From: a virus
Lineage: Duplodnaviria; Heunggongvirae; Uroviricota; Caudoviricetes
Virus record (IMG/VR): IMGVR_UViG_2537562015_000013
Reading direction: 5' to 3' (one strand)
DNA length: 20,876 nt
In this document: positions 1 through 20,876 of the stretch, piece after piece
Layout of the letters: every line of letters starts with the position of its first letter
Position numbering within the stretch: the first letter of the stretch is position 1
Translations under genes and position numbers: made by a program
The notes under the pieces: generated by a model
Seen by the model: the letters and a program-made list of their open reading frames with translations, nothing else
Database searches by the model: none
What the model was told of the DNA's origin: nothing

Positions 1-90
1 TTGCCTCCCCCCCGTTGATGGGTAAAATAGCCGCAATTTTTCGTTTTCAACAAGCGCGGCGCGATGCCGCTTACTCAAGAAGAAAGAATT

Positions 91-165
91 ATGACGTTGT
101 CTCCTTATTTGCAAGAGGTGGCGAAGCGCCGCACTTTTGCCATTATTTCTCACCCCAATAATTAA
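91..165 (+). pseudogene. prfC: Displaced 5' end of peptide chain release factor 3 gene: 22 native codons ([22 protein letters not shown]), then two foreign codons and a stop
   Basis: Translation from ATG 91 matches the RF3 N-terminus as I recall it, then diverges after CACCCC (151-156) into AAT AAT TAA; the GTP-binding P-loop that should follow is absent. Sits directly upstream of the integrase. Confidence 0.6.
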
Positions 166-318
166 GCCCAAATTAAAGCTCTTTTACTCTTTCAAAATCC
201 TTTCAGTTAATTGAACTTGAGCTATATAACTCATTTAAATACATTTGGTTATGTGGCTTCTTTAATTGAAAATTCTTTCATGTAACTTTAAATCGATCAG
301 TTTGCTTTCATCAAAAAT

Positions 319-377
319 CTGTACATATGCTTGTACATAATGTACAAAACAGCAGAGGTGTTTTGCGATTTGTACAA
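319..377. promoter_or_regulatory. Cluster of four TGTACA hexamers, including a 17-bp palindrome TTGTACATAATGTACAA, immediately upstream of int
   Basis: TGTACA at 320-325, 332-337, 341-346 and 371-376; the palindrome spans 331-347; the int start codon is at 386. Candidate operator or arm-type sites. Confidence 0.4.
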
Positions 378-385
378 GGTGAGTA

Positions 386-1609
386 ATGGCGTTGTCTGAT
401 GCGTGGTTGCGTTCAGTCGTTGGAAAGGAACGTGATAAGGTTTTGGTTAAATCCGATCGTGATGGTCTGTCTGTCAGAGTATCACCGAAAGGTCGCGTAG
501 TGTTCCAATATCGTTATCAATGGGCAGGGAAAGGTGAGCGTCTTGATATCGGAACTTACCCGGCAACTGGATTAAAAGAGGCCAGAGAAGAAGTTATCCG
601 TCTCCGTGGTGAACTTGAGTCAAACCGTAATCCACGATTGGTCAAGCAGGCTGAAAAACGAAAAGCTACTGAAGCCATGACGGTAGAGTCTGTGATCCGT
701 GCCTGGTATGAAGCATATTGTGTAAAAAATAAAAAAGGTTCTGAACAGATACTCCGCTCGTTTGAGCTGCACCTGTTCTCTAAAATCGGGAATATCCCTC
801 ACGATGCAGCTACATTGCATGATTGGTTAGAAGTCCTGGAGCCTCTTAGCACTAAGACTCCAGCAATAGCAGACCGATTGCTAATTAACGCAAAGCAGGC
901 CCATGTCTGGGCGTATAAGAGAAAGCTCATTGAAACTCGCCCGCTGTCGGATATCACGGGTAAAGATATGGATATCCGTAAAGGTCAGAAGAAACGGTTT
1001 CTGACACATGATGAAATTAAAATCCTTTATGCTGCGATCGATGGTTCTCGAATGGTTCCTAAATACCGGGCCTTCATTAAGCTATTGCTGCATTTTGGCT
1101 GCCGTAGTTCAGAGCTAATTACTGCCAGGGTGGGCGATTTTGATTTCATTAATAAGGTATGGACTGTACCACCAGAACGACATAAGACTGGAGAGATAAC
1201 AGGCGAACCGCTAAAGAGGCCCATTATTGAACCGGTGGAGGAGCTTATAAAGAACGCTATCTCTATGAACAATGGTTCCGATATGCTTTTTACTAAGGAA
1301 GGAAGCAGGGAACCCGTTGGTCGAACATCATTGCAGTCGCTGCCTTACAATTTAATGCAGTACGCATGGAGGCGTTTGGGGCATCAATTCCCTCATTGGT
1401 CTCTTCATGATTTGAGGCGAACAGCACGAACAAACTTTTCTGATCTTACTGCTCCTCATATTGCAGAAATAATGCTCGGCCATAAACTGCCAGGGGTTTG
1501 GCAGGTTTATGACCAGAGCGATTATCTAGAAGAACAGCGTAAAGCATATCAGGCATGGTGGGAGAGAGTTGAATCGATCGTTACTTGTACTGGCCCAGAA
1601 TCTACCTGA
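386..1609 (+). CDS. int: Tyrosine site-specific integrase (P4/CP4-57-like)
   Basis: 407-aa ORF with an N-terminal arm-binding-type domain and a C-terminal catalytic region containing HDLRRTARTNFSDL and a LGH...Y tail; SD-like AAGGTGAG upstream; located next to the att junction. Confidence 0.93.
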   Translation: MALSDAWLRSVVGKERDKVLVKSDRDGLSVRVSPKGRVVFQYRYQWAGKGERLDIGTYPATGLKEAREEVIRLRGELESNRNPRLVKQAEKRKATEAMTVESVIRAWYEAYCVKNKKGSEQILRSFELHLFSKIGNIPHDAATLHDWLEVLEPLSTKTPAIADRLLINAKQAHVWAYKRKLIETRPLSDITGKDMDIRKGQKKRFLTHDEIKILYAAIDGSRMVPKYRAFIKLLLHFGCRSSELITARVGDFDFINKVWTVPPERHKTGEITGEPLKRPIIEPVEELIKNAISMNNGSDMLFTKEGSREPVGRTSLQSLPYNLMQYAWRRLGHQFPHWSLHDLRRTARTNFSDLTAPHIAEIMLGHKLPGVWQVYDQSDYLEEQRKAYQAWWERVESIVTCTGPEST

Positions 1610-1805
1610 CAGCTTGCGTAGCCCTGACAGTCTGTTTTGAGCGAACAGTGGACATTTTCAATGGCATTCTTGAGTAGGTTACGCTTAGACCAGAAGTAAG
1701 AGGTGATAGAATTATCAACAATACATAAAACATAGGGGATCCTTATTGATTTATTGATCTTGACCAACTTATGTGATGCAGTATGTCTTTAACTTGTATT
1801 ACTAT

Positions 1806-1829
1806 TATCTTTATCTTTATCTTTATCTT
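1806..1829. repeat. Perfect tandem hexamer repeat (TATCTT)x4 in the upstream region of the cargo gene
   Basis: Four exact copies at 1806-1811, 1812-1817, 1818-1823 and 1824-1829, about 40-65 bp upstream of ATG 1872. Confidence 0.9.
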
Positions 1830-1871
1830 GTTGTTTCTAATAAACTTATCTTATTTCAGAAAGGAGTTTCT

Positions 1872-3572
1872 ATGCATTTAGTCACGAAATCTTATTTCGA
1901 TGCCTTTTGCAAAGCATTCGCTGCGCCCTATGAGGAGACCAAAAATTTTGAGGCGTTTGTGAACTATTGTGCTTTTTCAAAATACTCAGGCGACAAAGTT
2001 GAGGTCAGTGATCTTGTGTATGAAGGCCCGGACCCTGGTATTGATGGAGCATTTTTATTTTTAGACGACAGAGCCATTTTTTCAACTGAAGAACTTCAGG
2101 AGATTTTCCAAAACTCACGTCGCGAGTTTCAAGTTTCATTAGTATTCACGCAAGCTAAGTCATCGGAGAAGTGGAGCAAACAGGAAATAGACTCTTACAT
2201 TGCGTCAATAAGAGATTATCTTTCACCAGCGCCACAACAACCCCACAGTGAATATCTAGCGGACTTTAAAAAAATGTTCAACTTGATATTTGCTAATATC
2301 GGCAGAGTCAAAAATGGCCTTCCAGACTTATACGCATATTTTTTTAGTGCTGCACAAAATACAGAGGCCAGAGAAATAAAAGCTGCATTTGCATCGGGTG
2401 AAAAAAGCTTAAAGTCACTCGGGTTTTCACATGAAACATCCTTCATTATGGCTCACAAAGACATGATTCATGAGCTTTGGCTTGCTGCGGAAGGTCCAAT
2501 AGAAGCTAAACTTCCTACAATAGGCTATGCTCCATTCCCAGCGGCCCCTAATATTAATAATGCCTATGTAGCTACAGTCAAAGCTCGTAGTTTTATTGAT
2601 TCTATACTTAAAGACAAAAATGGAAACCCTCGAAAAAAATTATTCGAAGAAAATGTTAGAGATTTTCTGGGAATTGATGGTGACGTAAATTCAGAAATTG
2701 CAGGAACACTAGATACTGATGGAAAAAAAGCAAGATTTGGTTTAATGAATAATGGAGTGACAATAGTTGCATCAAGCGTGAGGCCTGCAGGGCAAGAAAT
2801 TTTTATACGAGATTTTCAAATTGTTAATGGATGTCAAACGTCTAATGTTCTTATATCAAAAGACATTCAAGTAGATGAATCAGTTAGTTTAATGATTAAA
2901 TTAATTGAAACCGATGAGCCAGCGATCCTTGATGACATTGTACGAGCTACGAATAGACAATCTAAAGTTGAAGATGCACAGTTCATTTCAACGCTAAAAA
3001 AATTAAGGGAATTAGAACATTATTTTAATGCTAAAGGTGCTATTGAAGGAAATAAAATTTATTTTGAGAGAAGAAAGGGGCAGTATAGTTCAGAAAGTAT
3101 AGCTCCAGTACGCATATTTGATATCAGAGAAGTTGCGCGAGCATATGCTGCTATTGTTATGATGAGACCAGATTATTCCAGTCGTTATCCAAATAGGTTA
3201 ACTGGTGACTTACTTAATGAGGTTTTCTCTTCCGATGCCCTCGAGGATGATTATTATATATCTTGCTATTGCTTGTATAGGCTAAAGGCTCTTATCTCAA
3301 ATAAGAGGTTTGATGGGAAGTATTCAAAATTACGCTGGCATATTCTAACTGCTGCGTCAAAATACTGTGGTAATAATTATAAGGCTTGGGGGTTCAAAAA
3401 TAAAAATGAAGCTCTTCATAACTTATTCTCAATGAATGATGGGGAGTGGTTTGAAAAACTTGAGAGTTTAGTAAAAATAGCTATACCAGATCCGGATATT
3501 TCTCGAGACTTACTAAAGTCGCAGCCTTTAACATCAACGATTCTCAAAAGTGTTGATAGCGTACCTAAATAA
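1872..3572 (+). CDS. AT-rich cargo ORF, about 566 aa; putative AIPR-like abortive-infection (phage resistance) protein
   Basis: Long ORF with SD AAGGAG 5 nt before ATG 1872 (the track ORF from 1773 includes translation of the hexamer repeat and is unlikely to be the real start). Composition is clearly more AT-rich than the flanking phage genes. Contains FGLMNNGVTIV...FQIVNGCQTS, which I recall as resembling the conserved core of the AIPR family; this is unverified. Confidence 0.8.
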   Translation: MHLVTKSYFDAFCKAFAAPYEETKNFEAFVNYCAFSKYSGDKVEVSDLVYEGPDPGIDGAFLFLDDRAIFSTEELQEIFQNSRREFQVSLVFTQAKSSEKWSKQEIDSYIASIRDYLSPAPQQPHSEYLADFKKMFNLIFANIGRVKNGLPDLYAYFFSAAQNTEAREIKAAFASGEKSLKSLGFSHETSFIMAHKDMIHELWLAAEGPIEAKLPTIGYAPFPAAPNINNAYVATVKARSFIDSILKDKNGNPRKKLFEENVRDFLGIDGDVNSEIAGTLDTDGKKARFGLMNNGVTIVASSVRPAGQEIFIRDFQIVNGCQTSNVLISKDIQVDESVSLMIKLIETDEPAILDDIVRATNRQSKVEDAQFISTLKKLRELEHYFNAKGAIEGNKIYFERRKGQYSSESIAPVRIFDIREVARAYAAIVMMRPDYSSRYPNRLTGDLLNEVFSSDALEDDYYISCYCLYRLKALISNKRFDGKYSKLRWHILTAASKYCGNNYKAWGFKNKNEALHNLFSMNDGEWFEKLESLVKIAIPDPDISRDLLKSQPLTSTILKSVDSVPK

Positions 3573-3579
3573 AGAGAAG

Positions 3580-3598
3580 GGAAGCTTATTGCTTCCCA
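3580..3598. terminator. Hairpin GGGAAGC-TTATT-GCTTCCC between the convergent cargo gene and the AlpA-like gene
   Basis: Perfect 7-bp stem with a 5-nt loop 8 bp after the cargo gene stop; a T-rich run follows on the minus strand (CTTCTCTTTATTT), so it may also terminate the leftward operon. Confidence 0.45.
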
Positions 3599-3810
3599 AT
3601 AAATTAACACACTTATAGAACCCTTGACTTAAACTTTTTACTGGTTCTCTCAGATATCGATAATTTTATAGGTTGTATCATAGCGTGATCGTCTTCAAGA
3701 GAAACAACTTAACATTAAATTAGCAACGTTTGCTCTTGGCACAGACTTGACTGTCAGATTAGTTTGGTCTGTGCCATAGATATGTCAGCTCCCATCTGAG
3801 ATAATACACG

Positions 3811-4005
3811 TTACTCAATAACTCCAGCAAATCTGTATATCTTGCGTGATGCCCATTTATTTGGGCAGGATTTAATATCAGGATCTGGAAAGTCAGGCCT
3901 GTATTTCTGGCCAGTTCTCCTGTTTACGCTGTTCCAGCGAAGAACAGTCGATACTGAAACGCCACAGAAGTCGGCGACTTGTTTAGTTGTCATTAAGTTG
4001 TTCAT
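3811..4005 (-). CDS. AlpA-family small DNA-binding protein (excisionase-like regulator)
   Basis: 64 aa; HTH-like TTKQVADFCGVSVSTVLRW followed by a W...FP.P...W pattern resembling AlpA/Xis-type proteins; strong SD AGGAGGTG; start overlaps the stop of the upstream gene. Confidence 0.6.
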   Translation of the reverse strand: MNNLMTTKQVADFCGVSVSTVLRWNSVNRRTGQKYRPDFPDPDIKSCPNKWASRKIYRFAGVIE

Positions 4006-4625
4006 TACTTCACCTCCTGCGGCGGCTCCGGTAGCGGCATCCAGTGGGTTACTTTCGATGCCGGTTCTTCCCTATCGTCAGTAACTGCCCACCATTTGTT
4101 TCTCGACCAATCGTAATACCCTTCGAAGGTATCGCACTCAGTCCAGCCGTAAGGCTTCCCCCAACACCAAACATACTGTTTATCGTTCGGCATTCGCTCA
4201 CTACAGCTTATCCAACCATCCGGAGTTACTGGAGAGTTGCCCGACAGCTTGTTCAACTTGTAAGTCTGGCTTACAGGTTCGGCACCATGAAGCATGGCGG
4301 CGCGGCAGGCGTTCCAGCCTTCATCAAAACCGACTATGCCATTATTTAAAGACGGACGAGCATCTGGCACCACCGGCACTGGCTTGGCTATATATAGCGG
4401 CTGAACATACCAGCCCTTTGATAACCAACTGTCAGCAATGTTTTTACTCCTCGTTATTGCCGGAATACCTAAGCCATTTTCTGAATGCAGCCATGCCACC
4501 GGCTCCTCTTCTAGCGATGCCAGAGCAATTTCATAAGCACGGCGCTCAATATCGTCTCGAACCTCTAGGCTGCTGATTCGTTCTTTGATTTCTTTAATCA
4601 GTTCTTTATCGGTAAATGTGGTCAT
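4005..4625 (-). CDS. DUF551-like phage protein
   Basis: 206 aa; Trp-rich C-terminus WISCSERMPNDKQYVWCW...THWMPLPEPP typical of DUF551-type prophage proteins; SD GGAGG; translationally coupled to its neighbours. Confidence 0.65.
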   Translation of the reverse strand: MTTFTDKELIKEIKERISSLEVRDDIERRAYEIALASLEEEPVAWLHSENGLGIPAITRSKNIADSWLSKGWYVQPLYIAKPVPVVPDARPSLNNGIVGFDEGWNACRAAMLHGAEPVSQTYKLNKLSGNSPVTPDGWISCSERMPNDKQYVWCWGKPYGWTECDTFEGYYDWSRNKWWAVTDDREEPASKVTHWMPLPEPPQEVK

Positions 4626-4987
4626 TATGCTCCAGCCTCCGGTGCTTTTGGCATTACTGCCCAGTGAGTGATATTGACGTTTTCAAGGTCCCCGACCTGA
4701 AATGTCCACTGCCATTCTCCGGTTTCTTTTTGCCCCCATGTATACCAGAGAGAACGCCAGCCAATCAGCCAGCCTTCTCCATTAGCATCAAATAACAAAA
4801 CACTTTCATTTGCTGGTGGCAGTTCAGTTGACACTGGTATTACTTTGTTTTCCTGTGCTGCACATTTAGCTTCAAGCGCATCGAATTTACGCACTAGGTA
4901 TTCAGCATCCGTTTCATTCACTTTCAGATCTCGCGGTACACATCTCCCACGAAGAAACCCTTCCATTTCGAAAACATTCATGCGCAT
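4625..4987 (-). CDS. Second small DUF551-like phage protein
   Basis: 120 aa; C-terminus GEWQWTFQVGDLENVNITHWAVMPKAPE repeats the W...THW..P motif; SD GGAG; overlaps both flanking genes. Confidence 0.55.
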   Translation of the reverse strand: MRMNVFEMEGFLRGRCVPRDLKVNETDAEYLVRKFDALEAKCAAQENKVIPVSTELPPANESVLLFDANGEGWLIGWRSLWYTWGQKETGEWQWTFQVGDLENVNITHWAVMPKAPEAGA

Positions 4988-5514
4988 TTGCGTAACTCCG
5001 ATAATTCGTTAAAGCGTTCCATAAACATCCCGTAGGCATGGCCTGGAGCCAGTGGAATCACGTTGAACATCTCTGTTGCCGGGATACCTTCCAGCACAGG
5101 CCAGAAAGAGCCATCATCAAGCCCGAGATCGCGGCGTTCGGTTGCCAGCATAATGAGATCGGCATATTTCACTGGCGTGCTCATAACAGGAGGTAACCCG
5201 TATTTCTCACGGATTACGGCGTCTATTTTTTCTTCCATCCGTTTATAGTCAGGAAGAAGTCGTTTCAGTGGTGCGGGGATGTCCTGGCAATATGCTTCTG
5301 TTGCATCATGCATTAAAGCTTCAAAAGCAAATTCCTGCGGCACCAGCTGGCTGCAAAGCACCGCATGTTGGGCGACGCTGTAGAAGTGAGAAAGATGACC
5401 GGCAAAGCGGCAGATATTTGAAAGGGAAAACGCGATATCGTTAATAACGATGTCGTCTTTATTTATCTTGTCATAATAAAAATGCTTCCCGGAAAAAGTT
5501 TTAATAAATGACAT
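4978..5514 (-). CDS. HD-domain phosphohydrolase (YfdR-like putative 5'-deoxynucleotidase)
   Basis: H...HD signature (SVAQHAV ... LMHDATEAY). I place the start at the internal Met (MSFIKTF...) because GGAG sits about 8 nt upstream; the track ORF extends to 5577. Confidence 0.7.
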   Translation of the reverse strand: MSFIKTFSGKHFYYDKINKDDIVINDIAFSLSNICRFAGHLSHFYSVAQHAVLCSQLVPQEFAFEALMHDATEAYCQDIPAPLKRLLPDYKRMEEKIDAVIREKYGLPPVMSTPVKYADLIMLATERRDLGLDDGSFWPVLEGIPATEMFNVIPLAPGHAYGMFMERFNELSELRKCA

Positions 5515-5642
5515 TTTGTTCTCCACTTTATATGCGCTGCACCGCGCTGAATTTTGGTTAAAGAAAACCCTCGCCATCAGGCGATTATTGAGTTAATTAC
5601 GTTTCCATAAATGCCCCCGCAGGGGCATTTGCAGTAATGAAA

Positions 5643-6467
5643 TCAGGCGGTGAAAGTACCAATAAAGGTTTCTACTTTGCTGTCTTTGAATTTTTCAACA
5701 AGCAGATCACGAAATTCGTTAGCCATTTCTTCCTGCACTGCTTCCAGCTGAATAATGCGCAGAACCAGTACAGGGCGATCACCAGTGATAATGCTGAGGC
5801 GTAATTTAAACGGACGTTCTTTCAGGCCTTCAAACGGAACGCATTTAAACTCAAATGCTACTGGCATAATGTCTTTGGTTTTCGCTTCGACAGACTCCAT
5901 CAGAGAGCGTTTGCCGCTGAAGTCATTGTCTTCAAAATCAGCGGTCTGGTTTGCTTCAATCGTGATTTTACGGACCGCCGCAGCCGCTTTTGTTGCCTGA
6001 ATGGCGTCACCATTAGCATCAAAGCCCACAAGGTAGTCGGCCCAGTCTTCAATCCATTCTGCCAGTGACTTCTGGGAGTTACGCTCGCCGTTAACAGACA
6101 ACAGGGCAGAGAACGGTGCTGTCTTTTTCAGTTTGAGAGTGGCGGTGTTATCTGCGTGACCTGGTTCATCAATAGTACCCAGGTTAAGCACACTGACGGC
6201 TCGCATATTATCAGCATCGATAAAGCAGCGGGTGCCTTCATCTGCAAGATCTTTAGAATAACGGGTAAAGTCATCGATGCTGGCAGTGGAAAGCGCACCA
6301 CGGAAACGGAAGCGATTTAAATTAAATTTTTCCAGATCATGAATGCGGAAATTCTCAGGCAATGCCACAGCATCGGCACCAATCTTACTGATAATTTCAT
6401 TAACACCCTGAGCAGAAATAAGGGCATGGATTTGATTAATTGCGGTTGTGTCTAAGTTCTGAGACAT
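5643..6467 (-). CDS. YfdQ-family (DUF2303-like) prophage protein
   Basis: 274-aa ORF with an SD (GAGG) upstream; sequence resembles the YfdQ protein of CPS-53-type prophages as I remember it. Confidence 0.65.
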
Positions 6468-6532
6468 AATAAGTCCTCACTATATAAAGATATTCAGTGA
6501 TGAGATAAATAATCAGTTTATTAAAAACGATA

Positions 6533-6707
6533 TTAACGACCTGCTGCGCGGAGTTTTCCGTCAGGTTCACCGGCAAGAGTCAGTAATTGTCCCTGGTCTT
6601 CCTGCAGAATAGTCAGGCGACCACCGCGATTGACATACATCGGCGTTTCGGTGGTGTCTTCTTCGGAAATTTTCCCGCGGTTAGTCGGGCGAACATATGA
6701 GAGTTTG
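6533..6707 (-). pseudogene. 3' fragment of a leftward early gene truncated by IS1
   Basis: The reading frame runs straight into the IS1 left end at 6708 with no native start codon (the track ORF begins on a TTG inside IS1); it lies in the operon directly upstream of the YfdQ-like gene. Confidence 0.45.
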
Positions 6708-6762
6708 GGTGATGCTGCCAACTTACTGATTTAGTGTATGATGGTGTTTTTGAGGTGCTCCA

Positions 6763-7038
6763 GTGGCTTCTGTTTCTATCAGCTGTCCCTCCTGTTCAGC
6801 TACTGACGGGGTGGTGCGTAACGGCAAAAGCACCGCCGGACATCAGCGCTATCTCTGCTCTCACTGCCGTAAAACATGGCAACTGCAGTTCACTTACACC
6901 GCTTCTCAACCCGGTACGCACCAGAAAATCATTGATATGGCCATGAATGGCGTTGGATGCCGGGCAACTGCCCGCATTATGGGCGTTGGCCTCAACACGG
7001 TTTTACGTCACTTAAAAAACTCAGGCCGCAGTCGGTAA
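6763..7038 (+). CDS. insA: IS1 InsA protein
   Basis: 91-aa product [43 protein letters not shown]...; the A6C slippery motif (TTAAAAAAC, about 7012-7020) lies near its 3' end. Confidence 0.93.
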
Positions 7039-7460
7039 CCTCGCGCATACAACCGGGCAGTGATGTGATTGTCTGCGCGGAAATGGACGAACAGTGGGGC
7101 TACGTCGGTGCTAAATCACGTCAGCGCTGGCTGTTTTACGCGTATGACAGGATACGGAGGACAGTTGTGGCGCACGTTTTCGGTGAACGCACTCTGGCCA
7201 CACTGGCGCGTCTTCTGAGCCTGCTGTCGGCCTTTGAGGTCGTGGTATGGATGACGGATGGCTGGCCGCTGTATGAATCCCGCCTGAAGGGAAAGCTGCA
7301 CGTAATCAGCAAGCGTTACACTCAGCGCATTGAGCGACATAACCTGAATCTGAGACAACATCTGGCAAGGCTGGGACGGAAGTCACTGTCGTTCTCAAAA
7401 TCGGTGGAGCTGCATGACAAGGTCATCGGGCATTATCTGAACATAAAACACTATCAGTAA
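6957..7460 (+). CDS. insB: IS1 InsB reading frame (made as the InsAB' transposase by -1 frameshift)
   Basis: 167-aa frame [27 protein letters not shown]...HYLNIKHYQ overlapping the insA 3' end. Confidence 0.9.
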
Positions 7461-7801
7461 GTTGGAGTCACTACCCCGCCGCCGCAGTCCTTCATTTCTT
7501 ACCTGCTGACAAGTGGGTAACGCCACGCATGATGACGAGAACTACCGGAGTAAGCGAAGCCCGGTGCCAGTTAATACTGACTCAGTTAGTTCTGGCGGGT
7601 CTGGCGAAGGATAACGGCGGGTACGGGAATAAATTCAGACGCTGCCAGTAATGGCGGTTTCCTGCTGTGAAAATGGGCGGCTGGTGGGTGTTGGTAGCAC
7701 CTGCCAGCCATTCGCTCATGCTTACTGGTCACAAGCGAACCACGGCCCACTGCTTTAGCGCAAAAGCAGAGTGAGCCTACCAGAGTTACGCTTACTGATC
7801 C

Positions 7802-8854
7802 ATGAAAAATACTGTAAAAATAAACAGTGTTGATTTAATCAACGCTGATTGCCTGCATTTTATTCAGTCCCTGCCTGATGATTCCATTGACCTGATTGTT
7901 ACCGATCCGCCGTACTTCAAGGTGAAACCCAACGGCTGGGACAATCAGTGGAAAGGGGACGAAGATTACCTTAAGTGGCTGGACCACTGTCTGGCCCAGT
8001 TCTGGCGGGTGTTAAAACCTGCCGGAAGCCTTTACCTGTTCTGTGGGCATCGCCTGGCATCTGATATTGAGATCATGATGCGTGAACGTTTCAACGTGCT
8101 TAACCATATCATCTGGGCGAAGCCGTCCGGACGTTGGAATGGGTGTAATAAAGAAAGTCTGCGCGCATATTTTCCTGCCACAGAGCGCGTTCTGTTTGCT
8201 GAACATTACCAGGGGCCATATCGCGGCAAAAGTGACGGCTATGCGGCAAAAGAAAGGGAACTCAAACAGCACATAATGGCACCGCTGATATCGTATTTCA
8301 GGGATGCTCGTGCCGAACTGGGTATAACGGCAAAACAAATTGCCGAAGCCACAGGTAAGAAAAATATGGTTTCCCACTGGTTTGGTGCCAGTCAGTGGCA
8401 GTTGCCGAATGAGGCTGACTATCGGAAGTTACAGGCACTGTTTTCCCGTATAGCGGCAGAGAAGTTTCAGGAACAACAACTGGAACAACCACACCACCAG
8501 CTGGTGGCATCTTATGATTCACTGAATCGCAAATATTCTGAATTGCTGGATGAGTTTAAATCTCTCCGGCGTTATTTCTCCGTATCAGTCTCCGTGCCTT
8601 ATACCGATGTCTGGATGCATAAACCCGTTCAGTTCTACCCGGGTAAACATCCGTGTGAGAAACCGGCGGATATGCTCAGGCAAATAATCAATGCCAGTAG
8701 TCGACCTGGTGATCTGGTTGCTGATTTTTTTATGGGATCCGGTTCCACAATAAAAGCAGCAATGGCGCTGGGGCGTCGGGCCTTAGGTGTTGAGCTTGAG
8801 TCAGAGCGGTTTAACCAGACAGTGAAAGAGATAAACGAGCTGGTGGGGAAATAA
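7802..8854 (+). CDS. DNA methyltransferase, beta-class N6-adenine or N4-cytosine type (orphan)
   Basis: 350 aa; catalytic motif IV DPPY (LIVTDPPYF) near the N-terminus and AdoMet motif I FFMGSGST near the C-terminus; no restriction partner visible; no clear SD before the ATG. Confidence 0.85.
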   Translation: MKNTVKINSVDLINADCLHFIQSLPDDSIDLIVTDPPYFKVKPNGWDNQWKGDEDYLKWLDHCLAQFWRVLKPAGSLYLFCGHRLASDIEIMMRERFNVLNHIIWAKPSGRWNGCNKESLRAYFPATERVLFAEHYQGPYRGKSDGYAAKERELKQHIMAPLISYFRDARAELGITAKQIAEATGKKNMVSHWFGASQWQLPNEADYRKLQALFSRIAAEKFQEQQLEQPHHQLVASYDSLNRKYSELLDEFKSLRRYFSVSVSVPYTDVWMHKPVQFYPGKHPCEKPADMLRQIINASSRPGDLVADFFMGSGSTIKAAMALGRRALGVELESERFNQTVKEINELVGK

Positions 8855-8860
8855 TCTGGT

Positions 8861-8885
8861 GGCCACGTCAGGTGGCCTTTTTATT
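8861..8885 (+). terminator. Candidate intrinsic terminator between the methyltransferase and the holin
   Basis: GGCCAC-GTCAG-GTGGCC hairpin followed by TTTTTATTT, starting 7 bp after the methyltransferase stop; positionally like lambda tR' upstream of S. Confidence 0.45.
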
Positions 8886-8930
8886 TCCAACACAGCACCC
8901 GCAAATAATCGCGAGGTGAGAGATGACGAA

Positions 8931-9266
8931 ATGCCTCATAACCCAAATACCTGGCCGGACTGGCTGGAGTTGTTCCAGAGCTGGTGGCGTGGAGATACGC
9001 CGCTGGGCGCAGTGATTATGTCGATTGTTATGGCTGGTTTGCGCATCGCCTATTTTGGTGGTGGTGGTGGCTGGAAGCGAAAAACGCTCGAGATTTTGCT
9101 ATGTGGCGCTCTGACGTTGACCTTTGCATCCGCGCTTGAGTATGTCGGATGGCCTAAATCGCTTTCTGTTGCCATTGGTGGTGGGGTGGGGCTGATCGGG
9201 GTCGATGCTATTCGTGGGGCTGCAATGCGAGTAATCGGTAACAAGTTCGGTGGCTCTAAGGAGTAA
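8931..9266 (+). CDS. Putative holin (three predicted transmembrane segments, charged C-terminal tail)
   Basis: Sits immediately upstream of the endolysin; hydrophobic stretches LGAVIMSIVMAGLRIAYF, LEILLCGALTLTFASALEYVGW and LSVAIGGGVGLIGVDAI. Start placed at ATG 8931 with GAGG upstream; the track start at 8859 is a GTG inside the terminator hairpin with no SD. Confidence 0.65.
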   Translation: MPHNPNTWPDWLELFQSWWRGDTPLGAVIMSIVMAGLRIAYFGGGGGWKRKTLEILLCGALTLTFASALEYVGWPKSLSVAIGGGVGLIGVDAIRGAAMRVIGNKFGGSKE

Positions 9267-9269
9267 TTT

Positions 9270-9746
9270 ATGCAGGTACTAAATTCCCAGCGTAAAGCTT
9301 TCCTCGATATGTTGGCGTGGTCAGAAGGAACGGATAACGGGCGACAGCCAACCCGCAATCACGGCTACGACGTTATTGTAGGTGGTGAGTTATTCACGGA
9401 TTACTCCGATCACCCTCGCAAACTTGTCACGCTAAACCCCAAACTCAAATCAACAGCAGCCGGACGTTACCAGCTTCTTTCCCGTTGGTGGGATGCCTAT
9501 CGTAAGCAGCTTGGCCTGAAAGACTTCTCTCCAAAAAGCCAGGACGCTGTTGCACTGCAGCAGATTAAGGAGCGTGGCGCTTTACCGATGATTGATCGCG
9601 GTGACATCCGTCAGGCAATCGACCGTTGCAGCAATATCTGGGCTTCACTGCCGGGCGCTGGTTATGGCCAGTTCGAGCATAAGGCTGACAGCCTGATTGC
9701 AAAATTCAAAGAGGCTGGCGGAACGGTCAGAGAGATTGAGGTATGA
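9270..9746 (+). CDS. R: Endolysin, lambda R-type lytic transglycosylase
   Basis: 158 aa, nearly identical to lambda R as I recall it ([22 protein letters not shown]...AGGTVREI). Confidence 0.93.
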
Positions 9747-10210
9747 GCAGAGTCACCGCGATTATTTATGCTCTGGTTATCTGCATCATCGTCTGCCTGT
9801 CGTGGGCGGTCAATCATTACCGTGATAACGCCATCGCCTACAAAGAACAGCGTGATAAAAAAGTCAGTGAGCTGAAGCAGGCGACCGCCACCATTACTGA
9901 CATGCAGATGCGTCAGCGTGATGTTGCTGCGCTCGATGCAAAATACACGAAGGAGTTAGCTGATGCGAAAGCTGAAAATGATGCTCTTCGGCGCAAGCTT
10001 GATAATGGTGGTCGGGTGCTCGTCAAAGGAAAATGCTCTGTGCCATCCTCAGCCGAAACCTCCAGCGCCTCCGGCATGGGCAATGATGCCACCGTCGAAC
10101 TCTCTCCAGTTGCTGGACGAAACGTTCTCGGTATCCGGGACGGAATCATCAGAGACCAGACAGCACTGAGAACGCTTCAGGAATATATCAGGACGCAATG
10201 CCTTCGATGA
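9743..10210 (+). CDS. Rz: Rz inner-membrane spanin
   Basis: 155 aa; N-terminal TM segment and coiled-coil region resembling lambda Rz ([30 protein letters not shown]); overlaps the R stop. Confidence 0.88.
9963..10169 (+). CDS. Rz1: Rz1 outer-membrane lipoprotein spanin, embedded in Rz in the +1 frame
   Basis: 68-aa ORF wholly inside Rz; signal peptide with lipobox ([19 protein letters not shown]) and a Pro-rich mature region ([14 protein letters not shown]); SD AAGGAG 7 nt upstream. Confidence 0.75.
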
Positions 10211-10419
10211 TAGCGATAATTTTACTCATCATCCTTCACATTTGGCTCTGTAGACAGGGTGGTGATCACTTCTGGAGTGAATCCAGATTAAATATCTCAT
10301 TGCTGATGCTTGATATTGAGCATCTTGCGCGCGGTAAGGGGCTGCGTTGAGATAAGAGCCAGTCATTACAAATACCAGGATTTAGCCTCGTATTCGCGGG
10401 GCTTTTTATTGTCATTACA

Positions 10420-10446
10420 AAAGCCACTCCCTACAGAGTGGCTTTG
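10420..10446. terminator. Candidate bidirectional terminator hairpin downstream of the lysis cassette
   Basis: AAAGCCACTC-CCTACA-GAGTGGCTTT: 10-bp stem flanked by an A-run and a T-run; a second GC-rich segment plus T-run (CGCGGGGCTTTTTATT) lies about 25 bp upstream. Confidence 0.4.
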
Positions 10447-10829
10447 ATAATGGTTTATACCCTACACGGGATAACTTAACTGATATCCCTTTTAACGGAT
10501 AAAGGTATTCAAGCCTGACACATCATGCGCTGTATCGTCGCCGTATTCCCGTATTAACAGAGACCGTAGCCCGACGGGGAACTCCTTCTGCGAGAGTGTG
10601 CGGGAATAATCAAAAACGATGCACACCGGGTTTTTACCGCGTTTATGGTTCGCGGGTTTGTCCCTCATGCTCGCCAGTCCTGTGCGGGGGTGGAAGAAAC
10701 AGGACACTTACACAGATTCTTGTGGGCACGATGCTATGCCTTTCTGGATTATCCCGATGCCATTCATGCAAGGCGTTGTATCAGACGTTCGTCAGAGCTG
10801 TCAGGCTGACGGGTCCTCCCGGTGGGGTG

Positions 10830-10980
10830 GCCTGCCACGGGGCGGGAGCGTCGCGGAAAAAGGCTAGTTTTTGAAATTTTATTCGTCATCACCACCACTG
10901 TAATTGATTGATATTACAGTGATTTTATTTTTATGGTGTCGATTCTGATTGTTTTTTGTTCATCACCAACACCGTTTGCC
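10830..10980. other. Candidate cos site (cosN-like core and cosB-like region) for lambda-type packaging
   Basis: CACGGGGCGGGAGCGTCGCGG followed by an AT-rich TAGTTTTTGAAATTTTAT closely parallels the lambda cos sequence as I recall it (CGGGGCGGCGACCTCGCGG ... TATTTATGAAAATTTT); it lies about 185 bp before the terminase small-subunit start, as cosN does relative to Nu1. Two TCATCACCA(C/A)CAC copies follow at about 10885 and 10959. Confidence 0.5.
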
Positions 10981-11025
10981 TAAAGTTGTTCGCAAGATGC
11001 ATGTTTAAAACATTCTGGAGCGGGT

Positions 11026-11520
11026 ATGGATCGAGAGTTAAAAAATCTGACGCTGAATATCAGTCAACTGGCGGCATTGTCAGGTGTACATCGCCAGACT
11101 GCTGCGGCAAGGCTGCAAAATCTACCCGTTGCAGGGGGGCATGAAAGCAACCTCAAGCTTTATCGGGTGGTTGATATTGTGTCGGCATTTCTGGCATTAC
11201 CACCGCCGGTTGCAGAAGGCGAAATGGACGCGCATGAGCGCAAAGCCTGGTATCAGTCTGAACGTGAGCGTCTTAAGTTCGAACAGGAAACGGCACAACT
11301 CATTCCGGCCAGTGATGTCAGACGGGAGTTTGCCATCTGGGCAAAAGCGGTCGTGCAGGTGCTGGAGACATTACCGGATATTCTTGAACGTGACTGCGGT
11401 CTGCAGCCTGCCGCTGTGAGCCGTGTTCAGTCCATTATTGATGATCTTCGCGATCAGATAGCCCTGCGGGTGACTGAAGCAGGTGCGGATGATGAGGAGG
11501 AATTACAGCAGGAGGAGTAA
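11026..11520 (+). CDS. Terminase small subunit (Nu1-like DNA-recognition subunit)
   Basis: 164 aa; N-terminal HTH-like segment (LNISQLAALSGVHRQTAAARL), coiled-coil middle, acidic tail; stop overlaps the terminase large-subunit start; follows the cos-like region. Confidence 0.7.
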   Translation: MDRELKNLTLNISQLAALSGVHRQTAAARLQNLPVAGGHESNLKLYRVVDIVSAFLALPPPVAEGEMDAHERKAWYQSERERLKFEQETAQLIPASDVRREFAIWAKAVVQVLETLPDILERDCGLQPAAVSRVQSIIDDLRDQIALRVTEAGADDEEELQQEE

Positions 11521-13622
11521 TGCTGAATCAGGAAACCGCAAAGGCAGCACGAACCGATTCAGGTTATATCCTTCGCGCACCGAGACGAATGCGGGTTGCT
11601 GATGCCGTTGCTCAGTATATGCGGGTGCCCATGGGGGCAGGGAACTCAGTCCCGTGGGATCCGCTGGTGGCACCGTATGTTATTGAGCCTATGAACTGCC
11701 TGGCCTCGCGTGAATACGACGCAGTGATATTTGTTGGCCCGGCACGAACCGGCAAGACTATCGGCCTGATTGACGGCTGGGTGATTTACAACGTGATTTG
11801 CGATCCTGCTGATATGCTGATTATTCAGATGACGGAGGAAAAAGCCCGCGAACACTCCAAAAAACGACTCGCCAGAACGTTTCGCGTCAGCCCGGAAGTG
11901 GTCAGTCGCCTGAGTCCGAACAAAAATGACAACAACGTTTATGACAGAACATTCCTTGCTGGTAACTACCTGAAAATCGGCTGGCCGTCAGTCAATATCA
12001 TGTCCTCATCAGATTATAAATGCGTCGCGCTGACGGATTATGATCGTTTTCCGGAAGATATTGATGGCGAGGGGGATGCTTTCTCTCTTGCCTCAAAACG
12101 TACCACAACATTTATGTCCAGTGGTATGACGCTGGTGGAGAGTTCCCCCGGCAGGGATGTGAAGGATGTGAAATGGCGACGGACTTCACCGCATGAGGCT
12201 CCACCAACCACGGGGATACTGTCGCTCTATAACCGTGGCGATCGCCGTCGCTGGTACTGGCCCTGTCCACACTGTGGTGAGTATTTTCAGCCCTGCGGCG
12301 ATGTGGTTGCTGGTTTCCGTGATATTGCCGATCCCGTTCTGGCAAGTGAGGCGGCTTATATTCAGTGTCCTTCCTGTTCAGGACGGATTATGCCTGAACA
12401 AAAACGTGAGCTGAACGGACGTGGGGTCTGGTTGCGGGATGGTGAATCCATCAATGCGGATGGCAGTCGTTATGGTGATCCCCGACGCTCACGTATTGCG
12501 TCATTCTGGATGGAGGGGCCGGCAGCTGCTTACCAGACACTCTCGCAACTCGTTTACAAACTGCTTACTGCAGAACAGGAATACGAAACAACCGGAAGTG
12601 AAGAAACACTCAAGACGGTTATCAATACCGACTGGGGATTACCTTATCTTCCCCGCGCCAGCATGGAGCAACGAAAAAGTGAACTGCTTGAGCAGCGGGC
12701 AGAGCCAGTTCCTTCCCGCAGTGTGCCGGATGGCGTTAATTTTCTTGTGGCGACAGTGGATGTGCAGGCGGGACGTCATCGCCGTTTTGTGGTTCAGGTA
12801 ACGGGCTATGGCAGCCGTGGCGAACGCTGGATTATTGATCGTTACAACATCACGCAGTCATTGCGCGGTGACTGCGACGGGGAGAGCCAGCGAATTGATC
12901 CGGCCAGCTACCCGGAAGACTGGGATGTCCTGCTGACGGATGTTTTTCATAAAAGCTGGCCGCTGGCCTCCGATCCTTCTCAACAAATGCGACTGATGGC
13001 AATGGCGGTGGACTCCGGCGGTGAAGACGGGGTCACTGATAATGCCTATAAATTCTGGCGTCGTTGCCGTCGTGATGGCCTTGGTAAACGTATTTACCTG
13101 TTTAAGGGTGACAGCATCCGGCGCGCAAAACTGATCAGCCGTACATTCCCTGATAACACCGGACGAACGGGCCGCCGGGCGCAGGCCGCAGGTGATGTGC
13201 CGCTCTGGCTTCTTCAGACGGATGCCCTGAAAGACCGGGTGAATAACGCGTTATGGCGTGACTCGCCAGGTCCCGGCTATGTGCATTTCCCTGACTGGCT
13301 GGGGAGCTGGTTTTACGACGAACTGACGTATGAAGAGCGGAGCAGTGACGGGAAATGGAGTAAGCCGGGTCGCGGTGCCAACGAAGCTTTTGACCTGATG
13401 GTGTATGCCGAGGCTCTGGTCATTCTGCATGGATACGAAAAGATCCGCTGGCCGGATGCACCGGAGTGGGCGAGCCGGGAAACCTGGCTGGAGTGTGTCC
13501 CGGACAGTACCGAACCGTCACCCTCACCGGAACCGGTATCCACGCCTGTTAAAAAACAAAAACGGAAGAAAACAGTAACTGACGATGTTAACCCCTGGCT
13601 GACTTCCGGAGGATGGTTATGA
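11520..13622 (+). CDS. Terminase large subunit (lambda gpA family)
   Basis: 700 aa; Walker A GPARTGKT; CPHCG metal-binding motif as in lambda gpA (WYWPCPHCGEYFQ); strong SD GGAGGAG. Confidence 0.93.
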   Translation: MLNQETAKAARTDSGYILRAPRRMRVADAVAQYMRVPMGAGNSVPWDPLVAPYVIEPMNCLASREYDAVIFVGPARTGKTIGLIDGWVIYNVICDPADMLIIQMTEEKAREHSKKRLARTFRVSPEVVSRLSPNKNDNNVYDRTFLAGNYLKIGWPSVNIMSSSDYKCVALTDYDRFPEDIDGEGDAFSLASKRTTTFMSSGMTLVESSPGRDVKDVKWRRTSPHEAPPTTGILSLYNRGDRRRWYWPCPHCGEYFQPCGDVVAGFRDIADPVLASEAAYIQCPSCSGRIMPEQKRELNGRGVWLRDGESINADGSRYGDPRRSRIASFWMEGPAAAYQTLSQLVYKLLTAEQEYETTGSEETLKTVINTDWGLPYLPRASMEQRKSELLEQRAEPVPSRSVPDGVNFLVATVDVQAGRHRRFVVQVTGYGSRGERWIIDRYNITQSLRGDCDGESQRIDPASYPEDWDVLLTDVFHKSWPLASDPSQQMRLMAMAVDSGGEDGVTDNAYKFWRRCRRDGLGKRIYLFKGDSIRRAKLISRTFPDNTGRTGRRAQAAGDVPLWLLQTDALKDRVNNALWRDSPGPGYVHFPDWLGSWFYDELTYEERSSDGKWSKPGRGANEAFDLMVYAEALVILHGYEKIRWPDAPEWASRETWLECVPDSTEPSPSPEPVSTPVKKQKRKKTVTDDVNPWLTSGGWL

Positions 13623-13831
13623 ACCAGAATGATATCGAAGCCATGATTCAGCGTTATACGGAAGCTGAAATGGCGGTGCTGGACGGAAAATCCGTCACCT
13701 TTAATGGTCAGCAGATGACCATGGAAAACTTATCTGAGATCCGGCAGGGACGGCAGGAGTGGGAGCGCCGCCTTGCGGCTCTGATTACACGACGACGGGG
13801 GCATCCCGGGTACCGGCTGGCGAGGTTCTGA
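13619..13831 (+). CDS. gpW-like head-tail joining protein
   Basis: About 70 aa; C-terminal RRRGHPGYRLARF resembles the lambda gpW C-terminus; coupled to both neighbours by ATGA overlaps. Start placed at the second ATG (13619) for SD spacing. Confidence 0.7.
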   Translation: MNQNDIEAMIQRYTEAEMAVLDGKSVTFNGQQMTMENLSEIRQGRQEWERRLAALITRRRGHPGYRLARF

Positions 13832-15339
13832 TGGCAATTCTTGATGATGTGATTGGCGTTTTTTCACCAGGATGGAAAGCGGCAAGGCTGCGTTCCCGGG
13901 CGGTGATCCAGGCTTATGAGGCCGTAAAAACGACGCGGACACACAAAGCCCGGCGGGAAAACCGAACTGCCGACCAGTTAAGCCAGTACGGGGCCGTGTC
14001 GTTACGTGAGCAGGCCCGTTACCTTGATAACAACCACGATCTGGTCATTGGTGTATTTGACAAGCTGGAAGAACGGGTGGTGGGGAAAAACGGGATTATT
14101 GTCGAGCCACATCCGGTATTACGCAATGGGGCCATTGCCCGTGATCTGGCTGCGGAGATTCGCACCCGATGGAGTGAATGGTCTGTCAGCCCGGAAGTCA
14201 CCGGGCAGTTTACCCGTCCGATGCTGGAACGTCTGATGCTGCGTACCTGGCTGCGCGATGGTGAGGTGTTTGCCCAGATGGTTTCCGGGCGCATAAACAG
14301 CCTGACGCCTTCTGCCGGTGTTCATTTCTGGCTGGAGGCGCTCGAGCCGGACTTTATTCCCATGACCAGTGATGAGAGCAACAGGCTGAATCAGGGCGTG
14401 TTTGTTGATGACTGGGGGCGTCCCGAAAAATATCTGGTGTATAAAAGCCGTCCCGTATCCGGACGGCAGATGGAAACCAAAGAAGTGGATGCAGAGCGAA
14501 TGCTGCATCTTAAATTTGTTCGCCGTCTGCACCAGATGCGCGGGACGTCTTTATTGTCCGGTGTGCTGATCCGCCTCAGTGCTCTGAAAGAGTATGAAGA
14601 TTCTGAGCTGACTGCAGCAAGGATCGCCGCTGCTCTGGGGATGTACATCCGGAAAGGCGACGGGCAGAGCTATGAAGCGGATGGTAATGGCAGCAAGGAT
14701 AAGGAACGCGAGCTTACCATTCAGCCAGGCATTATTTACGATGATCTGAAACCCGGCGAAGAAATCGGAATGGTGAAGTCGGATCGCCCCAATCCTAACC
14801 TTGAAACTTTTCGTAATGGTCAGTTGCGTGCCGTGGCGGCGGGCAGTCGTCTGAGTTTTTCCAGTACAGCGCGCAACTATAACGGCACTTACAGCGCCCA
14901 GCGTCAGGAGCTGGTTGAATCCACTGATGGCTACCTGATCCTGCAGGACTGGTTTATTGGTGCCGTCACCCGTCCGATGTATCGTGCCTGGCTGAAACAG
15001 GCTGTGGCATCCGGTGTTATCAGGCTACCCCGCGATCTTGACCGTTCTTCACTGTATACCGCGGTGTATTCCGGACCGGTGATGCCGTGGATTGACCCTG
15101 TTAAGGAGGCTGAGGCCTGGAAAATCCAGATTCGTGGTGGAGCGGCGACAGAATCAGACTGGGTACGTGCTGGTGGTCGTAATCCGGATGATGTCAAACG
15201 TCGGCGCAAGGCCGAAATTGATGAAAACCGCAAACTGGATCTGGTATTTGATACCGATCCGGCCAGTGATAAAGGAGGCAGCAGTGCCGCAACGAAACGA
15301 CAGGAGCCGCAGCACACCGACGACCAGTCCGAAGAATAA
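13831..15339 (+). CDS. Portal protein (lambda gpB-like)
   Basis: About 503 aa from ATG 13831 (SD GAGGT); the size and the A-W-B-C gene order match lambda head genes; the track ORF from 13759 overlaps gpW in the same frame. Confidence 0.85.
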
Positions 15340-15352
15340 TTCCTGGTTCAGG

Positions 15353-17215
15353 ATGCAGGCTGGTCACCAGAGTGACGCGGATATTTATATTTATGACGAG
15401 ATTGGTTTCTGGGGTGTTACAGCGAAGCAGTTTATCAGTGATCTGAATGCACTGGGCGATATCACCCACATTAATCTCCATATTAATTCACCGGGTGGCG
15501 ATGTCTTTGAAGGCATCGCCATTTTTAATGCGCTGAAAACACATGGTGCGTCCATTACCGTTTATGTCGACGGTGTGGCGGCGTCAATGGCGTCGGTCAT
15601 TGCGATGGTGGGAAACCCGGTCATTATGCCGGAAAACACCTTCATGATGATTCATAAACCATTTGGCTTTACGGGCGGTGATGCGGAGGACATGCGCACC
15701 TATGCCGACCTGCTCGATAAAGTTGAGGCGGTTCTGTTACCCGCTTATGCACAGAAAACCGGGAAAACCACCGATGAAATTGCTGCCATGCTGGCGGATG
15801 AGACCTGGATGTCCGGTGCCGAATGTCTGGCACATGGATTTGCTGATCAGGTAACGCCAGCCGTTAAGGCAATGGCATGTATTCAGTCAAAACGTACAGA
15901 GGAATTTAAAAAGATGCCGGAATCCATTCGAAACATGATTACTCCGCCACGCAACAGTGCTCCACGCGTACAGGATGATGAACCTGCAGCCTCCCGGACG
16001 CCAGTGCAGGCAGCAGCACCCGTGGTGGATGAAAACAGTATCCGTGCGCAGGTAGCCGCCAGTATCAATATCAAACCGGGCCATGATTATTACTTTTATA
16101 TCCGCAGTGTGAACACCGTTGGCAAATCGGCATTCGTGGAGGCTGTTGGTCAGCCGAGTGATGATGCATCCGGCTATCTGGATTTTTTCAAAGGAGAGAT
16201 AGGGAAAACCCATCTGGCTCAGGAGTTGTGGACGCAGATTGATAACGGTCAGCTTGCGCCTGACCTGGCTGAAATCAGGATGTCCATTACGGATGTCAGC
16301 AATGAAATCACGCAGACCGTCAATAAGAAACTGGAAGACCAGAGTGCAGCGATCCAGCAGATACAGAAGGTTCAGGTTGATACAAATAATAACCTGAACA
16401 GCATGTGGGCTGTGAAGCTGCAGCAGATGCAGGACGGACGCCTTTATATCGCGGGTATTGGTGCCGGTATTGAGAACACCCCTGACGGCATGCAGAGTCA
16501 GGTGCTGCTGGCGGCAGACAGGATTGCGATGATTAATCCTGCGAATGGCAACACAAAGCCGATGTTTGTTGGTCAGGGCGATCAGATATTCATGAACGAA
16601 GTGTTCCTGAAATACCTGACGGCTCCCACCATTACCAGCGGCGGTAATCCTCCGGCATTTTCCCTGACACCGGACGGGCGGCTGACGGCGAAAAATGCAG
16701 ATATCAGCGGTAACGTGAATGCGAACTCCGGGACGCTCAACAATGTCACGATTAATCAGAACTGCCGGATTCTGGGAAAACTGTCAGCCAACCAGATTGA
16801 AGGCGATATTGTTAAAACGGTGGGCAAAGCTTTCCCCCGTGACTCCCGTGCACCGGAACGGTGGCCATCAGGGACCATTACCGTCAGGGTTTATGACGAT
16901 CAGCCGTTTGACCGGCAAATTGTTATTCCAGCGGTGGCTTTCAGCGGTGCCAGACATGAACGGGAGAATAGCGATACTTATTCGTCATGCCGCCTGATAG
17001 TGAAGAAAAACGGGGCTGAAATTTATAACCGAACGGCTCTGGATAATACTCTGATTTACACGGGTGTTATTGATATGCCTGCAGGCAGTGGCGTAATGAC
17101 ACTGGAGTTTTCGGTATCAGCATGGTGGGTAAATGGCTGGTATCCCACAGCAAGTATCAGCGATTTGCTGGTTGTGGTGATGAAGAAAGCCACTGCAGGC
17201 ATCATGATTAGCTGA
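15353..17215 (+). CDS. Chimeric ORF: prohead protease (gpC/ClpP-like, clan SK) N-terminal domain fused in frame to the C-terminal part of a J-like tail tip host-specificity protein; probable deletion remnant
   Basis: N-terminus carries protease motifs ([22 protein letters not shown]). From about 16066 the sequence ([27 protein letters not shown] ... [39 protein letters not shown] ... MPAGSG) parallels the C-terminal region of lambda J as I recall it. Confidence 0.75.
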
Positions 17216-17233
17216 ATTTTATAACCCAGATAC

Positions 17234-17260
17234 GGGCGCCAGAAATGGCGCCTTTTTTAT
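17234..17260 (+). terminator. Intrinsic terminator after the J-derived ORF
   Basis: GGCGCC-AGAAAT-GGCGCC hairpin followed by TTTTTTATTT. Confidence 0.7.
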
Positions 17261-17273
17261 TTGTGGAGTGAAT

Positions 17274-19619
17274 ATGGCAGTACAGATTTCAGGTGTGCTG
17301 AAAGATGGTGCGGGAAAACCAATACAGAACTGCACTATTCAACTGAAGGCAAAGCGTAACAGCACCACGGTACTGGTGAACACGGTGGCCTCTGAAAATC
17401 CGGATGAAGCCGGGCGTTACAGCATGGATGTTGAGCATGGCCAGTACAGCGTCACCCTGCTGGTTGAAGGTTTTCCGCCTTCACATGCCGGAACCATTAC
17501 CGTCTATGAAGGTTCCAGACCAGGTACGCTGAATGATTTTCTCGGTGCCATGACGGAAGATGATGTCATGCCGGAGGCATTGCGTCGTTTTGAGGCAATG
17601 GTGGAAGAAGCGGCACGCAACGCCGAAGCCGCCTCTCAGAGCGCAGCGGCGGCAAAGAAATCCGAAACTGCAGCGGCATCATCGAAGAACGCGGCGAAAA
17701 CCTCAGAAACGAATGCAGCTAACAGCGCACAGGCGGCAGCGTCCTCGCAGACTGCATCGGCAAACTCCGCGACAGCAGCCAAAAAATCAGAAACCAACGC
17801 GAAAAACAGCGAGACAGCCGCAAAGACGAGCGAAACCAACGCAAAGTCCAGCCAGACGGCAGCGAAAACCAGCGAAACGAATGCCAAAGCCAGTGAAACT
17901 GCGGCGAAAAATAGCCAGAATGCAGCAGCCGAAAGCGAGAGCGCGGCAGCCGGTTCTGCGACTGCAGCAGCTGGATCAGCAACTGCTGCGGCTAACAGCC
18001 AGAAAGCAGCGAAGACGAGCGAAACTAACGCAAAGTCCAGCCAGACGGCAGCGAAGACCAGCGAAACAAATGCCAAAGCCAGCGAAACTGCGGCGAAAAG
18101 CAGTCAGGATGCAGCAGCCGAAAGCGAGAGCGCGGCAGCTGGTTCTGCAAGTGCGGCGGCTGCTTCTGCCACTGCATCAGCAAACAGTCAAAAAGCGGCA
18201 AAAACCAGTGAAACCAATGCAAAGACAAGCGAGACTGCAGCGGCGAACTCGGCGCAAGCATCGGCAGCAAGCCAGACAGCAGCTAAAGCAAGTGAGGATG
18301 CAGCCAGAGAGTATGCAAGCCAGGCAGCAGAGCCGTATAAATATGTCTTACAGCCACTGCCTGATGTGTGGATACCGTTTAACGATTCACTGGATATGCT
18401 TGCTGGCTTTTCGCCTGGTTATAAGCAAATAACCGTAGGTGATGATGTTATTAAAATGCCATCCGATAAGGTTGTTAGCTTCAAACGCGCATCAGGTGCA
18501 ACATACATTAATAAATCAGGTGTATTAACCGTTGCTGAAGTTGACGAACCGCGATTTGAACGAGAAGGTTTGCTGATTGAAGGACAGAGAACAAACTATT
18601 TCAGAAATTCAAATACACCAGAAGCATGGAATAACACGGGTAGTGTGTCTGTTGAGTCGTTCGACAGTGATAAGGGGTTTAACTATGGAAGGATAACTGT
18701 TATTAATGAAAATCCGACAGCACAAGGATATCAGGCAATTGCTGTAAACACGAATGATGCTTACACCTGCCCGGCAGGTTCTTATACGACGATATCGTGT
18801 CTGACGAAAAGTGATAATTCCCGGTGTCGTGCAAGGTTCGGAAAAATGTCTGATAATGGTGCGTTTGTTTTTCATTCAGATGCAGTTCTGGATCCTGTTA
18901 CGGGAAATGTTGTTCATGGAAATAATGTGACGGTGACGGCAGAAAGAGTCGGTGAATGGTGGTTGTTTACCGCCACTCTTTTTGCAGATGCGGAAATGAT
19001 AATCAGCTCAAGATTTGAAATCCTGGCGATGCCTGGAATCAGTATTATCCCCAATGGCTCTACGTTAGATATTGCGATGCCTCAGGCGGAGATTGGGTCG
19101 TACAGGACGTCATTTATCATTACTGAAGGGGCTCCTGGCACTCGCTCCAGCGACATGGTGACAATACCTGTAAGAAACAATATTCACCGATTACCATTCA
19201 GTGCTCTTGTTGAAGTTAATAAAAACTGGGATATCCCTCCCAGCAAATCACCATTAATCTTTAATGTTAAAGATTATCAGGAAAATGGTCTGTTCACGCA
19301 TGGATTCCGTGGTAATAATTTCTCTGATGCCGGTTCTCCTTTTATTTCTATGGGAGGGTGTAATAAATATGTGGCAACAACCCAGAGGAAAATCATTTCA
19401 GGCTTCCGTTGTGGCGCTGATGGAGATGTTCAGGCCGTATGTAATGGTGAATTATCTGTTGCGGCAAAAACAACATGGACTTCAATTGTTCCACGGGCAG
19501 TATTGCGAATTGGAGGGCAGGGCACTAATGGGGAGTATCATCTTTTTGGTCATATCCGTAATCTGCGTATCTGGCATAAAGAATTAACTGATGCGCAAAT
19601 GGGGGAGAGTATTAAATGA
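17274..19619 (+). CDS. stf: Side tail fiber protein (Stf-like) with a repetitive Ala/Ser/Thr-rich shaft and a LamG-like C-terminal domain
   Basis: N-terminus MAVQISGVLKDGAGKPIQNCTIQLKAKRNSTT... closely matches lambda Stf as I recall it; the central region is built from AAKTSETNAK-type repeats; the C-terminus ends GEYHLFGHIRNLRIWHKELTDAQM, a pattern typical of LamG/ConA-like jelly-roll domains. Start placed at ATG 17274 (GGAG upstream). Confidence 0.88.
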   Translation: MAVQISGVLKDGAGKPIQNCTIQLKAKRNSTTVLVNTVASENPDEAGRYSMDVEHGQYSVTLLVEGFPPSHAGTITVYEGSRPGTLNDFLGAMTEDDVMPEALRRFEAMVEEAARNAEAASQSAAAAKKSETAAASSKNAAKTSETNAANSAQAAASSQTASANSATAAKKSETNAKNSETAAKTSETNAKSSQTAAKTSETNAKASETAAKNSQNAAAESESAAAGSATAAAGSATAAANSQKAAKTSETNAKSSQTAAKTSETNAKASETAAKSSQDAAAESESAAAGSASAAAASATASANSQKAAKTSETNAKTSETAAANSAQASAASQTAAKASEDAAREYASQAAEPYKYVLQPLPDVWIPFNDSLDMLAGFSPGYKQITVGDDVIKMPSDKVVSFKRASGATYINKSGVLTVAEVDEPRFEREGLLIEGQRTNYFRNSNTPEAWNNTGSVSVESFDSDKGFNYGRITVINENPTAQGYQAIAVNTNDAYTCPAGSYTTISCLTKSDNSRCRARFGKMSDNGAFVFHSDAVLDPVTGNVVHGNNVTVTAERVGEWWLFTATLFADAEMIISSRFEILAMPGISIIPNGSTLDIAMPQAEIGSYRTSFIITEGAPGTRSSDMVTIPVRNNIHRLPFSALVEVNKNWDIPPSKSPLIFNVKDYQENGLFTHGFRGNNFSDAGSPFISMGGCNKYVATTQRKIISGFRCGADGDVQAVCNGELSVAAKTTWTSIVPRAVLRIGGQGTNGEYHLFGHIRNLRIWHKELTDAQMGESIK
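17823..18200 (+). repeat. Two tandem copies of a 189-bp (63-aa) unit inside stf, within a larger degenerate repeat tract (about 17630-18300)
   Basis: 17823-18011 and 18012-18200 align with only scattered substitutions (KTSETNAKSSQTAAKTSETNAKASETAAK.SQ.AAAESESAAAGSA...). The overlapping track ORFs in other frames and strands here are repeat artefacts. Confidence 0.85.
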
Positions 19620-19897
19620 AAGATTTAACACTCAAATTTGCAGACAGGGCCGACTTTTCGGCCTTTATGGAGAGTATTGGCTATTATGATGACGAGTCGA
19701 TGCAGGATGATATTCTTATTGACGTGATAGGTAACGTGTACAAAGAAACCGGAGAACTGACTGAAGATGGCGAACCGGTATGTGTTAAGGAAGACGGATA
19801 TTTTGTAAACGTGCGCATCATTAATGATGTAAAAAAATCGTCAATATTCGATAAATACGCGGTTGTTGTTGAGCATCAACTTCGTGGCTGGATGTGA
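19616..19897 (+). CDS. Hypothetical acidic protein translationally coupled to stf (possible fiber chaperone or assembly factor)
   Basis: 93-aa ORF; its ATG overlaps the stf stop (ATGA); SD GGGGGAGAG; no motif I recognise; occupies the position of tfa but does not resemble Tfa. Confidence 0.5.
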   Translation: MKDLTLKFADRADFSAFMESIGYYDDESMQDDILIDVIGNVYKETGELTEDGEPVCVKEDGYFVNVRIINDVKKSSIFDKYAVVVEHQLRGWM

Positions 19898-19906
19898 GGG
19901 AGACAA

Positions 19907-20611
19907 ATGGCTACATCGACAGTAATTCCAGGAGATATCACCACGCTAAAGGGAGATGTCAGTAAAACTAAGGAAGATATTTCCTCAATTAACGGAAAAG
20001 TATCAACGCTTCAGACTGATATGACCAGTGCAAAGCAGGATATCAGCACCAGATACACAAAAACTGAAGTTGATAATAAGCTGAAAAACAAACTGGAAGT
20101 GAACGATCTGGAAAGCGGTCGTTATGGTGGAGATTTTTACCCGTTGACTGGCCGTGAAGCGTTTTATATGTGGGGATTGGGCACGACTACAGCGGCGGCA
20201 AACCTTTATCTTAATCCTGACCCTGCAATTTCGTCTGTACTGCGGTCAACATCGTCTATTCGCTATAAACATTCAGTAGAGACGATAGATTCAGAGCACG
20301 CCGATCTCATTTTCAGGATGCGCCCTGTGTGGTACAGGTCGCAATGCGAAAATGACAGGCGTGACTGGGGATTCTACGGATTGATTGCCGAGGAAGTAGG
20401 AGAAATTGCCCCTCAGTTTGTACACTGGCGACCAGCTAACGAAGATGATGCTCCTGAAGCTATTTCCAGCAATGGCCTTGTTGCCGAAGGTGTAATGTAC
20501 GAACGTCTGGTTGTTCCACTGATTCACCATATCCAGAAGCTGACTGAAAGAGTTGATGAACTTGAGTCAGAATTAAAGTTGTTATCCGTTTCCCGAAGCG
20601 ATATCGGATAA
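19907..20611 (+). CDS. Short tail-fiber-like protein with a C-terminal intramolecular-chaperone (peptidase S74-like) domain
   Basis: 234 aa; N-terminal heptad-like segment (TLKGDVSKTKEDISSINGKVSTLQTDMTSAKQDIS); C-terminal SSIRYKHS...PVWY...GLIAEEVGEIAPQFV...YERLVVPLIHHIQKLTERVDELESEL matches the Ser-x4-Lys and GxIAxEV pattern of auto-cleaving fiber chaperone domains; SD GAGGGA. Confidence 0.6.
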   Translation: MATSTVIPGDITTLKGDVSKTKEDISSINGKVSTLQTDMTSAKQDISTRYTKTEVDNKLKNKLEVNDLESGRYGGDFYPLTGREAFYMWGLGTTTAAANLYLNPDPAISSVLRSTSSIRYKHSVETIDSEHADLIFRMRPVWYRSQCENDRRDWGFYGLIAEEVGEIAPQFVHWRPANEDDAPEAISSNGLVAEGVMYERLVVPLIHHIQKLTERVDELESELKLLSVSRSDIG

Positions 20612-20621
20612 AGGAGGAGTA

Positions 20622-20876
20622 ATGGATATAACACCTTTCCTTCATGCGCTTTGTGCTGTGGCTGCGCAGCTACTGATTGGTCTTTTTACCGGGAACTGGG
20701 CTTACGGGGCGATAGCCGGTTGTACGTTCTTCATTGCGCGTGAACACACCCAGGCAGAATATCGCTGGATTGAAATGTTCGGGCATGGCAAGCGAATGAA
20801 TATGCCGTGGTGGGGCGGTTTTGATCCGCGCGCGTGGGATGTGGCAAGCCTGATGGATTTTGCTGTGCCGGTGGTG
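20622..20876 (+). CDS. Hypothetical membrane protein, 5' part only (runs off the window)
   Basis: Strong SD AAGGAGG before ATG 20622; hydrophobic N-terminus (FLHALCAVAAQLLIGLFTGNWAYGAIAGCTFFIA) followed by REH..EY and a W/G-rich segment; no track entry because no stop lies within the window. Confidence 0.5.
   Translation, partial: MDITPFLHALCAVAAQLLIGLFTGNWAYGAIAGCTFFIAREHTQAEYRWIEMFGHGKRMNMPWWGGFDPRAWDVASLMDFAVPVV

Follow-up and report, generated by a model that had tools for sequence, protein, structure and literature searches.

The gene prfC, which encodes release factor 3 (RF3), has reportedly been catalogued as the integration site of SXT since 1999, and SXT is said, after the work of Hochhut and Waldor in 1999, to supply both a working promoter and a functional RF3. 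The use of prfC as an insertion site by Stx phages was reported in 2007, the accompanying N-terminal change of RF3 was described by Ogura et al. (PMC2323221), and the gene now routinely serves as a locus for typing. Another phage to be considered here is cdtI (Asakura et al., 2007, as cited in PMC8138268), whose integrase has been grouped with IntSXT in a prfC-targeting "SXT cluster" (Smyshlyaev et al., 2021, PMC8138268). Membership in the SXT/R391 family itself is defined by an Int about 99% identical to IntSXT (PMC2791158), together with a conserved backbone of conjugation genes. Phage 21 and the element e14, both inserted in icd (Wang et al., 1997, as cited in PMC3603311), offer a comparison at another gene.

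The window analyzed here is a stretch of 20,876 nucleotides from a virus record (IMG/VR IMGVR_UViG_2537562015_000013). We are confident that its positions 1-385 are the attL junction of a degraded lambdoid prophage, which was inserted by its own integrase via a 14-bp core, and that a full-length hybrid RF3 is rebuilt at attR. The features on which this reading is based are collected in Table 1.

Table 1. Features of the prophage and its left junction. Positions refer to the window unless stated otherwise; L003 is the corresponding stretch of the E. coli E1739 genome, which continues beyond the window.
Feature	Position	Strand	Basis or remark
Native host yjjG-prfC intergenic DNA with the authentic prfC ribosome-binding site	1-90	+	100% identity to uninterrupted loci
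Promoter-like site TTGCCT-16-TAAAAT	1-28	+	9/12 match
Truncated prfC stub, 22 RF3 codons followed by Asn-Asn-stop from prophage DNA	91-165	+	Translation, RefSeq
attL copy of the 14-bp core ATTATTTCTCACCC (Ile-Ile-Ser-His-Pro codons, start of the GTPase P-loop)	142-155	+	Exact identity of attL, attR and attB
P' arm and int upstream region	156-385	+	Contiguous with the attR-side arm in 2H10, cdtI and Ayreon
TGTACA-type repeats, P' arm	320, 332, 341, 371 (span 320-377)		Candidate arm-type Int sites
Tyrosine integrase, 407 aa, prfC-targeting SXT cluster	386-1609	+	Pfam, homology
Degraded lambdoid prophage body	1610-20876, continuing ~2.8 kb past the window to attR		RefSeq annotation of E1739
TGTACA-type repeats, P arm	Four positions, L003 23472-23590 (beyond the window)		

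A sequence-only reading of this DNA had proposed that positions 91-156 encode the first 22 residues of RF3 behind a native upstream region, and this proved right, as window 1-155 is 100% identical to the uninterrupted yjjG-prfC locus of thousands of E. coli genomes, K-12 derivatives included. The alignment breaks off at base 155 and prophage sequence begins at 156, which places the integration in the 5' coding region of prfC, where that reading had located it. Up to the core, all of the 141 bases compared agree between attL and attB; beyond it, agreement with the intact prfC locus drops to 44 of 200 bases, no more than chance would give. Translation of 91-165 gives the 22 native E. coli RF3 residues, then Asn-Asn-stop. 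The two extra codons and the stop had thus been described accurately, with the sole proviso that their placement directly before the integrase gene stands for a gap of 220 nt: the stop codon TAA of the stub occupies 163-165 and the int open reading frame starts at 386. The gene yjjG lies immediately upstream of window position 1, as read in E. coli E1648, a genome near-identical to that of E1739. The RefSeq annotation of E1739 describes 91-159 as a 69-nt "hypothetical protein, incomplete" with a missing C-terminus; this entry can now be annotated as the displaced 5' end of prfC. A search of window 1-385 found no terminator-like hairpin between the prfC promoter region or stub and the start of int, so that the displaced prfC promoter may drive read-through into int in the lysogen.

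The attR junction lies outside the window and was read from the most similar public genome, E. coli E1739 (NZ_CM180506.1), in which 6 of the 20,876 window bases are different; E1648 departs from the window by a 6-bp indel near 1830 and 8 mismatches. The six E1739 differences form two clusters, one in IS1 (7280, 7304, 7343) and one in the head protease gene (16477, 16489, 16516), a distribution that resembles gene conversion or collapse of repeats during assembly and not scattered point mutation. The sequence-only reading had asked for the other prophage end to carry the same core followed by the remainder of prfC in frame, and such an end was found in E1739, where a second copy of ATTATTTCTCACCC lies at +23,513 bp from the first (23.5 kb from core to core). 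The core, which had been expected at about 140-160, is an exact stretch of 14 bp common to attL, attR and attB, and within prfC it corresponds to codons 18-22 of RF3. At attR, phage DNA ending in taaagagacaacaattATGACAAGCCTTTTGGCCGCAGAGGTAGCGAAAAGAAGAACCTTTGCA precedes the core, and GGACGCCGGTAAGACT, the beginning of prfC from codon 23, follows it. The base on the left of the core (141) is a C in attB and attL and an A in attR, and the base on its right flank differs as well. Therefore, strand exchange falls inside window 142-155.

The attP site was reconstructed from the attR arm, the core and the attL arm. The resulting 523 bp are contiguous in the genomes of phages 2H10 (97.9% identity), Ayreon (96.7%) and cdtI (95.6%). 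In a series of Stx2c and Stx1a phage records, these 14 bp bear the label "duplication due to insertion". Among 5,426 complete E. coli genomes, 701 (about 13%) carry the attL junction when at least 80% of window 1-400 has to be matched, and this recurrence argues that the junction is not due to chance. The attR junction was found in 655 of the 5,426 genomes, with prfC annotated beneath the match among the matches listed.

In E1739, a new ATG is located 48 nt upstream of the core at attR and is followed by 21 phage-supplied codons in frame with prfC; a purine-rich ribosome-binding site precedes this ATG at native-like spacing. The rebuilt prfC is annotated by RefSeq as an intact gene of 528 aa (native, 529) in both genomes examined whole. 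Compared with native RF3, the difference is confined to the 7-8 residues preceding the GTPase domain, the Pfam scores of the two proteins are equal, and GTP_EFTU begins at residue 12 instead of 13; the hybrid RF3 of E1648 has one extra residue difference from the K-12 protein downstream of the junction. It had been proposed that the far end of the prophage supplies both N-terminal codons and a replacement promoter. The codons are indeed present. As for the promoter, no sigma-70 match of at least 9/12 was found on the + strand of the 219-nt spacer between dinI and the prfC start (L003 23388-23606), where the best relaxed matches are 8/12.

The host and phage copies of the nine codons EVAKRRTFA differ at 8 nucleotides, all of them synonymous; when 8 substitutions were placed at random 200,000 times, the peptide never came through unchanged. 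From this comparison, the phage-borne prfC start appears to be under coding constraint. It may have operated on the phage itself or on the prfC of an ancestral donor; in either case, what the lysogen encodes is the conserved segment.

The integrase contains the three Pfam domains Arm-DNA-bind_3, Phage_int_M and Phage_integrase. The first of them (PF13356, DUF4102 / Arm-DNA-bind_3) covers residues 3-90 with E=1.8e-16, above the curated cut-off, and the catalytic domain PF00589 corresponds to residues 205-380. Across 14 homologues of 51-84% identity, R240, K267, R344, H366 and Y375 are invariant and H341 is nearly so; these six are the putative catalytic residues. The protein is 98% identical to the Int of cdtI and 39% identical over its full length (E=3e-91) to the Int of R997, a member of SXT/R391. 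Judging from its domains, its insertion in the 5' end of prfC and its relation to the named members, it is to be placed in the IntSXT subgroup of the SXT cluster. A second protein of 413 aa (P0052) was considered as a candidate IntSXT; its gene has no prfC stub in the 326 nt available upstream and lies next to fimbrial genes, and it was therefore rejected as SXT.

Protein searches detected many Int homologues, about 50-84% identical, across Gamma- and Betaproteobacteria. A co-oriented prfC stub is present 197-235 nt upstream of int in 19 of 80 species-representative loci (Int 45-83% identical), and in one further locus of an E. coli strain whose Int is 98% identical. In all these stubs, the RF3 frame departs right after FAIISHP. 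The genera concerned include Pantoea, Serratia, Pseudomonas, Marinobacterium, Methylomonas and Methylobacter, as well as Kangiella, Rheinheimera, Halomonas, Variovorax, Methylibium and Microbulbifer, and the same arrangement of stub and int occurs in Vibrio diabolicus and in two Pseudomonas genomes. Three of the 19 stub-bearing loci belong to the band of 30-48% identity, at 45-48%. For the other homologues of this band, and for all those below 45%, no prfC stub was found within 1.5 kb on both sides and both strands, which suggests other target sites or a wider spacing. Strain NRZ14408 harbors a divergent prophage with a 95% identical attL; it is longer than 49 kb and has a Mu-like prophage inserted in it.

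Both att arms contain TGTACA-type repeats. A near-identical tandem pair TGTACATATGnTTGTACATAAT occurs 44 nt before the start of int and again 17 nt before the phage-borne prfC start. In the 28-kb E1739 stretch made of the window and about 7 kb downstream, TTGTACA is present in 10 copies for 3.0 expected, and 8 of the 10 are situated in the two att arms. The 19 homologous elements contain 36 copies of TGTACA in 4,560 nt of P' arm and 3 in 48,959 nt of adjoining DNA, a difference of ~130-fold. In R997, two copies lie directly ahead of the prfC start that the element carries, and three others within the first 410 nt on the opposite side of the core. Based on their position and conservation, these repeats are probably the arm-type Int binding sites of this integrase family. 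No earlier description of them was found in the literature examined, and they constitute a testable candidate arm-site code for the whole family.

The body of the prophage contains a gene for an AIPR protein, early genes of yfdPQRS type, IS1, a DNA methyltransferase gene, the holin/lysozyme/Rz genes, and terminase, portal, head protease and tail-fibre genes. The prophage measures 23.5 kb, against 46-47 kb for the free phages 2H10 and cdtI, and 44.7-47 kb when Ayreon is counted with them. IS1 (6533-7460) truncates yfdP and occupies the region where the lambdoid immunity and replication genes are expected, and the head protease gene (15284-17215) runs directly into the tail-fibre genes (17274 onward). 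These two features indicate a 23.5-kb remnant and not a complete phage genome, and the prophage is probably not inducible. Related prophages match the window only as far as 16054.

Several genes of this remnant deserve mention for their own sake. The first cargo gene after int (1872-3572, + strand) encodes an AIPR domain and matches AbiU of PADLOC over its full length (E=2.6e-111). At the same place, NRZ14408 has a gene for a CHAT-domain protein, and cdtI and Ayreon have other large open reading frames; given such different contents, the site that follows int has the look of a variable slot for defence genes. Near attR, 141 nt past the window end, L003 21017-22916 (- strand) holds a gene for a defence-associated reverse transcriptase (PADLOC RT_UG17, E=5.9e-159) together with an overlapping gene for a SLATT effector (RTasSLATT, E=7.9e-57). 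A DinI-like gene (L003 23139-23460) adjoins attR and points away from the rebuilt prfC, on the opposite strand. Its predicted promoter, TTGACA-18-AAAAAT, is overlapped by two LexA-box matches of the form CTG-N10-CAG, at 23403 and 23431, which are 150-200 nt away from the phage-borne prfC start. A direct repeat is found in a tail-fibre gene, where 249 bp at 17805-18053 are 84.7% identical to 17994-18242 with an offset of 189 bp, which suggests tandem repeated domains.

The following course of events can be proposed. The prophage's own tyrosine integrase would recombine within the 14-bp core and so split prfC. The authentic promoter region and ribosome-binding site stay on the attL side, where the first 22 codons now belong to a dead stub of 24 codons facing int. 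On the attR side, a phage look-alike of the prfC start, made of a ribosome-binding site, an ATG and 21 codons, is joined in frame through the core to codon 23 and onward, and the lysogen therefore encodes a hybrid RF3 of full length. The core coincides with the beginning of the GTPase domain and its P-loop. The G1 motif is conserved among translational GTPases, and such a conserved target plausibly explains why a single core serves across many hosts.

Considered from the window alone, which displays only one junction, the stub might also have come from a deletion, a rearrangement or an assembly error. The recurrence of an identical junction in 701 independent complete genomes, the existence of a matching attR with the same 14-bp core and the joined attP of free phage genomes refute this origin, to which we give practically no credit. 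A similar fate awaits the idea that the element is an integrative conjugative element of SXT/R391 type. It does share the target codons and a homologous Int with this family, but the Int is just 39% identical, its gene is co-oriented with the stub at 220 nt, an orientation and a distance that differ from those in SXT/R391, and the element carries lambdoid lysis, terminase, portal, head and tail-fibre genes and no conjugation genes. Gene content and Int identity thus make this attribution almost certainly wrong.

Other readings concern the expression of the rebuilt gene. Integration might amount to a swap of expression signals that places RF3 synthesis under phage control in about 1 in 8 E. coli strains, which we regard as unlikely. 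The host prfC promoter and ribosome-binding site would then read toward int, and prfC would rely on the 219-nt phage spacer. In this spacer, a tandem TGTACATA pair, the probable Int arm sites that are conserved between lambdoid phages and SXT/R391 elements, fills the last 40 nt, and the two dinI LexA boxes lie at the other extremity. If this were true, Int occupancy or the SOS response could alter the level of RF3 and, through it, termination and quality control. It is very unlikely, in our opinion, that the insertion is an effective knock-out of prfC, with an open reading frame rebuilt at attR and left unexpressed or poorly expressed. The phage copy keeps its ATG, its ribosome-binding site and nine codons with synonymous changes only, an element-borne start and the codons KRRTFAII are also present in the distantly related R997, and prfC is annotated in every full-length match listed among the 655 attR genomes and intact in the two genomes examined whole. 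Such a conserved start, the shared design of R997 and the annotated prfC are not expected of a useless sequence. A knock-out would nevertheless agree with the stranding of the authentic promoter and ribosome-binding site at attL, and with the scan ahead of the new start, in which no sigma-70 site in the right orientation scored 9/12 or better. Ogura et al. stated that transcription and translation of prfC in such lysogens were not known (PMC2323221). Also, RF3 is dispensable in E. coli, and delta-prfC strains are in routine use (PMC2791158), so that an intact open reading frame says less about function here than it would if the gene were essential. The large survey by Bobay et al. counts prfC among the genes "disrupted" by prophages (PMC3603311). 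According to the junction analysis this label is not strictly right, and lysogens of this kind should not be counted among those with a disrupted prfC. We keep the reading of a full-length hybrid RF3 rebuilt at attR; its transcription from phage DNA and its function are inferred.

Compared with previously described systems, the arrangement resembles most closely those of phages. The Stx1 and Stx2c phages inserted in prfC of non-O157 STEC (PMC2323221; CC119 study, PMC10132054) have the same att site and the same 14-bp duplication; their P arm is 99.3% identical to that of the present prophage, and they cause the same short N-terminal change of RF3. In contrast to these phages, the present element lacks stx as well as the immunity, replication and tail-shaft regions, and carries defence genes instead. 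Phages cdtI, 2H10 and Ayreon share with it the attP and the phage-borne miniature prfC start, but they are complete phages with other cargo (cdtABC in cdtI), whereas the present prophage is degraded.

The SXT/R391 elements (R997, and an integrated element of this family in a Proteus mirabilis chromosome) are more distant. They insert in the same prfC codons, with the core ATTATTTC[C/G]CACCC; they likewise carry a prfC start of their own, with the conserved KRRTFAII codons in R997, and the Int of this family has the same three domains as the window integrase. However, int is convergent with the stub in SXT/R391, about 850 nt away and with xis between them, whereas in the phage family it is co-oriented at 197-235 nt. 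With its 39% identity to the Int of R997 and without conjugation genes, the element falls outside the SXT/R391 family. By the account cited in PMC3603311, phage 21 and e14 in icd, likewise a conserved protein-coding gene, also keep the open reading frame at full length by means of an element-borne, diverged duplicate of the gene end. There, the 3' end is replaced and neither promoter nor start is needed; in prfC, it is the 5' end and all of the expression signals that are replaced. The arrangement, the site and the mechanism are therefore already known, and the finding is correct but ordinary: the prophage belongs, in degraded form, to the cdtI/2H10/Stx-prfC phage group.

Follow-up and report, generated by a model that had tools for sequence, protein, structure and literature searches.

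AbiU (AbiU1/AbiUi) of the Lactococcus lactis plasmid pND001, catalogued as "AbiU" by DefenseFinder, is a single-gene, AT-rich anti-phage determinant borne on a mobile element. Its reported effects are a delay in phage transcription and a 10- to 100-fold drop in plating efficiency (Dai et al. 2001, as cited in PMC13064643), and the same source states that Lactococcus AbiUi alone confers resistance. A Vibrio AbiU is reported as validated, and a phage anti-AbiU protein, Surt, has been found (bioRxiv 10.1101/2024.06.14.598830). Related cargo occurs in recognized variable hotspots of enterobacterial temperate phages. In Fels-2, STM2723.1 lies between gpA/DinI and the portal gene Q, a site corresponding to the gpA-gpQ hotspot described for P2-like phages (PMC9122126). 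From the P4 hotspot, a single-gene AIPR protein of E. coli (pFR77) was cloned by Rousset et al. (2022) and does not figure among the seven systems given there as validated. More remotely comparable are GmrSD, BrxU, and SspE, which pair a DUF262 ParB-like NTPase with a C-terminal DUF1524 HNH nuclease, and MzaE of the MZA system (NCBIfam NF041935).

The window analyzed here is the whole 20,876-nucleotide stretch of IMG/VR record IMGVR_UViG_2537562015_000013, which contains a lambdoid prophage of E. coli. A sequence-only reading had noticed one long open reading frame in the gap between its integrase and excisionase genes and had guessed that it was an acquired abortive-infection gene. That single frame is indeed present at 1872 to 3572 on the plus strand and encodes 566 amino acids, identical to RefSeq WP_001419254.1. 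We consider it probable that the product is a stand-alone AbiU (AIPR) anti-phage protein, carried as cargo between int and xis, in which an N-terminal nuclease is controlled by an AIPR core.

The profile searches support placing this gene in AbiU/AIPR, a known family of single-gene anti-phage proteins. Against Pfam AIPR (PF10592), the protein scored 148.4 bits (E = 5e-43; gathering cut-off, 25 bits), with residues 258 to 518 covering profile positions 1 to 292 of 308. This bears out the earlier suggestion that its motif block resembles AIPR. Because the PADLOC AbiU model (PDLC02357) matches end to end (E = 2.6e-111; residues 2 to 562 on profile positions 3 to 535 of 537), the placement can be made more precise than "AIPR-like." The score against this model falls in the same range as those of the Fels-2 protein, gp38 of mycobacteriophage Miryou, and Staphylococcus aureus plasmid proteins; a Lactococcus cremoris plasmid AbiU-like protein matches it at E = 1.2e-177. 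Invariant motifs are common to all of these proteins. The identical protein already carries the name "AIPR family protein" in RefSeq (NZ_CM180506.1). The protein also matches PHROG 1841 (E = 1.9e-70), whose label, "Abi alpha-like," we regard as a naming artefact because Pfam scans match AIPR alone among abortive-infection families. Searches of PDB sequences with the protein and with a 42-sequence profile found nothing.

The mechanically called reading frame runs from 1773 to 3572, but the true start is the ATG at 1872. A Shine-Dalgarno-like AAAGGAG (1860 to 1866, plus strand) lies 5 nt before it and is kept in all six aligned alleles, and the first two residues, M1 and H2, are unchanged across 42 homologues. 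In Pseudomonas, Burkholderia, and Aeromonas copies, DNA homology to the gene begins exactly at 1871/1872.

The match to the lactococcal system extends over the full length of the profile. The two proteins are of similar size (589 aa in Lactococcus, 566 aa here), share identical invariant motifs, which fall in the AIPR core as well as in the nuclease-like N-terminus, and have a FokI-like match in predicted structure in common, although the window protein is only ~22% identical to lactococcal-type AbiU. They differ in setting: the lactococcal gene is on a plasmid at a locus with a 341-aa downstream ORF, whereas the window gene occupies a prophage int-xis slot with no AbiU2-like (HEPN) neighbor. 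STM2723.1 of Fels-2 is a full-length homologue at 30% identity (E = 2e-82), while pFR77 shares the core alone (32% identity over 133 aa). The window gene is likewise a moron of an enterobacterial temperate phage, but it resides in a lambdoid phage, at the prfC/yjjG site and in the int-xis slot. MzaE has the AIPR core in common (E ~1e-9). Membership in that family was rejected because the score lies far under the cut-off (37.7 bits, whereas the equivalog cut-off is 1050), and the neighbors are int and xis instead of MzaA-D.

Three modules are predicted in the protein: an N-terminal PD-(D/E)xK nuclease, a central ParB/sulfiredoxin-like AIPR core, and a C-terminal helical region. For the first, residues 1 to 250 (1872 to 2621, plus strand), the sequence-only reading recognized nothing. 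In predicted structure, however, this part resembles the PD-(D/E)xK nuclease fold, with a restriction-endonuclease-like alpha/beta core. FokI leads the structural matches and is followed by others such as MspJI and AspBHI, which are modification-dependent enzymes. The modelling thus favors a predicted nuclease of FokI/MspJI type, with D58 (codon 2043 to 2045), Q94 (2151 to 2153), and K96 (2157 to 2159, all on the plus strand) as candidate catalytic residues. Foldseek gave no significant match, and 13 N-terminal fragments searched against Pfam at E <= 10 returned nothing relevant. By eye, there is a striking likeness between DPGIDG/TQAK of the N-terminal domain and DGGIDG/VQAK of E. coli Mrr; comparison of the N-terminal profile with the Mrr catalytic domain by hhalign gave 3% probability and aligned just an 11-column DGGIDG stretch.

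The AIPR domain spans residues 258 to 518 (2643 to 3425, plus strand). Its N-terminal half (~255 to 365) has a predicted ParB/sulfiredoxin-like fold and contains the motifs NVRD, RFG..NNGxT, VNGCQTS, and TNRQ; the remainder, past ~365, is helical. The block FGLMNNGVTIV...FQIVNGCQTS, on which the first suggestion of AIPR had relied, corresponds to residues 289 to 324 and is the best-conserved part of the family. We aligned six sequences of 22 to 45% identity, the L. cremoris plasmid protein among them. The invariant positions are G56, D58, Q94, and K96 in the N-terminal module, and N261, R263, N293-N294-G295-T297, V318-N319-G320-Q322-T323-S324, and T360-N361-Q363 in the core. ParB-like structural matches of the AIPR protein include BrxU and SspE. 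Nucleotide-binding motifs of the GxxR / DGQ(Q/H)R type contain a conserved arginine that the AIPR core lacks; in the core's block I-V-N-G-C-Q-T-S, a T or S stands at the arginine's place, an equivalence that is a motif reading by eye. A HEPN RNase has been claimed in some AIPR proteins (PMC3506569). We rejected a HEPN domain for this AbiU subfamily, as neither an R-x(4-6)-H motif nor a Pfam HEPN match was found.

We infer the nuclease activity of AbiU, its gating by the AIPR core, its trigger, its target, and the fate of the cell. In the prophage, the protein would be made in small amounts, whether from its own weak AT-rich promoter or by read-through from int. On infection by another phage, the AIPR core and the C-terminal region would sense a phage nucleic acid or protein. 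Sensing of this cue would license cleavage of nucleic acid by the N-terminal nuclease, and the cut would block or delay phage gene expression and lower phage yield, so that the lysogen or its clone would be protected.

Much of the same structural evidence could be read as that of a Type IV-like restriction enzyme, whose core recognizes modified or foreign DNA and whose N-terminal nuclease cuts it, the infected cell surviving. The modification-dependent MspJI and AspBHI among the structural matches of the nuclease module and BrxU and SspE among the ParB-like matches fit this reading, as do the frequent linkage of AbiU1/AIPR genes to restriction-modification (R-M) systems described by Makarova et al. 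and an Aeromonas homologue that adjoins an R-M pair. The protein would then be a PD-(D/E)xK counterpart of GmrSD, BrxU, and SspE. The window protein has no sequence-level relationship to these three, and its predicted PD-(D/E)xK domain is N-terminal, with VNGCQTS in place of the DGQQR-type motif; the likeness is one of possible working and not of membership. We think it unlikely that restriction in this sense is what the gene does.

The stand-alone anti-phage reading is also supported by the position of the gene. The left conserved flank of the slot is a tyrosine integrase gene (386 to 1609, plus strand; Pfam Phage_integrase, Arm-DNA-bind_3, and Phage_int_M; PHROG 1), which adjoins yjjG and a prfC fragment in every locus examined. 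The right conserved flank begins with a 64-aa excisionase gene (3811 to 4005, minus strand), left out by PGAP in NZ_CM180506.1. Its full-length match to PHROG 1553 (E = 7.7e-36) upholds the earlier description as excisionase-like, whereas "AlpA-like" was loose, as Pfam gives weak HTH_17 and MerR matches and none to AlpA. Between the flanks lies a variable cargo cassette of ~2.1 kb (1624 to 3724) comprising an upstream region, the AbiU gene, a hairpin, and a 3' spacer of ~130 bp. The AbiU gene is its only plus-strand ORF of at least 40 aa.

The cassette has the marks of a separately acquired moron, as had been proposed. At 36.0%, its GC content is below the 49.6% of the window outside it; the AbiU ORF has 36.9% GC (GC3, 27.9%), the region upstream of it 32%, and int 45.5%. 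In blastn comparisons with six prophages that occupy the same site and carry other cargo, homology stops at 1612 to 1623 and resumes at 3725 to 3762, and the slot flanks are 86 to 98% identical. The cargo of other strains in this slot comprises Dsr1 (E = 0), a dGTPase (8e-105), and four unannotated cassettes. The integrase is found in 700 of 5,426 complete E. coli genomes and the cassette in just 59, which shows that the gene, atypical also in its GC content, is not a conserved core gene of this prophage family. Taken together, the comparisons support the view that the AbiU gene is interchangeable cargo, carried between int and xis by a lambdoid prophage integrated beside yjjG/prfC. Two "plasmid" copies were rejected as independent contexts: the first is a piece of chromosome, and the second is this same prophage in the form of a frameshift-ridden 33.7-kb circle. 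When the cassette was compared by megablast with 50,697 phage records, nothing matched.

Beyond this slot, the AbiU homologues in four distant genomic contexts have no conserved neighbor in common. The homologue is a lone gene amid housekeeping genes in Pseudomonas, Burkholderia, and Amaricoccus, adjoins a relaxase as well as the R-M pair in Aeromonas, and lies two genes from the integrase in Miryou. The family is AT-rich throughout, even where host GC is 61 to 70%.

Such lone AT-rich insertions in several genera would also suit a selfish or stabilizing element, that is, a toxic nuclease restrained in the lysogen that retains a prophage remnant and has no real anti-phage role. The state of the window prophage points the same way: it is degraded, with an IS1 insertion, a truncated yfdP, and no immunity region, and its AbiU gene is still intact. 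However, the cassette holds no antitoxin-like partner and none is conserved beside the homologues, anti-phage phenotypes have been shown by experiment for family members from Lactococcus and Vibrio, and the alternatives in the int-xis slot are bona fide defense genes. We therefore find a purely selfish role highly improbable.

The expression signals around the gene agree in part with what had been read from the sequence. The (TATCTT)x4 repeat noted upstream is a perfect array at 1805 to 1829 (plus strand; TRF: period 6, 4.2 copies, 100% matches), 43 to 67 nt before the start codon. The copy number varies by strain, with five in E1648, three in AR434, and two in 26561, 2017-02-2CC, and OHT76-1; match lengths of 1989, 1995, 2001, and 2007 suggest that three copies is the commonest allele. 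Slippage between two and five copies could tune AbiU expression between lineages. A scan of the plus strand from 1600 to 1872 detected no sigma-70-like promoter. The best -10-like hexamer by eye is TCTAAT at 1836 to 1841, without a good -35.

The hairpin described right after the stop codon was also found, at 3579 to 3597 inside the cassette (GGGAAGC-TTATT-GCTTCCC; 7-bp stem, 5-nt loop). It begins 7 nt past the stop, and its deltaG is -13.3 kcal/mol (z = -3.7 vs shuffles). As an intrinsic terminator of the cargo gene, it is unconvincing because its T-run sits on the minus-strand side, and it scores as terminator-like on that strand alone. No terminator was found between int and the AbiU gene; the two genes are co-oriented, and read-through is therefore possible.

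That the gene is a silent passenger with no working promoter and no current function, its AT-rich DNA xenogeneically silenced, is very improbable: the lack of a detected promoter, the low GC (32% upstream, 37% in the gene), and the absence of a distant E. coli AIPR gene with its native promoter from the validated systems listed by Rousset et al. would all be in keeping with it, but the ORF is intact, at 97.7 to 100% identity, in nearly all of 60 copies, every family-invariant residue is kept, the ribosome-binding site is strong, and the gene could be reached by read-through from int.

Set against the literature, the finding is for the most part unremarkable. Enterobacterial temperate phages have already been reported to carry AbiU, the gene would be flagged by PGAP, PADLOC, and DefenseFinder alike, and it adds little that such standard pipelines overlook. 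The tool-free reading did correctly pick out both a defense gene and its cargo status; its guess was right because the gene belongs to the AbiU/AIPR family and shares its slot with other defense genes. The wider interest lies partly in the slot itself, since the int-xis position of prophages at the prfC/yjjG site is present in ~13% of complete E. coli genomes and behaves as a defense hotspot. Four of the seven sampled cassettes have no recognizable domain and are therefore candidates for new systems.

The E. coli copy also offers a convenient model for the mechanism of AbiU in a tractable host, with D58, Q94, K96, N319, and Q322 as the residues to mutate. We put forward one more specific reading tentatively, as a possibility on the doubtful side: AbiU would be a clamp-type nuclease instead of a classical suicide system, its degenerate ParB/sulfiredoxin core licensing FokI/MspJI-like cleavage. 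The core may load onto or recognize the invading nucleic acid, and the protein may thus be a PD-(D/E)xK analogue of GmrSD, BrxU, and SspE. If true, this clamp-type action would explain the delayed phage transcription described for AbiU in 2001.

The gap between the tyrosine integrase gene (386-1609, + strand, identified by Pfam) and a 64-aa excisionase gene (3811-4005, - strand; PHROG 1553, E = 7.7e-36) is filled by a single long ORF (1872-3572, + strand) with a 566-aa product, as the sequence-only reading had described. Mechanical ORF calling puts the start at a GTG (1773). The true one is the ATG at 1872, with an AAAGGAG ribosome-binding site ahead of it, because Met1-His2 shows no variation across 42 homologues and DNA homology to copies in three other genera begins exactly at this ATG. 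The ORF was also said to be AT-rich, and our composition comparison bears this out: its GC content is 36.9% (GC3 27.9%), whereas int has 45.5% and the remainder of the window 49.6%. The excisionase gene carries no PGAP annotation in the identical RefSeq record.

Profile searches place the protein in a known defense family. Pfam AIPR (PF10592) matched residues 258-518 (E = 5e-43; 148 bits, cut-off 25), the PADLOC AbiU profile matched over the whole length (residues 2-562 against profile positions 3-535 of 537, E = 2.6e-111), and PHROG 1841 matched at 1.9e-70. MzaE was matched through the common AIPR core only, at 37.7 bits against a cut-off of 1050, and was rejected. We aligned the protein with those of a Lactococcus cremoris plasmid and a Staphylococcus aureus plasmid, gp38 of mycobacteriophage Miryou, STM2723.1 of Salmonella phage Fels-2, and the metagenomic homologue P0118. 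These five are 22-45% identical to it, the lactococcal protein having the best AbiU score (1.2e-177), and the same invariant residues are kept in both halves of the protein. The motif block proposed as AIPR-like was therefore recognized correctly, and AbiU is a fitting label for the protein; sequence comparison supports its membership in the AbiU/AIPR family. Standard annotation already labels it so, since the identical WP_001419254.1 is an "AIPR family protein" in RefSeq. The L. cremoris plasmid pC42 differs in layout: its 589-aa AbiU-type gene is followed by a 341-aa ORF without a PADLOC match (2818-5870 of the extracted locus), and no such second gene is present in the window cassette, which has a single-gene organization. 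The two-gene layout resembles the abiU1/abiU2 pair as first described.

Directly downstream of yjjG in E. coli, with a prfC fragment adjoining, lies the prophage that makes up the window; its sequence matches NZ_CM180506.1 (strain E1739) at 100% identity. Both lambdoid and Stx prophages are documented to integrate at this site (PMC8065619). Decay is evident in this one (window ~6533-7460; 12533-13460 in the extended locus L001): it has a truncated yfdP, and where intact relatives such as L002 have a repressor/replication region, it has an IS1 instead. The AbiU gene is intact despite this decay. A DNA methyltransferase gene (7802-8854, + strand), directly after the IS1 and ahead of the holin and lysis genes, may be another accessory gene. 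Farther along, a tail-fiber-like ORF (17268-19619) contains nested tandem repeats of 21, 42, and 189 nt at 17771-18323, which encode ...AAK-x-SETNAK... peptides and raise the A-over-T skew to as much as 0.63; this looks like an ordinary tail-fiber repeat region.

Comparison with six prophages that share the integrase and site and differ in content delimited the cargo. Homology ends at 1612-1623, a few bases past the int stop, and restarts at 3725-3762, shortly ahead of the xis stop codon, giving a cassette of ~2.1 kb (~1624-3724), almost the interval of 1610-3810 proposed earlier. The integrase is present in 700 of 5,426 complete E. coli genomes and the cassette in only 59, and the same slot holds unrelated cargo elsewhere, in keeping with the proposal of a separately acquired moron: Dsr1 in strain S3 (PADLOC E = 0) and a dGTPase in an O111:H8 strain (8e-105). 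The other four cassettes, all different, encode hypothetical proteins (150-342 aa) that neither Pfam nor PADLOC profiles match (L002 7378-8193; L003 7325-8301; L004 7591-8586, - strand; L006 7500-8528). Because they share the slot with AbiU, Dsr1, and a dGTPase, these four are candidate unrecognized defense genes. Such exchangeable content is the signature of a defense hotspot, of the kind known from P2 and P4 (PMC9122126). The Fels-2 homologue lies in the P2 hotspot, between gpA/DinI and portal gene Q; Miryou gp38 is two genes from its integrase; and, according to a 2026 preprint, AbiU is one of the systems found in P2 and P4 hotspots alike. A 33.7-kb circular record deposited as a plasmid (NZ_CP019281.1; positions 1952-3581 and 4687-7866) is a form of the same prophage with many frameshifts, from a strain that also has a chromosomal prophage copy; it may represent either a phage genome after excision or an artifact of assembly. 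Its reverse-transcriptase and TIR-domain genes, beside DinI and just upstream of int, may mark a second defense cargo site.

The (TATCTT)x4 array reported upstream of the ORF is a perfect tandem repeat of 4.2 copies at 1805-1829. E. coli strains have 2, 3, 4, or 5 copies within otherwise near-identical flanks, and match lengths across genomes suggest that 3 is the commonest allele. Copy number follows sequence lineage, with the 2-copy alleles the most divergent (~97.7-99.2%), which looks like occasional slippage, not rapid phase variation. Each unit (TATcTT) is similar to a -10 hexamer; a promoter scan found no sigma-70-like promoter upstream of the AbiU gene, which is co-oriented with int and has no terminator between the two. 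The hairpin noted right after the stop is present and stable (GGGAAGC-TTATT-GCTTCCC, 3579-3597; deltaG -13.3 kcal/mol, z = -3.7). Its T-run, however, is on the minus-strand side, so it scores as a terminator of leftward transcription from the xis side and not of the cargo gene; it may serve to stop leftward transcription out of the xis/early-left operon, or to insulate against it, and not to end the AbiU message. Neither the TATCTT region nor the hairpin occurs at the homologous loci of the other hosts compared, so both are confined to the E. coli cassette.

In the predicted structure, D58 starts one strand of the N-terminal domain and Q94-A-K96 lies on a later one. D58, Q94, and K96 are invariant in the family down to 22% identity and resemble the D...QxK motif of Mrr- and MspJI-type enzymes. 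Compared as profiles, the N-terminal region and E. coli Mrr showed no significant relationship, and the region matched no Pfam family, making the nuclease assignment a purely structural prediction. The FokI similarity predicted for this domain was also found for lactococcal AbiU by a 2026 review (PMC13064643), and the AIPR/AbiU analysis of Makarova et al. agrees with these domain findings. An older statement places an N-terminal HEPN domain in AIPR proteins (PMC3506569); the window protein has no HEPN match or motif. The ParB-type nucleotide-binding arginine is absent from the block that we read as its equivalent (VNGCQTS), so nucleotide gating is speculative.

We propose that the N-terminal domain would act as a nuclease effector, cleaving nucleic acid after infection, with the AIPR core and C-terminal helical region as putative sensor or regulator. 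Cleavage would explain why lactococcal AbiU, as reported in PMC13064643, delays phage transcription and lowers plating 10- to 100-fold. On this model the infected cell may either die, as in abortive infection, or survive through direct restriction. The main rival reading is direct, Type IV-like restriction; a modeled likeness of the protein to MspJI, AspBHI, BrxU, and SspE speaks for it, and we consider it unlikely. A Vibrio AbiU has been validated, and a phage-encoded inhibitor found (bioRxiv 10.1101/2024.06.14.598830). A single-gene AIPR system that Rousset et al. cloned from a P4 hotspot of E. coli is absent from the seven systems they validated; only the AIPR core is common to both proteins (32% identity over 133 aa), so this negative transfers poorly.

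Full-length homologues (566 aa, 70-76% identity) occur in alpha-, beta-, and gammaproteobacteria. The gene is a lone insertion amid housekeeping genes in Pseudomonas, Burkholderia, and Amaricoccus, and is adjoined by an integrase fragment, an R-M pair, and a relaxase in Aeromonas; no neighbor is conserved across these four. Gene GC is 40% in Pseudomonas (flanks 61%), 45% in Burkholderia (69%), 47% in Amaricoccus (70%), and 37% in Fels-2 (53%). At three such loci in hosts of 61-70% GC (L015 7001-8701, L017 7001-8701, L021 7001-8713), homologues of 40-47% GC have no mobility gene within 7 kb.

The observation is thus confirmed and its interpretation supported: a known defense family member in a prophage cargo slot was correctly recognized. 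The remaining value lies in the AbiU mechanism, with clear residues for testing in a tractable host; in the uncharacterized cassettes sharing the int-xis hotspot; and in the AT-richness that persists across the AbiU family.

Follow-up and report, generated by a model that had tools for sequence, protein, structure and literature searches.

A lambdoid prophage remnant at Escherichia coli prfC and the probable IS1-associated deletion of its immunity, replication and Q genes

We analysed a stretch of viral DNA of 20,876 nucleotides (IMG/VR record IMGVR_UViG_2537562015_000013), referred to here as the window. Over its full length the window is 99.93% identical to the genome of E. coli E1648, a diarrhoeal stool isolate from Indonesia, with 8 mismatches and one 6-bp gap in 20.9 kb. 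In E1648 the element sits between yjjG and prfC, and the whole prophage measures about 23-23.5 kb. Its left end is formed by a short prfC 5' fragment and the gene of a 407-aa tyrosine integrase, and its right end by a DinI-like gene and intact prfC. The integrase thus lies beside the attachment site and both ends of the prophage are present.

At the centre of our analysis is a complete IS1 of 768 bp on the plus strand (6708-7475), which has imperfect terminal inverted repeats and both frames open. The left inverted repeat (6708-6730) reads GGTGATGCTGCCAACTTACTGAT, and a script check showed that the right inverted repeat (7453-7475), when inverted, agrees with it at 18 of 23 positions. insA (6763-7038) is open for 91 codons and contains the A6C slip motif TTAAAAAAC, the frameshift site, at 7012; the insB' frame stays open as far as 7460. 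RefSeq calls the same element in E1648 an intact transposase with a programmed frameshift. Annotated IS1 copies from many genomes share 99.7% identity with the element across all 768 bp, and it is a typical IS1.

The same isoform is found in 392 records at ≥99% identity, and at this level it also occurs in O6:H16 and O25:H16 strains and in ATCC 43886, all of which we take to be enterotoxigenic. The E1648 genome itself holds at least 40 matching IS1 pieces, and the host lineage may be ETEC-like and IS1-rich. Compared with the IS1A copy in strain PEC122, the IS1 of the window is 95% identical, and 35 of the 38 differing positions lie after nucleotide 289. We considered whether this uneven distribution marks a mosaic element and hence a past recombination, and rejected the idea because the same full-length isoform is present in 392 other records.

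To the left of IS1 lies a 3' fragment of yfdP on the minus strand (6533-6707). It consists of the final 175 nt of a gene that measures 363 nt in relatives; the last 58 codons and the stop are kept and the N-terminal 62 codons are missing. An alignment with yfdP of phage mEp460 (NC_019716), vB_EcoM-689R6 and the PEC122 prophage is near-identical through 6707 and then breaks, while the relatives go on with TGTTTGATTTTC. The preliminary description of this DNA, made from its letters, had the leftward early operon ending in a gene fragment that abuts IS1, and indeed yfdP homology ends at the base before the element. Likewise, RefSeq flags the yfdP piece in E1648 as a partial pseudogene without its N-terminus.

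To the right of IS1, on the plus strand, lies what remains of a phage ORF (7476-7651), a conserved gene of 67 codons homologous to mEp460 gp52 (WP_000917724); its 3' part is retained, but 28 nt at its 5' end have been lost, start codon included. This flank agrees with mEp460 at every base from position 40687 onward, and gp52 is annotated there at 40659-40862. The remnant translates in frame for 57 residues to a stop, and a Pfam search with it matched no family. It is followed by a native intergenic spacer (7652-7801, plus strand) that is identical to the mEp460 DNA upstream of gp53. From the right end of IS1 to the methyltransferase gene, 7476 to 7801, the distance is 326 bp. The preliminary description had given about 325 bp of non-coding DNA here; its length was right, and its reading as non-coding is correct for 7652-7801 and wrong for 7476-7651, where the gene remnant lies. 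With the DNA methyltransferase gene (7802-8854, plus strand; Pfam N6_N4_Mtase, E = 2e-42) the intact part of the late arm begins, and holin, endolysin, Rz, terminase and portal genes come after it. The E1648 and PEC122 prophages share the methyltransferase protein accession WP_000799656.1.

PEC122 carries a full-length prophage of ~47.6 kb at the same yjjG|prfC site as the window prophage. The two have the integrase and the integration site in common (97% nucleotide identity over the integrase region) and encode the same small terminase protein, whereas the mEp460 integrase is a different protein. Both mEp460 and PEC122 resemble the window in their early-left genes (DUF551, yfdS, yfdR, yfdQ and yfdP; 97-99.6% nucleotide identity) and, likewise at 97-99.6%, in the 67-codon ORF and the genes for the methylase, Rz, DUF1441 small terminase, large terminase and portal. 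BLAST against PEC122 aligned window 4980-6536 (yfdR and yfdQ) at 97%, 6527-6710 (the 3' part of yfdP) at 98% and 7476-8903 at 99.4%. Between the yfdP block and the 7476-8903 block, 9,548 bp of PEC122 are missing from the window, so that the alignment to an intact prophage at the same locus, as the preliminary description had proposed, defined the deleted interval. In mEp460 the breakpoints fall at 30594|30595 and 40686|40687, and 10,092 bp are missing from the window.

Both flanks are collinear with mEp460 and PEC122, in unchanged orientation, and stand 9.5-10.1 kb apart there. This supports the earlier proposal of an IS1 adjacent deletion or a recombination between two IS1 copies. An inversion between inverted IS1 copies was rejected, since neither flank is turned relative to the intact phages. 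An exchange with a distant chromosomal prophage was rejected as well, given that both ends of the prophage are in place at prfC; for the same reason the deletion is internal.

In mEp460 the missing interval holds two small ORFs, an XRE/S24 (cI-like) repressor, a cro-like HTH gene, YmfL and a Rha-type antirepressor; then a small ORF, a replication gene, PerC, an adenine methylase and a LexA-like gene; and then RusA, KilA-N, a DUF968/HNH gene, Q and gp51. The interval also includes a strong intrinsic terminator, downstream of Q at mEp460 40513-40532. The PEC122 interval contains an equivalent gene set with a different Q allele. The preliminary description had listed the lambdoid genes to be expected at this place. 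The repressor, cro, replication, nin-like and Q genes are present in the relatives and were rightly called missing; the claim did not stand for N, which is annotated in neither relative at the corresponding position. We sought repressor, replication and Q genes in the window by RefSeq annotation and by Pfam searches of annotated and unannotated ORFs, and found none, in agreement with the earlier statement that neither a repressor nor a late-gene activator is visible. Immunity, replication and Q, which together mark a functional lambdoid prophage, are thus absent from the window, and all are present in mEp460 and PEC122.

Judged by comparison with these relatives, the losses comprise the immunity genes, the replication genes, the nin-like genes (RusA, KilA-N, DUF968), Q and the terminator that follows it. 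By analogy with lambda and from the position of the mEp460 terminator, the late promoter would be expected in the lost stretch too. The remnant would accordingly be unable to maintain immunity, replicate or activate its late genes. IS1 lies upstream of the methylase, lysis and terminase genes, and its transposase is oriented as they are; a search of the plus strand between IS1 and the methyltransferase gene found nothing resembling a terminator. We also considered a hybrid promoter at the right end of IS1 and rejected it: the only promoter-like candidate, a 9/12 match at 7506-7533, has a counterpart in mEp460, and such sites were no more numerous than in shuffled controls. Expression of the surviving late genes, if any, would come only from weak IS1 read-through or cryptic promoters.

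We examined the bases at the two junctions for a target-site duplication. The 9-mers outside IS1 are GAGAGTTTG on the left (6699-6707) and CCGCCGCCG on the right (7476-7484), and they differ, as the preliminary description had said. A script check at every length from 2 to 15 bp found no direct repeat flanking the element, and when either IS1 boundary was moved by up to 4 bp the best agreement between the 9-mers was 3 of 9. The 8-9 bp duplication of a simple IS1 insertion is therefore absent from this IS1. Such a duplication marks a simple insertion event and not the element itself, and its absence here is attributed to the deletion. The right 9-mer is 100% G+C and comes directly after an A+T-rich stretch; a stretch of 100% G+C is not a typical IS1 target, which counts against an IS1-associated event. 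The breaks, at 6707|6708 and 7475|7476, are the exact ends of IS1, as in an IS-associated deletion. A simple insertion of IS1 into the junction of an older deletion was rejected, as it would have left a duplication.

The locus could also be read as a natural compact mosaic or a satellite that never had its own immunity and replication module, with IS1 merely inserted between modules. Lambdoid phages are mosaic, and the cargo genes and the holin/endolysin cassette do differ between the window and PEC122. Yet both junction genes are cut in mid-ORF exactly at the ends of IS1, the duplication expected of a plain insertion is lacking, and PEC122 carries a near-identical full-length prophage at the same site. 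Moreover, no phage record has both flanks close together, and the flanks adjoin without the immunity-replication-Q module in no phage and in no other E. coli genome. An intact phage with the same compact order and without IS1, named beforehand as the finding that would count against a deletion, was likewise absent among phages and E. coli genomes. We regard this reading as barely credible.

Among 5,426 complete E. coli genomes, either junction was found only in E1648, E1654 and E1739, three closely related genomes of Indonesian diarrhoeal isolates, and the left junction as observed was not found in GTDB species representatives. IS1 is highly repeated in the host genome and repeats are classic sites of misjoining, so an assembler might have collapsed two IS1 copies around the immunity-to-Q segment into one. 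However, the same junctions recur in three chromosome-level assemblies and in the window, which has 8 differing positions and one 6-bp gap, and in none of these assemblies does IS1 adjoin the lost half of yfdP or the lost 5' portion of the 67-codon ORF. An assembly artefact is thus highly improbable.

The 5,426 E. coli genomes were also searched with two chimeric queries. The first joined the right end of IS1, GAGAGTTTG and the missing half of yfdP; the second joined the missing 5' end of the 67-codon ORF, CCGCCGCCG and the left end of IS1. Neither revealed an exact junction of a simple IS1 insertion with its duplication at either site, and the only high-coverage matches were two-piece, with IS1 170-300 bp off at another site. 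Exact-pattern scans of metagenome contigs for the ancestral or reciprocal junctions returned nothing. Likewise, an IS1 copy flanked by the complementary half-sites, which the preliminary description had suggested looking for elsewhere, was found neither in the three assemblies nor in other E. coli genomes.

Other IS1 copies were seen in the same parts of related prophages. In PEC122 an IS1A lies between yfdQ and yfdP (4109175-4109942 of the record) with an 8-bp duplication, ATATTAAT. Among the matches listed, several other strains have IS1 adjoining yfdQ and yfdP; the closer inspection covered PEC122. In ECN24 the methyltransferase gene is closely preceded by an IS1A, at about 9450-10220 of the ECN24 locus. 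The regions near both breakpoints appear to be repeatedly targeted by IS1 in related prophages.

Because the flanks are collinear, both prophage ends are in place, the breakpoints coincide exactly with the ends of IS1 and the duplication is missing, we conclude that the locus carries an internal deletion bounded by IS1. With high confidence we assign it to an IS1-associated event; the prophage concerned is lambdoid, of the mEp460/SfV-like kind, and is integrated beside yjjG at the prfC 5' end. Its ancestor, ~47 kb long, would have lost ~9.5-10 kb, starting midway through yfdP and ending 28 nt into the small ORF that follows Q. In the simplest scheme an ordinary IS1 insertion at one of the two sites would have come first; the same IS1 would then have undergone intramolecular replicative transposition into the other site, and the intervening DNA would have been lost as a circle. 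IS1 reportedly promotes adjacent deletions (Reif and Saedler, 1975). We consider such an adjacent deletion the most likely route, at slightly better than even within the IS1-associated class, on parsimony alone. Since no ancestral insertion was found at either site in the 5,426 genomes or in metagenome contigs, both the order of events and the choice of route are matters of parsimony only.

The same arrangement could have arisen from two independent IS1 insertions of like orientation, which would have duplicated GAGAGTTTG in yfdP and CCGCCGCCG in the 67-codon ORF; RecA recombination between the two copies would then have excised the 9.5-10 kb. This would leave exactly what is observed, one IS1 with one half-site from each insertion; at the level of sequence, adjacent deletion and two-copy recombination are expected to give an identical product, and the sequence does not separate them. 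The lineage is rich in IS1, with at least 40 matching pieces in the host genome, and IS1 has struck the same phage region repeatedly elsewhere (PEC122 and others; ECN24). Missing duplications have been attributed to adjacent deletion or to recombination between IS copies as the usual causes, and recombination between identical IS elements is listed as a frequent one (PMC11708052). However, this route needs two insertions within 10 kb and a recombination, against one insertion and one intramolecular event for the adjacent deletion, and neither a single nor a double insertion was found in any of the 5,426 genomes or in metagenome contigs. The difference between IS1 and IS1A is uninformative here, as the isoform is shared at ≥99% with 392 other records. 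Within the IS1-associated class we place two-copy recombination somewhat below even, and among all readings we hold it as a tentative second choice.

A single step could also be imagined, in which the new IS1 copy arrived together with the deletion, with no prior IS1 at the endpoints and hence no duplication. In its favour, an IS1 already present at either endpoint was seen in 0 of 5,426 genomes and in no metagenome contig, and a one-step, duplication-free class of IS insertion with deletion has been proposed for IS5 and IS481, with such events documented for these other IS families (PMC11708052). Against it, where an event is private to one lineage and known from three genomes, the absence of ancestors from databases carries little weight. 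Furthermore, in the long-term evolution lines described in the same paper every case of an IS with a deletion was an insertion first and an adjacent deletion later, and no one-step event is reported for IS1 (PMC11708052). If true, this reading would extend the IS5/IS481 class to IS1 in a natural isolate; we judge it very unlikely, and keep adjacent deletion by a resident IS1 as the preferred account.

The window has lost a second piece of DNA, in this case IS-free. Relative to PEC122, 12,613 bp of head-completion and tail genes are gone, and a ClpP-protease/capsid gene now continues into the 3' portion of gpJ, with a 2-bp microhomology (TA) at the junction, 16053/16054. The product (15284-17215) is an in-frame 643-aa chimera with the Pfam domains CLP_protease, Ig_J_second, Phage_Tail_Tip and Ig_GpJ_C, which RefSeq names head maturation protease. 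The head and tail gene set is thus incomplete. Unlike mEp460 and PEC122, the window is therefore without both the 9.5-10 kb immunity-replication-Q module and 12.6 kb of head/tail genes, and it differs from them in an AIPR cargo gene and in another holin/endolysin pair.

Several further features of the remnant were recorded. Beside the integrase gene lies an AIPR-family cargo gene (1773-3572; PF10592, E = 6e-43), AIPR standing for abortive infection phage resistance; the matching slot in PEC122 is occupied by an unrelated hypothetical gene. A 64-aa ORF on the minus strand (3811-4005), which has no RefSeq annotation in E1648, gave sub-threshold matches to HTH_17, HTH_23 and MerR over its first 24 residues. 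It is probably an excisionase, in which case the remnant may have kept xis as well as int. The PEC122 lysis cassette gave no nucleotide match with the holin and endolysin genes of the window (8904-9742), whereas the methylase and the Rz/terminase regions match at 98-99%; the difference is a module swap, typical of lambdoid mosaicism. A tail-fibre gene contains an internal direct repeat (17805-18242), two 249-bp stretches that are 85% identical at an offset of 189 bp. Just to the right of the window end, at 2430-4329 of the E1648 locus, reverse-transcriptase and SLATT-domain genes lie between the tail-fibre genes and DinI/prfC, and may be a defence module retained in the remnant.

The event resembles the IS1 adjacent deletions known from the gal region of E. 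coli K-12. There too the IS is kept at the boundary, with the old flank at one end and the new target at the other, the duplication is lacking, flank orientation is kept and the scale is kilobases. Unlike those deletions, the window event is reconstructed from relatives, its starting insertion is unseen and two-copy recombination competes as an account of it. The prophage pool of E. coli O157 Sakai includes defective lambdoid prophages with deletions and IS insertions (PMC2669165). Like the window prophage, its members are chromosome-locked and have lost regulatory, replication and morphogenesis genes through IS elements and deletions, leaving an intact patchwork. Cryptic prophages of K-12 are likewise remnants decayed by IS elements and deletions; CPS-53, one of them, contains yfdP to yfdS. 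In contrast to the Sakai and K-12 pools, the instance described here is lineage-private, with three isolates in 5,426 genomes; its mechanism fits the known pattern. The IS-associated deletion is an ordinary, already known and well-understood form of prophage decay, with no departure from known mechanisms.

The locus is a clean textbook example of how a missing target-site duplication flags an IS-associated deletion, and the intact prophage at the same site lets the lost module be defined to the base. Beyond annotation its importance is little. The orphan methyltransferase, lysis cassette, terminase, portal, AIPR and RT/SLATT genes that survive are perhaps of minor interest for recombination between prophages and for prophage-borne defence. 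As it has no repressor, replication genes or Q, the prfC prophage is a grounded remnant of ~23 kb that should be counted neither as an inducible phage nor as a source of immunity.

Follow-up and report, generated by a model that had tools for sequence, protein, structure and literature searches.

The window, as we call the whole 20,876-nucleotide stretch of DNA analysed here, contains an open reading frame in which a ClpP-like prohead protease domain is joined in frame to the C-terminal, receptor-binding part of a lambda-type tail tip protein J. The protease-J fusion is real and lies far beyond chance. Very probably, the chimeric ORF is the scar of a deletion that took place within the prophage, i.e., an ordinary relic of prophage decay and no new kind of protein. 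The features on which this reading is based are listed in Table 1.

Table 1. Coordinates of the features of the chimeric ORF and its surroundings in the window (amino acids of the domains counted from ATG 15353; the slash marks the breakpoint)
Feature	Start	End	Strand	Details
IS1 element	6763	7460	+	PGAP; adjoins truncated yfdP
Lambda-family portal gene	13759	15339	+	Phage_portal_2, E 6e-82; PGAP; immediately upstream of the chimera
Chimeric ORF	15284	17215	+	643 aa from GTG 15284, or 620 aa from ATG 15353
Left parent piece	15353	16054	+	First 234 aa of a 652-aa ClpP-like prohead protease/scaffold/major capsid fusion gene
Complete ClpP-like protease domain	15419	15856	+	aa 23-168; Pfam CLP_protease, NCBIfam NF045542
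Putative deletion junction	16053	16054	+	'TA' common to both parents; GCGCAGGTA/GCCGCC; three-way alignments
Right parent piece	16055	17215	+	Last 386 codons plus stop of a 1159-aa lambda-type J (residues 774-1159)
Truncated second FNIII/Ig-like domain of J	16055	16189	+	Ig_J_second, aa 235-279, last 45 of ~105 residues
Central tail fibre segment of J, complete	16349	16735	+	Phage_Tail_Tip PF09327, aa 333-461, profile 1-138 of 139, E 4e-32
C-terminal receptor-binding Ig-like domain, complete	16820	17212	+	Ig_GpJ_C PF12421, aa 490-620
Intrinsic-terminator-like hairpin plus T run	17234	17253	+	8-bp stem, 6 GC pairs, TTTTTTATTT tail; consensus scan, pattern match only
Side tail fibre gene stf	17268	19619	+	Pfam phage_tail_N, E 6e-67; full length vs intact prophages

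The reading frame and its start

The frame between 15353 and 17215 is open, as an earlier note on this DNA had described it, and encodes 620 aa followed by a stop codon. The longest ORF in this frame begins at TTG 15092, and the PGAP annotation of the E. coli E1648 genome places the start at GTG 15284, giving a product of 643 aa (WP_148935927.1). Since an AAGGAGG Shine-Dalgarno box is located 5 nt upstream of GTG 15284 and none is found before ATG 15353, the GTG is likelier to be the start of the chimera; this refines the start proposed previously and leaves the finding unaffected. An ORF starting at GTG 15284 shares 56 nt with the portal gene. In the phage records 569R4 and cdtI, the protease/capsid gene begins at the counterpart of ATG 15353, and PGAP uses the counterpart of GTG 15284, so that start annotation across this gene family may be inconsistent. 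RefSeq names WP_148935927.1 "head maturation protease, ClpP-related" because the chimera passes the domain-level protease model NF045542, and the automatic annotation has attached no pseudogene flag to it.

The protease side

The DNA of the left piece is 99.2-99.7% identical to that of mEp460-, cdtI- and 569R4-type phages, and the match stops at the junction. Pfam CLP_protease aligns with this piece over profile positions 29-179 of 182 (E 8e-36), and the NF045542/PF00574 domain test gives 215.2 bits, against a cutoff of 120, over positions 1-165 of 165. The prohead-protease motifs to which attention had been drawn are indeed present, namely INSPGG (aa 44-49, nt 15482-15499) and GVAASMAS (aa 74-81, nt 15572-15595). 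The candidate catalytic residues are Ser78 (in GVAASMAS), His101 (in MIHKP) and Asp165 (in GFADQV). Serine, histidine and aspartate at these positions constitute the catalytic triad of ClpP. In the alignment with the solved ClpP structures 1y7o and 6hwm, AASM, IHQP/IHKP and the aspartate are conserved. The protease domain of the chimera is whole and equipped with its candidate catalytic residues.

The full-length model NF045540 gives a different picture: the chimera scores 320.7 bits, below the cutoff of 475, and covers profile positions 2-229 of 652, and the intact homologue from the L007 locus described below scores 984.4 bits over positions 2-651. The parent protein is a single chain of 652 aa, in which Pfam recognizes CLP_protease at aa 23-168 and Phage_capsid_4 at aa 354-649; the latter, a C-terminal HK97-fold capsid domain, is absent from the chimera. 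Hence, the left parent is not lambda C, as the earlier note had assumed, and it is not followed by separate scaffold, decoration and capsid genes; according to Pfam and NF045540, it is a single protease-scaffold-major capsid fusion gene of the Gifsy-2/mEp460/cdtI type, and the deletion would therefore start inside the capsid gene itself. A fused protease and coat gene is referred to the Gifsy-2 type in the passage of PMC12315714 that cites Effantin et al. (2010). With the tripartite gene of this type (NF045540; mEp460, cdtI, Tritos, Ayreon) the chimera shares its first 234 residues, at 99% DNA identity and including the whole ClpP-like domain, but it lacks parent residues 235-652, which comprise the remaining scaffold/linker and the whole capsid domain. 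The left remnant thus keeps the protease domain and about 65 linker residues only.

The J side

The right piece displays 95-98.5% DNA identity to annotated gpJ genes, beginning at the junction. The J-like C-terminus, previously put at about 380 residues, is borne out by Pfam and by the solved structure of lambda J, and its size can now be set at 386 residues. Lambda J (8iyk) was aligned at residues 773-835 and 838-1131 (E 1e-121), the central fibre segment matching from residue 838 onward. The receptor-binding domain PF12421 is covered over positions 1-135 of 135 (E 4e-37). On the other hand, the full-length lambda_TipJ model NF049904 gives 632.6 bits against a cutoff of 1950, with profile positions 771-1163 of 1163 aligned. 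The chimera lacks the N-terminal Pfam domains Phage-tail_3, FNIII-A_GpJ and Ig_J, all of which Pfam finds in an intact J, and its Ig_J_second is represented by profile positions 60-104 of 105 as compared with 2-104 in the intact protein.

Lambda J is laid out as hub domains, FNIII-1, FNIII-2, a helical shaft, a central straight fibre and the receptor-binding domain (PMC11101478). When the chimera is set against this protein (NF049904; 8iyk, 8xcj), its last 386 residues correspond to about residues 773-1132, from the end of FNIII-2 through the receptor-binding domain; the hub domains, FNIII-1 and the first half of FNIII-2 (profile 1-770) are lacking. The J fragment begins at the equivalent of residue 774, cutting FNIII-2 in half and leaving no hub domain. 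Because the hub domains are all missing, the fragment would not be able to enter the tail tip, and we infer that the chimera cannot be built into a tail. Of the neighbours expected for J, i.e., the tape-measure gene, M, L, K and I, no such tail gene is found in the window or in E1648, and the portal gene lies directly upstream.

The best match among solved structures (E 4e-144) is the gpJ of A8 (9wca), an engineered lambda J chimera that carries the C-terminus of a natural E. coli prophage and uses OmpC (PMC11338833). A8 gpJ is full-length and tail-competent, whereas the chimera described here is a fragment. Counted from 'NVTI' onward, the receptor-binding part has 60.5% identity with A8 gpJ and 43.3% with lambda J, and an identity of 60% is too low to transfer receptor specificity. 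By analogy with A8, an OmpC-type receptor for the J fragment is a reasonable guess.

The junction

The region 15092-17215 was compared by megablast with phage records and with complete E. coli genomes. Two families of matches abut at query positions 962/963, corresponding to 16053/16054 of the window: the protease-side matches (mEp460, cdtI, Tritos, 569R4 and others) cover query 1-963 with up to 99.7% identity, and the J-side matches cover query 962-2124 with up to 98.5% identity. The alignment with parental sequences that had been proposed for finding the exact junction and any microhomology was thus carried out, and the breakpoint, expected between about 15870 and 16065, falls inside this bracket and can be placed at the level of the base. 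In the three-way alignments the window reads GCGCAGGTA/GCCGCC, the protease-side parents GCGCAGGTA/CTGGCA and the J-side parents TACTGGATA/GCCGCC. The overlap between the parents at the breakpoint amounts to 2 bp (TA) only. Since the last base of this TA closes codon 234, the two frames match exactly. A longer microhomology, TACTGG, occurs near the breakpoints in both parents and was considered as the site of joining; it was rejected, for it would give GCGCAGGTACTGGATAGCC, a product 7 nt longer, out of frame and absent from the window. The pattern at the breakpoint points to illegitimate joining at the level of microhomology rather than to homologous recombination.

The missing segment and its intact relatives

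An intact and collinear module was found in E. coli ampC_0069 (locus L007), at a chromosomal site different from that of the window's prophage. Its genes are arranged in the order DUF1441, terminase, W-like, portal, protease/major capsid fusion, decoration, head-tail and tail genes, tape measure, M/L/K/I homologues, gpJ and stf, followed by the same small downstream genes as in the window. Positions 10647-16053 of the window correspond to L007 1732-7134 (97.6% identity) and positions 16053-20876 to L007 19354-24177 (98.2% identity), so that 12,220 bp are missing from the window relative to L007. In addition, a full-length sibling prophage (locus L016) occupies the same yjjG/prfC site in E. coli Ecol_224; it shares the integrase and the AIPR gene, its TerS, TerL and W proteins are identical, and the gap relative to it is again about 12.2 kb. 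The earlier proposal of a large internal deletion that left an open chimeric frame is therefore well supported by the collinearity with L007, the 12,220 bp missing, the 2-bp TA and the rarity of the junction (see below).

The following course of events would account for these observations. A lambdoid prophage with yjjG and prfC as its flanking genes would have lost about 12.2 kb of its morphogenesis operon in one illegitimate recombination event at the 2-bp TA, with the left breakpoint after codon 234 of the protease-scaffold-major capsid gene and the right one before codon 774 of J. With this event would have gone the part of the fusion gene that encodes scaffold and capsid, the genes for decoration, head completion, tail tube, chaperone, tape measure and tip, and two thirds of J from its N-terminus. 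The frames would have matched by chance, giving an ORF of 620 or 643 aa that runs from the protease domain and its linker residues through half of an FNIII/Ig domain and the central fibre to the receptor-binding domain.

Identity to the Ecol_224 sibling is about 99% on the protease side and 93% on the J side, and the lom/stf region differs. The J side being only 93% identical, the immediate ancestor must have been a different mosaic; neither the Ecol_224 sibling nor L007, with about 98% on both sides, is the exact intact parent that we sought. This step in identity across the junction is what would be expected if two lambdoid elements had undergone illegitimate recombination, for example the resident prophage with a second one or with an infecting phage, and partners would have been plentiful, as E. 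coli genomes contain a median of 3 places matching the query, most of them J homologues. However, lambdoid mosaicism alone accounts for the step, the intact L007 keeps an identity of about 98% to the left and right of the junction and is collinear throughout, down to the J-stf junction without lom, and a 2-bp microhomology gives no preference for an intermolecular event. We therefore regard an origin from two elements, whose product would still be a non-functional scar, as unlikely; a single intramolecular deletion is more parsimonious.

Neighbouring genes and other decay in the prophage

The stf gene downstream of the chimera, which the earlier note had called intact, is full length relative to intact prophages: its PGAP CDS has 2346 nt, as in L007, and its protein (WP_000290529.1) is identical in E1620. 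It contains an internal direct repeat (17805-18115 vs 17994-18304, offset 189 bp, ~80% identical). Unlike in lambda, cdtI, HCM-25C-3 and Ecol_224, no lom is found between J and stf (17216-17267); given that the intact L007 has the same arrangement, this represents a natural variant and no further deletion.

A second loss, of about 10 kb, is evident from the comparison with the Ecol_224 sibling, in which positions 5626 and 7476 of the window correspond to L016 25626 and 35548. The segment lost here, at 5627-7475 of the window, carries the repressor, replication, Nin-type and Q genes in the sibling, and no Q antiterminator or repressor is annotated in the prophage by PGAP (E1648). The loss of the immunity, replication and Q region is IS1-associated, and it lends support to the view, already expressed in the earlier note, that the prophage is a cryptic remnant. 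The holin, endolysin and Rz lysis genes are retained. An AIPR-family (abortive-infection-type) gene is located at 1773-3572, directly after the integrase; just past the right end of the window, E1648 has a pair formed by a reverse transcriptase and a SLATT gene, and the Ecol_224 sibling has a TIR-domain anti-phage reverse transcriptase instead at that position. Both ends of the prophage thus carry variable defence cargo.

Other decayed cryptic lambdoid prophages have likewise suffered large losses in the morphogenesis operon and kept the genes of the tail-fibre end. In E1620 (L006 12902-14645), a terminase fragment abuts a tape-measure fragment; the prophage has a full J and an stf whose protein is identical to that of the window. 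In E. coli N169 and three sister strains (L002 12193-13891), a different prophage, near paoD, has independently lost the region from the same protease/capsid gene into J: the match to the capsid gene extends to about codon 367, and about 115 bp of unrelated sequence and the last ~530 bp of J follow. This junction is messier and has no fused frame, and both pieces are flagged as pseudogenes by PGAP. In the window, by contrast, the broken genes are in frame and form one long ORF annotated as an intact protease. Deletion scars of this sort are common in E. coli prophages, and approximately one in three is in frame by chance.

Distribution and age of the fusion

Intact prophages with this architecture, which the earlier note had named as the finding that would speak against its explanation, did not come to light: the junction is absent from 50,697 phage records (0 covering at least 80% of the query) and is present in 3 of 5,426 complete E. 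coli genomes (E1648, E1654 and E1739), all without capsid or tail genes. In a public collection, the exact 643-aa protein is the sole member of its 90% cluster and is found on about 12 contigs. In all eight draft places shown, the neighbouring genes are the same as far as the contigs reach, with no capsid or tail gene; IS1 is also present on the three draft contigs that reach that far, two more break at the IS1 edge, and the contigs that are long enough have the order IS1, methyltransferase, lysis genes, terminase, portal, chimera, stf. Positions 5284-20876 of the window are identical to the end of contig AQFJ01000039.1.

Over 13.7 kb, no more than 9 SNPs separate the copies. The only differences inside the ORF are at three clustered synonymous sites, and the encoded protein is identical in all. 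At these sites (16477, 16489 and 16516, within 40 bp) the window and the identical contig L008 differ from all eight other copies of the chimera; the cluster resembles a short patch brought in by gene conversion from a further J copy of the same genome. Both the near identity of the copies and the fact that TerS, TerL and W do not differ from the proteins of the intact sibling indicate that the deletion event is recent, and with a recent event selection is not required to account for the open frame. Likewise, because the same decayed context surrounds all copies with flanking sequence, the junction would reflect one recent event inherited in one lineage. With an identical protein and at most three synonymous differences, there is too little divergence for a test of selection to have statistical power.

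Expression and possible function

Terminator-like hairpins are found on the + strand upstream of the chimera at 8861-8877 and 10384-10403 (pattern matches), and a further one directly after the J stop codon (Table 1). In a promoter scan, promoter-like sites were no commoner than in shuffled sequence. As the region that holds Q in the sibling is gone and terminator-like hairpins lie upstream, the chimera is probably poorly transcribed, with weak expression at best. The earlier suggestion that the chimera could still be expressed stands insofar as some expression is possible; such expression is unlikely to matter, considering in addition that the J fragment is tail-incompetent. We infer that the chimera has no selected function, there being no capsid left to mature. 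A capsid-forming satellite (cf-PICI-like) or a tailocin was also considered and rejected, since there is neither a capsid domain nor a tail tube gene.

Some points do weigh against a mere scar: the protease, fibre and receptor-binding domains are whole, and the frame stays open for 386 codons past the junction. The latter is weak evidence either way, as about one deletion in three would give such a frame by chance. A folded product is conceivable, because the slightly longer lambda J fragment starting at residue 713 (gpJ713) is soluble and binds LamB in vitro (PMC11101478). It could thus be imagined that the chimera is produced and co-opted: as a cytoplasmic receptor-binding protein tethered to the protease, it would be set free when the retained holin, endolysin and Rz genes lyse the cell and would block the receptor on sister cells, or else the 3′ end of J together with stf would serve as a recombination reservoir by which incoming lambdoid phages switch host range. 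The retention of the lysis genes and of stf is compatible with this, as are the intact domains, the ability of C-terminal J fragments to fold and bind the receptor (PMC11101478) and the clustered synonymous differences at 16477-16516, which suggest that the J remnant exchanges sequence with other J copies. We nevertheless consider co-option highly improbable: besides the obstacles to transcription described above, the junction bisects an Ig-like domain, the fusion occurs in one near-clonal lineage without sequence divergence, so that nothing shows selection, and two other defective prophages have different deletions in the same cluster, of which the one in N169 leaves no fused frame, as expected from decay. 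The more specific idea that the in-frame chimera, made at a low level or upon lysis, acts, as a domesticated fragment, either as a soluble receptor-binding decoy that shields kin cells against phages with the same outer-membrane receptor or as a protease brought to that receptor is equally improbable. Finally, repeats in prophages are a frequent cause of breaks and wrong joins in short-read assemblies, and the window itself seems to form the end of a draft contig. The chance that the junction is an assembly artefact joining two prophage fragments is nevertheless negligible, given that the identical junction occurs in three chromosome-level assemblies and that no fewer than eight draft assemblies or read sets, independent of one another and produced by different projects, contain it too.

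Significance

Were co-option true, the chimera would be a domesticated prophage fragment and no scar. As a deletion scar, by far the more probable reading, it is of small scientific weight: a cleanly mapped case of prophage decay, in which what appears to be a microhomology-mediated 12-kb deletion and an IS1-associated loss are combined in the same element. It also exposes a pitfall of annotation, in that RefSeq names the product as an intact protease and domain-based pipelines will list it among the J-type receptor-binding proteins as well; such chimeras can inflate the number of "novel domain architectures" and the counts of tail-fibre genes in surveys of prophages. As for the phages themselves, the 3′ end of J and the stf gene kept by this prophage are still available as recombination substrates for related phages.

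Follow-up and report, generated by a model that had tools for sequence, protein, structure and literature searches.

Gene content and layout of the distal end of the window

We analysed the genes at the distal end of a 20,876-nt stretch of caudoviral DNA (IMG/VR record IMGVR_UViG_2537562015_000013; hereafter, the window). There, the side tail fibre gene stf is followed by three genes, orfA, orfB and orfC, the last of which is cut by the window end. Reading the ORFs placed orfA, orfB and orfC where the first-pass annotation had them, and its description of three tightly spaced genes with the 93-aa ORF coupled to stf proved accurate: the operon order is stf, orfA, orfB, orfC, with tight coupling throughout. 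The TGA of stf overlaps the ATG of orfA in an ATGA at positions 19616–19619, an arrangement that implies translational coupling. The features are as follows; Stf residues are numbered from the 783-aa ORF counted from position 17268.

17234–17253, + strand: GC-rich terminator-like hairpin with a T-run, between a J remnant and stf
17274–19619, + strand: stf, proximal side tail fibre; the RefSeq start is the ATG at 17274, and a GTG is present at 17268
Stf residues 3–133: lambda-type N-terminal anchor
Stf residues ~110–350: shaft of Ala/Ser/Thr-rich repeats
Stf residues 351–450: conserved neck
Stf residues 451–750 (18618–19517, + strand): hypervariable, lectin-like receptor-binding cassette
Stf residues 751–783: conserved C-terminal strand
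19616–19897, + strand: orfA, 93 aa, pI 4.3, 20 acidic and 10 basic residues, alpha+beta
19907–20611, + strand: orfB, 234 aa, starting 9 nt past orfA, with a GAGGGAG Shine-Dalgarno sequence
19907–19954, + strand: orfB residues 1–16, anchor motif M-[AV]-T-x-T-V-I-P-x-D-I-[TK]-x-L-K
20249–20254, + strand: codons of the predicted orfB self-cleavage site, Thr115/Ser116, with Lys121 as base
20252–20608, + strand: orfB residues 116–234, S74 intramolecular chaperone domain (Pfam PF13884)
20612–20617, + strand: AGGAGG ribosome binding site of orfC
20622–20876, + strand: orfC, first 85 codons of a 95-aa protein, running past the window end

The hairpin at 17234–17253 (18235–18254 in L008; window coordinate = L008 coordinate − 1001) marks the start of the stf transcription-unit context, and phage 21 has an annotated terminator at the equivalent position. 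No promoter-like site was found on the + strand within the module, including before orfA, orfB or orfC. Beyond orfC, the genome of the window has a terminator hairpin, after which comes an RT+SLATT gene pair. Decayed tfa fragments persist 3′ of the module in REL606, PhiR49_1 and 2G7b; hence, the module stands in place of tfa only in a positional sense.

Stf combines a lambda-type anchor with a lectin-like C-terminal half

The N-terminus of Stf matches PF08400 (5.9e-67) and aligns end to end with the 94-residue lambda tail fibre chain in PDB 9e7m (E = 4.6e-48). The C-terminal half of Stf has no similarity to the tip of lambda orf-314, and the NCBIfam GTA_spike_fiber model, a GTA head-spike-fibre domain, matches residues 436–627. 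Identity to all homologues is 14–56 % across residues 451–750, as compared with 64–98 % in the flanks, giving a mosaic profile. We conclude that Stf is without lambda's Tfa-dependent, gp37-like tip, and has a lectin-like C-terminal half instead. The same GTA_spike_fiber domain relates Stf to the RcGTA head spike fibre (GhsA/GhsB), although the latter is mounted on the head rather than the tail. GTA head spikes are reported to be needed to bind the polysaccharide capsule of the cell (Westbye et al. 2016, as listed in PMC6854486), which, as far as that listing goes, would fit a glycan-binding role for the Stf domain.

orfA is a candidate assembly partner unrelated to Tfa

The orfA product belongs to no Pfam or NCBIfam family, its profile matched that of lambda Tfa with an hhalign probability of only 0.05 %, and comparison with solved tail-fibre chaperones gave neither a fold match nor a recognisable chaperone fold. 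A Tfa-type (Caudo_TAP) protein is ruled out by sequence, profile and fold, in line with the earlier view that the module lacks a Tfa-type gene. In function-related respects orfA does resemble a Tfa-type gene, since it lies directly 3′ of its cognate fibre tip and is co-inherited with it. The lectin-like C-terminal half of Stf and orfA occur together in ~180–220 phage genomes, which represent at least six lineages (lambdoids, phage 21, T1-like, Dhillonvirus, Queuovirinae, T5-like and rV5-like phages); 183 phage records were counted for orfA against 220 for the Stf C-terminus, with near-identical breakdowns by organism name. In many phage lineages, orfA and this type of fibre C-terminus accompany each other at a ratio of approximately one to one. 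We infer that orfA is a dedicated assembly partner of the lectin-type fibre, and a functional analogue of Tfa rather than a homologue.

The orfA product remains 91 % identical while the Stf binding region falls to 18–56 %, and its target is most likely the conserved neck and C-terminal strand of Stf, not the variable binding surface. Against this view, orfA diverges faster than the segments proposed as its target: between lineages, orfA is 38–53 % identical, as compared with 64–86 % for those segments. The lack of a recognisable chaperone fold similarly counts against a chaperone role. Decay of tfa is not proof that orfA replaces Tfa, since phages carrying the module could infect without working side fibres, as lambda PaPa does.

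orfB has the features of a minimal distal fibre subunit

Residues 116–172 of orfB match Peptidase_S74 (PF13884; profile 1–57/58) at 27.1 bits, above the cut-off of 22, and the N-terminus gives heptad-type matches to the P22 tail needle, Lpp and the shaft repeats of T5-like fibres, bearing out the earlier description of a coiled-coil-like N-terminus joined to an S74 domain. The orfB sequence TSSIRYK (S116, K121) aligns, in the same register, with TSGIEYK in a T5-like fibre (8hqz_d) and ADLRAK in MYRF (7dc3). The Ser116/Lys121 pair is intact, with the catalytic Ser at the predicted cleavage site and the Lys five residues on.

The N-terminal anchor motif is common to the window orfB, the 345-aa allele of 2G7b, the 231-aa protein of PeterMerian and the 574-aa Gp24 of IrisVonRoten; alleles in the orfB slot range from 231 to 574 aa with this same anchor. 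Two families, phrog_4563 and phrog_19752, cover only orfB residues 1–32/34. The first-pass annotation had judged orfB far too short for a fibre; this is contradicted by full-length orthologues of ~230 aa in ~45 infectious coliphages and by the anchor shared with the 345- and 574-aa alleles. Judged by its sequence, orfB is probably a minimal distal fibre subunit consisting of an anchor, a coiled coil, a small tip and an S74 domain. The predicted cleavage would leave a mature part of 115 residues with a tip of ~50 residues (about 66–115), and a tip this small for a receptor-binding domain argues against orfB being a distal fibre.

orfC is a three-helix membrane protein

The complete orfC product has 95 aa in E1648, whose genome is identical, and 97 aa in REL606. 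Its AF2 model consists of three alpha-helices (pLDDT 92.5), which, together with the AGGAGG sequence, supports the original call of a membrane protein with a strong ribosome binding site. The loop AREHTQAEYRWI..FG.GKR.NMPWWGGFD.R.W is very highly conserved. The protein belongs to phrog_1443 and has no match in Pfam. An outer-membrane beta-barrel of the Lom/Ail type is ruled out by the all-alpha model and by the lack of an Ail/Lom family match. We also rejected a class I holin: there are three helices, but the protein ends in LLIR/LLVNRG and so has no charged tail. The prophage has its own lambda-family holin elsewhere, and an orfC homologue lies beside putative lysis genes in one Aeromonas phage only, those genes having been judged by sequence with no profile test.

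The usual place of orfC is behind tail-fibre genes, and its upstream neighbour varies across several genera (orfB, orfA, tfa, J or tailspikes). The virulent T1-like and T5-like loci that we read do not contain it. Relatives occur in jumbo Aeromonas phages, and those in Sphingomonadales adjoin housekeeping genes, indicating that the family is not strictly tied to fibres. No PADLOC model matched orfA, orfB or orfC at E ≤ 0.01, a result that excludes only the defence families modelled, since PADLOC is not a catalogue of superinfection-exclusion proteins. Our best guess is that orfC has an entry-blocking or envelope-modifying role. orfC, the only one of the three genes that could be cargo, lacks a promoter-like site of its own and is coupled to the fibre genes.

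The module is common and under purifying selection

The full orfA-orfB-orfC set is present in 13 % of complete E. coli genomes (723 of 5,426), and parts of it in 35 %; the full set is also found in infectious phages, e.g. PhiR49_1 and IdasGreatGrand. Relative to phage PhiR49_1, dN/dS is 0.26 for orfA, 0.15 for orfB and 0.40 for orfC. All three genes are under purifying selection, which, together with hundreds of conserved copies, indicates that they are real genes. We conclude that the module, which had been described as unusual, is a common, ordinary accessory set of a two-part phage side tail fibre.

Relationship to known fibre systems

The order of a fibre gene, a ~92-aa ORF and an S74-ended ORF recurs in IrisVonRoten (T5-like), PeterMerian (T1-like), and the lambdoids PhiR49_1 and 2G7b. 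The window module is a member of the two-part lateral fibre group, its three fibre-related proteins being homologous to those of IrisVonRoten and PeterMerian, with order and spacing conserved. In IrisVonRoten, Gp22 is the proximal fibre, Gp23 the small protein and Gp24 a T-shaped distal fibre; the gene order, ATGA overlap and 9-nt spacer are as in the window. Window Stf is 42.5 % identical to Gp22, neck and lectin-like domain included, orfA is 38 % identical to Gp23, and orfB and Gp24 have in common the N-terminal anchor motif and C-terminal S74 domain. However, the 574-aa Gp24 has two receptor-binding domains whereas orfB has only a ~50-residue tip, the fibre N-terminus of IrisVonRoten is not of the lambda type found in the window, and orfC is absent. 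Humolli et al. 2025 (PMC11990801) used AlphaFold-Multimer to model Gp24 of IrisVonRoten (Bas32) docked on Gp22, with the C-terminal galectin-like domain of Gp22 protruding as a possible extra receptor-binding domain. The text of that paper is inconsistent, referring to Gp22 in one place and Gp23 in another, and says nothing about the small protein.

The closest full-length relatives outside the lambdoids are in Drexlerviridae (T1-like) lateral tail fibre loci, e.g. bas05_0031/0030/0029 of PeterMerian (Bas05), with identities of 43 % for the fibre C-terminal half, 47 % for orfA and 56 % for orfB. The small ORF (92 aa) and S74 ORF (231 aa) are similar in length to those of the window. Unlike the window prophage, PeterMerian is virulent, has another fibre N-terminus and lacks orfC; its depositors label the orfB orthologue ‘chaperone’. 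With lambda stf-tfa, the window shares the Stf N-terminal anchor and the position after J, but lom, which precedes stf in lambda, is absent, and the distal half of lambda orf-314 and Tfa are unrelated to anything in the module. Unlike lambda, the window would have a different assembly helper and an added second fibre subunit. Finally, the S74 domain and shaft repeats of orfB align with the L-shaped fibre of the T5 pb1/DT57C LtfA type (PDB 8hqz), with Ser and Lys in register; those fibres are at least 1,000 aa long and attached directly to the tail, whereas orfB, at 234 aa, would be an add-on subunit.

A probable two-part side tail fibre, and alternative readings

The window probably ends with the distal genes of a lambdoid late operon, which specify a two-part side tail fibre together with accessory proteins. 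Stf joins the tail tip via its lambda-type N-terminus and continues through the conserved neck to the hypervariable lectin-like domain; orfA would act as the assembly factor of the fibre or, alternatively, as a joint protein. The 16-residue anchor of orfB may dock on the end of the Stf shaft, as in the published Gp22/Gp24 prediction for a homologue that is 27–43 % identical. Beyond the anchor, orfB would form a putative trimeric coiled coil and then the ~50-residue tip. By analogy with its family, the S74 domain would bring about trimerisation and folding of the tip before releasing itself by cleavage at Thr115|Ser116, yielding the 115-residue mature protein. The resulting fibre would have two binding sites, the lateral lectin domains and the distal tip. 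orfC, which shares the transcript of the fibre genes, encodes a small inner-membrane protein.

For orfB, a different role would be that of a trans-acting chaperone for Stf trimerisation, discarded afterwards and never a fibre subunit. The database names ‘putative lateral tail fiber chaperone’ and ‘chaperone of endosialidase’ fit this role, the BASEL annotators having applied such a name to the orthologues in PeterMerian and KarlJaspers; at 115 aa, the mature part is short, and the gene occupies the position of lambda tfa. However, S74 domains, such as those of endosialidase and T5 pb1, act in cis on their own polypeptide, proteins of 345 and 574 aa with full receptor-binding domains occupy the same slot with the same anchor motif, and the N-terminal 60 residues of orfB resemble shaft repeats of a solved T5-like fibre. 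Moreover, this Stf type and orfA are found without orfB in phage 21 and rV5-like phages, indicating that Stf has no need of it. We therefore regard a trans-acting orfB as improbable. Far harder to credit is that orfB is merely a leftover of recombination, in which only the 3′ end of a longer fibre gene survived. Its match to phrog_3299 covers only the C-terminal sixth (positions 1147–1384 of 1385 columns), and the locus is visibly mosaic with surviving tfa fragments nearby; yet orfB has a Shine-Dalgarno sequence and a start codon of its own, with conserved spacing, a conserved motif that starts exactly at residue 1, a dN/dS of 0.15 and full-length orthologues in ~45 infectious phages.

We doubt, though less strongly, that orfA is a structural joint instead of a chaperone, one that would be retained in the fibre and, like T4 gp35, connect Stf with the distal subunit. 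Its gene sits precisely between those of the proximal and distal fibre, at a spacing conserved across lambdoid, T1-like and T5-like phages, orfA does not follow the variable binding region, and one depositor named the IrisVonRoten homologue ‘tail fiber protein’. Nonetheless, orfA is kept in phage 21, NC101 and rV5-like phages, where the following distal subunit gene is absent, it diverges faster than the segments it would bridge, and a joint of this kind has no structural precedent. The first-pass annotation had suggested that all three genes are morons acquired after stf, i.e. host-range or superinfection-exclusion cargo. This is unlikely: orfA and orfB are parts of the fibre apparatus, found inside the fibre operons of strictly virulent phages, none of the three genes is preceded by a promoter-like site, and PADLOC returned no match. 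The suggestion retains force for orfC alone: this small membrane protein is encoded last in the late operon, follows varied upstream genes in several genera and is missing from the virulent loci that we read; Cor, Llp and HK97 gp15 are precedents. Even so, orfC is 93–99 % conserved beside variable receptor-binding parts, which argues against receptor-matched exclusion, and its relatives in jumbo Aeromonas phages and beside housekeeping genes also speak against cargo. The first-pass annotation had named three findings that would undermine its reading; homology of the 234-aa product to distal fibre tips was found, whereas a Tfa-like orfA and a Lom-like orfC were not.

Starting from the two-part fibre, a more ambitious reading is possible, and we offer it tentatively. 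orfA might found a new class of fibre assembly or joint proteins, unrelated to Tfa, gp38, gp57A and the cis-acting S74 domain, and having lectin-type lateral-fibre domains as obligate partners in at least six lineages of siphoviruses and myoviruses; orfC, in turn, might be an inner-membrane protein coupled to the fibre, with its near-invariant loop directed at a conserved component of the envelope or of the entry process, serving either exclusion or the protection of progeny phage.

Implications

The prophage in the window is without tail genes and carries a ClpP::J fusion; given this deletion, the module is inactive here, a relic. Its probable importance is as a store of fibre cassettes that incoming phages could acquire by recombination. 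orfA and orfC are two very common, strongly conserved small proteins. In E. coli genomes, the labels ‘hypothetical protein’ and ‘chaperone of endosialidase’ could be replaced in thousands of cases, with a structural role for orfB and a partner role for orfA. Lambdoid side fibres are swapped to retarget phages and phage-derived DNA-delivery particles. Transplanting a lectin-type Stf would probably require orfA as well, and orfB for the second binding site, but not tfa.

Four genes at the end of the window look like one late unit

The last 3.6 kb of the window holds four tightly packed genes on the + strand:

17274-19619, +: stf, the side tail fibre gene; its TGA stop codon overlaps the orfA start codon (ATG)
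19616-19897, +: orfA, 93 aa, acidic (pI 4.3)
19907-20611, +: orfB, 234 aa; starts 9 nt past orfA, with a GAGGGAG Shine-Dalgarno sequence ahead
20622 to past the window end, +: orfC; starts ten bases past orfB, with AGGAGG ahead

These coordinates and the stop/start overlap agree with the first-pass annotation, which described three close-packed genes after stf, the first of them coupled to it. A simple scan found no promoter-like site on the + strand within the module and a terminator-like hairpin 5' of stf, and a hairpin can be read from the sequence immediately 3' of orfC; hence, stf to orfC look like a single late transcription unit. Comparison with the infectious lambdoid phage PhiR49_1 indicates purifying selection on all three downstream genes, with dN/dS of 0.26 for orfA, 0.15 for orfB and 0.40 for orfC.

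All three are carried, at a threshold of at least 80 % coverage, by 723 of the 5,426 complete E. coli genomes, and 1,910 of these genomes have at least part of the set, mostly orfC. The same four genes occur in the infectious lambdoids PhiR49_1 and IdasGreatGrand, and also, with another orfB allele, in 2G7b, Tritos and HannyBb. Given this distribution, "unusual", the word first applied to the module, is wrong.

The copy in the window belongs to a defective prophage

The window sequence is 100 % identical to an E. coli E1648 prophage sited between yjjG and prfC, and 99.7 % to the prophage at the DLP12 site in E. coli B REL606. Directly before stf lies a single ORF (15284-17215) in which a ClpP-type head maturation protease (residues 31-191) runs in frame into the C-terminal part of tail tip protein J (domains Ig_J_second, Phage_Tail_Tip and Ig_GpJ_C). 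This fusion is a deletion joint, at which the genes between the protease and distal J have been lost; in lambda this stretch comprises the rest of the head genes plus the tail genes. Because of this deletion no tail can be built, and the prophage is defective. We conclude that the window holds another, inactive, copy of the module.

Two phage types make up the prophage mosaic: a lambda-like late region and a CPS-53-like early region (about 4000-7500; yfdS, yfdR, yfdQ and a truncated yfdP) that carries an IS1 insertion. An AIPR-family (abortive-infection-type) gene (1773-3572) lies directly past the prophage integrase gene (386-1609). In E1648, an RVT_1 reverse transcriptase gene overlapping a SLATT_5 two-TM effector gene lies 3' of orfC, followed by dinI. 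The pair is on the minus strand at 22018-23917 of the E1648 locus, about 110 bp to 2 kb past the window end, at the prophage edge by prfC. It looks like a reverse transcriptase-based defence pair, and is the true post-fibre "cargo" of the E1648-type genome; in REL606 this position is instead occupied by a tfa remnant, appY and ompT.

Stf joins a lambda-type N-terminus to a different distal half

The N-terminus of Stf is of the lambda type: it matches PF08400 and, from end to end, the lambda fibre chain in PDB 9e7m (94 residues). The distal half is not similar to orf-314, the Tfa-dependent tip of lambda. A GTA head-spike-fibre domain (NCBIfam) covers residues 436-627, and the C-terminal half as a whole is 35-50 % identical to lateral fibres of T1-like, Dhillonvirus, Queuovirinae, T5-like and rV5-like phages. 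Segment-wise comparison shows this half to be built as cassettes:

Stf 351-450: conserved neck, 68-86 % identity in every lineage
Stf 451-750: hypervariable binding region, 14-56 % identity, even among lambdoids 92-98 % identical elsewhere
Stf 751-783: conserved C-terminal strand, 64-82 % identity in every lineage

In the T5-like phage IrisVonRoten, the homologous region of the proximal fibre Gp22 is described as a galectin-like domain that protrudes at the fibre C-terminus and may serve as an additional receptor-binding domain (Humolli et al. 2025, PMC11990801).

The fibre shaft (residues 110-350, window about 17600-18320) consists of Ala/Ser/Thr-rich near-repeats (AAKTSETNAKSSQT...). The repeats also create spurious long ORFs, for example at 17560-18432 (+) in another frame and at 17636-18076 (-) on the complementary strand. 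Note that a coliphage-type Stf C-terminus and orfA also appear in MG065692, MG065654 and MG065676 ("Campylobacter phage" C13, C15 and A116) and in some "Listeria" records, at identities equal to those of rV5-like and T5-like coliphages; the labels or sequences of these records are probably wrong.

orfA is a candidate fibre helper that is not of the Tfa type

The orfA family is small: a search of 1.84 billion proteins, clustered at 50 %, gave 50 representatives. Pfam and NCBIfam contain no family for it, the only PHROGs it matches are unnamed, and neither these databases nor profile and fold comparison yielded known relatives. An AF2 model (pLDDT 74), for which the alignment search was run from the homologue in the T1-like phage PeterMerian, gives a small alpha+beta fold. 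Matches of 2,928 and 1,797 aa in the representative search reflect short repeated motifs, and were rejected as homologues. Homology to Tfa, the assembly protein of the lambda fibre tip, was one of the outcomes that the first-pass annotation said would together count against its view of the module. The orfA profile does not resemble that of lambda Tfa (hhalign probability 0.05 %), and there was no Tfa-type family match and no fold match. We conclude that orfA is not a Tfa homologue.

The distribution of orfA follows that of the fibre. By tblastn, it occurs in 183 phage records versus 220 for the Stf C-terminal half, and the organism-name breakdowns of the two sets nearly coincide. At every locus inspected, and in most rows among the matches listed, orfA directly adjoins the fibre gene at its 3' end. 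Its genomic behaviour is that of a putative cognate fibre helper. Since orfA is kept where no orfB follows (phage 21, strain NC101 and rV5-like myoviruses), its partner would be Stf rather than orfB. Moreover, orfA keeps 91 % identity between phages that share only about 18-56 % in the Stf binding region, so it probably acts on the conserved neck and C-terminal strand of Stf rather than on the binding surface. We infer that orfA is an assembly factor; the main alternative is a joint protein that is retained in the fibre.

orfB is a minimal fibre

The 234-aa product had been described as a coiled-coil-like N-terminus with an S74 domain, and this description holds: the N-terminus gives heptad-type matches, and Pfam Peptidase_S74 matches residues 116-172 above the curated cut-off. 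The accompanying claim that it is far too short for a fibre fails, as orthologues of the whole protein, about 230 aa long and 56-96 % identical, occur in about 45 infectious coliphages. We conclude that orfB is a minimal fibre. At the same position, 2G7b has a 345-aa protein and IrisVonRoten the 574-aa T-shaped distal fibre Gp24. orfB and these alleles share their first ~16 residues (M-[AV]-T-x-T-V-I-P-x-D-I-[TK]-x-L-K) and all terminate in an S74 domain, with differing middles. Such an arrangement, with a constant anchor, an interchangeable middle and a chaperone acting in cis, is typical of a receptor-binding subunit.

Residues 5-65 and 109-222 of orfB align, respectively, to the shaft repeats and the chaperone domain of a solved T5-like L-shaped fibre, and Ser116 and Lys121 line up with the S74 catalytic pair and with the human MYRF domain. 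Domains of the S74 family trimerise their protein and then cut themselves off. By analogy, the domain should trimerise orfB and then self-cleave, leaving a 115-residue mature subunit. The name "lateral tail fiber chaperone" given in databases is probably no more than an echo of what Pfam calls this domain. The match of orfB to phrog_3299 is not counted here as a Rosetta-stone fusion. The orfB homologue of IrisVonRoten is predicted to dock on the proximal fibre (Humolli et al. 2025, PMC11990801), and the lambdoid version may likewise dock on Stf.

orfC encodes a conserved three-helix membrane protein

The AGGAGG ahead of orfC and a model with three long helices (pLDDT 92.5) support the proposed membrane protein with a strong ribosome binding site. 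The same model bears on whether this is a conserved lom-like gene, another outcome raised against the first view of the module: orfC is clearly not Lom-like. The family exceeds 450 cluster representatives and has no Pfam family; no relative was found in the PDB by structure or sequence, and there was no PADLOC match. The helix 2-3 loop, AREHTQAEYRWI..FG.GKR.NMPWWGGFD.R.W, hardly varies from Escherichia to Aeromonas and Comamonas, unlike the transmembrane helices, which are variable. Polar residues D2, H8 and Q16 of the first transmembrane helix are invariant in 67 sequences from several genera, which may point to a ligand site or to an oligomeric pore.

In phages and prophages, orfC typically lies directly past host-recognition genes, often so close that start and stop codons overlap or adjoin:

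3' of orfB: the window
3' of orfA: phage 21
3' of tfa: Halomonas phiHAP-1
3' of a tail fibre gene: Aeromonas and Leclercia P2/HP1-like prophages
3' of J and a small ORF: Comamonas
3' of an S74 tailspike gene: Desulfovibrio
3' of a LamG-domain protein gene: Chelativorans

It was missing from the virulent T1-like and T5-like module loci inspected. orfC is 93-99 % conserved among the lambdoids compared, whichever binding domains adjoin it, which argues against a receptor-matched exclusion factor. Nor is the family strictly tied to fibres, since relatives occur in jumbo Aeromonas phages, beside genes read as lysis genes in one Aeromonas podophage, and beside nadB/sdhA-like, pnp, ligA and deaminase genes in Sphingomonadales and alphaproteobacterial MAGs. 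These last copies, beside housekeeping genes, also led us to reject the idea that orfC is always phage-linked. Our guess is a late-acting inner-membrane role, such as an entry block or envelope modification.

Immediately past orfC, on the opposite strand, phage 21 and the E. coli NC101 prophage carry the sitABCD iron/manganese transporter operon; here the cargo in the post-fibre position serves metal uptake. A 2.8-kb contig of a Gram-positive Collinsella sp. MAG encodes an orfC 98 % identical to the E. coli version; this contig probably derives from an E. coli prophage through mis-binning or contamination. Two Desulfovibrio piger ATCC 29098 scaffolds (L051 and L059, 877 bp) hold only orfC-like fragments, 55-60 % identical.

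The module probably replaced a lambda-type tip

Short, decayed tfa fragments lie downstream of the module in REL606 (21936-22046 of locus L001), PhiR49_1 (8383-8641 of L002) and 2G7b (8587-8885 of L004), with a ybcY-like methyltransferase gene in between in the latter two. Given these leftovers, we read the distal half of the fibre and its helpers as having displaced, by recombination, an ancestral tip of the lambda type together with its tfa. Of the initial proposal of an unusual cargo module in place of tfa, the facts of the module stand and the framing holds only in part, orfA and orfB being part of a lateral-fibre system. We found no experimental work on orfA, orfB or orfC; the papers covered were the phage 9g paper, the Eligo preprint on STF engineering and the proteomics paper on rV5. 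We conclude that stf with orfA and orfB is a widespread, already annotated two-part lateral-fibre system, exchanged horizontally among lambdoid, T1-like and T5-like phages. Both orfA and orfC are common and strongly conserved.
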